Source of the DNA: Patescibacteria group bacterium
Lineage (GTDB): Bacteria; Patescibacteriota; Patescibacteriia; Patescibacteriales; JBAZCA01
Assembly: GCA_041671125.1 (NCBI GenBank)
Contig: JBAZCA010000003.1
Coordinates: forward strand, 64,689-128,688
Direction of reading: 5' to 3'
Length of the DNA stretch: 64,000 nt
The notes under the pieces are model-generated. The model was not told where the DNA came from, did no database searches, and saw nothing but the letters and a program-made list of their open reading frames with translations. Below, piece by piece: positions 1 through 64,000 of the stretch (the first letter of the stretch is position 1; every line of letters starts with the position of its first letter). Position numbers and translations under genes: made by a program.

Positions 1-1
1 C

Positions 2-100
2 AAAGCGGAAATGCTCCGCGAATCAATCGCTGACGCGAAAACCGCTAAAAAATCCTTTACCAAAGGCTCGGAGCTTATTAAAGACGCTTTAAGAGGCTGA
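2..100 (+). CDS. Partial (C-terminal) RelB/DinJ-like type II antitoxin, truncated by window edge
   Basis: Open frame from the window edge to TGA at 98-100, 2 nt before the toxin ATG. Translation is KAEMLRESIADAKTAKKSFTKGSELIKDALRG. Position and spacing are typical of an antitoxin-toxin operon. Confidence 0.5.
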   Translation, partial: KAEMLRESIADAKTAKKSFTKGSELIKDALRG

Positions 101-102
101 TT

Positions 103-375
103 ATGTATTCGCTAAAATATTCAAGCCGCTTTAAAAAAGACTTAAAACGCTTCCGGAATGACCGAAAACTGCTCTCTCTGCTGGAAGATTTTTTAGACCT
201 CCTGGCTGAAGGAGGGAAATTATCCGAAAAATATTGCCGTCATGAGCTCCGCGGCGAGTTTAAAGGCTGTTTTGAATGCCATCTTCGGCCGGACGTTCTC
301 CTTATCTATAAAATTGAAGAAAAAAAACTCTTAGTGTTATTGCTTAGAATCGGCTCTCATTCGGAATTGTTTTAA
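103..375 (+). CDS. Type II toxin, YafQ/RelE family mRNA interferase
   Basis: 90-aa ORF. Pattern YSxRFKKDLKR...HELRGEFKGCFECHLRPDVLLIY...RIGSHSELF is typical of YafQ/RelE-fold toxins. Tightly coupled to the upstream antitoxin fragment. Confidence 0.8.
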   Translation: MYSLKYSSRFKKDLKRFRNDRKLLSLLEDFLDLLAEGGKLSEKYCRHELRGEFKGCFECHLRPDVLLIYKIEEKKLLVLLLRIGSHSELF

Positions 376-479
376 AAATAGCCGGAATATATAGAAAAAT
401 AATCCGACAAACCCGCTTTTTTTCGGGGTTTTTGTTTTTATCTGATTGTCTGAGCTACTGATTATCACTGAAACCACTG

Positions 480-559
480 ACTTGCCTGCTCGCCTCGCTT
501 TCGCTCCGGCGAAGCGGGCCGGCAGGCAGGTTTGCTCGCACGCAAATCAAATTGACTTA
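480..559. repeat. GC-rich repeat family A, half copy (inverted relative to 10917-10990)
   Basis: The sequence cttgcctgctcgcctcgctttcgctccggcgaagcgggccggcaggcaggtttgctcgcacgcaaat is nearly identical to the reverse complement of 10921-10990. Confidence 0.85.
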
Positions 560-569
560 TCGCATCATT

Positions 570-587
570 TATGATATGATTATCATA
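570..587. promoter_or_regulatory. Inverted repeat TATGATA-tgat-TATCATA upstream of the Fic gene (possible operator)
   Basis: Read directly. Lies about 20 nt upstream of the ATG at 607. No experimental support. Confidence 0.3.
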
Positions 588-606
588 TAAAAATGATACG
601 ATTTAT

Positions 607-1671
607 ATGAAAAAAATACCTTTAATTCTAAACAAACGGCAGGAAAATATTTTAGATCTTCTTTCCGGCGGGAAGCCGCTTAAAATCTCCGGGATAATTT
701 CGGGGTTAAAGACCGCTTATTCCGGAACGTCAAAAATTACGATTAACCGGGACTTAAAAACTCTCATTGCGTCCGGTTATGTAATTAAAAAAGGCAAAGC
801 CAGAGCCACGGTTTACGAGTTCTCTTCCTCTTATAATCTTCTCCGTTCCGTTGAAGTTAAAAAATATTTCAGCGTTCCGGCCGATAAAAGGGAGGCGAAA
901 GAAAAATTTGATTTCAATATTTTTTCCCTGCTTAAAAATATTTTTACCGGAGAAGAAGAAAAATATCTTTATTCGCTTAACGGCGAATACCGGGACAACC
1001 TGAAAAGAATTTCTCCGGCTATCGCGAAGAATGAGCTTGAAAGGCTGATTATTGAGTTAAGCTGGAAATCTTCGCGGATTGAAGGCAATACTTATTCGCT
1101 CCTTGAAACCGAGGTTCTGATAAAAGAAAAAAAAGAGGCCAAGGGGCATAACAAAGAAGAGGCGATTATGATATTAAACCATAAGGAAACTCTGGATTAT
1201 ATTATTAACAATAAAAAAATCTTCAATAATGTCTCAACCGCCAAAATAGAGGATATTCATTATCTCCTGACGAAAAACCTCGGGATAGCGAAAAATTTAA
1301 GAAAATCGGCCGTCGGAATTGTCGGTACAAAATACCGGCCGCTGGATAACCAGCATGAAATCCGCGAAGCCATGGGAAAAGCCTGCGGAGTAATAAACCG
1401 GGAAAAAAATCATTTTGCCAAAGCGCTCGTCTTGTCGCTTTTAATCGCCTATATCCAGCCGTTTGAAGACGGCAATAAGAGGACGAGCCGCCTGTCCGCT
1501 AATGCCGTCCTGTTAGCCAATAATATTTGTCTGCTTTCCTACCGAAACGTGGACGAAGTGGAATACAAAAAAGCCGTTATTTTGTTTTATGAACAAAACA
1601 ACCTGAGTTATTTTAAAAGGCTTTTTATTGAACAGTCTGAGTTCGCCGTAAAAAATTACTTTAAAGCCTGA
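607..1671 (+). CDS. Fic/DOC family protein with N-terminal winged-HTH-like region and a variant Fic motif
   Basis: Fic core motif region reads IQPFEDGNKRTSRL (canonical HxFx[DE]GN[GK]RxxR). The N-terminus NILDLLSGGKPLKISGIISGL is HTH-like. Confidence 0.8.
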   Translation: MKKIPLILNKRQENILDLLSGGKPLKISGIISGLKTAYSGTSKITINRDLKTLIASGYVIKKGKARATVYEFSSSYNLLRSVEVKKYFSVPADKREAKEKFDFNIFSLLKNIFTGEEEKYLYSLNGEYRDNLKRISPAIAKNELERLIIELSWKSSRIEGNTYSLLETEVLIKEKKEAKGHNKEEAIMILNHKETLDYIINNKKIFNNVSTAKIEDIHYLLTKNLGIAKNLRKSAVGIVGTKYRPLDNQHEIREAMGKACGVINREKNHFAKALVLSLLIAYIQPFEDGNKRTSRLSANAVLLANNICLLSYRNVDEVEYKKAVILFYEQNNLSYFKRLFIEQSEFAVKNYFKA

Positions 1672-3383
1672 GAGGCAAAAATTCGCTTCACCATATACGT
1701 CTTATTCAACCTATATCCGAGCTTCCGGTAATACCCTCTCGCTCCGATTCCGGAAATAATCATCATTTTTTTAAAACCATTTTCCCGGGCGATTTTTTCC
1801 GCCTCGGCTAAAAGCAGTTTACCAAGGCCTGAATGCTGAACCCGGCCCGCTTTCCCAACCGGCGCCAACTCGCCGTAAACATGCAGTTCTCTTATAATCG
1901 CGGGATTGTCAGATAATAATCCATACTTCTTGTTAAGTCGGGTTGTAAGTTGCGAGTTGTGAGATATGGAAATATTGTTATGAGTTGCGAGTTGTGAGAT
2001 ATGAGTTATGAGATATGAGTTATGAGACAGCCTTAACCTACAAAACCCGTATAACACCTTTTTATCTTTGGACTCAACACTAATAAAATACTCCTCTCCA
2101 TCCGAAGCCTGATAACTCTTAATTCTTAATTCGTAATTTTTAATTCTTAATTCCTTCGGCTCTCGGCATCTTATGCATCGGCATTCCGCGCCCGAATCGG
2201 CCATCACCTGCCTTAAGTTAGTAATCTTATTGCCGGCCATAATTGACTCGCCCGGAATATCGCGGATCAATCTTATTATCCGGACGTATTCGGGCACGGC
2301 CTTTTTACAGTCTATTATCAGCTGGCGCAAAACCTTATCCCCATACGGCTTATATTTTCCGGCTTTCCACCACCGATAAAGCAAACTGCCGCGGGTAACG
2401 ACAGTCGGATAGAATTTAATCTGGTCCGGCTGGAACCGCGAATCATTAAACAGCGTTTTAAACATGACTAAATCTTTTTTGGCGGTCGCTCCGGGCAGGC
2501 CGGGCATGAGATGATAAGTCACTTTAAAACCAAAATCTTTTAATAACTTTGTCGCCTTAATGATCGCCGCTACGCCATGCCCGCGCCTGTTTAACTTCAG
2601 GATTTTATCGTCAATCGCCTGAATGCCTAATTCCACCCTCGTGCATCCGAGCTCGCGCATTTCCCATAATTCTTTTTCATCAATATAGTCCGGCCGGGTT
2701 TCAAGGGTCAGGCCGATAATTTTATACTTCGCTTTTTCGTTTTTCTTTTGCTCATTCAGCATCGTCATCCTGAGCGTAGCGAAGGATCTCGAGTTAGCGC
2801 GCTCAATGCGGGATTCTTCCCCGCCGAATCGGCGAGTCAGAATGACGGCAGAAGTATATTCATTCGCCGCCCGAAAGCACTCTTTTACGAACCAATATTT
2901 ATACTTCTCCGGCAGAACCGACCAGGTTCCGCCAATAACAATCAGTTCAATTTTCGTCGGCTCGTGCCCGTTCGCTTCTAACGCTCTAAGCCTCAGCTGA
3001 ACCTGCAAGTAAGGATTATAGTTACAGCGAATCGCCCGCATTACTGCCGGTTCATTGGAGAGATAACTCTGCGGGACGTCTTTTTCCGTCGGGCAATAGG
3101 CGCATTTGCCCGGGCAGGCGTAAGGCATGGTAAGAACCGCCACCGGAGCGATACCCGAGAGAGTCCGGACTTCGCGCTTACGGAGCAGACGGCGCAGGCT
3201 GGCGGACAAACCGGATTTACCGGCGCCGTATTCCTTTAAAATGTCGGAATTTTTTAACATGGCCAGATTATTTTTCCTCGCGATAATTCTCTTAGCCGCC
3301 ATTAACTCTTTAGCCGAATTTATCGGCATTTTTATCAGTTCTTTTACTGCTGACCGGACTTTTTTCTCCGCTAGGTTTTCCAT
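1656..3383 (-). CDS. elp3: Elp3-like radical SAM / GNAT acetyltransferase (tRNA U34 cm5 modification family)
   Basis: Radical SAM cluster CPGKCAYCP, ELGIQ and IRELHVYG motifs, and a C-terminal GNAT segment QHSGLGKLLLAEAE...GYYRKLGY. The 575 aa include three repeat-derived inserts. Confidence 0.85.
   Translation of the reverse strand: MENLAEKKVRSAVKELIKMPINSAKELMAAKRIIARKNNLAMLKNSDILKEYGAGKSGLSASLRRLLRKREVRTLSGIAPVAVLTMPYACPGKCAYCPTEKDVPQSYLSNEPAVMRAIRCNYNPYLQVQLRLRALEANGHEPTKIELIVIGGTWSVLPEKYKYWFVKECFRAANEYTSAVILTRRFGGEESRIERANSRSFATLRMTMLNEQKKNEKAKYKIIGLTLETRPDYIDEKELWEMRELGCTRVELGIQAIDDKILKLNRRGHGVAAIIKATKLLKDFGFKVTYHLMPGLPGATAKKDLVMFKTLFNDSRFQPDQIKFYPTVVTRGSLLYRWWKAGKYKPYGDKVLRQLIIDCKKAVPEYVRIIRLIRDIPGESIMAGNKITNLRQVMADSGAECRCIRCREPKELRIKNYELRIKSYQASDGEEYFISVESKDKKVLYGFCRLRLSHNSYLITHISQLATHNNISISHNSQLTTRLNKKYGLLSDNPAIIRELHVYGELAPVGKAGRVQHSGLGKLLLAEAEKIARENGFKKMMIISGIGARGYYRKLGYRLNKTYMVKRIFASQALK
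1941..2028. repeat. Low-complexity tandem repeats inside the elp3 coding sequence
   Basis: agttgcgagttgtgagatatg occurs at 1948-1968 and 1983-2003. agatatgagttatg occurs twice in tandem at 1997-2024. Minus-strand translation is SHNSYLITHISQLATHNNISISHNSQLTT. Confidence 0.85.
2116..2154. repeat. Low-complexity repeat (ttaattc/ttaattcgtaat type) inside elp3
   Basis: Sequence ctcttaattcttaattcgtaatttttaattcttaattcc, translating to ELRIKNYELRIKSY. It resembles the intergenic aattacaaatt / cgtaaatt repeats elsewhere in the window. Confidence 0.7.
2764..2846. repeat. Palindromic repeat family B copy (GTCATCCTGAG...CTCAGAATGAC) lying in frame inside elp3
   Basis: Its termini and inner GAAGGATCT / GGATTCTTC arms match the copies at 39689-39767, 43402-43491 and 61867-61955. 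The ORF is uninterrupted across it. Confidence 0.85.
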
Positions 3384-3468
3384 TGATTATTATTTTAAGC
3401 TCTGCTAGAATAAAGGCAAATGACAGTCAAATAAGCTTTAAATATTCAATTAATTAAACCATAAATTT

Positions 3469-4608
3469 ATGAAAAAAACAACCCTGATTTTTGCCTCGCT
3501 TCTCGCTCTTTTTCTCGTTATCCCGGCTTCTGTTTCGGCCTACGAAACCCGAAAAGGAAATTCGGTAATCGTCGCTAAAGACGAAGTGATTAACGGCAAC
3601 CTGTATACTGCCGGAGCCAACATCAGTATTGAAGGCCATATCAAAGGCGATGTTTTCTGCGCCGGACAGACGATTAATATCAAAGGCGAGGTTGACGGCT
3701 CGGTTTTCTGCGCCGGCCAGAATATCAACCTGGACGGCAAGGTCGCCGGTTCGGCTCGGATGGCCGCGTCAACCATTAATATTAACGGCTCTATCGGCCA
3801 GAACGCCAACGCTTTCGCCGCCGCGGTGAGCGCCGGAGATAATTCAAAAATCGGCTGGGACATGCTTATTGGAGCCGCTGGCGCCAATCTTTCGGGCGAA
3901 ATTGGCAACGACCTTCATGGCGGAGGAGCTAACATCTCCTTAAACGGTAAAGTCGGCCGAAACGTTAACCTGGCTTTGGGCGACAAAAAAGATTCCAGCC
4001 TTACTCTCGGGGATAAAGCGATAATCGGCGGCGGACTTACCTACCGGGCGGCGGAAACCGCGGAAATCTCCGGTCAGGCTAAGATCGCCGGAGAAACCAT
4101 TCGCAAAGAATTCACTGCTAGAACAAAAAGTTCCGGACCGGCCGCGCGCGCGGGAATGATAATTTTTTCAATTTTTTCCTCGCTCATCATCGGTCTGGTT
4201 CTCGTCAGCGTTTTCCGGGAAAAAATCATCGCCATTACCGATCTTATGCTTAATAAAATCGCGGCCTCAATCGGCATCGGCTTCCTCGCCCTGATTCTCG
4301 CGCCGTTTGCTTTCATTATCCTCGCCATAACCGTCATCGGCATCCCGCTTTCGCTCATCCTTCTTGTTCTCTGGATCATCGCCCTCTGCCTCTCAAAAAT
4401 AATCACCGGCATCTTTTTGGGCCGGGTACTCGTTGAAAAATATTGGGCCGTTAAAAAAGAATCTCTGATCTGGCCCATGATCATCGGCGTAACCGTAACG
4501 AGCCTTATCTGCTTTATTCCGTTTATCGGCTGGGTTCTCGGCCTTATCGCCGTCCTCTGGGCGCTTGGGGGAATGGTCTTAACCCTAAAAAATCCTGATA
4601 AAATATGA
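3469..4608 (+). CDS. Membrane protein with signal peptide, bactofilin-like beta-helical repeats and a C-terminal multi-TM domain
   Basis: N-terminal signal sequence. Repeats GDVFCAGQTINIKGEVDGSVFCAGQNINLDGKVAGS. About 5 hydrophobic helices in the C-terminal third. Confidence 0.6.
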   Translation: MKKTTLIFASLLALFLVIPASVSAYETRKGNSVIVAKDEVINGNLYTAGANISIEGHIKGDVFCAGQTINIKGEVDGSVFCAGQNINLDGKVAGSARMAASTININGSIGQNANAFAAAVSAGDNSKIGWDMLIGAAGANLSGEIGNDLHGGGANISLNGKVGRNVNLALGDKKDSSLTLGDKAIIGGGLTYRAAETAEISGQAKIAGETIRKEFTARTKSSGPAARAGMIIFSIFSSLIIGLVLVSVFREKIIAITDLMLNKIAASIGIGFLALILAPFAFIILAITVIGIPLSLILLVLWIIALCLSKIITGIFLGRVLVEKYWAVKKESLIWPMIIGVTVTSLICFIPFIGWVLGLIAVLWALGGMVLTLKNPDKI

Positions 4609-6032
4609 AAGTTAATCCTTATATTTTTCGCGGCTATGACTTACGAGGCTTAGTTGATATTGATTTGAATCCCAAAATCATTGAACACATCGGCCGGGCT
4701 CATGGCACCTATTTAAAAAGAAACAATATAAAAGACGCGCTCGTTGGCTATGATTGCCGGGCCACCAGCAAGGATTACGCCCGGGCTCTTATAAAAGGCA
4801 TGAGCTGGGCCGGAATAAACACCGTCAATATCGGCATGACTATGGTCGGCACTTTTTATTGGGCGCAATATTTTTTGAACATCAAAGGCGGGGCTTTTAT
4901 TACCGCCTCCCACAACCCGGCTGAATACAACGGAATTAAATTCGCCATTGATTATTCCGAGACCCTGGTTAGCGACGGAATGCAGGAACTCTTAAGAATG
5001 GTGGAAGAGGATGATTACGAGCAGGGCAAAACTCCGGGAAAAATAGAAGAAAGGGATATTTTAAAAGATTATATTGATGACCTTAAAAAGAGAATAAGCA
5101 TTGAAAAAAAGTTCAGGGTAGTTATTGATCCAGGCTGTTCAACTGCCGGGGCGATAATGCCGAGAGTTTTGCGGGAATTCGGCTTAGAGGTGGTGGAAAA
5201 AAACTGCAATATTGATCCGACCTTCCCTCTCGGCACGCCTGATCCAACAGAACTATTAGTAGCTGAAAGATTAAGAAAAGAAGTGCTGGAGGAAAAAGCC
5301 GATATTGGCTTCACTTATGACGCCGATGGAGACCGGATCGGAATAGTGGATGAAAAGGGCGGAATTATCTGGAATGATGTCTTATTGGCGCTTCTGGTGG
5401 TTGACGTCTTGGAAAAACATCCGGGCGATAAGATAATGTATAATTTGCTCTGCTCCAAAGCGGTGGAGGAAACCATAAAAAAATTCGGCGGCCAGCCGTT
5501 CATTTGGCGGGTCGGACACTCCTTCCTTAAGAAAAAAAACCAAGAAATAAAAGCGGCTTTTATCGGCGAACTTTCCGGCCACTTTTTTTTCTCAGCCGAC
5601 TTCTATAATCATGATGATGGCTGTTATACAACCGTGAGGCTTTTGGACTATCTATCAAGAAGCGGGCAATCATTATCTCAAGCGGCAGAGACGCTCCCAA
5701 AATATATTTCCAGCCCGGAAATTAAATTGTCCTGCCCTGACAATAAAAAAACGATTTTAATGGAAAAAATAGCTCCAATTTTAAAAATTGATTTTCCGGG
5801 CGCTCTGGTTATTGATGATGAGCGGGCCGGCGACGGAATAAGGCTGGATTTAAAGGACGGGATGTTTGTGATCCGCTACTCGCAAAACGGCCCATACATA
5901 ACCGTCAAATATGAATCAAAAACCAAGGCCGGTTATGAAAAATTAAAAGAATACATTAAAAAACTTCTCTCTATGTTTCCTGAAATTGACTGGAACGACA
6001 AAATTAACGTCAACTTGGAATCCCTTAGCTAA
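4605..6032 (+). CDS. Phosphomannomutase/phosphoglucomutase family (alpha-D-phosphohexomutase)
   Basis: Active-site loop TASHNPAEYNGIK and metal loop DADGDR. 4-bp ATGA overlap with the upstream gene. Confidence 0.85.
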   Translation: MKVNPYIFRGYDLRGLVDIDLNPKIIEHIGRAHGTYLKRNNIKDALVGYDCRATSKDYARALIKGMSWAGINTVNIGMTMVGTFYWAQYFLNIKGGAFITASHNPAEYNGIKFAIDYSETLVSDGMQELLRMVEEDDYEQGKTPGKIEERDILKDYIDDLKKRISIEKKFRVVIDPGCSTAGAIMPRVLREFGLEVVEKNCNIDPTFPLGTPDPTELLVAERLRKEVLEEKADIGFTYDADGDRIGIVDEKGGIIWNDVLLALLVVDVLEKHPGDKIMYNLLCSKAVEETIKKFGGQPFIWRVGHSFLKKKNQEIKAAFIGELSGHFFFSADFYNHDDGCYTTVRLLDYLSRSGQSLSQAAETLPKYISSPEIKLSCPDNKKTILMEKIAPILKIDFPGALVIDDERAGDGIRLDLKDGMFVIRYSQNGPYITVKYESKTKAGYEKLKEYIKKLLSMFPEIDWNDKINVNLESLS

Positions 6033-6050
6033 AAACTTAAGGCCAGTTTT

Positions 6051-6830
6051 ATGAACCTAATTCACGCCCTCATTTTCGGCATCGTTGAAGGCATTACCGA
6101 GTTCCTGCCGGTTTCTTCAACCGGGCATCTTTTACTCACGGCTAAAATTCTCGGGCTGGCGCAGACTGAATTTTTAAAAACTTTTGAAATTTCCATCCAG
6201 CTGGGCGCTATCCTTTCGGTCGTGGTTTTATACTGGAGAAAGCTCCTCGTCAATTTTGAAGTGATGAAACGGATCGCCGCGGCCTTTATCCCGACCGGCG
6301 TCATCGGATTGATCTTTTACAAAATCGTCAAAACTTATCTCCTGGAAAGCGCGTCCATAGTTATTTGGTCGCTTCTTGTCGGCGGAATAATCATGATCGC
6401 TTTTGAAAAATGGCGCGAAGAAAAACCGGAAATCCCGGAGCAAAGGCTTGAAGATCTGCCCTATAAAAAATGCGTGGCTGTCGGAATCTTCCAGTCTCTC
6501 GCCATAATCCCCGGCGTTTCCCGCTCAGCCGCCACGATCTTAGGCGGACTTTATCTCGGCCTTAACCGAAAAGCGATTGTTGAATTTTCCTTTTTGCTCG
6601 CCGTTCCGACTATGCTCGCCGCCACCGGCGTTGATTTAATAAAAAATTTTTCCGCGTTTGACGTCCGGGAAATTACTTTTCTCGCTATCGGTTTTATTAC
6701 TTCATTCGCCACGGCCATCCTGGCCATAAAATTTATGATCAGCTACATTAAAAAACACGATTTTACCGCTTTCGGTATTTATCGCGTCGCCATCGCGATT
6801 ATTTTTTTATTAGCCGCTCTCCTGAAATAA
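6051..6830 (+). CDS. uppP: Undecaprenyl-diphosphate phosphatase
   Basis: N-terminus GIVEGITEFLPVSSTGHL plus PGVSRSAATI, characteristic of BacA/UppP. Confidence 0.9.
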   Translation: MNLIHALIFGIVEGITEFLPVSSTGHLLLTAKILGLAQTEFLKTFEISIQLGAILSVVVLYWRKLLVNFEVMKRIAAAFIPTGVIGLIFYKIVKTYLLESASIVIWSLLVGGIIMIAFEKWREEKPEIPEQRLEDLPYKKCVAVGIFQSLAIIPGVSRSAATILGGLYLGLNRKAIVEFSFLLAVPTMLAATGVDLIKNFSAFDVREITFLAIGFITSFATAILAIKFMISYIKKHDFTAFGIYRVAIAIIFLLAALLK

Positions 6831-6889
6831 TAATAACGGATATTACTAATTCACGGACTCTGGATTTTGCCGGACCCGTTTAGCCAACT

Positions 6890-7204
6890 ATGGAAAAATT
6901 AAACTGCTGGGAACTTTTAAAATGCGGCCGCGAACCGGGCGGATTAAAAGTCCACGAACTCGGTTATTGCCCGGTTCCACAATCAGGCGTCGGGAGCGGG
7001 ATAAACGGCGGAAAATACCGGGGACGAATTTGCTGGTCTGTTGCCGGAACTTTTTGCCTCGGAGAAGTCCAGGGTACTTTCGCTAAAAAACGAAAAACCT
7101 GCGCCCTTTGCCCTCATTATTTATTGGTACAGGATGAGGAAGGGGAAGCTTTTACAAAACTTTTACCTGGTCAGTCTCTGCCGGAACAGAACCCGGAAAA
7201 ATAA
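6890..7204 (+). CDS. Small cysteine-rich protein with two CW motifs (two-CW-domain-like)
   Basis: MEKLNCWELLKCGREPGG...CP...ICWSVAGTFC...CALCP. Contains 7 Cys and two Cys-Trp dipeptides. Followed by a terminator. Confidence 0.6.
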   Translation: MEKLNCWELLKCGREPGGLKVHELGYCPVPQSGVGSGINGGKYRGRICWSVAGTFCLGEVQGTFAKKRKTCALCPHYLLVQDEEGEAFTKLLPGQSLPEQNPEK

Positions 7205-7227
7205 ATTAATTTGTGGCAATTATAAAA

Positions 7228-7254
7228 ACAGTCTCATCCCGGAGACTGTTTTTT
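7228..7254 (+). terminator. Rho-independent terminator
   Basis: Stem acagtctc/gagactgt, loop atcccg, followed by a T-run. Confidence 0.8.
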
Positions 7255-7294
7255 AAACACAAAATCCAAAATTCGGCAATCGTAAATTTCTATG

Positions 7295-7368
7295 TGGCTG
7301 GGGAGAGGCTCGAACTCTCGACCTTGGCGTTATGAGTGCCACGCTCTAACCAGCTGAGCTACCCAGCC
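7295..7368 (-). tRNA. tRNA with CAT anticodon (elongator Met or Ile2; not initiator-like)
   Basis: The reverse complement GGCTGGGTAGCTCAGCTGGTTAGAGCGTGGCACTCATAACGCCAAGGTCGAGAGTTCGAGCCTCTCCCCAGCCA folds as a cloverleaf. G1-C72 is paired. Confidence 0.85.
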
Positions 7369-7455
7369 ATCTTAAATTGCCAATTTACAACTTACAATTT
7401 TCAAATTTTTTTCTTTCATTTGGCAATCGTAAATTGACAATCGTCAATCTCTATG

Positions 7456-7527
7456 TGCCCCTGCCAGGATTTGAACCCAGGACCCGACGTCCGAAGCGTC
7501 GTGTGATATCCATTTCACTACAGGGGC
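7456..7527 (-). tRNA. tRNA-Arg (TCG)
   Basis: Reverse complement is GCCCCTGTAGTGAAATGGATATCACACGACGCTTCGGACGTCGGGTCCTGGGTTCAAATCCTGGCAGGGGCA. Anticodon loop CTTCGGA. Confidence 0.85.
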
Positions 7528-7553
7528 ATAACAGCCAAGTACTCCCTGCCTGC

Positions 7554-7573
7554 CCTGCCTGCCGGCAGGCAGG
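7554..7573. repeat. Perfect 20-bp GC-rich palindrome cctgcctgccggcaggcagg (related to family A core)
   Basis: Read directly. It shares CCTGCCTGCCGGC with the repeats at 480-559 and 10917-10990. Confidence 0.8.
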
Positions 7574-7586
7574 CGGCCAAGGCAGG

Positions 7587-7608
7587 TATCCATTTGAGCT
7601 ACGGGCGC
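7587..7608 (-). pseudogene. 5' fragment of a tRNA (acceptor strand + D-arm/loop, Arg-like), truncated at the D-loop by a GC-rich repeat
   Basis: The reverse complement GCGCCCGTAGCTCAAATGGATA is a canonical tRNA 5' end. No matching D-stem 3' strand, anticodon arm or T arm follows. Confidence 0.6.
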
Positions 7609-7762
7609 AACTCCGGCATTTTTAAATAGTCCCGAGCGCTCGGGACTATTATGATATTAGAACAAAATATCCGATTTAGTCAAATTTTAGAATCCCAAAT
7701 ATCACCAATCTTGAGCGGATATTTAGCCATATCCGCTTTCTTCTAAAAAAATTCGCGAGCGC

Positions 7763-8047
7763 TTAAATTTTACCTTTTAACGCGTCTTTTAAAGTCTTGC
7801 CGGTTTTAAATTTAGCTACCGTCACTTCGGGAATCTGGATCCTTTCGCTCGGTTTCTGCGGATTGACGCCGCCGCGCGAATGGCGCTTTCTCGGGATAAA
7901 AGTCCCGAAACCGGCGATCCGGACTTCGTTGCCGGCTTTGAGTTCGCTGATAATTACTCTGACTAACGCCTCAAGCATGGCTTCGGCGTCTTTTCTCGTA
8001 GACGGCGCTTCGGCCGCGATCTTCTCTATTAGCTGGGCTTTATTCAT
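7763..8047 (-). CDS. hup: HU family DNA-binding protein
   Basis: 94 aa. MNKAQLIEKIA...GFGTF...R.GRNP-like arm (RHSRGGVNPQKPSERIQIP). Confidence 0.9.
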   Translation of the reverse strand: MNKAQLIEKIAAEAPSTRKDAEAMLEALVRVIISELKAGNEVRIAGFGTFIPRKRHSRGGVNPQKPSERIQIPEVTVAKFKTGKTLKDALKGKI

Positions 8048-8144
8048 AACGCGTAACCCATAACGCGTAACCCATAACGATAACGATTATCAAGAAAGTC
8101 ATCCAAGATTCGTTATGCGTTACGCGTTTAACGTTATGCGGTAT
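8045..8144. repeat. Long imperfect hairpin built from short tandem motifs (ataacgcgtaaccc / cgttatgcgttacgcg)
   Basis: The left arm 8045-8085 is largely complementary to the right arm 8111-8144. It fills the ymdB stop to hup start gap. Confidence 0.75.
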
Positions 8145-8156
8145 AATTTTAAATTA

Positions 8157-8963
8157 TTATTTTATTTCTATAAACTCTCGTATTCTTTTAATTGTTTTCG
8201 CTTTGCCGGTCTTTTCGTCTATCGCGACGATCACTCCGCTTAAAATGGCGTCCCCTTTTTCCGGAATCACGTGGCTTCTTTTTATCTGGTCAAGATAAGT
8301 TTTAAGGATGTCTTCCTTTTCCACCCCGAGCGACCCCTCTCTAAAGCCGGTCATGCCCGCGTCGGTAAGGTAAGCGGTTCCTGCCGGAGTGATTTCTTCG
8401 TCCGCCGTCTGGATGTGGGTATGGGTGCCGATAAGGGCGCTCGCTTTTCCGTCAACGTAATATTTCATCGCCACTTTCTCCGAGGTAGTCTCGGCGTGCA
8501 TATCAATAATAATAGCAGATAACTTTTTTACCCGCAAGCTAGGATTAGCAAAAATCCTGTCAATTTCCCGGAAAGGACAGTCAAAATCTTTTTTCATAAA
8601 AACCCGGCCAATCAGGTTAATAAGAAGAACCCGAAATTTTCCTTTCTCAATAATCGCGTAACCCCGACCCGGCGCCAAAGGCGGCCAATTAGCCGGCCGA
8701 AGGATCGGGAGATCACCGCCATACACGTCATCAAGACTTTTTACCCGGTCAAAGGCATGGTCGCCGTTGGTAAAATAATCAACGCCCGCGGAAATAAGTT
8801 CTTCCAAAGTTTTTCTTGAAACGCCTTTGCCATGGGCGACATTATCGGCGTTGGCGATTATGATATCAACTTTGTGCTGTTTTTTTATTTTCGGCAAAAG
8901 AATCCGAACCGCCTCGCGGCCGATTTTCCCGCTCACATCGCCGATGAAAAAAACTTTTAACAT
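8157..8963 (-). CDS. ymdB: YmdB-like metallophosphoesterase (TIGR00282 family)
   Basis: MLKVFFIGDVSGKIGREAV...NGDHAFD...GTHTHIQTADE. Conserved position downstream of rny. Confidence 0.85.
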   Translation of the reverse strand: MLKVFFIGDVSGKIGREAVRILLPKIKKQHKVDIIIANADNVAHGKGVSRKTLEELISAGVDYFTNGDHAFDRVKSLDDVYGGDLPILRPANWPPLAPGRGYAIIEKGKFRVLLINLIGRVFMKKDFDCPFREIDRIFANPSLRVKKLSAIIIDMHAETTSEKVAMKYYVDGKASALIGTHTHIQTADEEITPAGTAYLTDAGMTGFREGSLGVEKEDILKTYLDQIKRSHVIPEKGDAILSGVIVAIDEKTGKAKTIKRIREFIEIK

Positions 8964-8977
8964 AATTTAAGTCACGA

Positions 8978-9046
8978 AGTCTTTGAGTCGGGGAAGTCAA
9001 GAAGTCTAAAGACTTTTCTGACTTGGGACTCTTAAACTCAAAGACT
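8978..9046. repeat. Long imperfect hairpin (agtctttgagt...actcaaagact) between rny stop and ymdB start
   Basis: Outer 11-bp perfect stem agtctttgagt/actcaaagact plus inner aagtcaagaagtc/gacttttctgactt pairing. Confidence 0.75.
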
Positions 9047-9047
9047 A

Positions 9048-10562
9048 TTATCGCGCGTATTCAATCACCCGCATTTCCCGTATAACATTCACTTTTATTT
9101 CTCCCGGGTATTTAAGCTCTTCTTCAATTTTTCTGGCGACGTTCCGGGCGAGATTATAGGCTTCAACGTCGTTCACGGTTTCCGGGGTAACGAAGATCCG
9201 GACCTCGCGTCCGGCCTGGATGGCGTAAACTTTTTCCACCCCCGGGAAAGAGGCCGCGATCCGTTCCAGCTCCTCAAGCCGCTGTAGATACCGCTCGTAG
9301 GTATCGCTCCGGGCGCCCGGCCGGCTGGCTGAAATCGCGTCAGCCACTTTTACGATTACCGCGATAAGACCTTTCGGCCGGTCATCATGGTGGGTTTCAA
9401 TCGGGTCAATTAATTCCTGGGGCAGGTTAAATTTTCTCGCGATATCGCGCCCGATTTCCGGGTGGGTGCCTTTAACTTCATGGTCAACGGCTTTGCCGAT
9501 ATCATGCAAAAGTCCGCTCTTCTTCGCCAAAGTTACGTCCGCCCCTAATTCTTCGGCGAGCAAAGCGGATAAATGCGCCACTTCAACCGAATGGTGCAGG
9601 GCGTTCTGTCCGTAGCTGGTCCGGTATTTTAACCGACCGAGAATCTGCGTTAGTTTAGGGTCCAGTCCGGCGACGCCGACGTCAAACGTGGCCGCTTCTC
9701 CGGCTTTCTTTATATCAATCGCGAGCTCCCTTTTTGACTCCTCAATCGCGTCTTCAATCTTGGTCGGATGAATCCGGCCGTCAAGGATGAGCTTGTCCAG
9801 AGTTTTCTTCGCGATGTGCCTTCTAATCGGCGAAAATCCGGAAATGGTAATGGCGTTCGGCGTATCGTCAACGATAATTTCGGTACCGGTAAGTTTTTCA
9901 ATGGTTTTTATGTTCCTGCCTTCGCGGCCGATAATCCGGCCTTTCATTTCGTCGCTTGGGAGGTCAACGACCGTAGTGGTCACTTCCGGGGTGTAAGTGG
10001 AAACAAGCCTTTGCATGCTCTCGGCCATTAAATTCCTCGCCCGCTCTTCCCAGACCTCGGTGGACTCGCATTCCAGCTTATGGATACGAACCATTAAATC
10101 TTCTCTGGTCTGTTCTTCAACTTTTTTAAAGAGTTCTTCCCGGGCCGCGTCTTTGTCCATGCCGGCGATTTCCTCAAGCTTCTTCATCTGCTCAACTTTA
10201 ATCTCGCCGACTTTAGCTTTTATTTCCTCTACCCGGCTCACTTTGTCGTAAAGGGACTGCTGTTTTTCCTGCAACTCCAAAAGTTTCTGCGAAAAAACGT
10301 TTTCCCGTTTTTCCAGCCGCGATTGCACGCCCTTAATTTCCTGGCGGCGATGCTCTTCGTCCCTTTTCGCGTCTTCAATAATCTTTAACGCTTTGTCCTG
10401 GGCTTTTAAAAGCACTTCGGTGTGCTTTGATTTTGCTTCGTTTAAAATCTTTTCAGCTTTATCTTCGGCTCCTTTAACCCTTTTGGCGGTCTGTCTTTTG
10501 TTCGTGTAAAAACCGGCGAAAAAACCGGCCACCGCCAGTATCGCCGCTATCAAATATTCCAT
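9048..10562 (-). CDS. rny: Ribonuclease Y
   Basis: N-terminal TM helix, coiled coil, KH domain (GRIIGREGRNI) and HD domain (LLHDIGKA). Confidence 0.9.
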   Translation of the reverse strand: MEYLIAAILAVAGFFAGFYTNKRQTAKRVKGAEDKAEKILNEAKSKHTEVLLKAQDKALKIIEDAKRDEEHRRQEIKGVQSRLEKRENVFSQKLLELQEKQQSLYDKVSRVEEIKAKVGEIKVEQMKKLEEIAGMDKDAAREELFKKVEEQTREDLMVRIHKLECESTEVWEERARNLMAESMQRLVSTYTPEVTTTVVDLPSDEMKGRIIGREGRNIKTIEKLTGTEIIVDDTPNAITISGFSPIRRHIAKKTLDKLILDGRIHPTKIEDAIEESKRELAIDIKKAGEAATFDVGVAGLDPKLTQILGRLKYRTSYGQNALHHSVEVAHLSALLAEELGADVTLAKKSGLLHDIGKAVDHEVKGTHPEIGRDIARKFNLPQELIDPIETHHDDRPKGLIAVIVKVADAISASRPGARSDTYERYLQRLEELERIAASFPGVEKVYAIQAGREVRIFVTPETVNDVEAYNLARNVARKIEEELKYPGEIKVNVIREMRVIEYAR

Positions 10563-10661
10563 AGAATCTTAATTCTGTTTTGAGAGGTTTTATTTTTTGA
10601 AACGCGGATCCACTCGTGCGATTCAATATTATAGAGAGAAAATTTTGAGAATTATCCAAAC

Positions 10662-10835
10662 TTAAATCAGGCTGGTTTTCACTTCCTTTTTAAAAGAGTC
10701 GGGGCTAAAAATAGCCAATGCTTTTAATTTTGTCCCGGTTTTAACTGTCCGGCCGTTTTTTTTACCAGTCAGCCGGGCGTTAACATTGCCCGCTGAATAA
10801 CCTGAAACCGCGTTGATATTCTCAAAAAAATTCAT
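10662..10835 (-). CDS. Hypothetical small protein (57 aa), not in the supplied ORF track
   Basis: ATG to TAA frame read by hand: MNFFENINAVSGYSAGNVNARLTGKKNGRTVKTGTKLKALAIFSPDSFKKEVKTSLI. Weak RBS and no recognisable family. Confidence 0.3.
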   Translation of the reverse strand: MNFFENINAVSGYSAGNVNARLTGKKNGRTVKTGTKLKALAIFSPDSFKKEVKTSLI

Positions 10836-10916
10836 AGCATTTCCGAAAACTTCCTCTAATAACAGACATTTTTATTAATTACTGTATTTAAGCTACCATA
10901 TCGCCTTACTTTTGAC

Positions 10917-11050
10917 AAGTTAATTTGCGTGCGAGCAAACCTGCCTGCCGGCCCGCTTCGCCGGAGCGAAAGCGAGGCGAGCAGGCAGGTTATCCCGAAC
11001 CCGCCGAATCGGCGGGCGGGGATCTCTCGTGCACGCAAATTAATTTGACT
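10917..11050. repeat. GC-rich palindromic repeat family A, full copy with terminal inverted repeats
   Basis: The left end aagttaatttgcgtgcgag is inverted at the right end ctcgtgcacgcaaattaatttgactt. The core 10921-10990 matches the reverse complement of 480-548. An internal hairpin cccgccgaatcggcggg is present. Confidence 0.8.
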
Positions 11051-11129
11051 TACCCCGGAATTTCCCGTAAACTTAAAGAAATTATCAAAGAAAGATGAAT
11101 TTAATTATGCTTATGATCACCCTAATATT

Positions 11130-13094
11130 ATGAATATATCCGAACTGGCCAGAAGATTAAGAATCAATCCGGTAGAGTTAAGGGAAAAACTTCCTCAGCT
11201 CGGTTTTGATATTGGTCAAAAAGCCATAAAAATTGATGACCGCGCGGCAAACAAAATCATCCAGTCCTGGCCGTCGCTTTTAAGGCGGCTGAGGGAAAAT
11301 TCATCCGTAACCGGCGAACGGCAGGAGCGGGCGCAAAACGAAGAAAAGAAAAAACTGCGATTGCCGGGTCATATTACGGTTCGCGATTTTGCCGAACTGG
11401 CCGGACTACCCGTCAGCCGGGTGCTGGCTCAACTCATGAAAAGCGGAATTTTCATCTCTCTGAATGAAGAAATTGATTATGATACCGCCGCCATCATCGG
11501 CTCGGATCTCGGGCTGGAAATTGAGAAAGGTGAAGAAGAGGAAAAAGAAACCTTAAACGAAAAAGTGTCGGTTGACGACGTGATGAAGTCGGAAACAGCC
11601 GAAAATTTAAAACCCCGGCCGCCGGTAATCGTAGTCATGGGTCATGTTGATCACGGAAAAACAAAGCTTCTGGACGCCATCCGCCGGACTAACGTCGTGG
11701 AAAAGGAAGCCGGAGGCATCACCCAGCACATCGGCGCCTATCAGGTAGAACGCCGAAACCGCTTTATCTCTTTTATTGACACCCCCGGCCATGAAGCCTT
11801 TACGGCCATGCGGAGCCGGGGCGCTAAAGTCGCTGATATCGCCATCCTGGTCGTCGCCGCTGATGACGGGGTCATGCCGCAGACAACCGAAGCTTTCCAG
11901 ATTATTAAGGCCGCCGGAACGCCTTTTGTCGTGGCTATTAACAAAATTGACAAACCTGACGCCGATATTAATAAGACCAAGCAGGAACTCTCAACCAAAT
12001 TAAATATCACGCCCGAAGACTGGGGAGGAAAAACCGTTACTGTTCCAGTCTCAGCCAAAGACGGAACCGGAATTGAAGAACTTCTGGATATTATTCTCCT
12101 TACCGCCGACCTGGACGCGGAAAAAATCAAAGCTAATCCCGGCGCTCCGGCTTTAGGCACGATTATTGAATCCCACATTGACAAAGGCGAAGGCCCGGTC
12201 GCGACGATTTTAATCCAAAACGGAACCTTAAAAATCGGCGACGCCTTAATACGGGACGGCATAATGTTCGGCAAAGTCCGGGCGTTAAAAAACTATCTCG
12301 GCGAAAACGTGAGCGCGGCCGCTCCTTCCACTCCGGTAAAAATTATCGGTTTAAAAATCGCCCCGGAAGTAGGGGACGTTTTAGCGGTCGGGGTCGGCAG
12401 GCGGGTGGATATGCGCAGTTTAAGAATGCCAAAACGAACCAGAATTGAAAAGGAAAAAGTAAGCGAAGGCGCCGAAACGCAAAAAACTATCAATATAATC
12501 ATCAAAAGCGACGTTTTAGGGTCGGCTGAAGCCATTGACGAATCCTTGGAAAAAATTTCCAACCCCGAAGTTAAAATCGTTACGATCACCAAAGGCCTTG
12601 GGAATATTTCCGAATCCGATATAACCCGGGCCTCGGCGACCAACGCGCAGATTATCGGCTTTAACGTAAAAGTGTCGTCCGGGCTGGAAGAGCTGGCGCG
12701 GACAAAAAACGTCAAAATTACCCTCTACAGCATTATCTATAACCTGATTAACGACGTAAAATCGCAGATGGAAGACCTTTTTGAACCTGAAATCCGCCGG
12801 ACTGACCTCGGAAAATTAAAAGTTTTGGCTTCATTTAAAATTGAAAAAACTTATCAGGTCATCGGCGGAAAAGTCCTTTCCGGAAAAATTGAAAAAGGCG
12901 CGTTAATTGAAGTTATTCGCGGTGATGAAATGAAAACCAAAGGAAAACTGGCCAGCTTGCAAATCCAAAAGCAGGAAGTGCCGGATTGCTCTGAAGGCCA
13001 GGAATGCGGAATTAAATTTGAAGGCGAGCCGGTAATTGAACCCGGCGACATTTTACAGTTTTACAAAGAAGAAAAAATAAAGAAGAAATTTTAA
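11130..13094 (+). CDS. infB: Translation initiation factor IF-2
   Basis: GTPase motifs GHVDHGKT, DTPGH and NKID, with IF-2 C-terminal domains. Confidence 0.95.
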   Translation: MNISELARRLRINPVELREKLPQLGFDIGQKAIKIDDRAANKIIQSWPSLLRRLRENSSVTGERQERAQNEEKKKLRLPGHITVRDFAELAGLPVSRVLAQLMKSGIFISLNEEIDYDTAAIIGSDLGLEIEKGEEEEKETLNEKVSVDDVMKSETAENLKPRPPVIVVMGHVDHGKTKLLDAIRRTNVVEKEAGGITQHIGAYQVERRNRFISFIDTPGHEAFTAMRSRGAKVADIAILVVAADDGVMPQTTEAFQIIKAAGTPFVVAINKIDKPDADINKTKQELSTKLNITPEDWGGKTVTVPVSAKDGTGIEELLDIILLTADLDAEKIKANPGAPALGTIIESHIDKGEGPVATILIQNGTLKIGDALIRDGIMFGKVRALKNYLGENVSAAAPSTPVKIIGLKIAPEVGDVLAVGVGRRVDMRSLRMPKRTRIEKEKVSEGAETQKTINIIIKSDVLGSAEAIDESLEKISNPEVKIVTITKGLGNISESDITRASATNAQIIGFNVKVSSGLEELARTKNVKITLYSIIYNLINDVKSQMEDLFEPEIRRTDLGKLKVLASFKIEKTYQVIGGKVLSGKIEKGALIEVIRGDEMKTKGKLASLQIQKQEVPDCSEGQECGIKFEGEPVIEPGDILQFYKEEKIKKKF

Positions 13095-13123
13095 TTGCAG
13101 CTTAAACATCGCGGGGATAAAAA

Positions 13124-13150
13124 CACACCATCAAAACGGTGCGTTTTTTT
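13124..13150 (+). terminator. Rho-independent terminator after infB
   Basis: Stem cacacc/ggtgcg (one mismatch) followed by T7. Confidence 0.6.
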
Positions 13151-13170
13151 ATTCTTGCCGTCGGCGATTT

Positions 13171-14349
13171 TCAGTCCCGCGCTTTCCTTAACGCCAAAGT
13201 AAAAAAGAAAAGTGAAATGATTCCGATTATGGTCCCGAATAAAAAAGTCGCGCCCGGATTTACGCGGCTCCAGAGTCCTCCGGCAATCAATCCGGCCGGC
13301 AGGGCCGCCAGACCGGTAAAAGTGTGAAATGTCCCGAGAGCCGTGCCTTTTGTTTCGGCCGGCGACAGGTCAGCGACTAAAGCCCTCTGCGCCCCGTCAA
13401 TCAAGGCAAAAAATATGCCAAAAAGAATGAATGAAATTATGGTATAAACAACGCCGCTAAAAAGGAAGAGTCCGAAAGATAAGACGCTGAACATGGCATA
13501 ACCGGTAAGAATTACCGGCTTTCGGCCGAACTTATCCGAGAGCGACCCGGCTTTCATGGAAAGAAGCGTGTACGCGAGGTAAAATAAGGCGTAAAGCATA
13601 ATCACCTGCTCGTTATTTAATCCATCCCCCTTGGCCCGGAGCATTAAAAACGCGTAGTTATAATTACCCAAAGTAAAAATCGTGGAAATCAAAATAAATA
13701 TTTTCAATTCTTTGGTCAGCGCGCCGAATCCGACTCTCAAAGAAATTTTTTTCTTTGTCGCTTCATACCGCTCCGGCTCGCGGACAAAAATTATTACCGC
13801 GACGGAAATTATTCCCGGAATAATAGCCAGCTTAAATAAATTAACAAAACCAAAAAGCGGCAGAAGAAGAAACGCGAGCGCCGCCCCGCCGATTGACCCA
13901 AGCCCGTCCATGGCCCGATGAAAACCGTAAGCCTTGCCCATGGTAGCCTGGTTATTTGATTCGGCGATAATTGCGTCCCGCGGCGCGTCCCGCAAACCTT
14001 TTCCCACCCGGTCGGCGATTCTTATGCCGAGCACGGCGAACCAGGATCCGGCGTAAGCCAGAACCGGCTTCATCACCGCGGATAAAGCGTAGCCAAAAAA
14101 AACAAACGGCTTTCTTTTTCTGATTTTATCCGACCAATAACCGGAAACTACTTTTAGCAAAGAGGCGGTTGCTTCGGCCGCGCCTTCAACCGCTCCGACC
14201 GCGATTGCCCCGCCCCCGAGAACGCTCGTTATATATAAAGGCAGTAAAGGAAAAACCATCTGCCCGCTTAAGTCGGTTAAAAGGCTTACGACTCCGAGGA
14301 TTATCACGTTCCGCGAAATCCCAGAGAATATTTTTTTAAATCCGTCCAT
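13171..14349 (-). CDS. MFS transporter
   Basis: About 12 predicted TM helices and an MFS-like loop (DRVGKGLRDAPRDA). Confidence 0.8.
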   Translation of the reverse strand: MDGFKKIFSGISRNVIILGVVSLLTDLSGQMVFPLLPLYITSVLGGGAIAVGAVEGAAEATASLLKVVSGYWSDKIRKRKPFVFFGYALSAVMKPVLAYAGSWFAVLGIRIADRVGKGLRDAPRDAIIAESNNQATMGKAYGFHRAMDGLGSIGGAALAFLLLPLFGFVNLFKLAIIPGIISVAVIIFVREPERYEATKKKISLRVGFGALTKELKIFILISTIFTLGNYNYAFLMLRAKGDGLNNEQVIMLYALFYLAYTLLSMKAGSLSDKFGRKPVILTGYAMFSVLSFGLFLFSGVVYTIISFILFGIFFALIDGAQRALVADLSPAETKGTALGTFHTFTGLAALPAGLIAGGLWSRVNPGATFLFGTIIGIISLFFFTLALRKARD

Positions 14350-14421
14350 ATTTATTAATTTTCTTATCTCATCATTAAACTTTCATTAATTTACCTGAAA
14401 TCAAAATCTCGCGCAAGCAAC

Positions 14422-14446
14422 AAAAAATCGCCCTTCCGGGACGACT
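14422..14446 (-). terminator. Rho-independent terminator closing the tRNA-Leu/tRNA-Val transcription unit
   Basis: The minus strand reads gtcgtcccggaagggcga followed by TTTTTT. Confidence 0.6.
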
Positions 14447-14451
14447 TTTTA

Positions 14452-14512
14452 TGTGGACAATATAGGACTCGCCCGGCATCCGCCGGGCGGGGAGCGAATG
14501 CTCCCCGAACCT
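14452..14512 (-). pseudogene. Partial duplicate of the tRNA-Val 3' end with a ~36-bp double GC hairpin inserted in the T-loop
   Basis: tgtggacaatataggactcg ... aacct matches the tRNA-Val 3' end tggtggacaatataggactcgaacct. It is interrupted by cccggcatccgccgggcggggagcgaatgctccccg. Confidence 0.7.
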
Positions 14513-14532
14513 TAACAATAAGCCTCACATAC

Positions 14533-14610
14533 TGGTGGACAATATAGGACTCGAACCTATAACCCCCTCGGTGTAAACGAGGTGCTCTAGCCAATTGAGC
14601 TAATTGTCCC
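14533..14610 (-). tRNA. tRNA-Val (TAC), CCA encoded
   Basis: Reverse complement is GGGACAATTAGCTCAATTGGCTAGAGCACCTCGTTTACACCGAGGGGGTTATAGGTTCGAGTCCTATATTGTCCACCA. Confidence 0.9.
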
Positions 14611-14614
14611 GGCC

Positions 14615-14701
14615 TGGTGGGCGAGAGAGGACTCGAACCTCCACAGCCTTGCGGCCACAAGCCCCTCAAGCTTGCGTGTCTACCGGTTTCACCACTCGCC
14701 C
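14615..14701 (-). tRNA. tRNA-Leu (GAG), long variable arm, CCA encoded
   Basis: Reverse complement is GGGCGAGTGGTGAAACCGGTAGACACGCAAGCTTGAGGGGCTTGTGGCCGCAAGGCTGTGGAGGTTCGAGTCCTCTCTCGCCCACCA. Confidence 0.9.
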
Positions 14702-14716
14702 GAAAGAATCCCGGCC

Positions 14717-15079
14717 TTAGCCGATTTTCTTTTCTCTAAGCTTTTTCTTATAACCGCGCTTTAAGAAGTAAAGTTTGGCCCGGTTAACTTTGGCTTGCCG
14801 CTTAATTTCAACCTTGGTAATAGTCGGCAGGTTGATGGGAAAAATTTTTTCCACTTCCACACCGTCGGAAATTTTCCGGATAGTAACGGTTCCTCCGGCT
14901 TCCTTACCGCGGCGGCAGGCAATCACCAGACCTTCAAAATACTGAACTCTTTCTTTTTCCTCCCCTTTAATGGAGAGCTCTTTAATTTTTTGGTGCACCC
15001 GGACGGTCATGCCCGGCGCTAAATCTTTCAGGCCGGCGATTTTCTTCGCGTCGGCTGAGGCGGTTTTTACGGTTGTCAT
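14717..15079 (-). CDS. rplS: 50S ribosomal protein L19
   Basis: GMTVRVHQKIKE...ERVQYFEGLVIA...TIRKIS.GVEVEKIFP....I..VEI. Confidence 0.9.
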   Translation of the reverse strand: MTTVKTASADAKKIAGLKDLAPGMTVRVHQKIKELSIKGEEKERVQYFEGLVIACRRGKEAGGTVTIRKISDGVEVEKIFPINLPTITKVEIKRQAKVNRAKLYFLKRGYKKKLREKKIG

Positions 15080-15192
15080 AGTAAATTTATCAAAAATGCT
15101 ATTAATAATTTATCCGGCTAATCAAAAATAATCCCGTCCCGCCCCCGCGCTTTGGCGCGAAGCCGCGAAACCGGATATTAAAAACTAGCTTG

Positions 15193-15220
15193 ATTATACT
15201 GCTTTTCGGGAATTAGTCAA
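15193..15220 (-). promoter_or_regulatory. Sigma-70-type promoter for rplS (TTGACT-16 nt-TATAAT on minus strand)
   Basis: -35 at 15215-15220 and -10 at 15193-15198, read on the reverse complement. A GC-rich structured leader follows. Confidence 0.55.
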
Positions 15221-15456
15221 CAGTCCGGGCTAATTTTTTCCAAAAATTTCGCGAAAGATGGGCTTATGTCCGGCTATTCCCGCTTTAACCATTAGCTATC
15301 CTCCAATACATCCTCCGGCAGACTTGATTTTACCCGGCTATCATGTTATCATTGGGATAATTAATTTAATTAATAATTAAATTCCTTCCTTTTCTTGGTT
15401 TTAGGGTAATTTTCGGGTAAATCCCGCCCAATTCTCGGAAAAACGGAAAATCCAGT

Positions 15457-15852
15457 ATGTTGGACAAAGATTCCAAGCAGAAAATCATTAATAAATTTAA
15501 GGTTCATGCCACTGATACCGGATCTTCACAGGTCCAGATAGCCATCCTTACTGAAGAGATAAAACGGCTTACCGACCATTTAAAATCGCACAAACATGAC
15601 CATTCCTCCCGCCGGGGACTTTTAAAAAAAGTCGGCGAAAGGCGGAAACTCTTAAAATATTTACAAAAAGAAAGCCAGGAAGCTTTTAACGAACTGGCTA
15701 AAAAACTAAAATTGAAAATCGCCAAAAAAATGATTGAGGACGAGGAAGAAGAAAGAAAGCGGCTGGAAGAAGAAATGGCGCCAAAAGCCGAAGCCGAGGA
15801 AGAAACCGTTACTGAAGAAGATACGACAGGTAAAAAAGAAGAAAAAGAATAA
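15457..15852 (+). CDS. rpsO: 30S ribosomal protein S15 with ~40-aa Glu/Lys-rich C-terminal extension
   Basis: S15 core TGSSQVQIAILTEEIKRLTDHLKSHKHDHSSRRGLLKKVGERRKLLKYL, followed by an EEEERKRLEEE...KKEEKE tail. Confidence 0.9.
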   Translation: MLDKDSKQKIINKFKVHATDTGSSQVQIAILTEEIKRLTDHLKSHKHDHSSRRGLLKKVGERRKLLKYLQKESQEAFNELAKKLKLKIAKKMIEDEEEERKRLEEEMAPKAEAEEETVTEEDTTGKKEEKE

Positions 15853-15898
15853 ATCTCAATCCTGCTCCGCGGCTATTCGCGGATTTGGAAGTTATTAC

Positions 15899-16417
15899 AT
15901 GAAAAAACATAAAGAACAACGAGTGGGAGTTTTGATTGACGTGGCCAACATGTACCACTCAGCCAAAAATCTCTACAAAAAGCGGGTTAATTTTGAAGAG
16001 ATATTAAAAGAAGGCGTGGCCGGCAGAAAATTAATCCGGGCCGTCGCTTACGTAATCCGGGCCGAAACCGAAGAGGAAACCCATTTTTTTGAAGCGCTCT
16101 CTCAGCAAGGTTTTGAGGTAAAAATGAAAGATTTACAAATTTTCGCCGGCGGCATAAAAAAAGCCGACTGGGACGTCGGCATAGCGATTGACGCGGTAAA
16201 GCTCGGAAATAAATTGGATGTAATAGTACTGGTTTCTGGCGACGGCGATTACGTGCCACTGGTCAATTACCTGCAAAACACCATGGGTTGCGTGGTTGAG
16301 GTTATGGCTTTCCGCCAGACGGCGTCATCAAAGCTCATAGAAGAAGCCGATGATTTTATCAACTTAAGCGAAGACAAAAAATTTTTGCTGTCCCAGGGCA
16401 ACCGATTTTTCAATTAG
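15899..16417 (+). CDS. NYN/LabA-like (PIN-like) domain protein
   Basis: VGVLIDVANMY...VLVSGDGDYVPLV is typical of the NYN/LabA family. Start chosen at the ATG at 15899 with GGAAG about 9 nt upstream. The upstream part of ORF 15734 is the out-of-frame shadow of the rpsO tail. Confidence 0.75.
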   Translation: MKKHKEQRVGVLIDVANMYHSAKNLYKKRVNFEEILKEGVAGRKLIRAVAYVIRAETEEETHFFEALSQQGFEVKMKDLQIFAGGIKKADWDVGIAIDAVKLGNKLDVIVLVSGDGDYVPLVNYLQNTMGCVVEVMAFRQTASSKLIEEADDFINLSEDKKFLLSQGNRFFN

Positions 16418-16498
16418 CCCTATATTTATTTAACGCTTAGCTGTCAGATACATAGTCTATGAGATATCACTCATGGCCTCTAATCTGTCGGCCAGGCA

Positions 16499-16563
16499 TA
16501 AAAATGCAAAATTAAAAAATCAAAATGCAAAATTTTAATTTTTGATTTTTACATTTTACATTA
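16499..16563. repeat. AT-rich imperfect hairpin of short tandem motifs (aaaatgcaaaatt / acattttacatt) just upstream of pnp
   Basis: Central stem aaaaatcaaaa/ttttgattttt, with flanking partially complementary repeats. Ends about 10 nt before the pnp ATG. Confidence 0.7.
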
Positions 16564-16572
16564 TCATAATTT

Positions 16573-18825
16573 ATGAACACGGAAAAAGTGTTTACAATGG
16601 AATGGCTTGGCCGCCCTCTTACAATAAAAACCGGCCGGTTAGCAAAACAGGCGCTAGCCGCGGTAACGGTCCAATACGGCGAAACCGTAGTTTTGGCTAC
16701 GGTCGTTGAAGCTAAGAACCAGCGAGCCGGAATAGACTACTTTCCTTTAATGGTGGATTTTGAGGAACGGCTTTACGCCGCCGGAGTGATTAAAGGTTCG
16801 CGCTGGGTAAAAAGGGAAGGCCGCCCGACCGATGACGCGATTTTAGCCGGCCGGATGATTGACCGCTCAATCCGGCCGTTATTTGACGAGGCTTCAAAAA
16901 AAGATGTCCAGGTGATTCTAACCACCCTGTCGGCTGACCGGGAAAATGACCATGATATCGTGGCTTTGAATGCCGCTTCGGCTGTTTTGTCCATCTCAGG
17001 TCTCGGCTGGAACGGCCCGATCGGCGGAGTCAGGGTTGGCCGCGTTGAAGGACAATTCGTTTTTAATCCGACTTATGAACAAAGGGAAAAAAGCGATCTG
17101 GATTTGATTGTCGCCGGAACAAAGGAAAGAATAATTATGATTGAAGCCGGGGCTTCGGAAGTTAAGGAAGACGAAATGTATGAAGCAATTTTGGCCGGAC
17201 AAAAGGAATTGCAAAACGCGATAAAACTTATTGAAGAATTAAAAGAAAAGGTCGGGAAAAAACTGACCTCGTCTGAGCTAAAGAAAAAAGTTTTGGACGA
17301 AGATGAAATGAAACAGGAAGTGGAAAAAGAAACCGCTTTTGATCTGGCGAGAAAATGGCTGGCAAAAAACACAGTGGCTATTTTATTTGATAAAGAACAT
17401 TATACCAAAGGCGAAAGAAAGCTGGCTGTTGTTGCTATTAAAGAAAAACTGGAAGAGTATTTAGCCGAAGAAAAAATAGGCAAGGATTTAAGAGCCAAAG
17501 CCGTTAAAGAGCTGGCTGAGCCGGCAATAGAAGCCGAGGTAACGCGCGGCATCATTGAAAGAAAACAGCGGGTGGACGGAAGAAAATTGGATGAAATAAG
17601 GGAGCTGGAAGCCTCAACCAGCATTCTGCCGAGAAACCACGGTTCCGGACTCTTTAGCCGCGGCGAAACCCAGGTCTTGTCCGTTATTACTTTAGGCGCC
17701 CCGGGACTGGAGCAGTCCCTTGAAGGTATTGAAGGGGTAGGCACAAAAAGATACATGCATCACTATACCTTCCCTCCTTATTCGGTTGGCGAGGTTAAGC
17801 CGATATTTTCCGCCGGAAGAAGGGAAATCGGCCACGGCGCTCTCGCGGAAAAAGCTTTATCCACAATGATCCCGTCTAAAGAGGAATTCCCTTATACTAT
17901 CCGCGTTGTTTCCGAAACTTTAAGCTCCAACGGCTCTTCGTCCATGGCTTCGGTTTGCGGCTCCACTCTAGCTTTGATGGACGCCGGCGTGCCGGTTAAA
18001 AAAGCCGTGGCCGGAATCGCCATGGGGCTCGCGTCTAACGACGATATGTCGGAGTGGGAAGTTTTAACCGACTTACAGGATCTTGAAGACGGCAAAGGCG
18101 GCATGGACTTTAAAATCGCCGGCACCCGCGATGGGATTACCGCTATCCAGCTAGACACAAAAACCATCGGCCTGGATGAAACCATAATTAAAAAAACTCT
18201 GGAGCAGGGACGGGCGGCGCGGATGGAAATCCTTGACGTCATGGAAAAAGAAATTTCCGCCCCGCGGCCGGATCTCTCGCAATACGCCCCGCGGATTACT
18301 ACGTTAAAAATTGATCCGGAAAAAATCCGCGAAGTCATCGGCACCGGCGGAAAAATTATTAACGCCATTATCGCCGCCACCGGCGTTTCCATTGATATTG
18401 ACGACGACGGGCTGGTCATGATCTGCGGCACTGACGCCGAAAAAGCGAAAGAAGCGTACGAATGGGTCAATAATATCGTCCGCGAAGTCCAGCCGGGAGA
18501 AGTCTTCACCGGCAAAGTAGTCCGCATGCTTGATTTCGGCGCTTTCGTTGAAATCCTTCCCAACCGGGACGGCATGGTTCATGTTTCCGAAATGGCGCCT
18601 TACCGGGTGGGAAAACCTTCTGACTTTTTAAAACTAGGCGATATGGTCAGCGTCAAAATAAAAGAAATTGACGATCAGGGCCGCGTTAACCTCACTATGA
18701 AAATTCCCGAAAACGAAGCGCTCTGGGTCGGAGAAAAAGGCAAACAGGAAGGCAACGGTTTTGGCGGCGGCGGTGAACACCGTCCGCGCCGGGCTTTTGG
18801 CGGAAGACCTAATAACCACAATTAA
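16573..18825 (+). CDS. pnp: Polyribonucleotide nucleotidyltransferase (PNPase)
   Basis: Two RNase PH domains, a KH domain (IGTGGKIIN), an S1 domain (GKVVRMLDFGAFVE) and a Gly/Arg-rich tail. Confidence 0.95.
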   Translation: MNTEKVFTMEWLGRPLTIKTGRLAKQALAAVTVQYGETVVLATVVEAKNQRAGIDYFPLMVDFEERLYAAGVIKGSRWVKREGRPTDDAILAGRMIDRSIRPLFDEASKKDVQVILTTLSADRENDHDIVALNAASAVLSISGLGWNGPIGGVRVGRVEGQFVFNPTYEQREKSDLDLIVAGTKERIIMIEAGASEVKEDEMYEAILAGQKELQNAIKLIEELKEKVGKKLTSSELKKKVLDEDEMKQEVEKETAFDLARKWLAKNTVAILFDKEHYTKGERKLAVVAIKEKLEEYLAEEKIGKDLRAKAVKELAEPAIEAEVTRGIIERKQRVDGRKLDEIRELEASTSILPRNHGSGLFSRGETQVLSVITLGAPGLEQSLEGIEGVGTKRYMHHYTFPPYSVGEVKPIFSAGRREIGHGALAEKALSTMIPSKEEFPYTIRVVSETLSSNGSSSMASVCGSTLALMDAGVPVKKAVAGIAMGLASNDDMSEWEVLTDLQDLEDGKGGMDFKIAGTRDGITAIQLDTKTIGLDETIIKKTLEQGRAARMEILDVMEKEISAPRPDLSQYAPRITTLKIDPEKIREVIGTGGKIINAIIAATGVSIDIDDDGLVMICGTDAEKAKEAYEWVNNIVREVQPGEVFTGKVVRMLDFGAFVEILPNRDGMVHVSEMAPYRVGKPSDFLKLGDMVSVKIKEIDDQGRVNLTMKIPENEALWVGEKGKQEGNGFGGGGEHRPRRAFGGRPNNHN

Positions 18826-19053
18826 AACTTATCCTTCCGGTCTTTTCTCCCCACGCATAACCGGAAAAATTGTCGCTTGAATCAATTCTCACTCTTTCTG
18901 AGCCAGTCGGTAAAATCGATCCAGCCAGTTCTTTCTCCCTAGACGTAACCGTTAGCAGTGTCTGTTGTAGCGGCATGCGATAACTCAGCATAAAAAAATA
19001 AATAATACTCGCTAAAAATAGCGTTTAAAAATTATTGTTTTCAAAAACATAAT

Positions 19054-19632
19054 TTATTTACAGCAGATAGCCCTTGCTTGAATTATAAAACTGGTTGATT
19101 TAGTTTCACAATACCAACGAGTTAATGAATCTGGACCGTTTCGATAAATATTATAGGCGACGTCAGTTGATCCGCCGTAAAAATAACAACCTCCATTTAT
19201 CAGATGCCTTCCGCTTGTGCATGCTGCATAGCTGAAACTGCCTGTGGCGAATCCGTTAACTTGTTCGCAATCATTACCCGCGCCCCCACCGCTGATGGCG
19301 CTCACTTTAGTTTCAATATCTTTAAGCCTTTGTAGCACCGAACCATTGGCATTGGCCGTTGCATAACTTGAGTCATAACCATTTTCAGCGATCGTTCTTC
19401 TCACATCTTCAGCCCTTTCAAGAAGCGAGCCGTTGTGATTTCCCGCGACTATTGTTGAATCGTAAGCGTTATCCGCATTATTAGCTCCCAAAACATTTCC
19501 TCCCCAATCCTGGGTTGAGGCGTCAGGAGTTCCGGATGGCATGATGAAAGACGCATATGCGGCATAAGTAGAGATTACCGCTAAAGTCATAATTGAAGCA
19601 TATAATGCTATTTTTGATAATTTTCTCAACAT
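19054..19632 (-). CDS. Secreted hypothetical protein with Cys-rich C-terminal domain
   Basis: Signal peptide (cleavage near AYA|SF). Internal duplicated motif NGSLLERAEDVRRTI / NGSVLQRLKDIETKV. 8 Cys in the last ~75 aa. No family recognised. Confidence 0.6.
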   Translation of the reverse strand: MLRKLSKIALYASIMTLAVISTYAAYASFIMPSGTPDASTQDWGGNVLGANNADNAYDSTIVAGNHNGSLLERAEDVRRTIAENGYDSSYATANANGSVLQRLKDIETKVSAISGGGAGNDCEQVNGFATGSFSYAACTSGRHLINGGCYFYGGSTDVAYNIYRNGPDSLTRWYCETKSTSFIIQARAICCK

Positions 19633-20546
19633 ATAGTTCTAAATACGATTTAACTAATTTAAATTCTAGTCGCTAGCTATGTTCTTTGTTTTAACAATTG
19701 TTCTTCTGACTTTTTGTGTGGGTAAATTTGAACGCAATAAAAAAAGGGTTGTATAAGTCCATTCTTGTCAGAAACAGCTTTGAACGAGTAAAATTATGTA
19801 ATAGGCTGATAAAAACATCTTTTATCGCAAAATGATTTTATGGCCAATCATCAACCTCATCCCGGCCCCCTCCTGTCCAGGAGGGGAAAATTACCCATAA
19901 GATTTATCAAAGATCCAAACGGATAATTAATCATAATAGTAACTGCATCCGCAAACCTGCGCCACACCGGCACATGAAGAGCAAGCTGCGGTTCCTGAAA
20001 TATTATGGTACAAGGATAGCCGACCGGGCAATATATGTTTACGCGTAATTGGTACAGTTAGGCGCGCTTGACCGCCAAGCCTCGCATTCAGATAGAGTTG
20101 CGGAATAAATGCCAGGCTCCATTCCAGACCTGGCCATAGGTTCCGCCGCAAGTAGCATTGTTGGTCGCGTAATATCTGTCATATTGAATATAGGAATAAA
20201 TAACACTTACCTTCTAAACATGCTACTGGGGCGTACTTGTATATATGACTAGAGATGTACATTAATTATATCATTTATCATAACATAATTCCATACTTAA
20301 CTAAAATATGTTATAATGGGAAACAAATACAAACAGGATTTCGACCTCATTTTCCTCGTCCAAATACTAAGTCTTTATTAAATTTTTAACGCAACGCTAT
20401 TGCGTTGGGACCAATAAGAATTGTAAAGAATTGTAGCCGACCATAATATTCGCTTTGAATATAAGTTCAAAGCAAAAAAATCCTGGCGTATTATTGACAA
20501 AAATTCCGATTTAATCGCAAAATTTCCGCAATTACATAAAACCGTT

Positions 20547-21470
20547 GTGTTTATGAATTCCGAATTCCGCAAACAATATTTTCTTAATAAATTCGTCATT
20601 ATTACTCCGGGCCGGGCTCGGCGGCCGCATGAAATCATGGAGCAAAGCCAGGCGGTTTCAGATTTTAAGTGTGAATTTTGCCCCGAAACTTTAGATAAAA
20701 AACAGCTCATAAAAGCTTACGGCCAGGGAAGGATCTGGAAAATGGCGGCTTTAAGGAATAAATATCCGGCCGTGACTTTGGAAAATAAAAAAGCTTACGG
20801 CGTCCAGGAGGTAATTATTGACACTCCGGACCATGAAATAAAATTTTCCGCCTTAAACGTCCAGGATATCAGTTATTACTTTGACATAATGGCTGACCGC
20901 CTGAAAGAGATTACCCGGGACAAAAAAATTGAATACGTCCTGCAGTTTAAAAACCACGGTTCCAAAGCCGGCGCTACAATCCGGCACGAGCATTCCCAAA
21001 TTTTCGCCACCGACATCCTGCCGCCGGATATTCTGGACGAACTAAATTCAGCCCAAAGCTATAAAGTTGAACGTGGCGCCTGCCCTTACTGCGATATATT
21101 AAAAAAAGAATTAAAAAGCCCGCGAAAAATTTACGAAGATAAATACATCGGCGCTTTTACCCCTTACGCTTCGGAATATCATTACGAGGCCTGGATTTTT
21201 CCTAAAAGACATCTGGACAACGTTTCCATGCTCACCCGGGAAGAAAAAAAATCCCTGGCTGAATGCCTGAAAAAAATCTTAATTAAAGCTGATTCTCTCG
21301 GTTTGGCCTATAATTTTTTCATGCACCAGGTTGTTAAAGACTCGGGCCAGCATTTCTATATTAAAATCCAGCCCCGCGACAAAAACGTCTGGGCTGGCAT
21401 AGAGCTCGGATCTGGACTCGTCATTAACTCAGTCGCCCCGGAAAAAGCCGCTAAATTTTACCGTAGCTGA
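20547..21470 (+). CDS. GalT-like HIT-superfamily nucleotidyltransferase (galactose-1-phosphate uridylyltransferase family)
   Basis: Zn site CEFCPE, NKYPA, and catalytic HEHSQIF (HxHxQ). Confidence 0.75.
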   Translation: MFMNSEFRKQYFLNKFVIITPGRARRPHEIMEQSQAVSDFKCEFCPETLDKKQLIKAYGQGRIWKMAALRNKYPAVTLENKKAYGVQEVIIDTPDHEIKFSALNVQDISYYFDIMADRLKEITRDKKIEYVLQFKNHGSKAGATIRHEHSQIFATDILPPDILDELNSAQSYKVERGACPYCDILKKELKSPRKIYEDKYIGAFTPYASEYHYEAWIFPKRHLDNVSMLTREEKKSLAECLKKILIKADSLGLAYNFFMHQVVKDSGQHFYIKIQPRDKNVWAGIELGSGLVINSVAPEKAAKFYRS

Positions 21471-21674
21471 ATAGTAATTTTAAGCCTCTCTTCTACTTAT
21501 CAGTTCCTTCTTTAGCATAGCCGGAACTTTACTCAAAATTTGACTAAATTGAAAATTCCTTAAATAAATGATATAATATACAGGTGTAAACACTCTGCTT
21601 CCAGTGCGCATAATCCTTTCTATAATATTTACTTCATCTTTCTTCATAAGGCGTTATGAGTTATGAGATAATTT

Positions 21675-24281
21675 ATGACATTCCGCAATTTAGCCAATAA
21701 AACCCGAACCAGCCAAAATTGGCGGGACGGGAAAAAATATTACGTAAACAGCTGTCCGGGGGATACCCGGCGGAAAAAAAACGTTTCCGTCTGGGCGCTT
21801 CTCCTTTCCCGGCGGATGCTCAGGGCTTATTCCTACCTGATTATCGGCGGCGGAATTTTAATGTTCATCACCTTGGCTTTATTGTCCCGCGATCTGCCTG
21901 ACCCGAACCGGCTCATAAACAGAGAGATAGCCCAAAGCACGAAAATTTACGACCGGACCGGCGAAACCGTGCTTTACGAAGTTTTCGGGGATGAAAAAAG
22001 GACCTCAATAAAATTAAATGAAATTCCTGACTACGTAAAAAACGCCACTATCGCTATTGAGGATAAGGATTTTTACAAACACGGCGGCATAAGCCTTTGG
22101 GGCATTTTCCGCGGCGTAGTTTTAAGGGTGCTCTCCGGTAAATCGCCGCAGGGAGGTTCAACGCTTACCCAGCAATTCATTAAAAACGCCATCCTGTCGC
22201 CGGAACGCTCGCCCGTCCGCAAATTAAAAGAATGGATTTTGGCTTATCGGATTGAAAAAATATTTACCAAGGACGAAATCCTGCAGATGTACTTTAATGA
22301 AATCCCTTACGGATCAACGGCTTACGGCGTGGAATCGGCCAGCCAAAAATACTTTGGCAAAAGCGCTAAAGACGTAAGCCTGGCCGAAGCGGCCATTCTC
22401 GCCGCCCTGCCCCAGGCGCCGAGCAAATACTCGCCCTATGGTCCAAACTCTGAACTTTTATTCGGCCGCCAGCATTACATTTTAGATAAAATGGTAGAGC
22501 AAGGTTACGCCACCGAAGACGAAGCCGAGGCCGCCAAAAACGAAAAATTGGTTTTTCGCGAACAGGACAATAATATTCTTGCCCCGCATTTTGTCATGTA
22601 CGTAAAATCAATCCTCTCGGAAAAATACGGGGAAAAAATGCTGGAACAGGGCGGACTAAAAATCTATACCACCCTGGATCTCTATAAGCAAAAAGCGGCC
22701 GAAGACGCCATAACCGAAAGAATGCCATCTAACCAGTCAAGATACGACGCCTGGAACGCTTCCCTGGTTTCCATTGACCCAAAAACCGGCCAGGTTCTCG
22801 CCATGGCCGGCTCAAAAGATTATTTCGGCAAATCCGAACCCGAAGGTTGCGTCTCCGGAAAAAACTGCCACTTTGAGCCAAAAGACAACGTCAGCCTGCG
22901 GCCCCGCCAGCCTGGATCATCCTTAAAGCCGCTGGTTTACGCCACTTCATTTTTAAAAGGCTACACCCCCGAAACGGTTCTTTACGACGTTAACACTAAC
23001 TTTTCAAACGACCCCGCCAATCCTTACGAACCGCGAAACTATAACTTAAAAGAACATGGCCCGGTAACCATGCGCCAGGCGCTGGCCGGCTCCTTAAATA
23101 TCCCGGCCGTAAAGGCAATTTATCTCGCCGGCATAGATAATGTCCTTGACGTGGCGAATGACATGGGCTATTCCACCCTAAAAGATAAAGATCGTTTCGG
23201 CCTGTCACTAGTTTTGGGCGGTGGCGAAGTAAAACTTCTAGAACACGCGAACGCTTACGGAGTTTTTGCCCGGGACGGCGTTTATCACCCGATTTCGGTA
23301 ATCCTAAAAGTTGAAGACAAAGACGGCAAAACGCTTGAAGAGTTTAAAAACGAAGAAAAGACAATCTTGAGTTCGCAGACCGCCCGCCAGATCAACAGCA
23401 TTCTTTCCGATAATAGCGCCCGCTCTTTTATTTTCGGCTCGGATAATTTTCTTACTCTCGGCAGCCGGCCGGTCGGCGCGAAAACCGGAACCACCAACGA
23501 TTATCATGACGCCTGGACTTTGGGTTTTACGCCCTCGCTCGTCGCCGGAGTTTGGGTCGGCAATAACGATAACTCGGCCATGCGCCGCGGAGCGGACGGC
23601 TCGGTTGTCGCCGCGCCGATCTGGAACGCTTACATGAAAAAAGTTTTGGGCGACACGCCGGTGGAATATTTCAAAGAGCCGGATAAAACTCCGGCCGGGA
23701 AACCGGTTTTGGACGGAAATACCGGCGGAGAAACAACCGTAAAAGTTGATAAAATTTCCGGCCTGCTCGCGACCGAATTCACTCCGCCGGAACTCGTTGA
23801 AGAACGAACCTACAAATCCGCCCATTCCATCCTTTATTACGTTAACAAAGACGACCCCCGGGGAAAATACCCGGAACACCCTCAGGATGATCCGCAGTTT
23901 AACTTATGGGAGAGCGCGGTTTTAAACTGGGCGGACCGTTCTAATTTCGCGAGCTCAACGCCGCCGACCGAGAACGATAATGTCCATCGCCCGGAAAACC
24001 TTCCCCAAATTAACGTCACAGACTTTAACGACGGCCAAACTGTTACAAACCCGGATTTAACTATTTCCGTAAATCCCCAGGCGCCCCGCGGCATTGCCAA
24101 GGTGGAATATTATTTTGACGGCGTCCTCGCGAGCGCGGTAAACCAATATCCTTTTAGCCATAATGGCAATATTAGCTTTTTAACCAACGGCTACCATAAA
24201 TTAACCATCCGCGCCTGTGATGACGCGGAAAATTGCTCCAGCGTGGATTTTAACCTGATCGCGAGCTTCAGCTCGCGCTAA
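21675..24281 (+). CDS. Class A penicillin-binding protein (glycosyltransferase GT51 + transpeptidase)
   Basis: GT51 motifs EDKDFYKHGG, GGSTLTQQ and RKLKE. Transpeptidase motifs SSLKP, SLN and KTGTT. The exact start is uncertain. Confidence 0.9.
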   Translation: MTFRNLANKTRTSQNWRDGKKYYVNSCPGDTRRKKNVSVWALLLSRRMLRAYSYLIIGGGILMFITLALLSRDLPDPNRLINREIAQSTKIYDRTGETVLYEVFGDEKRTSIKLNEIPDYVKNATIAIEDKDFYKHGGISLWGIFRGVVLRVLSGKSPQGGSTLTQQFIKNAILSPERSPVRKLKEWILAYRIEKIFTKDEILQMYFNEIPYGSTAYGVESASQKYFGKSAKDVSLAEAAILAALPQAPSKYSPYGPNSELLFGRQHYILDKMVEQGYATEDEAEAAKNEKLVFREQDNNILAPHFVMYVKSILSEKYGEKMLEQGGLKIYTTLDLYKQKAAEDAITERMPSNQSRYDAWNASLVSIDPKTGQVLAMAGSKDYFGKSEPEGCVSGKNCHFEPKDNVSLRPRQPGSSLKPLVYATSFLKGYTPETVLYDVNTNFSNDPANPYEPRNYNLKEHGPVTMRQALAGSLNIPAVKAIYLAGIDNVLDVANDMGYSTLKDKDRFGLSLVLGGGEVKLLEHANAYGVFARDGVYHPISVILKVEDKDGKTLEEFKNEEKTILSSQTARQINSILSDNSARSFIFGSDNFLTLGSRPVGAKTGTTNDYHDAWTLGFTPSLVAGVWVGNNDNSAMRRGADGSVVAAPIWNAYMKKVLGDTPVEYFKEPDKTPAGKPVLDGNTGGETTVKVDKISGLLATEFTPPELVEERTYKSAHSILYYVNKDDPRGKYPEHPQDDPQFNLWESAVLNWADRSNFASSTPPTENDNVHRPENLPQINVTDFNDGQTVTNPDLTISVNPQAPRGIAKVEYYFDGVLASAVNQYPFSHNGNISFLTNGYHKLTIRACDDAENCSSVDFNLIASFSSR

Positions 24282-24424
24282 CTTCCAGCCGGCAAACCGC
24301 CGCTTCTCTTTAACTAAAGCTCTGCTTCATTAAAAATTAATCGCGGCTTAATACAATATCCATGCGTCTTACTTAGCAACGACCGAAGACAGGGTTAAGA
24401 ATAAGGAGTCTTGAATAAAAACGC

Positions 24425-24931
24425 ATGGAAAAAAATTACAAAAATTTTTCAAGGGCTTTTAACAATTACGCGCCCGTAATATTGAAACATATATTTTTCC
24501 GGGTCTCAAGCTGGGAAGTCGCCCAGGATCTGACCCAGGAAGCTTTTTTTAAGACCTGGCAATATCTTACCGCGAAAAAAACAATCCGCGACTATAAAAA
24601 GTTTATTTATATGGTGGCCAATAATCTCGTAATTGACCATTACCGAAAAAAGGATAAACTGCCGGTTTCCATTGAAAAAATCAGCCCGGGAAAAATGCTC
24701 CTGGATGCGGCGCAGGAAAAAGAAATTGACCAGTCAATTGAACTGGAAAATTTTAAGGAAGAGTTGGCAAAATTAAAGCCCGGTTACCGGGAAATCATAA
24801 CTTACCGCTACTTTAAAGAAATGAGTATTGAGGAAATTAGCCGACTTACCGGACGCTCAAAAAATAATATAAGCGTCATGATCCACCGGGGAATGAAAAC
24901 CATTAAAAATAATATAAACAACAAAAAATAG
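24425..24931 (+). CDS. ECF-type RNA polymerase sigma factor
   Basis: 168 aa. Region 2 (DLTQEAFFKTW...NLVIDHYRKK) and region 4 HTH (MSIEEISRLTGRSKNNISVMIHRGMKTI). Confidence 0.85.
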   Translation: MEKNYKNFSRAFNNYAPVILKHIFFRVSSWEVAQDLTQEAFFKTWQYLTAKKTIRDYKKFIYMVANNLVIDHYRKKDKLPVSIEKISPGKMLLDAAQEKEIDQSIELENFKEELAKLKPGYREIITYRYFKEMSIEEISRLTGRSKNNISVMIHRGMKTIKNNINNKK

Positions 24932-24977
24932 AGCTTCATCGCTTGGATGCAGATGCAGTTCCATAAAAAACAAAAAA

Positions 24978-25004
24978 CGTCCCGCGCTTAGCGGGGCGAT
25001 TTTT
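24978..25004. terminator. Bidirectional rho-independent terminator
   Basis: Stem cgtcccgc/gcggggcg flanked by an A-run and a T-run. Confidence 0.7.
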
Positions 25005-25015
25005 AATATCAGAAT

Positions 25016-25189
25016 TTAATATTTCGGGCGGAGGACGCGAAAATTAGTCCCTAACAGCCGGGCGTTCCTTAAAAGCTTATCCAGCGCGTTCTCCCGCCGG
25101 CCGGATTGGATGTTTTCATGGAATAAAAAACGGGAAAAAACGTTTCTATTCACCCGGCGTTCATTAATTTTAATTTCTCGGTAGCTCAT
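25016..25189 (-). CDS. Hypothetical small basic protein (57 aa), not in the supplied ORF track
   Basis: GGAGGTG lies 6 nt upstream of the ATG. Translation is MSYREIKINERRVNRNVFSRFLFHENIQSGRRENALDKLLRNARLLGTNFRVLRPKY. No family recognised. Confidence 0.45.
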   Translation of the reverse strand: MSYREIKINERRVNRNVFSRFLFHENIQSGRRENALDKLLRNARLLGTNFRVLRPKY

Positions 25190-25440
25190 ATTTTCACCTC
25201 CATTCTTTTCACTTGAAATATTATTTACGGCAGAGCGTCTAACTCTTATGTAACGGGTAAACCCCGTTAAATAGTCACCACCAATTAACAGAATTAAAGC
25301 ATTATTATTTAACCGGGGTAAATATTATTTAATTTAATTACGGGGCGGATTATTAATAAACCTAAATCAATCATAAAGGATGGGGATTAAAATCAGATTA
25401 ATTTATTTTAAACGCTCCGCAACATATAAACACTAAACAT

Positions 25441-25647
25441 ATGAAGACAAAAAAAAGCGCTAAAAGGACGGCCATGCGGGGTTTTGCTTCCATGGATCCG
25501 GCCAAGCAAAAAAAGATAGCCTCCAAAGGCGGTAAGGCCGCCCATGCCAAAGGCACAGCCCATGAATTTACCTCGGAAGAGGCTCGCAAGGCTGGGAGAA
25601 AAGGCGGCAAAGCCCGGGCTAAGTCCATGAAGAAAAAAGGTTGGTAA
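25441..25647 (+). CDS. KGG-repeat general stress protein (YciG/Con-10-like)
   Basis: GFASMDPAKQKKIASKGGKAAH...EFTSEEARKAGRKGG. Confidence 0.85.
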   Translation: MKTKKSAKRTAMRGFASMDPAKQKKIASKGGKAAHAKGTAHEFTSEEARKAGRKGGKARAKSMKKKGW

Positions 25648-25744
25648 ACCAGTTAACAGATAACCGCGGCTTCAGGAACAATGCCGCGAAAAAAATAAAA
25701 AAATATATGCTATACCTATAAATACCAAAAAATGATTGGCAACA

Positions 25745-25782
25745 AAAAAACCGCTCCCGGATAATTTTGGGAGCGGTTTTTT
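25745..25782. terminator. Bidirectional terminator between convergent genes
   Basis: Stem accgctccc/gggagcggt flanked by A7 and T6. Confidence 0.8.
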
Positions 25783-25808
25783 ATCTGATAATTTTAACAG
25801 CTAAAGAC

Positions 25809-26408
25809 TCACAAATTTTTTAATATCGCCTCACCTGCCGTTTCGGCGTCGGAGCCAAAAGTTACTATTCCCTCGCGATGGCCGGCCATGATAAAAATTT
25901 TCTTGTCTTTTACGTCAGTTTGTTTAAATAATCGCTCAATCTCCCGCGCCATCTCTGGCGTGCCGTATGCCGCTTTAGCCGAAGTGGTCGGCGCTTTATC
26001 TTTTAGCTTTTTCCATAGCTTGAGGTCGTGGATATGCATGACCGCGTTCACGCTCTTATCCAGCCGGTAAATTATCGCATGAGATAAAGATTCGGAAGAG
26101 GCCTTAACCGGCCCCCGGCAAGTCAGACTGTTTAATTTTATGTTCCAACTGGTGACGCGGGTGTAATGCTTGGCGGTTAATTTTTTCAGCTTGCCGGTGG
26201 CGCTGCCGGTAATAATAAAACTGCCGGTTTTTTCTAATCTCGCGCTTACATTGCCATAACCGATGCCATTATCATAACAGCCGATCAAACCCAATCCGAA
26301 TAATTTCTTTCTCCATCGGTTAAGCGCCTTTATCTTCGCGTCCGGAACCGGCTTAGCTTTAATCCATTTCAGTTTAAATTTTATATAACCGTCTTTGGCG
26401 CTTTTCAT
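25809..26408 (-). CDS. Class II aldolase/adducin-domain protein (MtnB/Ald2-like)
   Basis: YGNVSAR, ITGSATG, SSESLSH and VMHIHD motifs. 4-bp overlap with mtnA. Confidence 0.8.
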   Translation of the reverse strand: MKSAKDGYIKFKLKWIKAKPVPDAKIKALNRWRKKLFGLGLIGCYDNGIGYGNVSARLEKTGSFIITGSATGKLKKLTAKHYTRVTSWNIKLNSLTCRGPVKASSESLSHAIIYRLDKSVNAVMHIHDLKLWKKLKDKAPTTSAKAAYGTPEMAREIERLFKQTDVKDKKIFIMAGHREGIVTFGSDAETAGEAILKNL

Positions 26409-27520
26409 GCTTTTTCCGGATATAAGCTTAAGATGCTTTGTTCGTTCGCTTCGCAGATTCCCCGCTCGGTTATCAGACCGGTAATAAGCCTTGCCGGCGT
26501 TACGTCAAAAGCGAAATTGGCGGCCGGACTTTTTTCCGGCGCGATCAGCACTTTTTTTATTTCACCATTTTCCAGACCTTGAACGTATTTCACTTCGTCC
26601 GCGTTTCTTTCCTCAATCGGAATTTCTTTAACTCCATCGTGTAAATCCCAGTCAAAAGTGGAAGAAGGCAGAGCGACGTAGAAAGGGACATTATTATCTT
26701 TGGCGGCCAGGGCTTTTAAATAGGTGCCAATCTTATTGGCGACATCCCCGGTCCGGGTTGTCCGGTCAGTGCCAACGATTACCATGTCCACCAGGTCATT
26801 CTGCATTAAATGTCCGCCAGCATTATCAGTAATTATTGTATGCGCTACGCCATGCTCTCCGAGCTCCCAGGCGGTTAAAGAGGCGCCCTGATTTCTCGGC
26901 CGGGTTTCGTCAACCCAGACATGAATCTTTATTCCCTTATCAAAAGCCGCGTAAATCGGCGAAGTCGCTGATCCAAAATCAGTAAAAGCTAGCCAGCCGG
27001 CATTGCAATGGGTTAAAATATTTACGGTCTGGCCGTTCTTTTTGCGGCTTAGTTCTTCAATTAATTTTACGCCATGTTGGCCGATCGTCTGACAGAAACG
27101 GGCGTCTTCATCAGCAATTTCATTGGCAATTTTAAGAGCCGCGGCGATTTTTTCTTTTATCTCCTTCGCATCACTCATGGCCTTAAGCTGACGTTTTATA
27201 GCCCAAGCAAGGTTTATTGCCGTCGGCCGGGTGGCGATTAATTTTTTTCCAGCTTCATTCACCTGCCTTTGAAAATCTTCGCCAGACAAAAGCCCGCCCG
27301 CGTCCAAGGCAGAGAGATACATCCCGTATCCCGCCGTCGCGCCAATCAGTCCCGCACCCCTGACTTTCATTTCCCTGATAGCCCGCGCCGCGTCTTCCAC
27401 GGTTTTTAAATCCCTAATTACGAATTCGTGAGGAAGCCGGGTCTGGTCAATAATTTGTACCACCTTCGCGTCCCCCGGCTTGAGCCAGATTGTGCGGTAA
27501 TGTTTGTTGGATATTTTCAT
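26405..27520 (-). CDS. mtnA: S-methyl-5-thioribose-1-phosphate isomerase family (MtnA / eIF-2B-related)
   Basis: RTIWL...IDQTRLPHE...AIREMKVRGAGLIGATA...VGTDR. Confidence 0.85.
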   Translation of the reverse strand: MKISNKHYRTIWLKPGDAKVVQIIDQTRLPHEFVIRDLKTVEDAARAIREMKVRGAGLIGATAGYGMYLSALDAGGLLSGEDFQRQVNEAGKKLIATRPTAINLAWAIKRQLKAMSDAKEIKEKIAAALKIANEIADEDARFCQTIGQHGVKLIEELSRKKNGQTVNILTHCNAGWLAFTDFGSATSPIYAAFDKGIKIHVWVDETRPRNQGASLTAWELGEHGVAHTIITDNAGGHLMQNDLVDMVIVGTDRTTRTGDVANKIGTYLKALAAKDNNVPFYVALPSSTFDWDLHDGVKEIPIEERNADEVKYVQGLENGEIKKVLIAPEKSPAANFAFDVTPARLITGLITERGICEANEQSILSLYPEKA

Positions 27521-27764
27521 AACTAAATCATACCTTAATTGGGTAAAAAATAAAGGGCAATTACATTTATTATAAAAACATCTCCCGCGAAGGAGATGTT
27601 TATTGTATGTAGAGCGCTACGTAACACATGACAAACTTTCTTAGAAGGCCTGGTTTGTGAAATTCAGTAGTGAATTTTAACTCAAACGAATTCAAACAAA
27701 CGAAAACATTAGACTTTTTTATTGATTAGCTATAATATATAAATATTAAAATTAACAACTATTT

Positions 27765-28112
27765 ATGCTTGATGAACGCCCTGGGGAAAATCTTCATCAG
27801 GAAAATACCGGACTAGATGGAGATTTAATTTATATAATTTATGGAATTACAAACAGAATTGAAGGGCGCTCAGGTTTAGAGCCCCTGCCGACGGTTGAAG
27901 AATATCTGGAGCAAAAAAAGAAGGAGGGGTGGTCGCCTGACCTAATTAATGACTTTAAACAAAGATGCAGAAAAGAAAAGATTGCCGAATATAACACATT
28001 GGTCAAAGAATTTAATAGTGAAATTGAAGAAATAAAAGACGACATACCAGTTCTCAAGGAATGGATTAACAAATTTACAATGTTGGTTACCGGAAGAAAT
28101 ATGAATGAATAA
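27765..28112 (+). CDS. Hypothetical protein
   Basis: 115-aa ORF followed by a terminator. No family recognised. Confidence 0.5.
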   Translation: MLDERPGENLHQENTGLDGDLIYIIYGITNRIEGRSGLEPLPTVEEYLEQKKKEGWSPDLINDFKQRCRKEKIAEYNTLVKEFNSEIEEIKDDIPVLKEWINKFTMLVTGRNMNE

Positions 28113-28138
28113 GGGCATAGTATAAACCTCAATTAAAA

Positions 28139-28160
28139 AACCGGGCCTTAACCCGGTTTT
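28139..28160 (+). terminator. Rho-independent terminator
   Basis: Stem ccggg/cccgg with an A-run before and TTTT after. Confidence 0.7.
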
Positions 28161-28281
28161 ATGTCGCAAAATTTTAGCTTGCTTTCCTTAAATTTCATTA
28201 ATTAACAAAACCTAAGGAAAGGGCGGGTCGGAGAATCTTTTCGGGATGAAAAGTCCGACCTGCCGGGCATTAGATGGTTGT

Positions 28282-28923
28282 TCAAAGCTTTTCACTCAAA
28301 TCCATTCTTGAAAAATTATCATCGCTGGGTTTTAAGCACCACGTTACGCCGGGAATTGTCTTGGTTAAGGCGACTAGCATAGGCCCTAAAATCCTTTCGC
28401 CAGTCAATATTGAGAGACCTTTTTCGGCCGACCAACGTATATCAACAATTGATCCTTCGACTCCAGTGATATGAACTGCGACTAAGTCTTCGTACCATTT
28501 CGGAACGGGAACCTTAATCTCCAAGATGTTTTCTATCCACGGCCAAAGTTTGCCCAGGTCTTCTCTTTTTACTCTACCTCTTGATTCACCTCCTTTCTTT
28601 ATTTCATGGACATAATTGGCTGAAGTGATAAAAGATTTAAGGGGTAGCGTCCTGCTTTCCTGTTGCGACAAAAATTCATCAAGAACAAATACCTGTTCTT
28701 TAAAATCTATTCTATAATTTCTTCCTGTTTCTTCGCCTGCCCTATCTAGCTCCATCAGCAGGACTTTTACCACCCTTGCTATACTATCCGCGGGGAGTGT
28801 CCCGCCTTGGCGAATATAAGTATTAAGCTGGGTTCTCTGAACCTTAGCCAATCTGGCTACGCCAACTTGCGTAATATTACCCACGCCATCAAAAATATCA
28901 GCAATCGCTTTTTTAAAATCCAT
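28282..28923 (-). CDS. Hypothetical protein with N-terminal HTH (XRE-like)
   Basis: Start moved to the ATG at 28923, preceded by AAAGGAGGAATAAAG. N-terminus ITQVGVARLAKVQRTQLNTYI is HTH-like. The C-terminal ~140 aa are unrecognised. Confidence 0.6.
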   Translation of the reverse strand: MDFKKAIADIFDGVGNITQVGVARLAKVQRTQLNTYIRQGGTLPADSIARVVKVLLMELDRAGEETGRNYRIDFKEQVFVLDEFLSQQESRTLPLKSFITSANYVHEIKKGGESRGRVKREDLGKLWPWIENILEIKVPVPKWYEDLVAVHITGVEGSIVDIRWSAEKGLSILTGERILGPMLVALTKTIPGVTWCLKPSDDNFSRMDLSEKL

Positions 28924-28977
28924 CTTTATTCCTCCTTTATGCATCATGAAATGAACAAAAACTTAAGAGCCATGACT

Positions 28978-29006
28978 TTGACAACCTGGAAAAACCGTAC
29001 TATACT
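28978..29006 (+). promoter_or_regulatory. Sigma-70-type promoter (TTGACA-17 nt-TATACT) for the TrmB-like gene
   Basis: Read directly. A perfect 12-bp palindrome CACCATATGGTG at 29026-29037 lies between the -10 and the ATG. Confidence 0.55.
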
Positions 29007-29057
29007 CTATATGAGTGGCCAATACCACCATATGGTGATAATTAACATATATCTAAT

Positions 29058-29801
29058 ATGTACGAAAATACTTTAGAAGTTCTGGGGCTCTCCCCTAATG
29101 AAGCTAAAATATACGAAACGTTAATATTCTCCGGTAGATCTTCGGTTTCCCAGATTGCCAATAAAGGAAATATCCATCGCCGAAACGTTTATGATACCTT
29201 AAACCGGCTCCTGGAAAAGGGTCTGATTTTCCAGATATTCCAGAAAGGAGAAAATATTTACGAAGCGGTTGATCCGGAAAAACTCTTAGAGCTAATCGGC
29301 GAAAAAGAGCAGAAGCTGAAAAAAATTCTTCCGGAAATGCAGAGGATGTATAAAAAAAATCCTTCCGATGAGACCGCCTTTATTTACAAGGGTGTGGAAG
29401 GATTTAAGAATTATATGCGCGATCTCGTCCGGGTAGGAAAGACAACTTACTTTATCGGCGCCAAAGCTCTCTGGTTTACCCCGAATGTTCCGGAGCATTT
29501 CCTTACTAATTTTCAAAAAGAAATGGCGAAGAAAAAAGTCAGGTATTACACCATCTTTGATCATCAGGTAAAATTAAAAATGCCCGAAGCGATTAGCAGG
29601 GTTGGTGGAGAATACCGAATATTTCCGGAAAAATATTCAACACCGGGGGTATGCGATATTTTCGGCGATTATGTCGTAACTTTCAATAGCGTCGACGTTG
29701 GCAATTTCGGGGAGAATGGTACGATATTTGTCATGAAGAATAAAAAACTCGCTGAAAATTTTCGCGTTTGGTTTCAGTTTATGTGGGATAATTTGAAATA
29801 A
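29058..29801 (+). CDS. TrmB family transcriptional regulator
   Basis: LEVLGLSPNEAKIYETLIFSGRSSVSQIANKGNIHRRNVYDTLNRLLEKGLI. Confidence 0.8.
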   Translation: MYENTLEVLGLSPNEAKIYETLIFSGRSSVSQIANKGNIHRRNVYDTLNRLLEKGLIFQIFQKGENIYEAVDPEKLLELIGEKEQKLKKILPEMQRMYKKNPSDETAFIYKGVEGFKNYMRDLVRVGKTTYFIGAKALWFTPNVPEHFLTNFQKEMAKKKVRYYTIFDHQVKLKMPEAISRVGGEYRIFPEKYSTPGVCDIFGDYVVTFNSVDVGNFGENGTIFVMKNKKLAENFRVWFQFMWDNLK

Positions 29802-29813
29802 TAGAATACAATT

Positions 29814-30698
29814 ATGGTTCGGGATCAAAAAATTGAAATTTGCAAAAAAACAAGGGCTTACGCGCAGGAATGCCTGGTTAAGGTAATGAAAAAAGTTTTA
29901 GCTAAGGACCTAACGCCATCCGAGATTGAGATTAGGGATATGTGGCTCTCTGAACTTAGAAAAAATAACGCTATTTTACCGGACGGCTGGTATTCTCCGC
30001 CGCCTAACGGAATCGGCGTGCTTATCGGAACCGATAATGATAGGGAGGCGAGCCGGTTAAATTACAAAAGCATGAGACCCGAGGAAATCTGGCCGAGGGA
30101 CGACGTCCGCCTAAATACCAAAAACGGCATTATTTACGCCTACGCTTCCCCCGTGGATAGGGAGACCGGTATTATCGGGGATTTTGGGGTTACGCTCTAC
30201 TTTGGTAAAAAGAAAGAGATTATTAATCATCTGGTCTTATGTTACGGCATCGTCAGACAAGTCTTTGAATACGTGGAATCCGGGATGACATTTTCCCAAA
30301 TCGCCGAATACATGAAAGTCTTAATCGGTTCACTCGGACTAAATAACGAAATTGAGGCTCGGACCAGTCCGGCTCCGGCCGATGATGTCGGGCATACTAT
30401 TCCTTTTATCATGGAAAACATAACCGAAGAAGAAACAGTCACGCTGGCGAGCGGAAATCAAAATAAAATCAATAAGATGATAAGCGAGAAAAGAATTTTT
30501 GTCCGGGCCGGCGAAGAACAAATCGTTAAAAAAGGCATGGCTTTTACCATTGAACCAAGGCCAAAAGTCATAGGTAACCCTAAAATTCCCATGGTGTCGC
30601 TCCATTCAATCTGCGCGTTTCGTGAAAACGGCAAAAAAGAACTGCTTACAAATTTTAATCAGCTGTTTGATTTGGCCGGAATGTCCTATATGAAATAA
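29814..30698 (+). CDS. Hypothetical protein, possibly M24/pita-bread-fold-like
   Basis: Spaced motifs VDRETGIIGDFGVT, VGHTIPF, GMAFTIEPR and ENGKKELLT resemble the M24 peptidase/creatinase layout, but not all metal ligands are evident. Confidence 0.4.
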   Translation: MVRDQKIEICKKTRAYAQECLVKVMKKVLAKDLTPSEIEIRDMWLSELRKNNAILPDGWYSPPPNGIGVLIGTDNDREASRLNYKSMRPEEIWPRDDVRLNTKNGIIYAYASPVDRETGIIGDFGVTLYFGKKKEIINHLVLCYGIVRQVFEYVESGMTFSQIAEYMKVLIGSLGLNNEIEARTSPAPADDVGHTIPFIMENITEEETVTLASGNQNKINKMISEKRIFVRAGEEQIVKKGMAFTIEPRPKVIGNPKIPMVSLHSICAFRENGKKELLTNFNQLFDLAGMSYMK

Positions 30699-30732
30699 TG
30701 GCCTGTTTTTAGATATATCGACCAATCAAAAA

Positions 30733-30757
30733 ACCGGGCGATAAACCCGGCTTTTTT
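30733..30757 (+). terminator. Rho-independent terminator
   Basis: Stem ccggg/cccgg followed by a T-run. Confidence 0.7.
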
Positions 30758-30771
30758 ATACTCTTGCTTGA

Positions 30772-30846
30772 TGGTAGTCCCTAGGGGAATCGAACCCCTG
30801 TTACCAGGATGAAAACCTGGTGTCCTAACCACTAGACGAAGGGACC
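30772..30846 (-). tRNA. tRNA-Glu (TTC), CCA encoded
   Basis: Reverse complement is GGTCCCTTCGTCTAGTGGTTAGGACACCAGGTTTTCATCCTGGTAACAGGGGTTCGATTCCCCTAGGGACTACCA. Confidence 0.9.
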
Positions 30847-31120
30847 GTAATAATAAATTCCAAAATCCAAATTACAAATTACAAATTACAAAAATTTGAA
30901 AAAAGAAAAGCTCTTTTTTTAGAGCTTTCTTTATTATAACAAAAAACCGCGGCTTGTCAATAATTTCGCTAAAATTGACGTAATATTTTACTTGTTAAAT
31001 TTACTAAGGTATAATAAAATCAATAAATTCAAACATTTAAAAATTTGGCGCTGTATAAAGTTTATATGGCATTTTAACGTAAAAACAGCCTGATAAATTT
31101 AATTCTGCCACGCTCTAACC

Positions 31121-34066
31121 ATGTCCGATAAAAAACCAAAACTATTAATAATTGACGGCAACGCGCTTATCCACCGGAGTTTTCACGCCTTGCCGGCGAC
31201 CATGATGACTAAAAGCGGGGAAATAACCAACGCGGTTTACGGCTTTATCATGATCCTTTTAAAATCTTTAAAAGACATAAAGCCCGAATACGTGGCTTTG
31301 ACGCTGGACAAAAAAGGCCGAACTTTCCGGCATGAAGCTTTTGACGATTACAAGGCGCACAGGGTCGCCGCGCCCATGGAATTATATAAGCAGATCCCGC
31401 GGATTAAGGAATTCGCGAGGGCTTTAAATATTCCCATTTATGAGATGTCAGGCTATGAGGCTGACGACCTTATCGGGACGATTTCGCGGAAAGTTGACGG
31501 CAAAGTTGAAAAAATTATCGTTACCGGCGACCTGGATACGCTCCAGCTCGTAAACGACCATACCAAAGTCTATACCATGTCGCACGGCCTTTCTGATAGC
31601 GTCATTTACGACGAAAAAAAAGTCCGCGAACGCTTTGACGGCCTGGGGCCGGAGAGTATGGTTGATTATAAAGCCTTGCGCGGTGACCCGTCGGATAATA
31701 TTCCGGGCGTGCCGGGCATTGGCGAAAAAACCGCCATTGAGCTTTTAAAAAAATTTAAAACCCTGGACGGGATTTATAAGTATTTAGACGGCAGACATGG
31801 AGAGGTGGTGGATAAAACTGATGAAAAAATTAAACCCCGCATCGCCGATTTACTCGTAAACAACAAAAAGCAAGCTTACTTAAGCCAAAAACTCGCCCGG
31901 ATTGAATGCGCGGCTAAAATTGATTTTGATTTAAATGAAACCAAATTCGGAGAATTTGATAAAGAAAAAATCATAAAACTTTTTGACGAACTGGAATTCC
32001 GGTCTCTTCTCGCGCGGATAAATGACATCGGGATTAAAATATCTGGGGACGAAAAAACCGGCGCTCAAAATTCCGGCGAACCCGCCGAGGATAAATTTGA
32101 AAGAAATAAAAAATCATTTAAATATTGGCTCGTGGACGATAAAAAATCATTTGAAAAATTCATTACTGTTCTGAAAAAACAAAAAATTTTCAGCCTGGAT
32201 ACGGAAACTTCGGGCTTTGACGCCCATTGCTCCCGACTGCTCGGCATCAGCTTCAGCTGGAAAGAAGGCGAAGCCTGGTTTATCAAAGTAAAAAACCAGG
32301 CCAATAAAAAAGCCTGCTTAAAAGGCGCGAGAAACCTCAATTTATTCGCTAACCCGGAAACCGAAGACGTTTTCCCGGCGGCCGCTTCCGGAAAAGACGG
32401 CCTTGAACTAAAAACGATCACTGCCGCGTTAAAAGCAATTCTCTCTGACCCGAAGATAAAAAAAGCCGGCCATAACATAAAGTTTGATTATAAAATCCTG
32501 AAAATAAGCGGGCTTTATACGGCCGGAATTTACTTTGACACCATGATCGCCTCTTATCTTTTAAACCCCGGCAGCCGCCAGCACGGGCTTGACGCTTTAG
32601 CCCTCTCAGAACTCGGCTTTGAAAAAATTTCCAAAGAAGATATTTTAGGTAAGGGAAAAAACAAAATCACCTTTAGCGAAATTGACGCCGAAAAATTAAG
32701 CCTTTATTCCTGCGAAGACGCTGATTTTACTTTCCGGCTTTTTAAAAAACTTAAAAAAGAGTTACCGGATCGCGGCCAGGAAAAACTTTTTCATGAAATT
32801 GAAATGCCTTTGGTTCCGGTACTCGCTGATATGGAACTCGCCGGAATAAAAATTGACGCGAAGTTTTTAGGAAACATGGAAGAAAAAATAAAAAAAGAAA
32901 TCGCCGGGCTGGAAGAAAAGATCTGGAAATTATCCGAAAAAAAATTTAACATCAACTCAACCAAACAGCTCAAAGAAATTTTATTCGTAAACTTAGGAAT
33001 TTCCACCCTTGGCGTGGGAAAAGGAAAAACCGGTTTTTCCACCTCGGCCGACGAACTTTTTAAATTAAAAGACAAACATCCAATAATCCGGCCTTTAATG
33101 GAATACCGGGAACTTTCAAAACTCCAAAGCACCTACGTAAAGGCTCTCCCTGAACTGATTAACGAAAAAACCGGCCGAGTCCACACCAGCTTTAACCAAT
33201 CCGTAACTTCTACCGGCCGGCTTTCCTCAACCGAACCAAATCTGCAAAACATCCCGATCCGCACCGAACTCGGCCGGGAAATAAGAAAAGCCTTTATCGC
33301 CGAGCCCGGCTTCTCGCTTCTTTCCGCCGATTATTCGCAGATTGAACTCCGGCTCGCGGCCCACGCTTCGGGCGACAAAAAAATGCTAAAAGCTTTTAAG
33401 GAAGGGCTGGATATCCATTCGGCCACGGCCGCCGAAATAAACAATGTTCCGCTTGATAAAGTTACGCCCGAAATGCGCCGCGAAGCCAAAGCCGTTAACT
33501 TCGGCATAATCTACGGCCAGGGTCCGCGCGGCCTTTCCGAATCGGCAGACATCCCATACGACCGGGCCAGGGAATTTATCAGCGAATATTTTAACGTTTA
33601 CGCGGACGTAAAAAAATATATTGACGAAAGCATAGAAACCGCGCGGGAAAAAGGCTATGCCGAAACTTTGTTCGGCCGGAAAAGATATTTGCCGGAAATA
33701 AATTCCCCGGCCATCCAGATTAAAAAATCCGCTGAACGCATGGCCATCAACACGCCGCTCCAGGGCGCGGCCGCCGACATGATTAAAATCGCCATGATTG
33801 AAATTTCGCGAAAAATAAACGAATATAAAGCGAATAACAACGAATCAATTTCCGGTAAAAAAAATACCGGTCAGGATAACAGCGAAATCAGGATGCTTTT
33901 GCAGGTCCATGACGAGTTGCTTTTTGAGGTGAGAGAGGATAAAATCCAGGAGTGGTCAAAAATCGTAAAAAACACCATGGAAGGCGTAGTAAAACTTAAA
34001 GTCCCGATTATTGTTGATATAAAAGCCGGAAAGAATTGGGGGGAGATGGAGGCGGTTAATATTTAA
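31121..34066 (+). CDS. polA: DNA polymerase I
   Basis: 5'-3' exonuclease N-terminus (LLIIDGNALIHRSFHA), a 3'-5' exo-like middle domain, and pol motifs DYSQIELR and QVHDELLFE. Confidence 0.95.
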   Translation: MSDKKPKLLIIDGNALIHRSFHALPATMMTKSGEITNAVYGFIMILLKSLKDIKPEYVALTLDKKGRTFRHEAFDDYKAHRVAAPMELYKQIPRIKEFARALNIPIYEMSGYEADDLIGTISRKVDGKVEKIIVTGDLDTLQLVNDHTKVYTMSHGLSDSVIYDEKKVRERFDGLGPESMVDYKALRGDPSDNIPGVPGIGEKTAIELLKKFKTLDGIYKYLDGRHGEVVDKTDEKIKPRIADLLVNNKKQAYLSQKLARIECAAKIDFDLNETKFGEFDKEKIIKLFDELEFRSLLARINDIGIKISGDEKTGAQNSGEPAEDKFERNKKSFKYWLVDDKKSFEKFITVLKKQKIFSLDTETSGFDAHCSRLLGISFSWKEGEAWFIKVKNQANKKACLKGARNLNLFANPETEDVFPAAASGKDGLELKTITAALKAILSDPKIKKAGHNIKFDYKILKISGLYTAGIYFDTMIASYLLNPGSRQHGLDALALSELGFEKISKEDILGKGKNKITFSEIDAEKLSLYSCEDADFTFRLFKKLKKELPDRGQEKLFHEIEMPLVPVLADMELAGIKIDAKFLGNMEEKIKKEIAGLEEKIWKLSEKKFNINSTKQLKEILFVNLGISTLGVGKGKTGFSTSADELFKLKDKHPIIRPLMEYRELSKLQSTYVKALPELINEKTGRVHTSFNQSVTSTGRLSSTEPNLQNIPIRTELGREIRKAFIAEPGFSLLSADYSQIELRLAAHASGDKKMLKAFKEGLDIHSATAAEINNVPLDKVTPEMRREAKAVNFGIIYGQGPRGLSESADIPYDRAREFISEYFNVYADVKKYIDESIETAREKGYAETLFGRKRYLPEINSPAIQIKKSAERMAINTPLQGAAADMIKIAMIEISRKINEYKANNNESISGKKNTGQDNSEIRMLLQVHDELLFEVREDKIQEWSKIVKNTMEGVVKLKVPIIVDIKAGKNWGEMEAVNI

Positions 34067-34074
34067 ATAATGCT

Positions 34075-35421
34075 ATGAATTTTTATAAAGAGAAGCTAAA
34101 AAAACTCAATAGTTTTACCTTTGACAGCTTTAAACTGGATAAAGAGAAAGGGGAGGTTTTTTTTAGTTATAATTTAGGTGAAAATTATAAGTTTACGGAA
34201 ACACTGCGGTTTGAGGTAAGAAAAATTGATTGGAATAAAGTTAACGAGGCGGCTTTAAACAAGGTTTTATTTAATTTGCATCTCATCATCGGTATAAGCT
34301 ACTGGAAAACCTTCTGTCCTAAAAAAATAATCGTCAATTCCGGCAGTTTGAGTAAAAAGCAGTCCGAGTTTTGGAACAAAGTATACGGAATCGGTTTGGG
34401 AGAATTTTATTATAAAAATAATATAGATTTTCGCGGATTGGCAATATTCCCTTATGGAAAGAATATATCCGGGTCCGCGAATCTTAGCCTTAAAGACCGG
34501 GCGCTGGTTCCGATCGGCGGAGGAAAAGATTCCATCGCGGCGGCTGAAATTTTAAAAGAAAATAATATTGATTTTTCTTTATTCAGCCTCCGGGACAGCA
34601 AAGTCCAAAAGAATGTATCTAAAATAATCGGCAAAGACAGAATTATTATCGGCAGGACAATGGATAGAAGCTTTTTTGATCTAAGTAAAAAAGCTTACCA
34701 GGGGCATATTCCCGTTTCGTTCATTTTTTCCTTCACCGCTCTTTTAGCGGCCATTTTATACGACTATAAATACATAGTTTTCGCTAACGAACATAGTTCC
34801 AACTTCGGCAATGTCGCCTATCTGGGATTCAATATCAACCATCAATATTCAAAATCGCTCGAAGCCGAAAAGAATTTTATAAGTTACGTCCACGATTACA
34901 TATCGCCCGACATTCATCCTTTCAGCCTGCTAAGGCCTTTTTCGGAATTAAAAATTGTCCAAATTTTTTCCAGGCATAAAAAATATTTTTCATCGTTTTC
35001 CAGCTGTTCTAAAAGCCTGAAATTTTTAAGCCCGAGCACCCGGAGATGGTGCGGAAAATGTCCGAAATGCGCCTTTGTTTTTTCCCAACTCGCCGCCTTC
35101 CTGCCGAAAAAGGAGGTTAAAAAAATATTCGGTAAAAACCTTTACGCCGATAAAAAACTGCTAACCCTTTACCTTGAATTGCTGGGCGAAAAGGACTTAA
35201 AGCCTTTTGACTGCGTCGGAACCCCGGAAGAAGTTAAAGCGGCGATGATTCTTGCTTTGAAAAATAAAGATTTTTCTAATGATTACATAATCAGGTATTT
35301 TCGCGATAAAATCCTGCCGGAAATAAAAAACCCGAAGGCGTTGGTTAAAAAAGTTTTAAACGCGAGGGAGGGTGATCGCGCGCCAAAAAAATTTCGCTCC
35401 ATAATAAAAAAGGTGAAGTAA
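34075..35421 (+). CDS. Hypothetical ATP-pyrophosphatase-like protein (PP-loop-like GGGKDS); candidate MurL-type epimerase
   Basis: VPIGGGKDSIAAAE resembles the SGGxDS PP-loop, and a CGKCPKC motif is present. Translationally packed directly upstream of a MurD-type ligase. The assignment is by context only. Confidence 0.4.
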   Translation: MNFYKEKLKKLNSFTFDSFKLDKEKGEVFFSYNLGENYKFTETLRFEVRKIDWNKVNEAALNKVLFNLHLIIGISYWKTFCPKKIIVNSGSLSKKQSEFWNKVYGIGLGEFYYKNNIDFRGLAIFPYGKNISGSANLSLKDRALVPIGGGKDSIAAAEILKENNIDFSLFSLRDSKVQKNVSKIIGKDRIIIGRTMDRSFFDLSKKAYQGHIPVSFIFSFTALLAAILYDYKYIVFANEHSSNFGNVAYLGFNINHQYSKSLEAEKNFISYVHDYISPDIHPFSLLRPFSELKIVQIFSRHKKYFSSFSSCSKSLKFLSPSTRRWCGKCPKCAFVFSQLAAFLPKKEVKKIFGKNLYADKKLLTLYLELLGEKDLKPFDCVGTPEEVKAAMILALKNKDFSNDYIIRYFRDKILPEIKNPKALVKKVLNAREGDRAPKKFRSIIKKVK

Positions 35422-35425
35422 GTTT

Positions 35426-36748
35426 ATGCCTTATAAAAAAATCATTATTCTCGGCTACGGAGTGGAGGGAAAAAGCCTCTATGAATATCTGAGAAAAAAA
35501 TATCCTGAAGCCGCGCTGGCTATTGCCGATAAGAAAAGAATCAACGCTCCCGGCCGGACTAAAACATACAGCGGAAAAAATTATCTGAAGAGCGTGGGGG
35601 AATACGACCTAATCGTGAAATCTCCAGGCGTCTCTCCGAACGCCAAAGAAATAAAGGAGGCTCTTTTAAAAGGGGCGAAAATAACCTCCGCGGCTGACAT
35701 ATTTTTTAATAATTGCAAAGGAAAAATTATCGGCGTAACCGCGACAAAAGGCAAAAGCACCACCGCGACTCTTATTTACAAAATATTAAAAACCGCGGGT
35801 AAAGACGTTCGCTTGGTCGGAAATATAGGAAACCCGCCTCTGAAATATTTACGCCGGAAATCAGGGCAAGGTAAAATTTTTGTTTACGAACTCTCAAGCT
35901 ACCAGCTTGATGATTTAAAAAAGAGTCCGCATGTCGGCGTTTTTTTAACCATCTTTCCCGAACACCTTCCCTTTCACGGCAGTTACGCGAATTACCGGGA
36001 AGCTAAGGCTAATATCGCGCGATATCAAAATAAAAACGATTATTTTATCTATAATTCCGGATATGATTTTTTAAAAAAACTGGCAAAGCGGTCTAAAGCG
36101 AAACCTATAGATTACCTTAAAATTTGCCGGGCGGATAATCAATGGATCTATTATAAAAACAAAAAAATAATTCCTTTAAAAGAAGTTAGGCTATTAGGAA
36201 GGCATAATATAGAGAATATCTGCGCCTGTATCGCCGCGGCAAAAATCTTCCGCGTTTCCGATTCAGATATCCGCCGAACAGTTAAAAATTTTAAAGGTTT
36301 GGATCACCGGCTTGAATTCGTGGCTGAACATAAAGGTATAAGATTTTATGATGACGCCATTTCCACTACTCCGGAATCCACCATGGCGGCCATGGATATT
36401 TTTAAAAAAGACTTAGGAACCATGATGCTTGGCGGCGAAAACCGGGGATATGATTTTTCCCGGCTGGCAAAAAAAATCTACCGCTACCGGATAGAAAATA
36501 TAGCGCTCTTCCCCGATTCAGGAGCTGAAATCTGGAAACAAATCGTTAAAATCTACAAAAAAAATAAAGCCTGCCTGCCGCGAAAGATTAATACGAAAAG
36601 TATGAGCGAGGCAGTTAAATTCGCTTCTAAGCATACCAGCCAAAACCGGGTCTGCCTGCTGTCAACGGCTTCGCCGAGCTACAGCGTATTTAAAAATTTC
36701 ATTGAAAAGGGGAACCTGTTTAAAAAAGAGGTGGGTAAGTTAAAATAA
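35426..36748 (+). CDS. murD: UDP-N-acetylmuramoyl-L-alanine--glutamate ligase (MurD family; MurD vs MurD2 not distinguishable by eye)
   Basis: Mur ligase P-loop GVTATKGKSTT, Rossmann-like N-terminus and the DDAISTTPEST region. Confidence 0.85.
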   Translation: MPYKKIIILGYGVEGKSLYEYLRKKYPEAALAIADKKRINAPGRTKTYSGKNYLKSVGEYDLIVKSPGVSPNAKEIKEALLKGAKITSAADIFFNNCKGKIIGVTATKGKSTTATLIYKILKTAGKDVRLVGNIGNPPLKYLRRKSGQGKIFVYELSSYQLDDLKKSPHVGVFLTIFPEHLPFHGSYANYREAKANIARYQNKNDYFIYNSGYDFLKKLAKRSKAKPIDYLKICRADNQWIYYKNKKIIPLKEVRLLGRHNIENICACIAAAKIFRVSDSDIRRTVKNFKGLDHRLEFVAEHKGIRFYDDAISTTPESTMAAMDIFKKDLGTMMLGGENRGYDFSRLAKKIYRYRIENIALFPDSGAEIWKQIVKIYKKNKACLPRKINTKSMSEAVKFASKHTSQNRVCLLSTASPSYSVFKNFIEKGNLFKKEVGKLK

Positions 36749-36749
36749 A

Positions 36750-37754
36750 ATGATCATTTTTCTATACGGCCCTGACGACTTCCGGGCTAAAAGAAAACTA
36801 AACGAATTAAAAGAAAAATTCCGCCGGGAAATTAATAAAACAGGAACCGATCTCGCGGAGATTGACGGCGAAAAAGCTACTCTTCGCGATATAAACGAGC
36901 TTATCGCTCCCGCGTCTTTATTTTCAAAAAAAAGGATGGTGGTGGTGGAAAATATTTTTTTAAATAAGTCAACGAGTATTTTCGGCGAACTCGCGAAACT
37001 TTTAATAAAAGAGGAAAAAGGGGAAAATATAATTATTTTCCGCGATTCAATCGCGAAAAAAGATAAATTAACCGGCCCCAAAGCCGAACTTTTTAAGCTC
37101 CTCTCCGGCCAAAAATATTCGCAGGAATTTTTAAACCTGTCGCGAAGCGACCTGATTAAATGGGTGAAAAGCGAAGCGCTCGCGTCGGAAGCTGAAGTAA
37201 GCCCCGAGGCCGCGACCCTCCTTTCCGCCCTTTCGGAAAACCTCTGGCAAGCTAAAAACGAACTGGAAAAAATAATCGCATTTAAAAAAGCTTCTTTGCT
37301 CTTAAATTCTTCCGAAGAAAAAAATGCGTCCACGCCGGTGATGATTGAGGAACAAGACGTTTATAATATGGTCCGGGGAAAACTGGATACCAATATTTTT
37401 TCTTTAACAGACGCGATCGGCGCGGGAAATAAAGGTCAGGCCTTAAAACTTTTGGAAGAGCAAATTGAATCCGGCGCGGCCGAAACCTATCTTCTAACAA
37501 TGATCCTCCGGCAGTTTAAAATTATCCTTAGGATCAGGGACGCGCTTGATTCGGGCGGGAATGGAAGAAGCATCGCCTCATCCCTAAAACTCCACCCCTT
37601 TATCGTCCAGAAAGGAATAAGCCAGGCCCGCTTTTTCAGTCCTAAAATTTTAAAAAAAATATTGAGCCGGCTCGTCCGGATGGACTACGAACTAAAAACC
37701 GGCCAAGGGGATTTAAAAACCGGCCTGACAATGCTCATCGCCGGCCTGAAGTAA
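36750..37754 (+). CDS. holA: DNA polymerase III delta subunit
   Basis: MIIFLYGPDDFRAKRKL N-terminus. Size and helical C-terminal domain are typical of HolA. Confidence 0.7.
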   Translation: MIIFLYGPDDFRAKRKLNELKEKFRREINKTGTDLAEIDGEKATLRDINELIAPASLFSKKRMVVVENIFLNKSTSIFGELAKLLIKEEKGENIIIFRDSIAKKDKLTGPKAELFKLLSGQKYSQEFLNLSRSDLIKWVKSEALASEAEVSPEAATLLSALSENLWQAKNELEKIIAFKKASLLLNSSEEKNASTPVMIEEQDVYNMVRGKLDTNIFSLTDAIGAGNKGQALKLLEEQIESGAAETYLLTMILRQFKIILRIRDALDSGGNGRSIASSLKLHPFIVQKGISQARFFSPKILKKILSRLVRMDYELKTGQGDLKTGLTMLIAGLK

Positions 37755-37778
37755 TTAGCCCTAAAACAGCTACAAACG

Positions 37779-37806
37779 CAAAACCCCGCTTTCGGCGGGA
37801 TTTTTT
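37779..37806. terminator. Bidirectional terminator between holA and rpsT
   Basis: Stem cccgc/gcggg flanked by an A-run and T6. Confidence 0.7.
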
Positions 37807-37825
37807 GATAAGCGTCAAACGTAGC

Positions 37826-38101
37826 TTATTTTGCTTTGGAAGAAAAAACTTTATTAAACCGGGCGTGCAGGCGGGATTTTTTCCGGTCGCGCGTATTAGG
37901 TTTAAGAATTCTTTTTTTCGCCGCCTTATCAATAGCTTTTAGCGACGCTCTGAGCAATTCTTTGGCTTTCTCGTCTTTAACCGCGATAGCCTTATCAGTT
38001 TTTTTCAAAAGTTTTTTTAACTCATTTTTAACCTTTGAATTCTTAGCATTCCTGACGACGTTCTTTCTTAATTCTTTCTTGGCCGATGGTAGATTGGGCA
38101 T
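37826..38101 (-). CDS. rpsT: 30S ribosomal protein S20
   Basis: MPNLPSAKKELRKNVVRNAKNSKVKNELKKLLKK... is typical of S20. Confidence 0.9.
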   Translation of the reverse strand: MPNLPSAKKELRKNVVRNAKNSKVKNELKKLLKKTDKAIAVKDEKAKELLRASLKAIDKAAKKRILKPNTRDRKKSRLHARFNKVFSSKAK

Positions 38102-38196
38102 AATCCTTGTTGATTAGTAATTGCCGCCACTTAGACGGGCGTGATAAATAACAATATTTGGATGTGAGAGATGTTATATTTTTAGCATAATTTTAA

Positions 38197-39033
38197 TTAT
38201 TTTTCAAGAGGGGTTAACCCTTTTCCTGTCTTTGTTCTTCCGGCCGCGAGGACGAGTCCCGCGAGAACAATAACCGCGATGCTTATGATCTGTTCGTGCC
38301 GCAGGCCAAAAGAATAATAGGCTTGATCAATCCGGATGAACTCGGTAAGAAATCTAAGAATGGAATAAAGAACAAGATAACCGGCGACCAAAAATTTAAA
38401 ATTAAAAGTCTTTTGTCGGCCTTTTTTTATTATCAGCCAATGCGTGCAAACTAAAATTCCAAAAATAACAAGATCACCAAGGCTTTCATATAGAAAGGCC
38501 GGATGAAAATAATTTTTAGTCATATATTGGAATGGACGGTTTATCATGTCAATCGGTATACCCCAAGCAAGGTTAGTTGGCTTACCGAAAAGTTCCTGAT
38601 TAAAATAATTTCCCCATCTTCCGATTGCCTGGCCGATAGCTAGACCCGGAACGATAATTGCCGATAATTGCCAAAAATTTATTTTCTTCTTTTGGATAAA
38701 CCAATAGATAACCACCAGCCCTGCGATGATGCCGCCGTGGATGGCGAGTCCTCCCTGCCAGACTTTAAATATCTCAAGCGGACTTTTTAAATAATATTGC
38801 CATTCAATAAAAACATGAAAAAGCCTAGCTCCGATTATTCCAAAAATAACTAGAAAGAAACTTAAATCCAAAATTTCATCTTTGAAAATGCCATAATACT
38901 TCCCGAGCTGAACCGCCACCGCGATCGCCGCCAAGATTCCCAGAACTATAAAAAAACCATACCAGTAAATCTGGATGGGACCGAAAGACACAAGAATCGG
39001 GTCAGGATGGAATGTATGAAGAAAATCAATCAT
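38197..39033 (-). CDS. lgt: Prolipoprotein diacylglyceryl transferase
   Basis: IYWYGFFIVLG, GARLFHV, GRWGNYFNQELFG and HPAFLYESL. Confidence 0.9.
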   Translation of the reverse strand: MIDFLHTFHPDPILVSFGPIQIYWYGFFIVLGILAAIAVAVQLGKYYGIFKDEILDLSFFLVIFGIIGARLFHVFIEWQYYLKSPLEIFKVWQGGLAIHGGIIAGLVVIYWFIQKKKINFWQLSAIIVPGLAIGQAIGRWGNYFNQELFGKPTNLAWGIPIDMINRPFQYMTKNYFHPAFLYESLGDLVIFGILVCTHWLIIKKGRQKTFNFKFLVAGYLVLYSILRFLTEFIRIDQAYYSFGLRHEQIISIAVIVLAGLVLAAGRTKTGKGLTPLEK

Positions 39034-39217
39034 AACATAAAAATAATCAAAAATTTAAAATCTCATTTCACCTAATTTATTTCAGTATATCACAATCACG
39101 ATGTCCTACAAATTAAATTAGCTTCCCGAAAAGAAAAACGGCCGGAATCAAGCGTTGTTTGCGTCGTGTCATAATGCACACGTCGCGCGCTTGATCCCGG
39201 CCTCAAAGGCTGGATCG

Positions 39218-39532
39218 CTACTTGTCGTCATGCGACACAGCCTCCGTTTGTCCGAAGAGTCCGGGCAACCACCCGGTATCCTCCTCGGGCTCCTCGGGGT
39301 TTGGCGGCAGAGCCGCCGGCTCTTGCCACTCGGCCTGCCAACCGGCAAACCAAGAGAGAAAAGCCAGAACCAGCGTTCCCGCCACTAGGGTGACATAAAC
39401 ATACCACGGGGTCAGACCGAAATCCTCTCCCAGTGGTCTAGCCGCCCCATCGGCTAGAACAAGCATAGCAATACAACATGCCACGCCCGCCGCCAAAACC
39501 GCGAAGAATCCCGACAAAATTTTAAACAACAT
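39218..39532 (-). CDS. Hypothetical membrane protein in a GC-rich islet
   Basis: AAGGAGGG lies 5 nt upstream of the ATG. Two hydrophobic helices and an acidic Pro-rich C-terminus. The codon third positions are GC-biased, unlike the neighbouring genes. Confidence 0.6.
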   Translation of the reverse strand: MLFKILSGFFAVLAAGVACCIAMLVLADGAARPLGEDFGLTPWYVYVTLVAGTLVLAFLSWFAGWQAEWQEPAALPPNPEEPEEDTGWLPGLFGQTEAVSHDDK

Positions 39533-39688
39533 AACACCCTCCTTGAACCCCTAAACATCTTCCGATGCCAAAGGTTCCGAAAAAAGAAAGATACACCTTG
39601 CCCAACAAAGCCAAAAACCCTAGCCCCTGCGGCTTTGTCAGGCGCTTCCAATGAACCACGCTGAATTATCGGCCAATCATTTTAAACC

Positions 39689-39767
39689 GTCATTCTGAGG
39701 GCAAAGCCCGAAGAATCTCGTCATAAGCGCGCTAATACTCGGGATTCTTCGCTTCGCTCAGAATGAC
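39689..39767. repeat. Palindromic repeat family B copy
   Basis: gtcattctgagggcaaagcccgaagaatctcg...cgggattcttcgcttcgctcagaatgac. Confidence 0.85.
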
Positions 39768-40003
39768 GGTAATTGAATCAGCCCATCATTCGGCGCGGCT
39801 ATTGTTTTCTCTATTTTAAAGAGCATTGGCGCGCAAAAAAACGCACTTTTTATATTAGCACGAAACCATAGTTCTGTCAATGGCTCATGCTTATTTTTAT
39901 TTTAATATTAGCAAAAAGGGCGAGAAGTAATCCCGCCCCTGAACATAAAATACATTACGTAAAACACAAACCGCAACATCAGTCTTTTTAAATCTTCTTC
40001 CTT

Positions 40004-42388
40004 CTAACTTCTTACTTCTTTTTCTCCCAGCCTCTTTATAGTCTTAATCACCGTATCCGGATTAAGGGAAATACTGTCTATCCCTTCGCTTAAAAGAAAA
40101 TCGGCAAAATCCGGAAAATCGCTCGGACCCTGGCCGCAGATTCCGACCTTGCGGCCGGTCTTTTTTCCGACTTCAATAAGATGCTTTATTAATGATTTTA
40201 CCGCCGCGTTCTTTTCGTTGGATTCGCCGTCAACATGAAAATCGCCGCCTGAGTCGCGGTCTATTCCTAAAGTAAGCTGGGTCAGGTCATTTGAGCCGAT
40301 GGAAAAGCCGTCAAAAACTTTGGCAAACTCTTCGGCCAGGATAATATTGGCCGGGATCTCCGCCATAACATAAACTTCCAGTCCGTTAACGCCCTGCTTT
40401 AAACCGTTTTTTTCCATAATTTCAATCACCCGCTTCCCCTCTTCAACGGTCCGGCAGAAAGGCACCATGATTTTAACGTTAATGAGGCCCATGCCGTCGC
40501 GAACTTTTTTTAAAGCCGCGCATTCCATTTCAAAAGCCGGCCGGTATTTTTCGTCGTAATAGCGGCTCGCCCCGCGCCAGCCGATCATGGGATTGGATTC
40601 TTCGGGTTCGTAGCATTGCCCGCCGATTAAATTCCGGTATTCGTTGGTTTTAAAATCCGAGAGCCGGACGATAACGTCTTTCGGAAAAAAGGCCGCGCCT
40701 ATTACCGCGATGCCTTCAGAAAGCTTGTCAATGAAAAACTGTTTTTTATCCTTATAGCCGAAAGTCAGATCATCAATTTTTTTCTTAACTGCCTTGTCCT
40801 TGATTTTATCATAATTCAAAAGAGCCAGGGGATGGATTTTTATTGAATCATTGATGATGAATTCCTCCCGCGCCAGCCCGACGCCGTCATTCGGGAAAAA
40901 AGAAAATCCGAAAGCCGACTTCGGCGTGCCGATATTCATCATTATTTTAACTTTGGGCTTTTTTAAATCCTTAACGTTAATCTTATTAATCTTAAAATCA
41001 ACTTTTCCGTCGTATACGATACCCTCTTCGCCTTCGGTACAGCTTACCGTCACCGCCTGCCCGGTTTTTATAATTTTACTCGCGTCGTTCGTTCCGACCA
41101 CGCAGGGAATTCCGAGTTCGCGCGAAACAATGGCCGCGTGACAGGTCCGGCCGCCTTTGTCGGTTACTATGGCTGAAGCGATTTTCATGATCGGCTGCCA
41201 GTCCGGATCAGTCATTTCAGTAACGAGCACTTCGCCGGGCCGGAATTTTCCGATCTCTTTGGCGCTCATAATCCGGTTCGCCTTTCCGGATCCGACTTTA
41301 TAGCCGACGCTTTTTCCCCGGGCGATTATTTTTCCTTTTTTCTCCATTTTAAATTCCTCAATAATATTGTAATCGCGGGTTGAATGGATCGTCTCCGGCC
41401 GGGCCTGGATTATGTAAAGTTCATTGGTCTTCCCGTCTAAAGCCCATTCAATATCCATCGGCCGGCTGTAATGCTTTTCTATGGCCATGCCCCATTCGGC
41501 GAGCTTTAATACCTGGCTGTCGTTGATGGAAGGCTTTCTCGCGTCCCCGGCGCTGACTTTTATGTCTTTGACCGGAACTTTGGGATTGTTATTATAGATC
41601 ATCTTCAGGGATTTCTTGCCGATGGTTCGGGCGATAATGCTCTTTGTAGTTTTAAAAACATAAAATTCGTCCGGATTGACTTTGCCCTGGACGATATTTT
41701 CCCCGAGCCCGTAAATTGAATTAATTAATACCACGTCGCGAAAGCCCGACTCGGTGTCAATCGTAAACATCACTCCCGAAGCGCCTAAATCGCTTCGCAC
41801 CATTTTCTGCACGCCGACCGAAAGCGCGATGTCAAAATGGTCAAAACCTTTATCGTGGCGGTAGGAAATCGCCCGGTTGGTAAAAAGCGAGGCAATGCAT
41901 TTTTTCACGGCGATTAATAGTTCCTTTTCTCCCCGGATATTTAGGAATGTTTCCTGCTGTCCGGCGAATGAAGCGTCGGGCAGATCTTCGGCGGTCGCGG
42001 AAGAGCGCACCGCGACATCCGTGCCGAACTTTCCGTTCTTATCACCGTATTCGGCTGACAATTTTATATAGCACTCAGCAATTTCTTTTTTTAAATCCTC
42101 GGGAATTTCCGCCTTAATAATCGCCGCGCGCGCCGCCGCGCCCTTCTTCGCGAGCGAGGCCATATTTTTTGTGTTCAAGCCTTTAAAAATATCCCTGATT
42201 TTTTTATCCAGGCCGGTTTCTTTGACAAAATAATTGTAAGCGTCGGAGGTTGTGGCAAAGCCGTTAGGCACTTTTATGCCGTCAGCGGAAAGGTTTTGGT
42301 ACATCTCTCCGAGCGAGGCGTTTTTGCCGCCGACCATGGGCACGTCTTTGATACCGATTTCGTTAAAAAATTTTACAAACTTAGACAT
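40004..42388 (-). CDS. ppsA: Phosphoenolpyruvate synthase (pyruvate, water dikinase)
   Basis: N-terminus VGGKNASLGEM, phosphohistidine loop GGRTCHAAIVSRELGIP and a PEP-utilising C-terminal domain. Start set at the ATG (MSKF) rather than the upstream TTG. Confidence 0.95.
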   Translation of the reverse strand: MSKFVKFFNEIGIKDVPMVGGKNASLGEMYQNLSADGIKVPNGFATTSDAYNYFVKETGLDKKIRDIFKGLNTKNMASLAKKGAAARAAIIKAEIPEDLKKEIAECYIKLSAEYGDKNGKFGTDVAVRSSATAEDLPDASFAGQQETFLNIRGEKELLIAVKKCIASLFTNRAISYRHDKGFDHFDIALSVGVQKMVRSDLGASGVMFTIDTESGFRDVVLINSIYGLGENIVQGKVNPDEFYVFKTTKSIIARTIGKKSLKMIYNNNPKVPVKDIKVSAGDARKPSINDSQVLKLAEWGMAIEKHYSRPMDIEWALDGKTNELYIIQARPETIHSTRDYNIIEEFKMEKKGKIIARGKSVGYKVGSGKANRIMSAKEIGKFRPGEVLVTEMTDPDWQPIMKIASAIVTDKGGRTCHAAIVSRELGIPCVVGTNDASKIIKTGQAVTVSCTEGEEGIVYDGKVDFKINKINVKDLKKPKVKIMMNIGTPKSAFGFSFFPNDGVGLAREEFIINDSIKIHPLALLNYDKIKDKAVKKKIDDLTFGYKDKKQFFIDKLSEGIAVIGAAFFPKDVIVRLSDFKTNEYRNLIGGQCYEPEESNPMIGWRGASRYYDEKYRPAFEMECAALKKVRDGMGLINVKIMVPFCRTVEEGKRVIEIMEKNGLKQGVNGLEVYVMAEIPANIILAEEFAKVFDGFSIGSNDLTQLTLGIDRDSGGDFHVDGESNEKNAAVKSLIKHLIEVGKKTGRKVGICGQGPSDFPDFADFLLSEGIDSISLNPDTVIKTIKRLGEKEVRS

Positions 42389-42396
42389 AATAAAAA

Positions 42397-42437
42397 TCAA
42401 TGATCAATGATCAATGATCAATGATCAATGATCAATT
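42397..42437. repeat. Perfect heptamer tandem repeat (TCAATGA)x5 plus a partial unit
   Basis: Read directly. It begins 9 nt upstream of the ppsA start codon. Confidence 0.95.
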
Positions 42438-42479
42438 TTTTAATAAAATAAGGGTATATAGAAAAATAAAAATGTTCAG

Positions 42480-42641
42480 TTAGGCGTCGGAAATAAATTA
42501 ACTTTTATAATTTCGCCCGAATTTGCGCCGGATTGGTCTATAAAAATCTAAAGAATAGCGGGCTATTTTGAAGATTTTTAGAGGCCAAGACGGCGTGAAA
42601 GCGGGATGAAATTAGAAAGTTTATTTGTTGACGGCGCCTAA
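42480..42641. repeat. ~160-bp imperfect inverted repeat (long hairpin / MITE-like)
   Basis: The left arm ttaggcgtcggaaataaattaac...tctataaaaatct aligns at roughly 70% with the reverse complement of the right arm agatttttagag...gacggcgcctaa. A central small hairpin aatagcgggctatt is present. Confidence 0.7.
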
Positions 42642-42642
42642 G

Positions 42643-43011
42643 TTATAAATTTACTTTCTTGCTCCATTCGTGGATATACGGTATCTCCCACCATTCGCCG
42701 TTTAACGCCTTGACGATCCCCATGACCGATATTATCAAAAGAGCCAGCATGGCTAGCTGACCCAATAACGGAATCCAAATAAACATGAATACCAAAAGTT
42801 CCACGGCAAACAAAACCAATCCCTGCTTAGCGTGGAACTGGGCGAAGCGGGAATCCCTTTTGCCTAAAAGCGGCACTAAAAACAGGATAAAGATATAAGA
42901 CATGGCCGCTAAAGTTTTATTGGCTTCAACATCTTTATTGTTTTCGCCTCCAGCCCCTGTTTCAGCGCCATCACTTGCGCCACCGCCCTGGAATTTATTT
43001 TCATCCGTCAT
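42643..43011 (-). CDS. DUF4870-like small membrane protein
   Basis: LAAMSYIFILFLVPLLGKRDSRFAQFHAKQGLVLF pattern with three TM helices. Confidence 0.75.
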   Translation of the reverse strand: MTDENKFQGGGASDGAETGAGGENNKDVEANKTLAAMSYIFILFLVPLLGKRDSRFAQFHAKQGLVLFAVELLVFMFIWIPLLGQLAMLALLIISVMGIVKALNGEWWEIPYIHEWSKKVNL

Positions 43012-43193
43012 ATTGGTTTAGCTTATTTAATGAGTTAACTGACTGTATTAAGTATATCAGTTTTTTTATATTTATCAAGAGGAAAATTCCTGAAATATTC
43101 CTCCCGCGTTCCTTGACATTCAAGGCCAATTGGCCGAAAATAGAGGAATACTTGGAAAATCGTAAATTGGCAATTGTAAATTGTAAATTAAAT

Positions 43194-43278
43194 GGGCGAG
43201 TGGTGAAACTGGCAGACACGCATGCCTTAGGAGCATGTGGGGCAACCCGTGGAGGTTCAAGTCCTCTCTCGCCCACCA
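43194..43278 (+). tRNA. tRNA-Leu (TAG), CCA encoded
   Basis: GGGCGAGTGGTGAAACTGGCAGACACGCATGCCTTAGGAGCATGTGGGGCAACCCGTGGAGGTTCAAGTCCTCTCTCGCCCACCA. Confidence 0.9.
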
Positions 43279-43286
43279 ATAGAAAC

Positions 43287-43366
43287 AGACACATCCCGCC
43301 TCTGAAAGCGGGATGGGGGCAACCCGTGCCCCGCCCCGCATTTACGGGGCGGGATCTCGCCCACCA
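43287..43366 (+). pseudogene. Degenerate tandem copy of tRNA-Leu lacking the 5' acceptor strand; anticodon and T arms replaced by GC-rich hairpins
   Basis: It retains AGACAC, GGGGCAACCCGTG and CTCGCCCACCA blocks in tRNA-Leu order. The anticodon arm is replaced by catcccgc-ctctgaaa-gcgggatg. The T arm is replaced by cccgccccg-cattta-cggggcggg. Confidence 0.65.
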
Positions 43367-43401
43367 GAAAAGTTTGTAGATTATCCGACAACTCCTTTTT
43401 T

Positions 43402-43491
43402 GTCATCCTGAGCGGAACGAAGTGAAGCGAAGGATCTGCAACCTTGGCTAAATCCGCAGACGCAGATTCTTCGCCTTCGGCTCAGAATGAC
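43402..43491. repeat. Palindromic repeat family B copy
   Basis: gtcatcctgagcggaacgaagtgaagcgaaggatctgc...gcagattcttcgccttcggctcagaatgac. The flanks ttatccgacaactcc / (rc) are shared with the copy at 61867. Confidence 0.9.
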
Positions 43492-43605
43492 AATTGTTGC
43501 ACAGTCTGCATCCCGCTCATAAAAACAACTCTACTTGACATTCTTTTTTTCTTGTGTTAGTGTAGTAATACATTAATACAGACATGCCAACAATAAAACA
43601 GTTTT

Positions 43606-43953
43606 ATGAAACAGTATAAACCTGACGAAAAAACCGACGACTTGCTGGAAACCATCCTGAGCCTAAAAAACTTAAATGAGGCTCGGGCGTTTTTTCGCGA
43701 CCTCTGCACGCTTAAGGAAATAAAAGATTTAACCGACCGCTGGGAAATAGCCAAGCTAATTGAGCAGGGCGCTCCCTACCGCGATATCGCAAAAAAACTC
43801 GGCACCAGCACAACGACCGTCAGCCGCGTCGCGCTTTGGTTTAATAACGGCATGGGCGGCTACCGCCTTATGCTGGACCGGCTGAATTTAGATAAAAATA
43901 ATGAACATCACGCCAGCTCTTCTTTTGGGAAAGGGTTGCGTGTTTATAATTGA
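43606..43953 (+). CDS. YerC/YecD-like TrpR-family protein
   Basis: FFRDLCTLKEIKDLTDRWEIAKLIEQGAPYRDIAKKLGTSTTTVSRV. Confidence 0.8.
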   Translation: MKQYKPDEKTDDLLETILSLKNLNEARAFFRDLCTLKEIKDLTDRWEIAKLIEQGAPYRDIAKKLGTSTTTVSRVALWFNNGMGGYRLMLDRLNLDKNNEHHASSSFGKGLRVYN

Positions 43954-43982
43954 TAAAAACTTACATAGTATTTAGCGCTCAA

Positions 43983-44014
43983 CCCCTTCTCGAAAGTATA
44001 GAGAAGGGGTTTTT
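43983..44014 (+). terminator. Rho-independent terminator
   Basis: Stem ccccttctc/gagaagggg followed by TTTTT. Confidence 0.8.
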
Positions 44015-44101
44015 CGTTTCGCGTTTTCGCGGAACGCTCCGCGATTACGGGGTCGTATTGGAAAAACTCGGATGATCTTTATAAATAAGGAGAATGACGA
44101 G

Positions 44102-44389
44102 ATGAAAAATTTTTTGAAAAGACAGGTGAAATTAATGAGATTTGTCGCCATACTTTTTCGCCTATCAATGATTGGCATGACTGCAGGCTATGGCCTGCAA
44201 TTTGCCAAGGTTATTGTCCAAGACGATGTTCGCGGTGTTTCTCTAATTGGCTTTGCCGTACTTGTTATAAATCAAGTAGTAATCATGCTCCACGGCTGGG
44301 TTAATCTTGAAGAAAAAAGCTATCTGATTCTGGTTGCCAATATTATCTTTTGTGTTGGTATTATGATAAGGGCTTATAATCTGCAATAA
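44102..44389 (+). CDS. Small 3-TM membrane protein, SemiSWEET/PQ-loop-like
   Basis: Start chosen at the ATG with AAGGAG 9 nt upstream. Size (~95 aa) and the pattern [18 protein letters not shown]...HGW...LVAN resemble the SemiSWEET layout, with Leu in place of the PQ proline. Confidence 0.45.
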
Positions 44390-44396
44390 CAATAAG

Positions 44397-45284
44397 ATGA
44401 AAGGAAAAATCATGAAAATACTGAAACTCGGCATCCCCAAAGGCAGTCTCCAGGAATCCACGATCCGGCTTTTCCGCCAGGCCGGCTGGAAAATCTCTCT
44501 TTCAGATCGGAGCTATTTTCCCGAAATCAACGACCCGGAAATCAAGTGCTTCCTCAACCGCGCCCAGGAGATATCGGGCTATGTTGAGAACGGTGCCCTT
44601 GATGTGGGGTTGACCGGACGCGACTGGATCATGGAAAACGACTCCGACGTGGAGGTCGTCGCGGACTTGATTTATTCCAAAGTGAGCCAGCGTCCGGCGC
44701 GATGGGTACTGGCCGTTCCCATGGATTCCCCGATCCAGGAACTGAACGATCTTCAGGGAAAAAAGATCTCAACAGAACTGGTTAATTTTACCAGGCGTTA
44801 TTTCGCGGCAAAAGAGATCAATGTAGACGTGGAGTTCTCGTGGGGCGCCACGGAAGCCAAGGTGATCTCGGGGCTTTGCGACGCCATCGTGGAAGTGACT
44901 GAAACCGGCGCCACCATGCGCGCCAACGGACTCCGCATCGTGAAGGAGCTTATGCAGTCTAATACCCAGCTCATTGTCAATAAGCAGGCATGGGAAGACC
45001 CTTGGAAACGAAAAAAGATAAAACAAATTTCCCTGCTTTTAGGGGGCGCTCTCCGTGCCGAAAACCTCGTCTGCCTCAAAATGAACGTCTCGGAAGACAA
45101 GATCAACGCTGTAATCGAATTATTACCCAGCCTGAACGCGCCCACCATCGCCCATCTGTATCAGTCCACCTGGCTTTCGGTGGAAACGGTGGTGTCCAAG
45201 AATGAAGTTCGGGAGTTGATCCCCAAACTCATCAAACGAGGCGCCGAAGGCATAATCGAGTATTCGCTCAACAAGGTAATCTGA
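44397..45284 (+). CDS. hisG: ATP phosphoribosyltransferase, long form
   Basis: [46 protein letters not shown] and a C-terminal regulatory domain. GC-rich codon usage. Confidence 0.85.
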
Positions 45285-45338
45285 CGACATATCCTGTGAT
45301 ATCATCGCAGGGCGGCCTACAGACTTTTTAAGCGCCTG

Positions 45339-45375
45339 AGCGGGCAAGAACCACCACATTCTTGCCCGCTTTTTC
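45339..45375 (+). terminator. Rho-independent terminator after hisG
   Basis: 12-bp stem agcgggcaagaa/ttcttgcccgct followed by a T-run. Confidence 0.85.
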
Positions 45376-45861
45376 TTTTTCCAGATTATTGAAAGGCTGA
45401 AATCTTATTGATACTGCCAAACTATAAAACTGCGTTATGTCCACAAAACTGTGGACATTGCGAACTGTGGATAAGAATTGGATAAATGAGTTATGTCCAG
45501 AGAACTGTGGACATAACTCTAATAAATAATTAGAGTTTGTTACAGACCAAATATTTTAGCTTTATAATAAAAAATATATATTATTAGCTAAAATTTTCAA
45601 TAATATATTATAACATAAAAAGAGTTATGTCCACAAAACTCTGGACATAACTCTTAAATGACTTACCGTGTTCCACAACTTGTGGATAACCTGTGAGTTA
45701 AATTTTTCTGGGTAAAGGTTTTTAGGGAAACGACTCTTTAGCCGACTAGTCTTTTTCTGACAAAGGCAAAGCCTGATCCTTGTTTAAGATATTTTTTAAA
45801 ATCAGGTTATTTTTCTTTTTGAGAACTAATTTTGTGCTTGTGTAATGCGATTTTGACGTAG

Positions 45862-45938
<77 letters not shown>

Positions 45939-45968
45939 TATTTATTTCGTGAACTTAACCCTGAAGCG

Positions 45969-46029
45969 CTACCCACCCGAACGACCGGTGTCGTCCGGTC
46001 GGGCGGGTAGCCAACTAAGCTATAAGCCC
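45969..46029 (-). pseudogene. 5' fragment of tRNA-Ala (acceptor strand + D-arm/loop) fused to a GC-rich hairpin
   Basis: 46008-46029 tagccaactaagctataagccc matches 21/22 nt of the tRNA-Ala 5' region. It abuts the hairpin ctacccacccgaacgaccggtgtcgtccggtcgggcgggtag. Confidence 0.65.
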
Positions 46030-46343
46030 GAATAATATATTCTGACAATGATTCCCTTAACTCACGATAGATTTATAAATGACCATTAATATAGACACAG
46101 CTTATCCACAGCTTAATCAAAACTTAATAAAAAATAAATACTTTGCTAATATTAGCCAAAATAGTTAAAAACTATTTTACTTCCTTCCACGGTTTTTCAC
46201 ACTTATCTCCAGCTTATCAACAGCTTAACCAGAGGTTAATTTTTATCTAATTTTTGACTTATGTCCAGAAAACTCTGGACATAAAAACCCGACTTATCCA
46301 CATCTCAATTAACAATGCAAATTGACAATTGTCAATTCCCGTG

Positions 46344-46415
46344 TGTCCTCAACAGGAATCGAACCTGTATCTAGGGCTTAGGAGTCCCTTGTTCTATCCA
46401 TTAAACTATGAGGAC
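46344..46415 (-). tRNA. tRNA-Arg (CCT)
   Basis: Reverse complement is GTCCTCATAGTTTAATGGATAGAACAAGGGACTCCTAAGCCCTAGATACAGGTTCGATTCCTGTTGAGGACA. There is one A/G mismatch at the base of the anticodon stem. CCA is not encoded. Confidence 0.75.
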
Positions 46416-46701
46416 AAGAGTGCCAGCCGGGAGCCTGTTAAAAAAATTTCTTAGAAATTGTGTCTAAAAAAACATACAACATAGCTCTGGCTATGCTTAT
46501 TTGAGATAACCGCAAACTACTCATTCAGTCATCCCAATATTAATATAGTTAATTACCGACTAAATGTCAATGTTGTTTTTCCTTTGGAATTGCTTTAAAC
46601 TCTAACTAACGGCCATTCGCGCGCCATCAAGCCAAAACGCTAAACGCTAAAATTCTAACTTTTTTTGGAATAAAATTAATAAAATAAATAATTATAAAAC
46701 T

Positions 46702-47106
46702 ATGTTTGCCAAAACAAACGATAACTCCGGCATGAATTTAAAAGAAGTGGAAACTATTGTCGGCCCGTCAGTAAAAGTAAAAGGAGATTTCCATTGCGGG
46801 GGCAATATTATTGTTGAGGGCGAAGTGGAAGGAAATCTGATGTGCGGAAATGTATTGCAGATAAAAAGCGGCTCAAGGATAACCGCCGACGTTTCAGCCA
46901 AAGAAGCGGTAATCGGCGGCGAAGTAAAAGGCAACATAAAAGTCAGCGGCTTTCTTGAAATAACGGAAACCGCGAAAATCCTTGGCGACATAGAAGCGGG
47001 GATAGTGTCCATTGCCAGGGGCGCGGTTTTTAACGGCAACTGTTCAATGGCTAAAGAGCGCCAAAACGGCAAAGAAGGAAGAAAAGCTGAGGAGCGCCAT
47101 GAATAA
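46702..47106 (+). CDS. Bactofilin (polymer-forming cytoskeletal protein)
   Basis: Repeats GDFHCGGNIIVEGEVEGNL...ADVSAKEAVIGGEVKGNIKVSGFLEI...ILGDIEAG. Confidence 0.85.
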   Translation: MFAKTNDNSGMNLKEVETIVGPSVKVKGDFHCGGNIIVEGEVEGNLMCGNVLQIKSGSRITADVSAKEAVIGGEVKGNIKVSGFLEITETAKILGDIEAGIVSIARGAVFNGNCSMAKERQNGKEGRKAEERHE

Positions 47107-47156
47107 AAAAGGGCGTCCAACAGGCGCGATCCTCCCGGGAAAAACGCCTTAAATTT

Positions 47157-47906
47157 ATGCACGTTTATATCTACGACACATTTCTGAGCGATAAAAAATT
47201 CGCGCGAACTTTAGCTAAAATTGAAGCTAGGATTACTGATCTTGGCTTAAGCGGAAAAGTCGGCCGGCTCGGAGTAACAAAGAAAACTTTTGATTTGGTT
47301 AAAGACGAAATCAAAAGAGGCGCTAAAACAATTATCGCGGTGGGAAACGACGAGACCGTGGAAAAAATCGTCCGCTGCATGCCCGGAGCAAAAACCCCGC
47401 TCGGGATCATTCCGATCGGCAAAGAAAACCGTATCGCCGAAAGCCTCGGCATCCCCTCCGAGCTTGAAGCCTGCGACATCCTGTCCGCCAGGAGAGTTGA
47501 AAAAATCGGCCTCGGGGTTATCGGCGATTTTTATTTTCTTTCAAAAATATCAACCACCTCCGACAATTTAAAACTCCAACTGGACAGCGGCTATTCCGTT
47601 GAGCTTAAGCGAAGCGGACCGGTTATCAGCATCGTTAACCTGCCCACCGCCGATATCGCCCTTCCCGAGGGTTTTTGTTTCAGCCCGCAGGACGGACTTT
47701 TAAGACTCTTAATTGAAGCGCGGGAAAAAAAGAACGTCATCTTTAGTCGTAAAAATTTTGAGAGCGTTTTTGCTTTCAGTAAAGCGACAGTGAAAAGCGC
47801 CAAGCCGATAATCTTTAATGACCTGATTAAGGTGAGCGGCGCGATTGAAATTGAGGCCAAAAAAAATGCCTTAAGCGTTATTGTGGGGAAGAACCGCAAG
47901 TTTTAA
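47157..47906 (+). CDS. Diacylglycerol-kinase-catalytic-domain-like protein with degenerate motifs
   Basis: IIAVGNDETVEKIV...PLGIIPIGKENRIAESLGIP parallels the GGDGT...PLGxIPxGTGNDFA pattern of the DAGK/YegS family, but the key Gly/Asp residues are substituted. Confidence 0.5.
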   Translation: MHVYIYDTFLSDKKFARTLAKIEARITDLGLSGKVGRLGVTKKTFDLVKDEIKRGAKTIIAVGNDETVEKIVRCMPGAKTPLGIIPIGKENRIAESLGIPSELEACDILSARRVEKIGLGVIGDFYFLSKISTTSDNLKLQLDSGYSVELKRSGPVISIVNLPTADIALPEGFCFSPQDGLLRLLIEAREKKNVIFSRKNFESVFAFSKATVKSAKPIIFNDLIKVSGAIEIEAKKNALSVIVGKNRKF

Positions 47907-47934
47907 ATAGGGCTTTTGCCGGATCATTTTAACT

Positions 47935-48666
47935 TCAGCCGGCGGAATTTTCGCTGGTTTTTTTCTGTTTAAAAATGTAAACCTGCTGTAAGGCTGTTAA
48001 GACGGTTGTAACCAACCAGTAAAGCGCCAACCCGGCCGGTAGTGTCGCTCCGATAAAAACCGTCATGGCCGGCATGAAATAAAGCATTTGTTTGTTCATG
48101 ATAGCGGCAAAATCTTCGTCTTTAGCTCCCGGATCCTTTACTTCCGCCCGCTTAGTGCTCATCATCTTCGCCTGCCAAAACTGAGCCGCCCCGGCCAGTA
48201 TCGCGAGAATATAATTGGGCTTATTTAAGTCTAAAATGCCTAAAAACATCGTATTAACCTGCTCGGGCTGGCTAACAAAAGAGTAGAGCAGGCTGGAGGT
48301 TTTTTCATTGATACCGGCTTTAAAAACCTGAAAAATCGCGATTAAAAAAGGAAATTGGACTAATAGCGGCAGGCAGGACGAAAACGGATTAACTTTATGT
48401 TCTTTATAAAGGCTTAGCATGGCCCGACCCATCTCGTCTTTTTTATCCTTATATTTAGCCTTAAGTTCATCAATCTTCGGCTGAAGATCCTGCAGGGATT
48501 TCTGGGATTTTATGGAACTTTTGGAAAGCGGCAGAAGCGCCAGCCTAATAAGGGCGGTGAGGATAATAATAGCAAAACCAAGGTCATAGCCCGGCAGATG
48601 GCCGGTAATAAAAACCAACAAATTTAAAATGGGGCGATAGAATATTTCATGATAAAGGAATGTCAT
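47935..48666 (-). CDS. yidC: Membrane protein insertase YidC (short form)
   Basis: ALLPLS.KS..S...L..LQP....LK.KYKDD pattern and NPFSSCLPLLVQFP. Confidence 0.9.
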   Translation of the reverse strand: MTFLYHEIFYRPILNLLVFITGHLPGYDLGFAIIILTALIRLALLPLSKSSIKSQKSLQDLQPKIDELKAKYKDKKDEMGRAMLSLYKEHKVNPFSSCLPLLVQFPFLIAIFQVFKAGINEKTSSLLYSFVSQPEQVNTMFLGILDLNKPNYILAILAGAAQFWQAKMMSTKRAEVKDPGAKDEDFAAIMNKQMLYFMPAMTVFIGATLPAGLALYWLVTTVLTALQQVYIFKQKKTSENSAG

Positions 48667-48714
48667 ATCTGATTAATGATTCAATTTTAAAATTGATTAT
48701 TAATAATTGATAAT

Positions 48715-48972
48715 TTATTTAACCGGATCGTGGCCGCCCTTATTCCAGGGATTACAGCGCAGTACCCGCCAAACCGCCATGGCGCCGCCTTTTGCGAGGC
48801 CATGCCTGGTTATCGCGTCTATGGCATACTGCGAACAGCTTGGCTGGAAGCGGCAATAACCGTAAGGAAACAGGTATTTAAAAAGGCCATGGTCAAAAGA
48901 AAGGGTTTTTTGATAAATCCGTATCAGGATTACGGCCAAATGGCGGGGATAATATTTTATCAGGTTTTTCAT
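48715..48972 (-). CDS. yidD: Membrane protein insertion efficiency factor YidD
   Basis: IRIYQKTLS....CRFQPSCSQYAIDAI..HG...G......R.LRCNPW..GG.DPV. Confidence 0.9.
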   Translation of the reverse strand: MKNLIKYYPRHLAVILIRIYQKTLSFDHGLFKYLFPYGYCRFQPSCSQYAIDAITRHGLAKGGAMAVWRVLRCNPWNKGGHDPVK

Positions 48973-48993
48973 TTTTACATTCGCCTCCGGCTC

Positions 48994-49347
48994 TTAACCA
49001 ACCGCTTTTTTATACAGCTTCAGCCTGGTAAACAAGTGCCTTAAATTGCTTTTGATTTCCCGGTAATTCTTTTCAATAATCGCCGGCCGGCAGACAACGG
49101 CGCAATCATAGCCGGATTTTAAAAGGTCCATTTCCGCTAAAAGAATCTGGCGGATCCGTCTTTTTATTTTATTTCTGACGGTCGCTTTTTTTGAAACTTT
49201 AACGCTCGTTAAAATGCCAAAACGGCTTATATCTAAGTCGTTTTTCGCGCATTTTAGACCAATAAAATCCGTATAAGCGGCTTTTCCTCCGGAAAATACC
49301 CGGTCAAATTCTTTGTTCTTAGTCAATTTTAACGGTTTAGGGAGCAT
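48994..49347 (-). CDS. rnpA: Ribonuclease P protein component
   Basis: 117 aa, basic, with the KATVRNKIKRRIR motif. Located between rpmH and yidD. Confidence 0.85.
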   Translation of the reverse strand: MLPKPLKLTKNKEFDRVFSGGKAAYTDFIGLKCAKNDLDISRFGILTSVKVSKKATVRNKIKRRIRQILLAEMDLLKSGYDCAVVCRPAIIEKNYREIKSNLRHLFTRLKLYKKAVG

Positions 49348-49376
49348 AGGGTAAGCCGAAGAAATGGCTGAAGAAT

Positions 49377-49514
49377 TTACTTGGTGATTTTCTTTCTGCC
49401 CTTATCCTTTCTTCTTTTTATAACTTTTCGTCCATTTTTAGTCAGCATCCGTTTTCTAAAACCATGTTTTTTCTTAGCCTGTTTCTTTTTAGGCTGGAAG
49501 GTTCTTTTTGGCAT
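49377..49514 (-). CDS. rpmH: 50S ribosomal protein L34 (not in the supplied ORF track)
   Basis: Hand translation: [45 protein letters not shown]. Confidence 0.9.
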
Positions 49515-49767
49515 AAGCTCAAAGTTAAAAGTATAAAATTTTCCGCCCGAGGCGGATCCGCCTTTGGCGGAAAAGTTAAAAGCTTTAAGTTAATGCTCGT
49601 CAATCCGGCTTTTTAACTCCCAGCTTTTAACTTTCAACTGTTCTAAAGATAACATCCGAAGCCGCTTTAGTCAATAAAAAGTAAAACGCGCCCCTCTCCT
49701 GATAAATATCTATTGCATATTTTTTTCTCTGCCTATAGAATAGGAATACGGCAATTTAAAAAAACCG

Positions 49768-49796
49768 TTATCCACTCTTTCCACAGGTTATCAACA
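49768..49796 (+). promoter_or_regulatory. DnaA-box-like cluster upstream of dnaA
   Basis: TTATCCACt (49768-49776), cTtTCCACA (49777-49785) and TTATCaACA (49788-49796). Confidence 0.6.
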
Positions 49797-49955
49797 GGTT
49801 GTGAACTTTCTATTTTTTTCCCTTTGCATTATAATTCATTTTACCAGCTTCGGCGCGCAAGATAACCAGCAGAAACGCGCCGCGGCGAGTCTCTGCCACA
49901 ATTTTTTTTAATCAACGAATTTCTCTTAAAAATTCATTATTTTAAACAGATCCCT

Positions 49956-51302
49956 ATGGAAAAGGAGCAAATTTGGCAAGTGGTTCTGGGTGAGATTGAA
50001 CTGACTTTGTCGCGGGCGAATTTCACCACCTGGTTTAAAAACACATCCATATCCGAGATTCAGGAAGACCGGATAATTATCAGCGTACCTAATAATTTCA
50101 CGAAAACCTGGCTGGAAAAAAAATACCACAAAGAAATTTCCCTGGCCCTGGAACGGATTATTAATAAAAAAATCCGGGAGATTATTTATAAAATTGAAAC
50201 TATTAAAAGGGATAATGGAAGCGGCAACCGGACGGGAGGAACGACCAACGGCGCCTATGAATCTTTTGATCCCCAGCCGCAAAACCGTTTTGGCCTTAAC
50301 AACCGCTATACTTTTGAAAATTTTATTGTCGGCAAAGGCAATGAGCTGGCTCACGCGGCCTGCCAAGCGGTAGCGGCAAACCCCGGCCGAGCCTATAACC
50401 CGTTATTTATCTACGGCGGCGTCGGCCTCGGAAAAACCCACCTCATCCAGGCAGTCGGGCATGAGCTGGCGAAAAAAACCAGTAAAATACTTTTTGTTAC
50501 CAGTGAAAAATTCACCAATGATTACGTCCAGGCGGTTCGGAACGGCCGAGCCAAAGAATTTAAAGACACTTACCGGAACGTTGATTTATTTTTAGTGGAC
50601 GATATCCAGTTTATAAGCGGCAAAGAAAGCACCCAGGAAGAATTTTTCCACACCTTTAACGAACTGCACCAGTCAAACAAGCAGGTTGTTGTCGCTTCTG
50701 ACCGGCCGCCAAAATCCATTCCTAACCTGGAAAAACGCCTGCTGTCCCGTTTTGAGTGGGGCATGATTGCCGATGTTTCCCAGCCTGATCTTGAGACCCG
50801 CGTCGCCATATTGGACGCTAAGTGCCACGAGCGAAACTTCCTTATTCCGGTTGATCTCTTAAATTACGTAGCTGAAAACGTAGTTTCTAATATCAGGGAG
50901 TTAGAAGGGGTTTTAAATCGCCTAATCGCCTACCATGAATTTAACAACACCAAGCCCACTCTGGACAGCTTAAAGCAGGTTTTAAGCGGCATTGTCGCGG
51001 CCTCAGTTCGCCCCACCTCTTCAAAAAGAATCATTGAGGCAGTATCTGGTTTTTACGAAGCGCCAATTAATGACATTACCGGAAAAAGCCGAAAAAAAGA
51101 ATTAGTCAAACCGCGGCAGATAATCATGTATCTTTTGCGCACTGAACTAAATATTTCTTACCCAACTATTGGCAACGAACTCGGGGGAAGGGATCATACT
51201 ACCGCCATGCACGCGTTTGTAAAGATGAGCAAAGAAGTAGAAGAAAACGCCCGCGTCAAGCAGGAAATTGAAGCTATTAAGCAATTAATCAGTAGTGGAT
51301 AA
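49956..51302 (+). CDS. dnaA: Chromosomal replication initiator protein DnaA
   Basis: AAA+ motifs NPLFIYGGVGLGKTHL and LLVDDIQF. C-terminal HTH GRDHTTAMHA. Confidence 0.95.
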   Translation: MEKEQIWQVVLGEIELTLSRANFTTWFKNTSISEIQEDRIIISVPNNFTKTWLEKKYHKEISLALERIINKKIREIIYKIETIKRDNGSGNRTGGTTNGAYESFDPQPQNRFGLNNRYTFENFIVGKGNELAHAACQAVAANPGRAYNPLFIYGGVGLGKTHLIQAVGHELAKKTSKILFVTSEKFTNDYVQAVRNGRAKEFKDTYRNVDLFLVDDIQFISGKESTQEEFFHTFNELHQSNKQVVVASDRPPKSIPNLEKRLLSRFEWGMIADVSQPDLETRVAILDAKCHERNFLIPVDLLNYVAENVVSNIRELEGVLNRLIAYHEFNNTKPTLDSLKQVLSGIVAASVRPTSSKRIIEAVSGFYEAPINDITGKSRKKELVKPRQIIMYLLRTELNISYPTIGNELGGRDHTTAMHAFVKMSKEVEENARVKQEIEAIKQLISSG

Positions 51303-51332
51303 GCTGTGCGCGGCCGGGTAAAAGATTTTTAC

Positions 51333-51530
51333 TTATACACAGATTTTTCACCCAAAGCCGCATCTTAGTCTTACGCACTTTTAGTTAACAGCCCCCTTCC
51401 ATAGGTTTTACACAGCTTATCAGAACAAAAATTTAACCAATCTTAAGATTAAATTAAGCTTTTTTCAGTTTTTCCACAGCCCTTATTATTATTACTATAT
51501 TATATAAATAATATATCTCTAATTATTAAC
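51333..51530. promoter_or_regulatory. dnaA-dnaN intergenic DnaA boxes plus AT-rich tract (classical oriC candidate)
   Basis: TTATaCACA (51333-51341), TTtTaCACA (51407-51415) and TTtTCCACA (51470-51478), followed by an almost pure A/T tract at 51481-51530. Confidence 0.6.
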
Positions 51531-51583
51531 AAGCCGCATTTTAGGGGATAACTTCTTTACCGATAATTTGCCGGTTAGTGAAT

Positions 51584-52720
51584 ATGAAAATTTCCATATT
51601 GCAAAAAAATTTTAAACAAGGCTTGGGGTTGGTGGGAAGCGTTACTGGTAAGCATATTAATTTACCTATTCTTAATAATATCCTGATCCGGGCGGAAGCC
51701 GGCGTAATTAGCCTGGTTTCAACTAACCTGGAAATTGGCATCACCCACGTCATTAGGGGAAAAATTGAAAAAGAAGGCGGTTATACCGTGGATTCAAAAA
51801 TTCTCGCCAACTACGTCGGACTTTTGCCGAACGAAAAAGTGGAGATAGAACAAAAAGACGCGCAAATTCTTGTTCGTTGCGGAAAATATAACACAAAAAT
51901 AAACGGCCAGCCGGTGGATGATTTTCCTCTTATCCCTAATGTTGGTCGGGAAACTTTCTACACCATTAACAGTGCTGATGAATTTAAAAATGCCCTGTCC
52001 CAGGCAATTTTTTCGGTTTCAACCAGTGAATCTAGGCTGGAATTATCCGGAGTGCTTTTTTCTTTTTCCGGTGATAAGCTAATCCTTGCGGCGACTGACA
52101 GTTACCGGCTGGCGGAAAAAAAAATAAATATAAAAAGCAATGCTAAGGACGGGGTGGAGCAAAAAGTGATTGTTCCAGCCCGAACAGTTCAGGAAGTGAT
52201 AAGAATTCTTTCCGGTCTTAACGAGAGTGACGTGATGGAAGAGGAAAAAGAGATTAAATGTTTTATTTCGGAAAACCAGGCGCTGTTTAAAATCGGCGGA
52301 ACCGAGCTGGTTTCCCGGCTAATTGACGGACAATTTCCGGATTACGCGCAGATTATCCCGGAAAAACCAAGGACGACAATAATAGTTAATCGCCAGGAGT
52401 TTTTAAGGGCGGTAAAGGCTTCGTCAATTTTTACCAGAAGCGACGTGAATGATATAAATTTGGATATCCCTGAAGGTAAATCAAAGCTGGTAATTTCTTC
52501 ATCATCGGACTATGTTGGCGAAAACGTGGTTGAGGTGGAGGCGGCGGCTAAGGGGGCGGATAATTGCCTGGTTTTAAACTACCGCTACCTCATAGACGGC
52601 CTGAATAACATTAAAGATGAAACCGTGATAATGGAAATCGTGGATAATAATTCGCCCTGCATAATCAGACCGGAAAGCGATCCGGATTATTTATACATTA
52701 TCATGCCGATTAAAAGATAA
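51584..52720 (+). CDS. dnaN: DNA polymerase III beta subunit (sliding clamp)
   Basis: Three-domain clamp pattern (LVSTNLEIGI, ATDSYRLA, GQFPDY, MPI). The ATG at 51584 is preferred over the GTG at 51578. Confidence 0.9.
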   Translation: MKISILQKNFKQGLGLVGSVTGKHINLPILNNILIRAEAGVISLVSTNLEIGITHVIRGKIEKEGGYTVDSKILANYVGLLPNEKVEIEQKDAQILVRCGKYNTKINGQPVDDFPLIPNVGRETFYTINSADEFKNALSQAIFSVSTSESRLELSGVLFSFSGDKLILAATDSYRLAEKKINIKSNAKDGVEQKVIVPARTVQEVIRILSGLNESDVMEEEKEIKCFISENQALFKIGGTELVSRLIDGQFPDYAQIIPEKPRTTIIVNRQEFLRAVKASSIFTRSDVNDINLDIPEGKSKLVISSSSDYVGENVVEVEAAAKGADNCLVLNYRYLIDGLNNIKDETVIMEIVDNNSPCIIRPESDPDYLYIIMPIKR

Positions 52721-52738
52721 AAAATAACATTTAAAATT

Positions 52739-53029
52739 ATGGGAGTTGACAACAAAAACGTCTGGCATTCAACCGATAATGCCAAGGATTTAGGAAAATC
52801 AGTTAGTCAAATTGAGTTGGGTAGTCGGGCTGATGGGGTTTTGGCTGATTTTATTAAGCAGCATGAGACTGAAATAGATCAAGAATTAAACACTATGGGC
52901 GAAGTGCTTGATCTGGACGTCGTTGATGACCATGAAATGCTTTTTAGTGTTTTAACAAAAATGATTAATGAAAAAGACCTAAAAAAAAGAAGCAAGATTG
53001 CTCGGGAAGAGTTGAAGCAACTATTATAA
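52739..53029 (+). CDS. Hypothetical acidic protein
   Basis: 96-aa ORF followed by a strong terminator. No family recognised. Confidence 0.5.
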   Translation: MGVDNKNVWHSTDNAKDLGKSVSQIELGSRADGVLADFIKQHETEIDQELNTMGEVLDLDVVDDHEMLFSVLTKMINEKDLKKRSKIAREELKQLL

Positions 53030-53047
53030 CAACCAACACAATTAAAA

Positions 53048-53075
53048 ACACCGCCAAGGCGCTTGGCGGTGTTTT
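53048..53075. terminator. Bidirectional terminator
   Basis: 11-bp stem acaccgccaag/cttggcggtgt flanked by an A-run and a T-run. Confidence 0.85.
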
Positions 53076-53087
53076 GCGTCTAGAAAG

Positions 53088-54479
53088 CTATTTTAAATTT
53101 TTGGTTAAGTATTTTTCCAATTCGCTTATCTTTATCCGCTCCTGAGTCATGCTGTCGCGGTCGCGGACGGTTACGGATTGGTCTTTTAAGCTGTCATAAT
53201 CAATGGTTACGCAGTAAGGGGTGCCGATTTCGTCCTGCCGGCGGTAGCGCTTGCCAATAGAGCCGGTTTCATCATATTCAGAGACAAAAGTTTCTTTTAA
53301 GCCGTCAAATATTTCTTTGGCGGATTTTACAAGCTCTTCTTTTTTCATTAAAGGGAAAATGGCGACCTTGATTGGGGCGATTTTTTTCGGAAATTTCATT
53401 ACTACCCGAGTTTCGCCTTCAACTTCTTCTTCCCTGTAAGCCGCGTCTAAGGCCGCGAGAACGCTCCGGTCAACTCCGAAAGTGGGTTCTAAAACGTGCG
53501 GGACATAACGGGTGTTGGCTTCGGCGTCAAAATATTCCAGCTTCTCGCCGGAAAATTTAGCGTGCTGGGTTAGGTCAAAATCGCTCCGGTGCGCGAGGCC
53601 GTATAATTCCTTAACGCCAAAAGGAAAATTATACATGGTATCAATGGTTTTCTTTGAGTAATGGGAAAGTTTTTCTTTTGGGTGTTCGTAGCGCGAAACA
53701 TTATCTTTCTTTAGGCCGAGTTCCAGGGCGAATTCTTCCTGTAAAACGAGCCAATTTTCAAACAACGGTTCCCAGTCGGTTTCCGGGTGAATGAAATATT
53801 CAATTTCCATCTGTTCAAACTCTCTTAAGCGGAAAATAAAATTACCGGCGACAATTTCATTCCTAAAGGCTTTGCCAATCTGGGCGATGCCAAAGGGAAT
53901 TTTTACCCGCATGGAATCAAGAATGTTTTTAAATTCAACGAAAATCGCTCCGGCGGTTTCCGGCCTAAGATAAACCGGAATATAATCGCCTTTGTCATCG
54001 GTAATGCCGTTCATTTCGGTTTTAAACATCATGTTGAATTTCCTTGTCTCGGTCCAGTCCGAAGCCCCGCAATTCGGGCATTTTATTTTTTCGTCTTTTA
54101 ATATTTTATCCATGGCCGGCAAATCACCCTCAAGGTCTTTGCCAGTAGCGTCCTCAACGACATGGTCGGCCCGGTAGCGCTTCTTGCACTTCCGGCAGTC
54201 CACCATAGCGTCATTAAAGCCGCCGACGTGTCCTGAGGCCTCCCAGAGCCTTGGGTGTAAAAGTATCGGCCCGTCAATGCCGACAATATCCGGCCGATCC
54301 TGGATGAATTTTTTCCACCAGAGCTTTTTAATATTATTTTTCAGCTCGGTGCCGTAAGGCCCGTAAGAATAGGCGTTAGCAAATCCGCCGTAGATTTCGC
54401 AGGCCGGAAAGATAAATCCCCTTCTTTTGCAGAGGGAAACAATCTTTTGCATCTGGTCATTGTTGTTTTCTTTTGACAT
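53088..54479 (-). CDS. glyQS: Glycine--tRNA ligase (dimeric class II, GlyQS type)
   Basis: RRGFIFPACEIYGG..N.YSYGPYG, RPETAGAIF, FRNEI and the C-terminal anticodon-binding domain. Confidence 0.95.
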   Translation of the reverse strand: MSKENNNDQMQKIVSLCKRRGFIFPACEIYGGFANAYSYGPYGTELKNNIKKLWWKKFIQDRPDIVGIDGPILLHPRLWEASGHVGGFNDAMVDCRKCKKRYRADHVVEDATGKDLEGDLPAMDKILKDEKIKCPNCGASDWTETRKFNMMFKTEMNGITDDKGDYIPVYLRPETAGAIFVEFKNILDSMRVKIPFGIAQIGKAFRNEIVAGNFIFRLREFEQMEIEYFIHPETDWEPLFENWLVLQEEFALELGLKKDNVSRYEHPKEKLSHYSKKTIDTMYNFPFGVKELYGLAHRSDFDLTQHAKFSGEKLEYFDAEANTRYVPHVLEPTFGVDRSVLAALDAAYREEEVEGETRVVMKFPKKIAPIKVAIFPLMKKEELVKSAKEIFDGLKETFVSEYDETGSIGKRYRRQDEIGTPYCVTIDYDSLKDQSVTVRDRDSMTQERIKISELEKYLTKNLK

Positions 54480-54712
54480 ATTTTTAGCGCGAGCGGCAAA
54501 TACAGATTTTATTAGCTGTTCTTCTGCCGCTTAATAATTAAAAAAACCTCGTTTTAACAATCTAAATAAATAGATTGCTAGAACGAGGTTTCAGCTCGCG
54601 GTTCCATCTAGCTTTCCCGAGTACTCGGGACGCCTTGATTATCCCGGCCATACCCCGCGCGAGGCGGAGAGCGAAAGGGAGCCAATCCCCTTTCTTTCAG
54701 GATTATGGTATA
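54480..54712 (-). ncRNA. T-box riboswitch leader of glyQS
   Basis: On the minus strand, AGAUGGAACCGCGAG (plus-strand 54594-54609) matches the T-box core (UGGA can pair with a tRNA-Gly UCCA end). An antiterminator GCUAGA...UCUAGC overlaps a long terminator hairpin (54547-54590) followed by U7. A promoter TTGACA (54736-54741) / TAATAT (54713-54718) lies upstream. Confidence 0.75.
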
Positions 54713-54816
54713 ATATTATATATATTTAACTCGTTTGTCAACACTAACGTATTGGTCAAAAGAAGATACTCGTTTAAATTTTAGCTAAAGATTGACTGGT
54801 AAGCTATATTTACTTG

Positions 54817-54845
54817 TTGACAAATTCACCTTAATAGTATATAAT
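54817..54845 (+). promoter_or_regulatory. Consensus sigma-70 promoter TTGACA-17 nt-TATAAT
   Basis: Read directly. It lies 34 nt upstream of the ATG at 54879. Confidence 0.7.
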
Positions 54846-54878
54846 TAAGTGAGTTGACTCACCAAAAAATATGATTTT

Positions 54879-56009
54879 ATGCAAATAATTCAAAGAAAAA
54901 TACAGGATTCAGTGGAAAAATCGCTTTTTAAGGGAAAAGTGGTGGTTATTTTAGGCGCCCGGCAAGTGGGAAAAACTACTTTAGTTAAAGAAATTCAGAA
55001 AAAATATCCGGATAATTCTATTTATTTAAATTGTGATGAACCGGATATCCGAAGCGCCTTTTCTAATAAAACTTCCACTGAAATGAAAGCGTATCTAGGA
55101 AATAAAAAGCTTGTCATTTTAGATGAAGCGCAAAGAGTTAAAAATATTGGCTTAACTTTAAAGCTAATGGCGGATAATTTTCCCGAAACGCAGGTGATTG
55201 CCACGGGATCATCCTCCTTTGATTTATCCAATGAAATTATTGAACCGCTAACCGGAAGAAAGTATGAGTTTTATCTTTACCCTTTTTCTCTTTCCGAGCT
55301 AAGAGCGGTTTATACGACAATAGAAATAAACCGTCTTTTAGAGCAAAGGATGGTTTTGGGGATGTATCCGGAAATTATCGGAGACGGGAAAGAAGCTGAG
55401 ATTAAGCTGAAAAATTTAGTTAAGAGCTATCTATATAAAGACATTCTTCAATTCCAAAACATTAAGCACGCCGAGGCGATTGAAAAATTACTTCAGGCTC
55501 TGGCGCTACAGATCGGCAATGAGGTTTCTTATAATGAGCTGGCTCAGACGGCGGGCGTGGATAAAAATACCGTAGCCAGCTATATCCAGATTTTAGAAAA
55601 AGCTTTTGTGGTTTTTCGGCTCCAGCCTTTTAGCCGGAATTTGAGAAATGAGTTAAAGAAAATGAGAAAAATTTATTTTTTTGATACCGGCGCGCGCAAC
55701 GCTCTCATAAATAATTTCAACCCTCTTAACCTTCGGCAAGACACGGGCGCTTTATGGGAAAATTTTATGATTAGTGAGAGATATAAGCGCAATCAAAATA
55801 ATAGTCTGGATAAGAATATTTATTTTTGGCGGACCAGGGAGGGGAAAGAAATTGATTATCTGGAAGAGGCCAAAGGGAAATTATCAGGCTTTGAGATTAA
55901 ATGGAACGAAAACAAATTTAAAAAGCCGCAAATATTTTTAGATACTTATCCGGGAAGCGAGCTTACTTTAATAAACAAGAATAATTATTGGGATTTTATC
56001 GGAGAGTAA
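54879..56009 (+). CDS. AAA-type ATPase with DUF4143-like C-terminal domain
   Basis: Walker A GARQVGKTT, Walker B VILDEAQ, and C-terminal IYFWRTREGKEIDYLEE, typical of the AAA_14/DUF4143 family. Confidence 0.8.
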   Translation: MQIIQRKIQDSVEKSLFKGKVVVILGARQVGKTTLVKEIQKKYPDNSIYLNCDEPDIRSAFSNKTSTEMKAYLGNKKLVILDEAQRVKNIGLTLKLMADNFPETQVIATGSSSFDLSNEIIEPLTGRKYEFYLYPFSLSELRAVYTTIEINRLLEQRMVLGMYPEIIGDGKEAEIKLKNLVKSYLYKDILQFQNIKHAEAIEKLLQALALQIGNEVSYNELAQTAGVDKNTVASYIQILEKAFVVFRLQPFSRNLRNELKKMRKIYFFDTGARNALINNFNPLNLRQDTGALWENFMISERYKRNQNNSLDKNIYFWRTREGKEIDYLEEAKGKLSGFEIKWNENKFKKPQIFLDTYPGSELTLINKNNYWDFIGE

Positions 56010-56132
56010 AGGCTTTTAATCATTTAGTCAAATTAGTTCGGATATAAGGAGTTATGCTGAAATATAAGTTTTTCTTTTGCCCTGCAAAAAGGCAAGGCAA
56101 CTTTTAAAAAGAATTCAATTTTGTTTTTTAAT

Positions 56133-56657
56133 ATGGAAAAAAGAAATCCGATCGTCATATTGAGTATATCTTTAAGATTTGCAAAAGAATATCTTGAAAT
56201 GCTTTGTGATATAAATAAGACTTACACGATGGAAGAAATTCAAGATTCTGATGAGCTATTATGCAAACGACGGGCTCTATGGATTGCTTTAATTATTGAA
56301 ATAGGTTGCTTATTTGATACCTATGAAGCGAAAAATAAAAAAGTTATTTCATTTAAAAAAATTAACATTCCAATTGTAAAAGAAAAAATTGATAAAATTC
56401 ACGGAAACTCAATTATAGGAAGAATAATAGAAACGAGAAAAACTTTTACTGCGCATAAAGGACAAGAAAAAATCAATCCTATTTCAGTCGAAGAACTATG
56501 CGATTCAAAGCTTAAAATTTTACTAGGTGAATTAGACCAACCACTAATTGATTTTGAAAATTGGCTAAAGCAAGATCCAAAATTAGAGAATGAATATATT
56601 TACAGAAAAACTTTGGATACTCGTAACGTTAAACGAAATTGCCACGACTATCTTTAA
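56133..56657 (+). CDS. Hypothetical protein with a possible HEPN-type R-x5-H motif
   Basis: Helical, very AT-rich gene. RKTFTAH fits the Rx4-6H HEPN pattern seen in Abi-type proteins. No other support. Confidence 0.45.
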   Translation: MEKRNPIVILSISLRFAKEYLEMLCDINKTYTMEEIQDSDELLCKRRALWIALIIEIGCLFDTYEAKNKKVISFKKINIPIVKEKIDKIHGNSIIGRIIETRKTFTAHKGQEKINPISVEELCDSKLKILLGELDQPLIDFENWLKQDPKLENEYIYRKTLDTRNVKRNCHDYL

Positions 56658-56686
56658 TTAATTTGGGCAGTTTTTAGCTCAATTAC

Positions 56687-57364
56687 ATGACACAAAAGGA
56701 GCTTCTAAGGCATTTGGCAGATATTATCACGGCCACAAAAAGACGTTATCCTTTGAGAGTTGGGATTGACGGCGTTGACGCATCCGGCAAAACAACTTTA
56801 GCGGATTCGCTCGCTGATTATCTAAGATCATTAAACCTTAATGTCATTAGAGCTTCTATAGACGGTTTTCATAATCCCAAAGTTATCCGTTATGAAAAAG
56901 GCCGAAATTCACCCGAGGGCTATTACAGGGATTCATTTAACAATAAAGCCATAATTGATAATCTGCTCGCTCCTTTGGGAGAAAATGGCGATTTAAAATA
57001 TAAAAAAGCGGTTTTTGATTTTAAAGCGGATTCAGAAGTTGTTTTGCCTTTTGAGACGGCTAAACCCGACTCAATATTAATTATGGATGGCGTCTTTTTG
57101 TTCCGTCCCGAATTGGTTAACTACTGGGACATAAAAATATTTCTGGAAGCCGATTTCAAAATCACCGTTGATAGAGCTAAGAAACGGGATAGATACTTGC
57201 TTGGATCGGAAAATGAAATTTTTGAAAAATATGAACAACGGTATGTGCCCGGCCAGAAACTATATTTTGAAGAAGCTAAACCACAAGAAAAAGCTGATAT
57301 AATAATAGACAACAGTAATTTTGAAAATCCGACAATATTACGAGAACTAAAAACTGCCCATTAA
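56687..57364 (+). CDS. P-loop kinase of the uridine kinase/phosphoribulokinase family
   Basis: VGIDGVDASGKTTLADSLA (Walker A), ILIMDGVFLFRPEL and DRAKKRD. Confidence 0.7.
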   Translation: MTQKELLRHLADIITATKRRYPLRVGIDGVDASGKTTLADSLADYLRSLNLNVIRASIDGFHNPKVIRYEKGRNSPEGYYRDSFNNKAIIDNLLAPLGENGDLKYKKAVFDFKADSEVVLPFETAKPDSILIMDGVFLFRPELVNYWDIKIFLEADFKITVDRAKKRDRYLLGSENEIFEKYEQRYVPGQKLYFEEAKPQEKADIIIDNSNFENPTILRELKTAH

Positions 57365-57487
57365 ATTAAGATATTAGTGGCGGCGGCTGCTTTGGTCGCG
57401 CAATATTTGAGAATAAATAAAAATATTATTAAGCTTAGATGACTAACTTTTAGATAGACACCTTAGAAATTAAGATTTTTTATTTTT

Positions 57488-57709
57488 ATGTTTAATCCAA
57501 AAAAAACTTCAATTGGCTGTTTTTTATTAACGTTTATTGCGTCATTTTTAGTACTTTATTTTGTTGTCTTTTATTTGGGAGACCCGGGGGGAGGACACAA
57601 AGGACAATATAGAGAAATAATGGCAGATCCCTTGACTTATTTAATTTTAATTCTTATTTCATTGTTGTTTTCCATAATTTTTAAATGGATAATGGGAAAA
57701 AAGTATTAA
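57488..57709 (+). CDS. Hypothetical small membrane protein
   Basis: 73 aa with two hydrophobic helices. Confidence 0.4.
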   Translation: MFNPKKTSIGCFLLTFIASFLVLYFVVFYLGDPGGGHKGQYREIMADPLTYLILILISLLFSIIFKWIMGKKY

Positions 57710-57844
57710 CATAAAGAGCCGTTCTCTTCTATTTTTTTACGCAACAATAGTGAGGAGGGTTAAACAAACCCTCACTCAACCTTCTATGTAGATATGAAAT
57801 TTAATTTTTTATTTAAGGCGACTAAAATCTAAGGAGCTATTATT

Positions 57845-58384
57845 ATGCAAAACATCACAAAAAGGCGGATTGTATGGGCTATTGTCGTAGCGTTTATATT
57901 GATGTTGCCTCTGGCGATGCGGTTCACTAATGAAGTGCAGTGGGGCGAGGCCGTTGCTTATGGCGTCATGCTGTTGGTTGCTGGCGGATTTTTTGAACTG
58001 TGGCAATGGTTGAAGACGCGCGCCAGGGCGTACCGCATCGCTTTCGGCGTCGGACTGGCGGGGGCGTTTTTTCTCGGTTGGGTGAGTGGCGCTGTCGGCA
58101 TCATCGGGAGCGAAAATAACCCCGCCAATTTGATGTATTGGGCAGTACCCGCCGTCCTGCTTATCGGCTCTCTTATTTCACGCTTTAAGCCGGGCGGAAT
58201 GGCGCGCGCGTTATTCGCGGCGGCGGTTGTTCAGGCGTTGGTTCCGGCAGTCGCGCTTTTTATCTGGCCGGCTGAAGCTTCCTGGGGCGAGGCGGGCGTT
58301 ATCGGCGTTTTCGTTATTAATTCCATTTTTGCCGCGCTGTTTGCCGTGTCGGCATTGTTTTTTCGCCGCGCGAATGCCCGCTAA
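57845..58384 (+). CDS. Hypothetical multi-TM membrane protein in a GC-rich islet
   Basis: AAGGAG lies 8 nt upstream of the ATG. 5-6 hydrophobic helices. The codon usage is visibly GC-biased relative to the flanks. Confidence 0.6.
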   Translation: MQNITKRRIVWAIVVAFILMLPLAMRFTNEVQWGEAVAYGVMLLVAGGFFELWQWLKTRARAYRIAFGVGLAGAFFLGWVSGAVGIIGSENNPANLMYWAVPAVLLIGSLISRFKPGGMARALFAAAVVQALVPAVALFIWPAEASWGEAGVIGVFVINSIFAALFAVSALFFRRANAR

Positions 58385-58425
58385 AAATCAAGAACGTATT
58401 GCTGGAAAGAAGAAAGGGTAATTTT

Positions 58426-60147
58426 TTACATCTCCTCCAAAGTCTCAATGCCTAATAGATAGAGTCCGTTTTTTATAACCTGATTGACGGCTTTAAGTAG
58501 GGTTAGGCGGGCTTCTCTTATTTTTGCGTCGGCTTTTAAAACCGGCGCGTCGTGGTAGTAGTCGTTAACCGCCTGCGCGAGTTCAAATAAATATTTGGCG
58601 ACTTCGGCCGGGTCATAATTAGCGCCGGCTTTTTCTATAATCTCCGGGTATTTAGCCAGTTTTAAAATTATCTGGTGTTCCTTCGGGTGGGAGAGATTTT
58701 CTAAATTGGCTTTAATTTTTTTGCCCGGCAGATCTTTTGCTTTCCGGAAAATGCTTTCTATCCGGGCGTAAGCGTATTGGACGTAGGGGCCGCTCGCGCC
58801 GGAAAGGCTGATAGATTCGTCAATGTCAAAAACTATTTCCTTATTGATGCCGGATTTCAGGATGGAATATTTTACGGCCCCGAGACTGACTTTTCTTATT
58901 ACTTCTTCCCTGTCGCCCGCGTTTTTATTCTCTTTGGCGATAACGGCTATTTTTTTCGCCACCTCGTCTAAAAGCCATTCGCCTAAAACTACATTCCCGA
59001 GGCGGGAACTCATTTTTCCGTCTTTTAGCCGGACCCAGCCGTAAGGCAGATGGATTTCCACGCCCTTTAGTTTAGGAAAAATTTCTTCAATCGCTTTAAT
59101 TATGACTTTAAAATATTCGTTTTGCTCGGTCGCGACGATGTGAATTATTTTTTCCGGCTTATATTCCTTAAATTGCAGTTCGGCGAGGCCCGCGTCTTTG
59201 CCTTCGTAAGTCGGAAAGCCTTCGGAGTTTATGAAAACCCGGCTATGGAGGCCGTATTTTTCGCCGGGGAAAATTATCGCCCCGTTGCTTTTTTCAAAGA
59301 TGCTTTTTTTAAGATTTTCCAGGACAATTTTTTTTCCGCTTAAGAAAACTTCGGATTCAAAATACAACCGGTCAAACTTAGTTCCGAGCCGCTTATAGAT
59401 ATTATTAAAATATTCAAGGCTCCAATCCCTGGTTTTTTCGTAGGTTGCTTTAATAGTTTCGTCTTTGGAATAAATCTGCTTATTGATTTTGATAATTTCG
59501 CTTTTTACTTCCGCGCTTGCTTCGTAATTTTCACTGCCCAAAGCGTAAGCCCGACCTAAAAACTTTACTTTTTCTTCTATGGGTTTTCCCGTAGCGGCCT
59601 CATATTCGGCCGTCAGCTTATTAATGCCCCAAAGGCATTTGGCGATATGGAGCCCGACGTCGCCCTGATAATTCGCCCGGATTACCTTAAAGCCGTTTAC
59701 TCCCATAATCCGCGCGACCGCCTCGCCGGTAATAATATTTCTTAAGTGGCCGATATGAAAAGCTTTGTGGGTGTTTGGGTGGGCGTATTCCAGCATGATT
59801 TTTTTTCTTTTGCCGCCCTTATTCGCGCCGTATTTATTTTTTTCTTTGGCGATTTCTTTTAAGCCGGGTTTAGCCAGCTCGGAAACGTTTAAGGTAAAAT
59901 TAAGATAGGGGCCGGCGGTTTTAACTTCGCTTATGATATTGTCTCCCTTGATTTTTTCCGCTAGTTCTTTCGCGGTCTCGGCCGGGTTCTTTTTGAATTC
60001 TTTGGCCAGCGAAAAGCAGGCCAGGCTTAAGTCGCCGAAACCGGAGTTTTGCGGATAAGTAAAATCAGCCGGATTAATAAAACTACCACCGGCTGACACG
60101 TTAACCTTATCGGCTAAATGTTTCTTTATTTTACTTAGAGAGTTCAT
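58426..60147 (-). CDS. argS: Arginine--tRNA ligase
   Basis: Class I HIGH variant (HPNTHKAFHIGHLRN) and the KMSS-type MSSRLG. Start set at MNSLSK so it does not overlap tyrS. Confidence 0.9.
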   Translation of the reverse strand: MNSLSKIKKHLADKVNVSAGGSFINPADFTYPQNSGFGDLSLACFSLAKEFKKNPAETAKELAEKIKGDNIISEVKTAGPYLNFTLNVSELAKPGLKEIAKEKNKYGANKGGKRKKIMLEYAHPNTHKAFHIGHLRNIITGEAVARIMGVNGFKVIRANYQGDVGLHIAKCLWGINKLTAEYEAATGKPIEEKVKFLGRAYALGSENYEASAEVKSEIIKINKQIYSKDETIKATYEKTRDWSLEYFNNIYKRLGTKFDRLYFESEVFLSGKKIVLENLKKSIFEKSNGAIIFPGEKYGLHSRVFINSEGFPTYEGKDAGLAELQFKEYKPEKIIHIVATEQNEYFKVIIKAIEEIFPKLKGVEIHLPYGWVRLKDGKMSSRLGNVVLGEWLLDEVAKKIAVIAKENKNAGDREEVIRKVSLGAVKYSILKSGINKEIVFDIDESISLSGASGPYVQYAYARIESIFRKAKDLPGKKIKANLENLSHPKEHQIILKLAKYPEIIEKAGANYDPAEVAKYLFELAQAVNDYYHDAPVLKADAKIREARLTLLKAVNQVIKNGLYLLGIETLEEM

Positions 60148-60151
60148 AATA

Positions 60152-61354
60152 TTAATCCTTAATCTTTCGAAAATTTTTCTTTCCAACCTTTAAAACTTTT
60201 TCATTATCACTTTCTTTTATTAAATATTTAAAATCTTTAATTACTAATCCATCAATACTAACTCCACCCTGTTCAATTTTTCTTCGAGCATCACTATTAC
60301 TACTTGCTAAACCTTCGTTAACTAATAACTGTACCAAGGAGACTCCTGGTGGTGCGGGCGAAGGAGCTATCTCGTCTGGATATTCTTTTTTTTGAAAAGT
60401 TTTAATAAAATTACTTTCCGCCGCCGCGGCTTTTTTCTCGCCGTGGTAAATCCCGGCAATCTCATTAGCCAGTTTCATTTTTAAATCCCGCGGATTGGTT
60501 TTTCCGCTTTCTATTTCTCTCTTAATTTCTGCTATTTCATCCGCTGGAAGGCTGGTGCAGAGAGTAAAATATCTTACGATTAAATCGTCAGCCAGAGACA
60601 TTATTTTTCCGTACATTTCTTCGGGTTTTTCCGTTAAAGCAATGTAGTTATTAAGGCTTTTTGACATTTTGTCCTTGCCGTAAAGCCCTTCCAGAAGAGG
60701 ACAGGTAATAATATCCTGAGGAGGCTGATCATATCGTTTTTGCAGCTGGCGACCCATGAGAAGGTTAAATTTCTGATCCGTGCCGCCGATTTCAACATCA
60801 GCTTTTAAAGCTACTGAATCATATCCCTGCATGGCCGGATAAAGAAATTCCTGGATGCTCAAATCTTGATCTTTTTTAATTCTTTCTTTAAAATCCGCCC
60901 TCTGTGCCATCTGGGCGTAAGTGATCTTAGAAGTGAGTATTATCAGCTCTTTTAAGTCCAGCTTCGCGAGCCATTCCGAATTATGCCGGACTTCAACTTT
61001 TTTCATGTTAATAATTTTTCCCGCCTGTTCCTGATAACTCTTCATGTTGCTTTTAATTTCTTTGTCAGTCAAAGGCTTGCGGGCTTCGCTTCGGCCGGTC
61101 GGGTCGCCGATTCGGGCGGTAAAGTCGCCGATTAAAAAAATAATGACATGCCCGAGATCCTGAAAATCTTTTAATTTATTAAGGACAACAGCATGCCCGA
61201 GGTGCAGAACCGAGCCGGTTGGGTCAATACCCAGTTTAATTCTCAATTTTTCTCCGGCGAGCATCCTTTTTTCGAGGTTTTCTTTGACGATAACTTCCTC
61301 CACTCCCCTGCTTAAGACTTCCTTAATTTTTTCCTGGTTAGTTAAGGTTGGCAT
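60152..61354 (-). CDS. tyrS: Tyrosine--tRNA ligase
   Basis: HLGH, KMSKS and the C-terminal S4-like domain. Confidence 0.95.
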   Translation of the reverse strand: MPTLTNQEKIKEVLSRGVEEVIVKENLEKRMLAGEKLRIKLGIDPTGSVLHLGHAVVLNKLKDFQDLGHVIIFLIGDFTARIGDPTGRSEARKPLTDKEIKSNMKSYQEQAGKIINMKKVEVRHNSEWLAKLDLKELIILTSKITYAQMAQRADFKERIKKDQDLSIQEFLYPAMQGYDSVALKADVEIGGTDQKFNLLMGRQLQKRYDQPPQDIITCPLLEGLYGKDKMSKSLNNYIALTEKPEEMYGKIMSLADDLIVRYFTLCTSLPADEIAEIKREIESGKTNPRDLKMKLANEIAGIYHGEKKAAAAESNFIKTFQKKEYPDEIAPSPAPPGVSLVQLLVNEGLASSNSDARRKIEQGGVSIDGLVIKDFKYLIKESDNEKVLKVGKKNFRKIKD

Positions 61355-61483
61355 AGTTTAGTGAATTTTAGCTAAGAAATGAATAATTATGGGTTTATTT
61401 TAGCTGAAAATTCATTAACGCGCAACCCGGCGGATTTAGACCTCTAACTTGTGTTTTTTTATTTAAATGATTAAAATAGAAAC

Positions 61484-61828
61484 ATGGTCAAGCAAATTTT
61501 AATTATCATCGGCATAATAGCGGCCGGCGCTCTCGGTTATTTGTTTTTGTTTGATAAAAACGCCGACGCCGGAACCATCCTTTATTTCGGCGATACCTGC
61601 CCGCATTGCGAGAACGTGGAAAATTACATAAAAGACAATAATATTGACGGAAAAATTGAAATTGTGAGAAAAGAAGTATATAAAAATCAGAAAAATGCCA
61701 GGGAAATGGCGCAAAAAGCGGAAAAATGCGGCCTGCCGACCGGCCAAATCGGCGTTCCGTTATTGTGGGACAACGGCCAGTGCTTTATCGGCGATCAACC
61801 CATTATTGACTATCTAGGAAAGAAATAA
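61484..61828 (+). CDS. Membrane-anchored thioredoxin/glutaredoxin-fold protein (CPHC)
   Basis: N-terminal TM helix, CPHC active site and cis-Pro-like GVPLL. Confidence 0.7.
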   Translation: MVKQILIIIGIIAAGALGYLFLFDKNADAGTILYFGDTCPHCENVENYIKDNNIDGKIEIVRKEVYKNQKNAREMAQKAEKCGLPTGQIGVPLLWDNGQCFIGDQPIIDYLGKK

Positions 61829-61866
61829 CCTTAGATTGTCCGAGAACTACTTTTTTGTCATCCTGA

Positions 61867-61955
61867 GCGGAACGCAGTGAAGCGAAGGATCTGCAAACTT
61901 GGTAAAATTCACAGACGTAGATTCTTCGCCTTCGGCTCAGAATAATAATTGTCGG
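61867..61955. repeat. Palindromic repeat family B copy (3' terminus degenerate)
   Basis: gtcatcctgagcggaacgcagtgaagcgaaggatctgc...tagattcttcgccttcggctcagaataat. About 90% identical to 43402-43491. Confidence 0.9.
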
Positions 61956-62477
61956 ATGGATATGAATAAGAAATTTATGCGAAAAGCTTTTTATATATTA
62001 CCGGTTTTAGGGTTATTAAAAGCCGGCGCGGTCAAAGCCATTTGTCCGCTTTGCACGGTTACTGTCATTGCCGCCACCGGACTCTCAAGGTGGCTCGGGA
62101 TTGATGACGTAATTTCGGGGCTTTGGATCGGCGGGGTTACGGTTTCTTTAATTGTCTGGACCCTTGATTACCTGGGAAAAAAAGACTGGCGTTTTAAATA
62201 TGACATTCCCGCGGTATCGCTCGGTTATTATATTCTGATTTACGCTTCGCTCCTTTTAGGCGACCTGGTCTTTCATCCTAAAAACACGCTTTGGGGTATT
62301 GATAAGCTTATATTAGGAACGATTATTGGCAGTATTTTCTTTTTGGCCGCGGTTCTCGGCTATGAATATTTAAAGAAGAAGAATGACGGCAAAGCCCATT
62401 TTCCTTACGAAAAAGTCGCCCTGCCGGTCGGCGCGCTTTTAGCGTTAAGCGGCGTTTTTTATTTAATTACTAAGTAA
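61956..62477 (+). CDS. Hypothetical 4-5 TM membrane protein with CPLC motif
   Basis: Start moved to 61956/61962 because 61899-61955 is repeat family B sequence. CPLC lies at the first TM helix. Confidence 0.55.
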   Translation: MDMNKKFMRKAFYILPVLGLLKAGAVKAICPLCTVTVIAATGLSRWLGIDDVISGLWIGGVTVSLIVWTLDYLGKKDWRFKYDIPAVSLGYYILIYASLLLGDLVFHPKNTLWGIDKLILGTIIGSIFFLAAVLGYEYLKKKNDGKAHFPYEKVALPVGALLALSGVFYLITK

Positions 62478-62539
62478 AAAAATTTTGTAAAATTCCATAA
62501 CCCATAACGCTATTCTTAAATAAAGAAATTTTATGGGCT

Positions 62540-63088
62540 ATGAGTTATGAGATACGGGAAAATATGGACAGCCAAAAACTAAACGAATTCATCACCAAGG
62601 TTGATAACATGAAAAAGCAGGACAAAATGGATTTGTCTTCGGATCAGGATTTATCAATCGCCATAATGAACCTCGTTAGCATAGAGGAACATTTCTTTTT
62701 TACCGGCGCCAAGCTCGGAAAACCGGAATATTTTGATTTACTGCAGGAGGCCCGGGCTATGCGCGGCGATCTTTTGCGGAAAATCGTAAAGAATCCGCGG
62801 GGTGAAGAATGGTGCATCAGTAAACATCTCCTCGCCGCTTCCATGCGCTTAATGGAAGTCGGGACCAAACAGCATAAAATGGGCAGAAAGGAAGACGCCG
62901 AAGATTTATTTCAAAAAGCTTACGACCTTTATTCTCTTTTTTGGGGTATTAACCTGAAAGTAATTGACGCCGAAGGAGTTAAAAAAATTGACGAAGGCGC
63001 GGTTAATAAACATGATAAGGAAAAAAAGGGGTTCATGGGCAAACTCGGGGAACTCGTTAAAAAGGCGATTGATTGCTGTATAGAATAA
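62540..63088 (+). CDS. Hypothetical protein
   Basis: 182-aa helical ORF ending in CCIE. The first codons (atgagttatgag) are part of a low-complexity repeat, so the true start may be the ATG at 62564. Confidence 0.5.
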   Translation: MSYEIRENMDSQKLNEFITKVDNMKKQDKMDLSSDQDLSIAIMNLVSIEEHFFFTGAKLGKPEYFDLLQEARAMRGDLLRKIVKNPRGEEWCISKHLLAASMRLMEVGTKQHKMGRKEDAEDLFQKAYDLYSLFWGINLKVIDAEGVKKIDEGAVNKHDKEKKGFMGKLGELVKKAIDCCIE

Positions 63089-63170
63089 TTATTGGCCTTA
63101 CAGATTAATTATCCGGCATGGAAGCATCCTTGTTATTCACGGGATGTTTTTCTGTCTAAGCAGTAAATTT

Positions 63171-64000
63171 ATGAAAAAAATTACCATACCAATTAAAGGC
63201 ATGCACTGCAAATCCTGCGAAATACTTATTGAAGATAAGCTTTTAGAAATTGACGGCGTTAAGGAATCTAAAATCAACCATAAAACCGGGCGGGCGGAAA
63301 TTTATTATTCAGCTGATAAGCCCGAAAGCGTCGCGCTGGAAAACGCCATCCGCTCGGCCGGTTACTCTATCGGCGAAGAAAAAAAAGCTGGCTGGATAAA
63401 TAAAAGCCCGGGCGACTACAAAGATTTGGGTATCGCCTTTATCTTTCTTCTCGGAATATATTTTGTCTTGAAAAGCTTCGGGCTGACGAATGTTGCCATG
63501 AGCGGCGCCGGAGCTGACCCGGAAAGTTTCGGAGTCGTCCTTTTAGTCGGCCTGACTGCCGGATTTTCCTCGTGCATGGCTTTGGTCGGCGGCCTGATTT
63601 TAGGGGCGTCAACAAAATTTGCCGAAAAGCATCCGGAGGCGAGCGCCTTTGAAAAGTTTAAACCGCACATCTATTTTAACCTGGGTAGAATTTTCGGTTT
63701 CGCGGCTTTAGGAGGCATCCTGGGAGTTCTCGGTTCAATATTCCAACTTTCCAGTTTTAGCCTCGGGATTCTTACCATCCTTGTCGGGGCGGTTATGCTC
63801 ATAATGGGTTTGCAACTTACGGACATCTTTCCTCGTCTTAATGATATTAAAATAACTTTGCCAAAAGCGATAAGCCGGGCGCTCGGAATAAAGGGCGATG
63901 GCGGGTATAGCCATAAAAGCGCGCTATTATTGGGCGCGCTGACTTTCTTTCTGCCTTGCGGTTTTACTCAGGCCATGCAGTTATTCGCTGTTTCCACCGG
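63171..64000 (+). CDS. Heavy-metal-associated (HMA) domain fused to a TauE/SafE / DsbD_2-like permease; 3' end beyond window (not in ORF track)
   Basis: Hand translation MKKITIPIKGMHCKSCEILIEDKL... (GMxCxxC HMA motif), followed by multiple TM helices with GLTAGFSSCMALVGG and FFLPCGFTQAMQ. Confidence 0.75.
   Translation, partial: MKKITIPIKGMHCKSCEILIEDKLLEIDGVKESKINHKTGRAEIYYSADKPESVALENAIRSAGYSIGEEKKAGWINKSPGDYKDLGIAFIFLLGIYFVLKSFGLTNVAMSGAGADPESFGVVLLVGLTAGFSSCMALVGGLILGASTKFAEKHPEASAFEKFKPHIYFNLGRIFGFAALGGILGVLGSIFQLSSFSLGILTILVGAVMLIMGLQLTDIFPRLNDIKITLPKAISRALGIKGDGGYSHKSALLLGALTFFLPCGFTQAMQLFAVST

Follow-up and report, generated by a model that had tools for sequence, protein, structure and literature searches.

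A REPIN-like palindromic repeat lies in frame in a hypervariable linker of Elp3 from a member of the Patescibacteria

How can a hairpin-forming repeat of the kind found in intergenic DNA come to lie within the coding sequence of a conserved tRNA modification enzyme, and what does its presence mean for that enzyme? The question is raised by a 64,000-nucleotide stretch of DNA from a Patescibacteria group bacterium (the window), in which an 83-nt palindromic element lies inside the gene for Elp3, the radical-SAM and GNAT enzyme that modifies U34 of tRNA. To our knowledge, textbook examples of palindromic repeats that colonise conserved genes in frame are confined to Rickettsia and a small number of other intracellular bacteria; the Rickettsia palindromic elements (RPE) were reportedly described by Ogata et al. 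in 2000.

The gene that carries the element appears to be functional. As the initial annotation had claimed, the element does not break the reading frame of the Elp3-like gene, which extends over positions 1656..3383 on the minus strand and is intact with 575 codons for amino acids according to the ORF listing. The protein belongs to the Elp3 family with a whole-protein score of 539.8 bits against TIGR01211 (cut-off 350), contains the Pfam domains Radical_SAM, Radical_SAM_C and Acetyltransf_1, and matches Elp3 proteins in the PDB with E = 1e-113. It has the Fe-S motif CPGKCAYC of the radical-SAM domain at residue 90 and the acetyl-CoA-binding motif QHSGLG of the KAT domain at residue 516. The protein also keeps 157 of the 157 invariant columns in a 101-sequence alignment, which follows by definition, as this alignment includes the window protein as a row. 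In an AF2 model (pLDDT 81.7), the fold is preserved, with a target-normalised TM of 0.88-0.90 to solved Elp3 structures, and only two linkers have low confidence. The identical protein is found under two NCBI accessions (MFA6393511.1 and MFA6928101.1) on two contigs, which speaks against a one-off assembly artefact, and synteny with a DUF8173 neighbour is conserved. Thus, the alternative raised at the outset that the gene is decaying finds no support in the two catalytic motifs, the 540 bits against TIGR01211, the modelled fold or the conserved columns.

The palindromic element is present where it had been reported (2764..2846; 83 nt). It is read on the minus strand and, together with base 2763, encodes residues V180-T207, which are exactly VILTRRFGGEESRIERANSRSFATLRMT. 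The left terminus GTCATCCTGAG and the internal arms GAAGGATCT and GGATTCTTC are those originally given, while the right terminus is GTCAGAATGAC and not CTCAGAATGAC, and has one mismatch to the family consensus. The element is composed of two modules. Module A (GTCATTCTGACTCGCCGATTCGGCGGGGAAGAATC; 2813..2846, minus strand), which is 5' in the sense of the gene and was delimited by a half-module scan and alignment, has the stem ATTCT/AGAAT and forms a hairpin with an enlarged GC-rich loop. Module B (GTCATCCTGAGCGTAGCGAAGGATC; 2764..2788), which was detected in the half-module scan and is canonical on the plus strand, has the stem ATCCT/AGGAT, tandem G.A pairs and a GCGTAGC mini-hairpin. Between them, alignment of the copies defines a variable core without assigned strand (2789..2812). 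Three of the six frames of the genic copy are stop-free, the used frame included, compared with zero, one and one in the intergenic copies, and its hairpin is the weakest of the window copies (z = -2.0 on the mRNA strand).

The three intergenic relatives that had been listed in the initial annotation all exist, although the coordinates of the last were approximately 10 nt too high. Copy 2 (39689..39767, plus strand, 79 nt) forms a near-perfect hairpin (z = -7.3) and has no open frame; copy 3 (43402..43491, minus strand, 90 nt) is located downstream of a tRNA gene (z = -6.3); and copy 4 (61857..61946, minus strand, 90 nt) has a degenerate right terminus (..GAATAAT; z = -3.9) and can be aligned with copy 3 over 121 nt at 90% identity, a stretch that takes in 25 nt of additional left flank. 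The intergenic copies fold into near-perfect hairpins, whereas the genic copy folds much less well. The terminus motif occurs eight times in the window with 0.56 expected, a number reached in none of 100 shuffles, and a stricter scan for paired termini returned two elements compared with 0.08 in shuffles. One of the eight, at 23881, inside an 869-aa ORF and with no surrounding palindrome, was dismissed as a chance match. With the half-module scan, the genic copy and copies 2 and 3 were each recovered in both halves and copy 4 in its left half only; no other convincing module was found in the window. Copy 2 stands out among the relatives of the genic copy. The centre of the genic core, which contains AGCGCGCT, is similar to the core of copy 2, and by core similarity copy 2 ranks first among 216 elements, by a small margin (score 9.0 versus 7.5), with the Elp3 copies of L005 and L006 at ranks 112 and 214. 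The genic copy and copy 2 also have the rare C..G flank variant in common. From core and flank, we favour an origin of the genic copy within its own genome, with copy 2 as its putative closest relative.

Within the protein, the element occupies hypervariable linker 1 (residues 177-211; 2751..2855, minus strand), which connects the radical-SAM helix 159-175 to the helix preceding strand 221-229 and was delimited by alignment with DmcElp3, a MAFFT alignment of 120 orthologues and an exchange of DNA between relatives. Alignment with orthologues and mapping onto solved structures, as had been proposed, showed that this linker is short in solved Elp3 (DmcElp3, 5l7j, and M. infernus Elp3 have 5-10 residues here, and residues 109-119 of DmcElp3 lie opposite the query gap 176-213) and long and hypervariable in the CPR orthologues (23-54 residues). 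Model confidence rises along the linker, with a pLDDT of 59 at residues 181-190, 75 at residues 191-200 and 95 at residues 201-210. The proposal that the insert is tolerated as a surface loop is supported by its location at a short surface connection of the solved structures; judging from alignment, topology and pLDDT, linker 1 is probably surface-exposed. The element had also been described as an insertion of ~28 residues. This is correct only relative to Dehalococcoides and archaeal Elp3 (~+27 aa); the insertion is not clean, and the difference to the closest relative is ~+5 aa. In this orthologue, L001, which is 75% identical, the flanking DNA is near-identical (TGCTTTCGGGCGGCGAATGAATAT ... 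GAGCAAAAGAAAAACGAAAAA) and an unrelated 87-nt filler of 7-nt tandem repeats replaces the 102-nt segment of the window. Thus, the net change is small because L001 holds unrelated repeat DNA of near-equal length. Fillers have been swapped in a second pair, L127 and L128, the proteins of which are 89-90% identical.

Among the 120 best-scoring CPR Elp3 proteins, the palindrome family is present at linker 1 in 11, which are scattered over at least seven lineages. The most similar orthologues of each carrier are without the palindrome, a close sister sequence excepted, and most of the 120 have no palindrome at all. Full palindromes were identified at the DNA level in the Elp3 genes of L005, L006 and L128. 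The reading frame is identical in 11/11 carriers, most carriers share a 5' junction two residues after N-D/E-Y/F, and module A comes first in all three carriers checked for orientation at the DNA level (the window, L005 and L006), while the 3' junctions vary, with RMT followed by 3, 4, 8 or 9 residues before a conserved E. In L005 and L006, with genic hairpins of z = -3.7 and z = -8.5, respectively, the Elp3 copy is the sole family member within ~20 kb and, therefore, re-insertion by chance appears improbable unless a strong filter for permissive sites, or targeting, is assumed. The same frame and the near-constant 5' junction also fit one ancient insertion with loss and homogenisation, or a site-specific mechanism. 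Linker 1 also houses other families (VIP.., ..LAMT), and in the pair P0067/P0089 the element peptide is less conserved than the rest of the protein (73% versus 90% identity). Judged by these alignments, linker 1 is a recurrent sink rather than the site of a one-off event, in which palindromes and 7-nt tandem repeats are swapped between close relatives.

A second linker of the same protein shows similar behaviour. Linker 2 (residues 454-482, HNSYLITHISQLATHNNISISHNSQLTTR; 1938..2029, minus strand) is located in a hairpin of the GNAT domain (pLDDT ~54), with the query gap 453-483 aligning to DmcElp3 366-373, and in the window it is predicted to be an in-frame translation of a period-7 tandem repeat, for which TRF reports periods of 7, 14 and 35; matches to the heptamer family number 20 with 1.07 expected. 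Related palindromes are found at linker 2 in 10 of the 120 best-scoring CPR Elp3 proteins, and the orthologues hold at least three other GTCAT families there, in two frames. The same palindrome family as in the window is in frame in one CPR LepA and one SpoU methylase. Moreover, ~25 of 120 CPR LepA proteins have repeat-derived fillers in one hairpin loop of the G domain, and these belong to the same two classes as in Elp3, i.e. palindromes and 7-nt tandem repeats. The initial impression that an in-frame element is unusual for this lineage is, therefore, refuted by the counts for both Elp3 linkers and by the similar pattern in CPR LepA. In other phyla, ~4 of 128 elements are genic. All genic copies seen are stop-free and in frame in a gene that is otherwise intact.

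What kind of element is this? Members of the family consist of two inverted, TGTCAT-tagged stem-loop modules of 25-35 nt around a variable core, are 77-116 nt long with terminal inverted repeats of 11-12 nt, and are present in four copies in the 64 kb. The module hairpin (GTCATYCTGAGCGNAGCGAAGRATC) shows compensatory covariation. A search pattern that did not constrain the stem returned 164 instances, of which 155 have fully complementary stems, with nine triplet types; complementarity of the outer Y and inner R is seen in 217 of 221 halves, and mixed elements conform in 74 of 74 halves. The termini are shared by more than 15 bacterial phyla and are also found on viral contigs. At the 5' end, they read GTC-ATY-CTG (VIL) or (T)GT-CAT-YCT-GAG (CHPE), and at the 3' end CTC-AGR-ATG-AC (LRMT) or CAG-RAT-GAC (QND/QDD); the third frame contains TGA at both ends. 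The idea that only one frame is open was, therefore, rejected, as two of three frames are open per terminus and both are used, in different genes. A strand-specific RNA reading of the G.U pairs was also rejected since what look like mismatches in the long hairpin are accounted for if each half-module pairs within itself. A search of the whole window against Rfam at the gathering threshold returned eight tRNAs only and no family at the element, and at E<=10 around copy 2 only a meaningless 12-bit snoRNA match. No match was obtained in a protein database search with a 96-aa concatenation of three element peptides. In the literature, the literal terminus and core strings retrieved only primers and unrelated constructs, and keyword searches for CPR together with palindromic or in-frame elements found no description.

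The family has the terminal inverted repeats, small size, lack of coding capacity and multiple copies of a MITE. However, it does not behave as a classical cut-and-paste MITE because target-site duplications are lacking: direct repeats of 1-8 nt flanking 179 elements are no more frequent than expected by chance, and none were seen at the four window copies. In these 179 elements, the palindrome extends by one flanking base, which is T..A in ~83%. An all-against-all BLAST of 2,653 ORFs from 120 eight-kb loci revealed no recurrent transposase-like ORF family; judged from their sequences, the ORFs that recur near elements represent common families only (response regulators, histidine kinases and ABC ATPases), and multi-copy loci contain phage tail genes or a putative HicB-like antitoxin. 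The Coxiella elements QMITE1 and QMITE2 (PMC5896051) are likewise non-autonomous and small with terminal inverted repeats, and some are located inside genes or at gene ends, in frame, and add residues to proteins. However, the QMITEs are 150-400 bp long with direct repeats at their ends, which the 179 elements lack, and no parent insertion sequence for the element described here emerged from the 120 loci.

The closest structural likeness is to the REP/REPIN elements and their RAYT proteins (PMC3116915, PMC2817692, PMC3733652). As in REPs, the unit is an imperfect hairpin of 20-35 nt that is under structural constraint and carries a conserved 5' tag; as in REPINs, two inverted units flank a spacer, an arrangement found in 128/128 GTDB elements and 4/4 window copies, and target-site duplications are absent. 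The loop AAGCGnAGCGC of enterobacterial REPs is also shared. By contrast, the tag is (T)GTCAT instead of the GTAG or CGTC of REPs, and no RAYT gene was seen near elements at the loci examined. Moreover, REPs are usually lineage-specific and extragenic, while the terminus described here crosses phyla and is found within genes. In its behaviour, i.e. as a multi-copy palindrome of which some copies are in frame in functional genes, the element resembles the RPE (reviewed in PMC3184786). These are also short palindromic repeats, of which some are intergenic and others are read in frame in conserved genes for functional proteins, where they add a peptide of a few dozen residues at positions that the fold can accommodate. 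We emphasize that this is a likeness in behaviour only and that membership is not claimed. The host belongs to another phylum, the Patescibacteria; the element is shorter, has two covarying stem-loop modules and termini in more than 15 phyla; and, as seen at the DNA level in two pairs of close relatives, it replaces other repeat filler in a pre-existing hypervariable linker.

We suggest, with good though not full confidence, that a REPIN-like hairpin repeat has become fixed in the Elp3 coding sequence, where it is a passenger in a permissive linker that is a recurrent site of such events. In this scenario, a copy of a non-coding, hairpin-forming repeat would enter a surface linker that tolerates almost any sequence and be carried along. 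The element would be part of the Elp3 transcript and, most probably, of the protein, where it would give 28 residues, part disordered and part helical, with the last residues ATLRMTM standing in for the start of the helix preceding strand beta-3. It would persist because the linker is on a side of the radical-SAM barrel that points away from the catalytic face, because two of three frames are open at the termini, and because selection would retain only copies in which the core is stop-free too. The insert itself is presumably neutral. For its spread, we favour mobilisation of single-stranded hairpin DNA by a trans-acting enzyme, or recombination with other copies in the genome.

Recurrence at one site could also be explained differently. 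A single ancient insertion that was vertically inherited, repeatedly lost or overwritten by tandem repeats, and converted to the copies of each genome would account for the same frame in the 11 carriers, the order of the modules in the three checked, the near-constant 5' junction and the isolation of the copies in L005 and L006; vertical inheritance is indeed seen within small clades (P0010/P0013 and P0067/P0089). However, the carriers are scattered among more similar non-carriers, the cores are unrelated between lineages, the 3' junctions differ, and other families occupy linker 1 as well as linker 2, the latter with at least three families in two frames, and we therefore consider this history rather unlikely. 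Alternatively, the same linker could be hit in several lineages if the peptide or the mRNA hairpin had been co-opted for a function in Elp3, e.g. as an interaction surface, a translational pause, an RNase site or a means of expression control. The confident helix modelled for the 3' part (residues 201-210) and the strong hairpins kept in L006 and L005 would agree with this. Nevertheless, co-option in any of these forms is improbable: the filler can be exchanged for an unrelated tandem repeat between orthologues that are 75-90% identical, the peptide has diverged more than the remaining protein in P0067/P0089, the window hairpin is the weakest of all and most orthologues are palindrome-free.

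Two further explanations, both of which we regard as very improbable, would deny that the segment is part of a functional protein. Excised rRNA insertions are known in Patescibacteria, and terminal inverted repeats with hairpin potential, the only such feature here, are a conceivable mark for processing; hence, the element could be excised from the RNA, as an intron is, or from the protein, as an intein is. However, genic copies are all stop-free and in frame while the intergenic copies in the window have stops in five or six of six frames, which is the pattern expected from a translation constraint; there is neither an Rfam intron or other family nor a Pfam intein domain, and 83 nt is far below the size of a self-splicing element. 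As for a decaying pseudogene, or an assembly artefact with a repeat collapsed into the ORF, repeats are classic sites of misassembly and, of the four window copies, the one in the gene has degenerated most. Against this stand the full-length ORF with every family-invariant residue and both catalytic motifs, the recovery of the same protein on two contigs, the analogous in-frame copies in independent assemblies from other samples, and the conserved synteny. Passive carriage in a permissive linker is the reading that we favour.

In-frame colonisation by palindromes is now seen in a free-standing radiation of bacteria with tiny genomes, in which two loops of Elp3 and a loop of LepA are repeatedly refilled with whichever repeat family the genome carries. 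We tentatively speculate, as a possibility rather than a probability, that Patescibacteria systematically use intergenic repeat pools to build and exchange the surface linkers of core enzymes, and that the palindrome belongs to an undescribed, pan-bacterial superfamily of hairpins. The pools may comprise the TGTCAT-tagged double-hairpin palindromes and the 7-nt tandem repeats; the enzymes so far are Elp3, with two linkers, and LepA, in the G domain, and there are probably more. Linker turnover between close relatives looks cassette-like. The superfamily may be structurally constrained and REPIN-like with a different tag and no known mobilising enzyme, and extend to viral contigs. For reduced genomes, this would be a simple route to make and renew disordered linkers. 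It is also a warning that lineage-specific "insertions" in CPR proteins may represent repeat DNA and not adaptations. Finally, neither Rfam nor the searchable literature contains the stem-loop module, despite its clear covariation and its presence in many phyla and viruses.

The heptamer fillers of the Elp3 and LepA loops have a parallel in the tandem repeats of Borgs (PMC9879509), which are also fast-evolving repeat DNA, both intergenic and genic, that gives rise to new low-complexity protein segments. The repeats described here differ in that they are bacterial, have a period of 7 nt and alternate with palindromic elements at the same sites. Because of this period, the reading frame is kept only by multiples of three units. 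Heptamer repeats in essential genes also carry a risk of frameshifts.

The product of ORF 1656..3383 (minus strand, 575 aa) is a genuine Elp3, with a TIGR01211 score of 540 bits (cut-off 350). It contains Radical_SAM, Radical_SAM_C and GNAT domains as well as CPGKCAYC (cluster motif) and QHSGLG (acetyl-CoA motif), and matches Dehalococcoides Elp3 (DmcElp3) with E = 1e-113. Its AlphaFold model (pLDDT 81.7) has a target-normalised TM of 0.88-0.90 against solved Elp3 structures. It keeps every one of the 157 columns that are invariant in a 101-sequence alignment, a necessary outcome, as the window protein itself belongs to that alignment. The identical protein is the annotated Elp3 of a Patescibacteria MAG (two NCBI accessions, two contigs). 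The initial annotation allowed for a decaying gene; score, domains, motifs and model give no sign of decay. [quoted passage not shown]

The palindromic element at window 2764-2846, GTCATCCTGAGCGTAGCGAAGGATCTCGAGTTAGCGCGCTCAATGCGGGATTCTTCCCCGCCGAATCGGCGAGTCAGAATGAC, lies in frame within this ORF, as had been proposed, and encodes residues 180-207, VILTRRFGGEESRIERANSRSFATLRMT. The proposed left terminus and both inner arms match the window sequence, and the right terminus differs from the consensus at one position (GTCAGAATGAC). The three intergenic relatives all exist, i.e. copy 2 at 39689-39767, copy 3 at 43402-43491 and copy 4, which had been placed about 10 nt too high, at 61857-61946. A dedicated scan of the window (43% G+C) found these four elements and no others. 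The terminus motif has 8 matches vs 0.56 expected, a number reached in 0 of 100 shuffles; one of the eight, at 23881, is a chance match. The intergenic copies fold into near-perfect hairpins (z = -7.3, -6.3 and -3.9), and the genic copy into a degenerate one (z = -2.0, mRNA strand). Copies 3 and 4 are 90% identical across 121 nt (43377-43497 and 61832-61952), with the similarity extending over a further 25 nt on the left side (TAGATTrTCCGAsAACTmCTTTTTT) and over AATTGT on the right side; thus, the repeated unit of this subfamily is asymmetric and longer than the palindrome.

In phmmer alignments, residues 176-213, which span the linker holding the element (linker 1), correspond to residues 109-119 of DmcElp3 and 142-147 of M. 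infernus Elp3, and linker 1 therefore has ~27 extra residues. A second gap (453-483 to Dmc 366-373) accounts for another 23. In the model, linker 1 comes after helix 159-175 and before helix 201-215 and strand 221-229. Model confidence (mean pLDDT) is 59 at residues 181-190, 75 at 191-200 and 95 at 201-210, so that the element tail ATLRMTM forms the beginning of a conserved helix in the model. Helix-to-strand connections of TIM-barrel and radical-SAM folds face away from the catalytic loops. Because linker 1 is such a connection, it would, from this general topology, lie on the barrel face opposite the catalytic loops. The suggestion of a loop insertion of ~28 residues thus holds relative to DmcElp3 and M. 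infernus Elp3; within the Patescibacteria radiation (CPR), the element is a replacement of linker content and not a plain insertion. Among the 120 best-scoring CPR Elp3 orthologues, linker 1, measured from a conserved Asn to a conserved Glu/Gln, has 23-54 residues without conserved sequence. The DNA of the closest of these orthologues (75% identical; protein P0002, locus L001) is near-identical to the window on both sides of the linker (TGCTTTCGGGCGGCGAATGAATAT ... GAGCAAAAGAAAAACGAAAAA); the intervening segment is 87 nt of unrelated sequence with the 7-nt tandem repeat GTAACTCATAACTCAAAACTCATAAC, against 102 nt in the window. In a second swap, between proteins that are 89-90% identical and have identical DNA flanks, AAAATCC-type heptamers (P0085/L127) stand against a 107-nt palindrome (P0089/L128).

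A VIL...RMT palindrome is present in linker 1 of 11 of the 120 orthologues, in at least seven groups. We favor, from the comparison of these sequences, that the Elp3 linkers were colonised repeatedly and independently, because several observations point in this direction. The carriers are scattered, with their nearest orthologues being non-carriers, each carrier's close sister sequence apart. The full elements in the Elp3 DNA of L005, L006 and L128 (86, 116 and 107 nt) have cores that are unrelated between lineages; the best match of the window genic core is the window's own copy 2 (rank 1 of 216), with which it has the rarer flank C|GTCAT..ATGAC|G in common, while the L005 and L006 Elp3 copies rank 112 and 214. 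The 3' junctions vary, with 3, 4, 8 or 9 residues from RMT to the conserved Glu. Moreover, linker 2 (residues 454-482 region) contains other GTCAT-type families in 10 orthologues and in two frames (CHCEERSDEAIS..LAMT, VIPASEP..GMT and VISS..VEMT), and in the window it consists of a period-7 tandem repeat (1938-2029), the family of which is also intergenic (4633, 8043-8126, 21653 and 62494-62558; 20 matches in total vs 1.07 expected). A single old insertion that was later homogenised would account for the frame being the same in all linker-1 carriers and for the mostly constant 5' junction; nevertheless, we consider it unlikely given the scattered carriers, unrelated cores, varying 3' junctions and several linker-2 families. 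The linker-2 repeat of the window, GTTATGA/TGAGATA, is a second in-frame repeat of the Elp3 gene and encodes HNSYLITHISQLATHNNISISHNSQLTTR in a hairpin of the GNAT domain. One heptamer unit more or less would shift the reading frame of Elp3, since 7 is not divisible by 3.

The element termini have two open frames each, and both have been observed in real genes. At the 5' end, GTC-ATY-CTG gives VIL and (T)GT-CAT-YCT-GAG gives CHPE or CHSE; at the 3' end, CTC-AGR-ATG-AC gives LRMT and CAG-RAT-GAC gives QND or QDD; the third frame gives TGA at either end. Three of six frames are open in the genic copy, and 0, 1 and 1 in the intergenic copies. Thus, genic copies have passed through a filter, which is what translation would lead one to expect.

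The layout (T)GTCAT-YCT-GAG-[loop]-GA-AGR-AYC, followed by a variable palindromic core and the mirror image, is common to 128 GTDB elements among the matches listed. The commonest loop is CGNAGC, and the lengths, 77-107 nt, show no preference among the three classes modulo 3. Each half is its own hairpin consisting of ATYCT, a tandem G.A pair, GC, a GNA loop, GC, a tandem G.A pair and AGRAT. GCGNAGC, here at the center of each half, forms a mini-hairpin (PMC13037366), which is also present as the loop of REPs in enterobacteria (PMC2817692). Complementarity between the outer Y and the inner R holds in 217 of 221 halves and, in 42 elements with differing halves, in 74/74 halves (Fisher p = 1e-52); the long hairpin has apparent mismatches because pairing lies within each half. 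In a second scan, with GTCATNNNGAGCGNAGCGANNNATC on viral contigs and the three stem positions left free on both sides, 155 of 164 distinct instances had three Watson-Crick pairs, with nine triplet types. This compensatory covariation indicates that the stem-loop is structurally constrained in the single-stranded state. None of 179 elements has a target-site duplication; the palindrome just extends by T..A.

We infer that the segment is translated and the insert neutral, as well as the mode of spread. Either a non-autonomous hairpin element or a product of its recombination would land in a loop tolerating almost any sequence, and only stop-free, in-frame versions would survive. The landed copy would then drift, with hairpin strength being lost in the window copy, while slippage-prone heptamers and palindromes would overwrite one another at the linker sites. 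Module architecture and absence of duplications are as in REP/REPIN elements, which are mobilised as ssDNA by Y1/HUH enzymes. However, the tag is GTAG or CGTC in REP/REPINs and TGTCAT here, and no associated mobilising enzyme was found among ORFs at the element loci; therefore, the element may work like a REPIN but is not filed as one. Its behavior is also like that of Rickettsia palindromic elements, without membership being claimed, and the absence of target-site duplications sets it apart from classical MITEs. We found no prior description in Rfam 15 or the literature searched.

A scan of GTDB, with a single genome for each species, for GTCATYCTGAG-N55-85-CTCAGRATGAC gave at least 120 loci and the 128 elements, ~4 of which, among the matches listed, are in frame within real genes; three of these cases were checked. 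In-frame elements are present in LepA of a Magasanikbacteria (CPR) MAG (L120 1071-1147; CHPERSEGS...PPQNDS within its GTP_EFTU domain), in a SpoU methylase and in a giant protein of a planctomycete in which a Polysacc_deac_1 domain is present. In 120 CPR LepA proteins (P0121-P0240), a hairpin loop of the G domain, located between RMxY and YILNLIDTPGH, mostly has 0-4 residues, but ~25 of the proteins have expansions there of about 8-45 residues; the fillers are heptamer-repeat peptides or GTCAT palindromes, the latter in P0121, P0129, P0133-P0135, P0137, P0138 and P0204. Thus, the Elp3 element, initially regarded as unusual in this lineage, is one instance of a general CPR pattern. In an Opitutaceae MAG (L102 1636-1729; 67% G+C), an in-frame element (CHSERSEES...FFASLRMT) links a TIM-barrel ORF that resembles xylose isomerase with an ORF for a UbiA prenyltransferase; the resulting 825-codon stop-free frame could be a read-through fusion or merely a long open frame in G+C-rich DNA.

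Among the matches listed, the termini occur in Bacteroidota, Acidobacteriota, Chloroflexota, Verrucomicrobiota, Planctomycetota, Pseudomonadota, Bacillota, Actinomycetota, Gemmatimonadota, Nitrospirota, Synergistota, Cyanobacteria/Melainabacteria, Patescibacteria and others. Full GTCAT palindromes are also present on 43 IMG/VR viral contigs (L130-L172), and phages are possible vehicles of inter-phylum spread. On several of these contigs, palindrome pairs lie ~1.3 kb apart between phage tail genes (e.g. L135 3242-4675 and L153 5173-8506), the ORFs of which we take, from their sequences, to be tape-measure-like and chaperone-like.

Further repeats were observed in the window. An inverted pair of 75 nt (480-554 and 10916-10990; 96% complementary), from a third repeat family, brackets a 10-kb segment with Elp3. 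Its unit is a hairpin, CCTGCCTGC...GCCGGCAGGCAGG, plus GTTTGCTCGCACGCAAAT. Behind either copy stands TTGACT or TTGTCA ... TATGAT, which is -35/-10-like, and both copies are upstream of an ORF (607..1671, plus strand, and 9048..10562, minus strand, respectively). Finally, AATCGTAAATTGACAATCGTCAAT-like repeats at 7425-7448, 43158-43181 and 46313-46336 directly adjoin tRNA genes (7456-7527, 43194-43275 and 46344-46415) and may represent a shared promoter or terminator module.

Follow-up and report, generated by a model that had tools for sequence, protein, structure and literature searches.

Heptanucleotide-built hairpins between the genes of a groundwater Patescibacteria bacterium

The locus and its repeat elements

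The stretch of DNA analysed here, referred to as the window (64 kb in full), belongs to a Patescibacteria (CPR) bacterium of groundwater, whose genome (1.19 Mb, G000 in the comparisons below) has a completeness score of 100% and contains the genes for RNase III, RNase Y and PNPase. The genes rny, ymdB and hup lie in the window and the two gaps between them are each filled by a hairpin; other elements are found beside tRNA genes, upstream of protein genes and within one reading frame. An Rfam search of the 64-kb window matched eight tRNAs and nothing else. Genes were called crudely, from open reading frames and codon scores, and the start codon was the longest-ORF choice, so that distances to starts are approximate. 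RNA folds at the window sites were compared with 200 dinucleotide shuffles (z per strand), and a Watson-Crick-only hairpin score was applied with a threshold of 24. The elements are the following:

1977..2027, minus strand: heptamer tract in an ELP3-like radical-SAM/GNAT gene (1656-3383, minus strand), in frame, between the Radical_SAM_C and GNAT domains
2113..2153, minus strand: second in-frame heptamer tract of the same ELP3-like gene, coding for a ELRIKNYELRIK-type peptide; also in the congener G002
7369..7454, minus strand: hairpin in the tRNA-Arg(TCG)/tRNA-Met spacer, with TTGTAAA/TTGACAA/CGTAAAT-type arms; z -6.6 on the transcribed strand; period 14 at 7420-7448
8045..8144, minus strand: hairpin filling the ymdB-to-hup gap, with arms of CATAACG/CGTAACC-type heptamers (14-nt unit x2.5)
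8969..9047 (previously delimited as 8978-9046), minus strand: hairpin filling the rny-to-ymdB gap, with AAGTC/GACTT-type motifs in the arms; z -3.8 on both strands
16498..16567, unstranded: heptamer-periodic inverted repeat just 5' of pnp, of AAAATGC/AAAATTA units and their complements
21651..21672, plus strand: short GTTATGA tract before a PBP1-type gene, 2.1 copies of the 7-mer; no hairpin
30855..30892, unstranded: tandem (AAATTAC) x5.4 upstream of tRNA-Glu; no hairpin
42396..42436, minus strand: perfect tandem (ATCAATG) x5.9 immediately next to the start codon end of the PPDK (pyruvate phosphate dikinase) gene; TRF 100% matches, score 82
43152..43189 (TRF 43157-43189), unstranded: tandem (AAATTGT) x4.7 directly upstream of tRNA-Leu(TAG); no hairpin
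46305..46340, unstranded: short TTGACAATTGTCAA-type palindrome 3' of tRNA-Arg(CCT); z -2.0 to -2.6
48672..48715, unstranded: AATTGAT-type tract of period 7 and 14 (TRF), upstream of gene 47935-48666 (minus strand)
62495..62557, unstranded: short CATAACC/GTTATGR element over the start of ORF 62540, with 12-14-nt arms

The ymdB-to-hup hairpin has 35-nt arms, 80% complementary and 29 nt apart, and its 5' arm consists of 2.5 perfect copies of a 14-nt unit which is itself made of two 7-nt subunits (TRF periods 14 and 7). It folds at -39.8 kcal/mol, with z -5.5 on the transcribed (minus) strand and -6.1 on the plus strand; its Watson-Crick score is 37 and the lag-7 identity of its arms 0.63. The hairpin begins 9 nt after the stop codon and overlaps the next start, its 3' arm on the transcribed strand reaching into the hup start codon. 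The rny-to-ymdB hairpin has a perfect outer stem of 11 nt (8978-9046) and a Watson-Crick-only score of 22, slightly under the threshold. Upstream of pnp, the inverted repeat at 16499-16563 has 35-nt arms which are 77% complementary, and TRF reports period 7 at 16501-16534, 16533-16557 and 16547-16562. Over the whole window, 12 of the 14 TRF rows with at least three copies have period 7 or 14.

A previous, sequence-only reading had listed a series of long gene-proximal hairpins for which RNA folds were to be predicted. That list is borne out in part. The folds are significant at 8045-8144, 8978-9046 and 7369-7454 (z -3.8 to -6.6), whereas two other sites are weak or favoured on the antisense strand, namely 16499-16563 (sense z -0.9, not significant; antisense -2.7) and 62505-62560 (sense -1.7; antisense -4.2), and the rest are tandem tracts without a hairpin, such as 21651-21672 (z -1.4 on the sense, plus, strand and -0.7 antisense).

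A genome-wide population of heptamer tracts

The unifying feature of the elements is their 7-nt period. Tracts of period 7 number 126 in the genome, each of the periods 4-6 and 8-13 yielding 0-5, and autocorrelation at lags 7, 14 and 21 is found in non-coding DNA only. Elements are scattered across about 100 gaps; hairpins with heptamer-periodic arms occupy 82 intergenic gaps and 7.2 kb, about 4.5% of the intergenic DNA. That each hairpin has its own sequence is true within the window but not genome-wide, where hairpins group into recurring families, and the earlier suggestion of a repeat family is supported by these families, by the exclusivity of period 7, by at least eight dispersed copies of a ~130-nt palindrome and by the same kind of tract in relatives.

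As many as 78 different heptamer units have been counted, the commonest being AATTCTT, AATTACG and AATTATG, and an AATT core recurs in strict 7-bp phase (56 AATT(N3)x5 matches in the genome). Among 87 intergenic tracts, 41-43 have an inverted partner and a single one a direct partner; reversed or complemented control sequence gave 0 and 4 inverted partners, versus 43. There is no general orientation bias of the tracts relative to the gene: in 67 tracts, a stop codon occurs in the unit in 42 cases on the sense and 43 on the antisense strand, and ATG in 17 and 10. The CATAAC arm always lies 5' of its GTTATG partner, an order which is no sign of selection on the RNA strand, since an inverted repeat is identical on both strands.

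Placement relative to genes

The median distance of the hairpin arms is 7 nt from the preceding stop codon and 6 nt from the following start. The proposal that the elements end 0-10 nt from start codons applies to 71% of the 73 hairpins. Their starts do lack a Shine-Dalgarno (SD) sequence, as had been pointed out, yet this is a trait of the whole genome, where an SD-like 4-mer is found in only 85 of 844 genes with a flat profile, rather than of these sites. As a separate observation on start regions, and related to the idea of leaderless promoters, TANNNT starting at -12 is present in 7-8% of genes, against a background of 3-4%, and equally so in operon-internal genes.

It had also been argued that the hairpins are not ordinary terminators, and this is upheld. 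The mean G+C of the stems is 0.17-0.22, a T-run is absent after 63 of the 73 hairpins and many of them lie between genes that seem to share an operon; the G+C-rich stem followed by a T-run of an intrinsic terminator is not found in the heptamer hairpins, while the genome does have canonical G+C-rich terminators with T-runs, located in convergent gaps and at 7225-7255. Although the elements are stem-loops 3' of stop codons in A+T-rich, low-complexity DNA, it is hardly credible that they are terminators devoid of a U-tract, or that chance low complexity or the assembly process produced them as artefacts. They occur between rny, ymdB and hup and between tRNAs; chance is excluded by the fold z values, the period-7 counts and the inverted-partner controls; both hairpins between rny, ymdB and hup are spanned, with 0 differences, by independent contigs that stem from two runs belonging to different studies; and tracts of the same kind are present in other MAGs from other studies.

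Heptamer hairpins are found in 73 of 414 co-directional gaps, 4 of 57 convergent gaps (p 0.054) and 5 of 44 divergent gaps (p 0.40), so the operon preference of the hairpins is weaker per gap than had been suggested by the density of strict tracts per kb, in which co-directional gaps surpass both divergent and convergent ones by a factor of 2-4. Within long gaps, the excess of period 7 is 0.025 next to starts and 0.004 both next to stops and mid-gap. A special link to tRNAs was considered and rejected: a tract lies within 45 nt upstream of 6 of 48 tRNAs and downstream of 6 of 48, compared with 75 of 845 protein genes upstream.

This placement could be read as the work of functional intercistronic RNA structures selected for their shape, either as RNase III or RNase Y processing and stabilising stems that keep cistrons apart or as gates of stop-to-start re-initiation without SD. 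Such a reading is possible, if doubtful. The short distances to stop and start agree with it, as do the presence of RNase III, RNase Y and PNPase genes, the better folding of tract-bearing co-directional gaps than of shuffles (mean z -3.2; 51% below -3) and the fact that the hairpin form is common in intergenic tracts (41 of 87) and rare inside ORFs (5 of 39 with an inverted partner). Against it, two of the listed sites fold better antisense, and the same repeats also neighbour tRNAs, occupy divergent as well as convergent gaps and run in frame inside ORFs. Moreover, sense-strand mismatches of the heptamer hairpins show no G-U excess (G-T 52 versus A-C 61), in a low-power test whose control classes were not significant either (79 versus 62; 11 versus 9).

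Turnover between related species

The congener G002 was compared through 804 reciprocal best hits with a mean amino-acid identity of 82%. Its own tracts include 63 with period 7 and 10 with period 8. The 64 co-directional gaps where G000 has a heptamer hairpin correspond in G002 to 22 gaps of less than 30 nt, 23 gaps with no hairpin, 8 with another hairpin and 11 with a heptamer hairpin, about 7 of these last having a sequence unrelated to that of G000. The empty G002 sites are spacers of 0-21 nt, and spacers without hairpin are 86-91% identical between both species. The comparison indicates that the elements turn over fast, even species of the same genus differing by gains, losses and replacements. 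The 22 element-free gaps imply that the flanking genes work without the element, which counts against selected RNA structures. On the other hand, occupancy of a gap in one species tends to go with its occupancy in the other (11/64 versus 15/455; odds ratio 6, p 8e-5), several of these gaps holding different families; this co-occupancy and the unrelated hairpins of relatives in one gap speak for selection on shape.

Individual loci follow the same pattern. The rny-to-ymdB gap of G002 holds an unrelated 128-nt hairpin; in co-occurring relatives, contigs show positions 8050-8155 swapped for 72 other letters; and the site upstream of pnp carries, in same-sample relatives, either a 39-letter insert at 16533/16540 or 29 letters in place of 16504-16596. 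Of 11 relatives from the order, 9 have a hairpin predicted, by folds without shuffle control, in the ymdB-to-hup gap. Tracts of this kind are present in relatives across the order, and in a sample of 301 genomes from the phylum the AATT-phased pattern has been found in 68.

At least two homologous G000/G002 sites differ in length or unit number (unit number at C5:97107; a 7-nt length difference at C5:82038). No length variants were seen among the main-strain contigs, although contigs drop rare variants. MutS_V was not found in the genome, and in the phylum sample 5 of 62 MutS-bearing genomes have the AATT-phased pattern, versus 63 of 239 without MutS (odds ratio 0.25, p 0.002, relatives not being independent).

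Some of these features would also suit an action at the DNA level, with the elements serving as 7-bp protein-binding arrays, cruciforms, outward promoters (as in Correia elements) or slippage contingency loci tuning expression. The strictly phased AATT core, the differing unit number at C5:97107, the lack of a MutS match and mismatches without strand asymmetry are in line with this, together with promoter-like hexamer pairs in or at some arms (16542-16570, 7426-7397 and 8174-8146). Nevertheless, it is very unlikely: there are 78 different units instead of one site, the flanking genes are housekeeping ones (HU, YmdB, PNPase, PPDK, PBP1), whereas phase variation typically concerns surface genes, the main-strain contigs show no length variants (weak evidence), and the promoter scan over 10 kb (22 found versus 11.9 +/- 3.5 expected) is, like the terminator scan, of pattern level only.

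Dispersal and mobility

One palindrome of ~130 nt, family B, has at least eight full dispersed copies of 83-92% identity, with sharp ends and unrelated flanks, and the full element is absent from G002. It is for this family alone that the terminal inverted repeats and many dispersed copies of a MITE have been shown. Of the varied cells in its alignment, about 21 disrupt a pair, 5 preserve it through a one-sided change and 3 are compensatory (covariation term +1.45), a predominance of pair-breaking changes that again counts against selection for RNA shape.

The means of dispersal was looked for without a match. By eye, neither the 8 family B copies nor 24 occupied-versus-empty site pairs show a target-site duplication. 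Y1_Tnp (RAYT) had no match in the genome, the control matching in 6 of 14 named genomes; DEDD_Tnp_IS110 and TnpB-type enzymes had none either, so that a link to IS110 or TnpB-type systems was discarded; and the single rve-type IS ends in 40-nt inverted sequences that bear no relation to the elements. Thus, among the families searched (Y1_Tnp, IS110, TnpB-type, rve), there is no parent transposase with matching ends.

Origin and possible effects

The elements seem to behave more like fast-turnover repeat DNA than like conserved regulators. The best explanation, to which a probability of roughly 0.55 is given, is that the hairpins are the palindromic members of a fast-turnover, A+T-rich heptanucleotide-repeat DNA, slippage-born and foldback or MITE-like, whose RNA effects are incidental. 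Initially, replication slippage would expand 7-base units in a genome where no MutS was found, a step backed by the exclusivity of period 7 and by the copy-number differences between species. A tract would then gain an inverted copy and become a foldback, a step backed by the ratio of inverted to direct partners (41 to 1) in intergenic tracts. Subsequently, some foldbacks may spread to new sites like MITEs, as seen for the ~130-nt family. Finally, purifying selection would spare elements only in tolerant places, such as the 0-21-nt intergenic spacers, tRNA spacers and stop-free in-frame positions of genes, and this would be why elements fill gaps and abut stop and start codons.

The elements are probably co-transcribed and would fold as long A-U-rich stems beside start codons; RNase III cutting or dampened initiation at these stems may be side effects and not the reason for their existence. 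The indirect evidence leans against selection on hairpin structure, given the elements missing from congener gaps, the pair-breaking changes and the lack of a G-U over A-C excess.

Several results sit less well with repeat DNA in tolerated sites. The co-occupancy of gaps in both species, several with different families, and the predicted ymdB-to-hup hairpin in 9 of 11 relatives could mean selection for structure and not permissive sites; the period-7 signal of long gaps lies beside starts, not stops or mid-gap; strict tracts are denser per kb in co-directional gaps; no mobilising enzyme (Y1, IS110 and TnpB-type absent, rve-type IS ends unrelated) or visible target-site duplication was found; and the main-strain contigs have no length variants that would point to slippage, though rare ones are dropped by contigs.

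A further idea, unlikely on present evidence, is that of a Patescibacteria foldback class of 7-nt units which spreads without a recognisable transposase, perhaps by hairpin-templated DNA synthesis in the absence of mismatch repair, and which SD-less operons may also have taken over, by domestication, as their standard intercistronic module. This would explain why the same gaps are occupied by ever-changing hairpins across the order: the stem would set the stop beside the next start, so that a terminating ribosome melts it and re-initiates, or else would be an RNase III entry site setting cistron stoichiometry.

CPR/Patescibacteria genomes are regarded as extremely streamlined; in one of them, about 4.5% of the intergenic DNA is heptamer-built foldback DNA, which enters even housekeeping proteins in frame. 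This affects gene calling, as start codons fall inside ATG-bearing repeats, and bears on the reading of operon structure in uncultured Patescibacteria, on strain typing of groundwater populations and on the old question of seven bases as a favoured unit of long bacterial repeats. If the hairpins do work at the RNA level, post-transcriptional control in this phylum, where experimental genetics hardly exists, would have in them one of its main layers.

Relation to known repeats and tracts inside genes

The elements can be placed, as a variant, among repeats of known kinds, namely heptanucleotide repeats, Correia elements and Rickettsia palindromic elements, and a literature search, with most subscription journals outside its range, returned no description of such repeats in this phylum. 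Cyanobacterial STRR are tandem heptamers as well, with units richer in G+C, and to our knowledge are not described as hairpins. The foldback (FB) elements of Drosophila share the architecture of inverted arms made of short tandem units, but are eukaryotic and kilobase-sized, with 10-31-bp units. REP/BIME sequences with RAYT transposases share with the present elements the intergenic palindromes, conserved positions and species-specific sequence; identity with REP/RAYT was rejected, as Y1_Tnp has no match in the genome.

The closest resemblance in unit length is to the TAACTGA direct repeats reported from marine Beggiatoaceae, Cyanobacteria and Bacteroidetes (MacGregor 2015, PMC4679880), a paper which cites Mrazek 2007 for heptamers as the commonest class of long repeats. 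Those repeats are likewise 7-nt units in tandem sets of 2-11, mostly intergenic and in some cases in frame in ORFs; most finish a few nt from SD-less starts, their phylogenetic distribution is patchy and polymerase slippage is the proposed origin (PMC4679880). In the present genome, too, tracts of period 7 prevail over those of other periods, as expected of heptanucleotide long simple-sequence repeats, whose tandem 7-nt copies are longer and more frequent than other periods. Unlike TAACTGA, there are 78 A+T-rich units and not one, the host is a Patescibacteria bacterium, and some palindromes are dispersed as families; the TAACTGA dimer TAACTGATAACTGA is absent from the genome. About half of the intergenic tracts are inverted-paired into long hairpins, whereas one indirect repeat among 170 sets is the figure given for the Beggiatoa genome (PMC4679880).

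The Correia (CREE) elements of Neisseria and ERIC are also short, non-coding, palindromic, gene-adjacent and co-transcribed, with many dispersed copies and with presence or absence differing between close relatives (PMC2649163, PMC10969869); RNase III can cleave or protect Correia elements, which can also give rise to promoters (same sources). The elements described here differ in having no visible target-site duplication or cognate transposase, 7-nt tandem arms and many low-complexity families. TIGR arrays (TIGR-Tas), described as ~36-nt repeat units beside a Nop-domain Tas gene (PMC12045711), were discarded in view of the period of 7, the spread over ~100 gaps and the lack of a Nop-domain match in the genome.

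Finally, the tracts inside genes recall the Rickettsia palindromic elements (RPE), which are repeat DNA of a reduced genome, in frame in unrelated housekeeping genes and translated (PMC10969869). In-frame insertions absent from orthologues are found here too: 37 of 48 in-ORF tracts fall within conserved alignments and read as 7-aa-period peptides, and the G002 orthologue is gapped at the tract in 10 of the 38 examined, the 1977..2027 segment of the ELP3-like gene being one that it lacks (gap fraction 0.94). In contrast to RPE, whose translated palindromes are of ~150 bp (PMC10969869), the in-ORF copies are mostly plain tandem heptamers rather than palindromes.

Genome setting and annotation

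The genome under study (G000, the window being C3:64689-128688) comprises 1.19 Mb in 11 contigs, with about 45% G+C and a completeness score of 100%. The YmdB encoded in the window has its closest named relatives in MAGs that carry the label Patescibacteria, Parcubacteria or Paceibacterota, and two metagenome runs on groundwater, each from a different study, contained 95% of the words sampled from 7200-17000. The gene names proposed by the sequence-only reading were confirmed by Pfam:

Genes confirmed by Pfam
7763-8047, minus strand, HU
8157-8963, minus strand, YmdB
9048-10562, minus strand, RNase Y
16573-18825, plus strand, PNPase
21675-24281, plus strand, class-A PBP

Eight tRNAs were the only matches of Rfam and ARAGORN in the window. 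Furthermore, a 227-aa ORF (15734-16417, plus strand) falls in the 15853-16572 stretch that a crude gene caller had left intergenic; therefore, the true spacer 5' of pnp is shorter than 720 nt.

The seven-base unit and its hairpins

In the intergenic DNA of this genome, identity rises at lags of 7, 14 and 21 nt, reaching 0.340, 0.320 and 0.309 in the 60 nt upstream of starts against a background of about 0.29; coding DNA gave the lag-3 signal only. A tract detector found 126 tracts of period 7 versus 0-5 for each period of 4-6 and 8-13, and TRF reported period 7 or 14 in 12 of the 14 window rows with at least three copies. The units are 75% A+T and diverse (78 canonical units), most with an AATT core; the commonest are AATTCTT (21 tracts), AATTACG (18) and AATTATG (18), and CATAACN/NGTTATG-type units make up a second class.

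An inverted partner lies within 150 nt of 41-43 of the 87 intergenic tracts and a direct partner of only one (1/87), with reversed or complemented controls scoring 0-4; within ORFs, 5 of 39 tracts have an inverted partner. The hairpin is the intergenic form of the heptamer repeat. When 515 gaps of 30-220 nt were searched with Watson-Crick pairs only, 193 hairpins were found, 82 of them with heptamer-periodic arms (73 in 414 co-directional, 4 in 57 convergent and 5 in 44 divergent gaps; mean stem G+C 0.17-0.22). In the 73 co-directional cases the stem begins at a median of 7 nt past the stop and ends 6 nt ahead of the start; the proposed stem end within 0-10 nt of the start codon holds for 71% of them.

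The T-run reported to be missing 3' of the hairpins is indeed absent in 63 of these 73, and canonical G+C-rich terminators with T-runs are present elsewhere in the genome. Moreover, main-strain contigs cross both window hairpins with zero differences, and it is very improbable that the elements are odd terminators or an artefact. The lack of a Shine-Dalgarno sequence at hairpin-flanked starts is real but not specific to them, being a genome-wide trait: an SD-like 4-mer precedes only 85 of 844 genes, with a flat positional profile. The start-codon context is Kozak-like, with T at -1 in 64% of genes, an A-rich stretch from -11 to -3, depletion of G and a weak enrichment of TANNNT beginning at -12.

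The tandem-motif architecture described by the sequence-only reading exists at three of the sites it named, the others being weaker or tandem tracts only. In the ymdB-to-hup gap the arms are 35 nt long and 80% complementary, a 14-nt unit being repeated 2.5 times without mismatch in the 5' arm, and the transcribed strand has a folding energy of -39.8 kcal/mol (z -5.5 relative to 200 dinucleotide-shuffled sequences); the rny-to-ymdB gap (z -3.8) and the tRNA-Arg/tRNA-Met spacer (z -6.6) are the other two. Folding and TRF show tandem tracts, but no hairpin, at the PBP, tRNA-Glu and tRNA-Leu sites. Thus, the common feature is the repeat unit and not the hairpin. The pnp and ORF-62540 sites are DNA-level inverted repeats that fold more strongly on the antisense strand than on the sense strand, where z is -0.9 and -1.7 (not significant). 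A role at the DNA level, as protein-binding arrays or contingency loci, is considered quite improbable.

Families and turnover

The hairpins recur as sequence families across the genome. One of them, family B, is a near-perfect palindrome of about 130 nt with at least eight full copies (83-92% identity), whose ends are sharp, whose flanks are unrelated and which show no visible target duplication. Along the 37-pair consensus stem of eight aligned copies, pairing has decayed: a pair is broken in about 21 varied cells, preserved by a change on one side in 5 and compensated in 3 (covariation term +1.45, unfavourable). Searches of the genome gave no match to Y1 (RAYT/IS200), IS110 or TnpB-type genes. 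The sole rve-type (IS3/IS481-like) IS found, at G000:C2:167388-168590 (L175:1269-2471), has 40-nt inverted ends; it was rejected as a parent of the heptamer elements, its ends being unrelated.

A congener, of which 1.16 Mb was rebuilt and whose proteins share on average 82% amino-acid identity with those of this genome over 804 reciprocal best hits, carries 63 period-7 tracts, and family B as 20-36-nt fragments only. Among 608 conserved gene adjacencies, 64 are co-directional gaps with a heptamer hairpin in the genome under study. Their counterparts reveal insertion polymorphism between the species: 22 are shorter than 30 nt, 23 have no hairpin, 8 have another kind and 11 a heptamer hairpin. 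Where an element is missing, the spacer is 0-21 nt long, which is why an inserted one fills the gap and abuts stop and start codons. Both species carry a heptamer hairpin in 11 gaps; in about 4 of these the hairpins are homologous (one pair 88% identical but 7 nt apart in length, another differing in unit number) and in about 7 they belong to unrelated families; in one of the latter, the upstream terminator is kept letter for letter and the adjoining hairpin replaced. Spacers without a hairpin are 86-91% identical. Similarly, contigs of a co-occurring relative have 72 other letters in place of 8050-8155, with flanks still alignable.

Co-occupancy nevertheless exceeds background (11/64 versus 15/455; odds ratio 6, p 8e-5), and among 11 relatives of the order, 9 have a predicted hairpin in the ymdB-to-hup gap, each with its own sequence. 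Both observations are compatible with permissive hot spots as well as with selection for structure, and it is mainly because of them that intercistronic RNA stems selected for their structure are retained as an explanation, albeit a rather unlikely one.

Tracts inside genes

Of the ORF-internal tracts, 37 of 48 lie within regions aligned to orthologues of the congener. They are read in frame as peptides of 7-aa period (types NYELRIK, ITNYKLQ, IPNSKFQ and NRQSSIV). For 38 tracts the orthologue in the congener was examined: 10 align to a gap there, and others to a similar peptide or to a longer insert resembling a translated G+C-rich palindrome. The ELP3-like gene (1656-3383) carries two such tracts between its Radical_SAM_C and GNAT domains, with CAA replacing TAA in the unit where TAA would be in frame:

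In-frame tracts of the ELP3-like gene
1977-2027
2113-2153

Slightly better than even odds (about 0.55) are given to the preferred reading, in which heptamer tracts would originate by slippage, be turned into foldbacks by a palindrome-forming step and be spread in part by a mobilising, foldback/MITE-like mechanism. Selection would restrict the elements to spacers and stop-free reading frames, and they would be co-transcribed with only incidental effects on RNA.

Relation to known repeats and distribution

The closest described case is that of the TAACTGA heptamer repeats of Beggiatoaceae, also upstream of SD-less start codons (PMC4679880); unlike these, the present genome has no TAACTGA dimer, many different units and a hairpin arrangement. 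Correia, ERIC and Rickettsia palindromic elements (PMC2649163, PMC10969869) behave like those of this genome, but their defining target duplication or parent transposase is not matched here; the in-frame tracts are reminiscent of the Rickettsia elements (PMC10969869). The TIGR arrays known from CPR bacteria are periodic at 36 nt and go with a Nop-domain protein (PMC12045711); identity with them is excluded, the period here being 7 and no Nop-domain match being found.

Sampled stretches from relatives of the order contain 0-15 period-7 tracts per 100 kb, and 312 kb from other phyla contain none. The pattern AATT(N3)x5 has 56 matches in this genome, and of the 301 Patescibacteria genomes sampled, 68 have at least one (next-highest counts 19, 10 and 10). 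MutS_V was not found in the genome, its completeness score being 100%. In the 301-genome sample, the pattern is carried by 5 of the 62 genomes with MutS versus 63 of the 239 without (p 0.002, ignoring kinship and base composition); the other 176 genomes lacking MutS do not contain it.

Other repeats and features

A second repeat class consists of G+C-rich palindromic elements of the types GTCATCCTGAGCG..GGATC and CCTGCCTGCCGGCAGGCAGG:

G+C-rich palindromic elements in the window
376-606
10836-11129 (inverted relative to 376-606)
39533-40003
43012-43605
61829-61898

Elsewhere in the genome, A+T-rich heptamer hairpins carry such elements inside their loops (e.g. C4:106983-107134), and in the congener they appear translated within ORFs. 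A tRNA remnant at 7528-7612 (minus strand), uncalled by ARAGORN and Rfam, is broken by a G+C-rich palindrome and continues straight into tRNA-Arg(TCG); it represents the 5' part of a tRNA whose intact form is present in the congener. The AAACCCT/AAACCTT tract at G000:C3:189584-189613 has a unit identical to the plant-type telomere repeat, presumably by coincidence. Finally, 45285-51577 looks like a replication origin region, with DnaA (49956-51302), DnaN (51578-52720) and many flanking TTATCCACA-like boxes; also present, at about 45.4-46.3 kb, are four palindromes of about 26 nt of the type TTATGTCCA..TGGACATAA.
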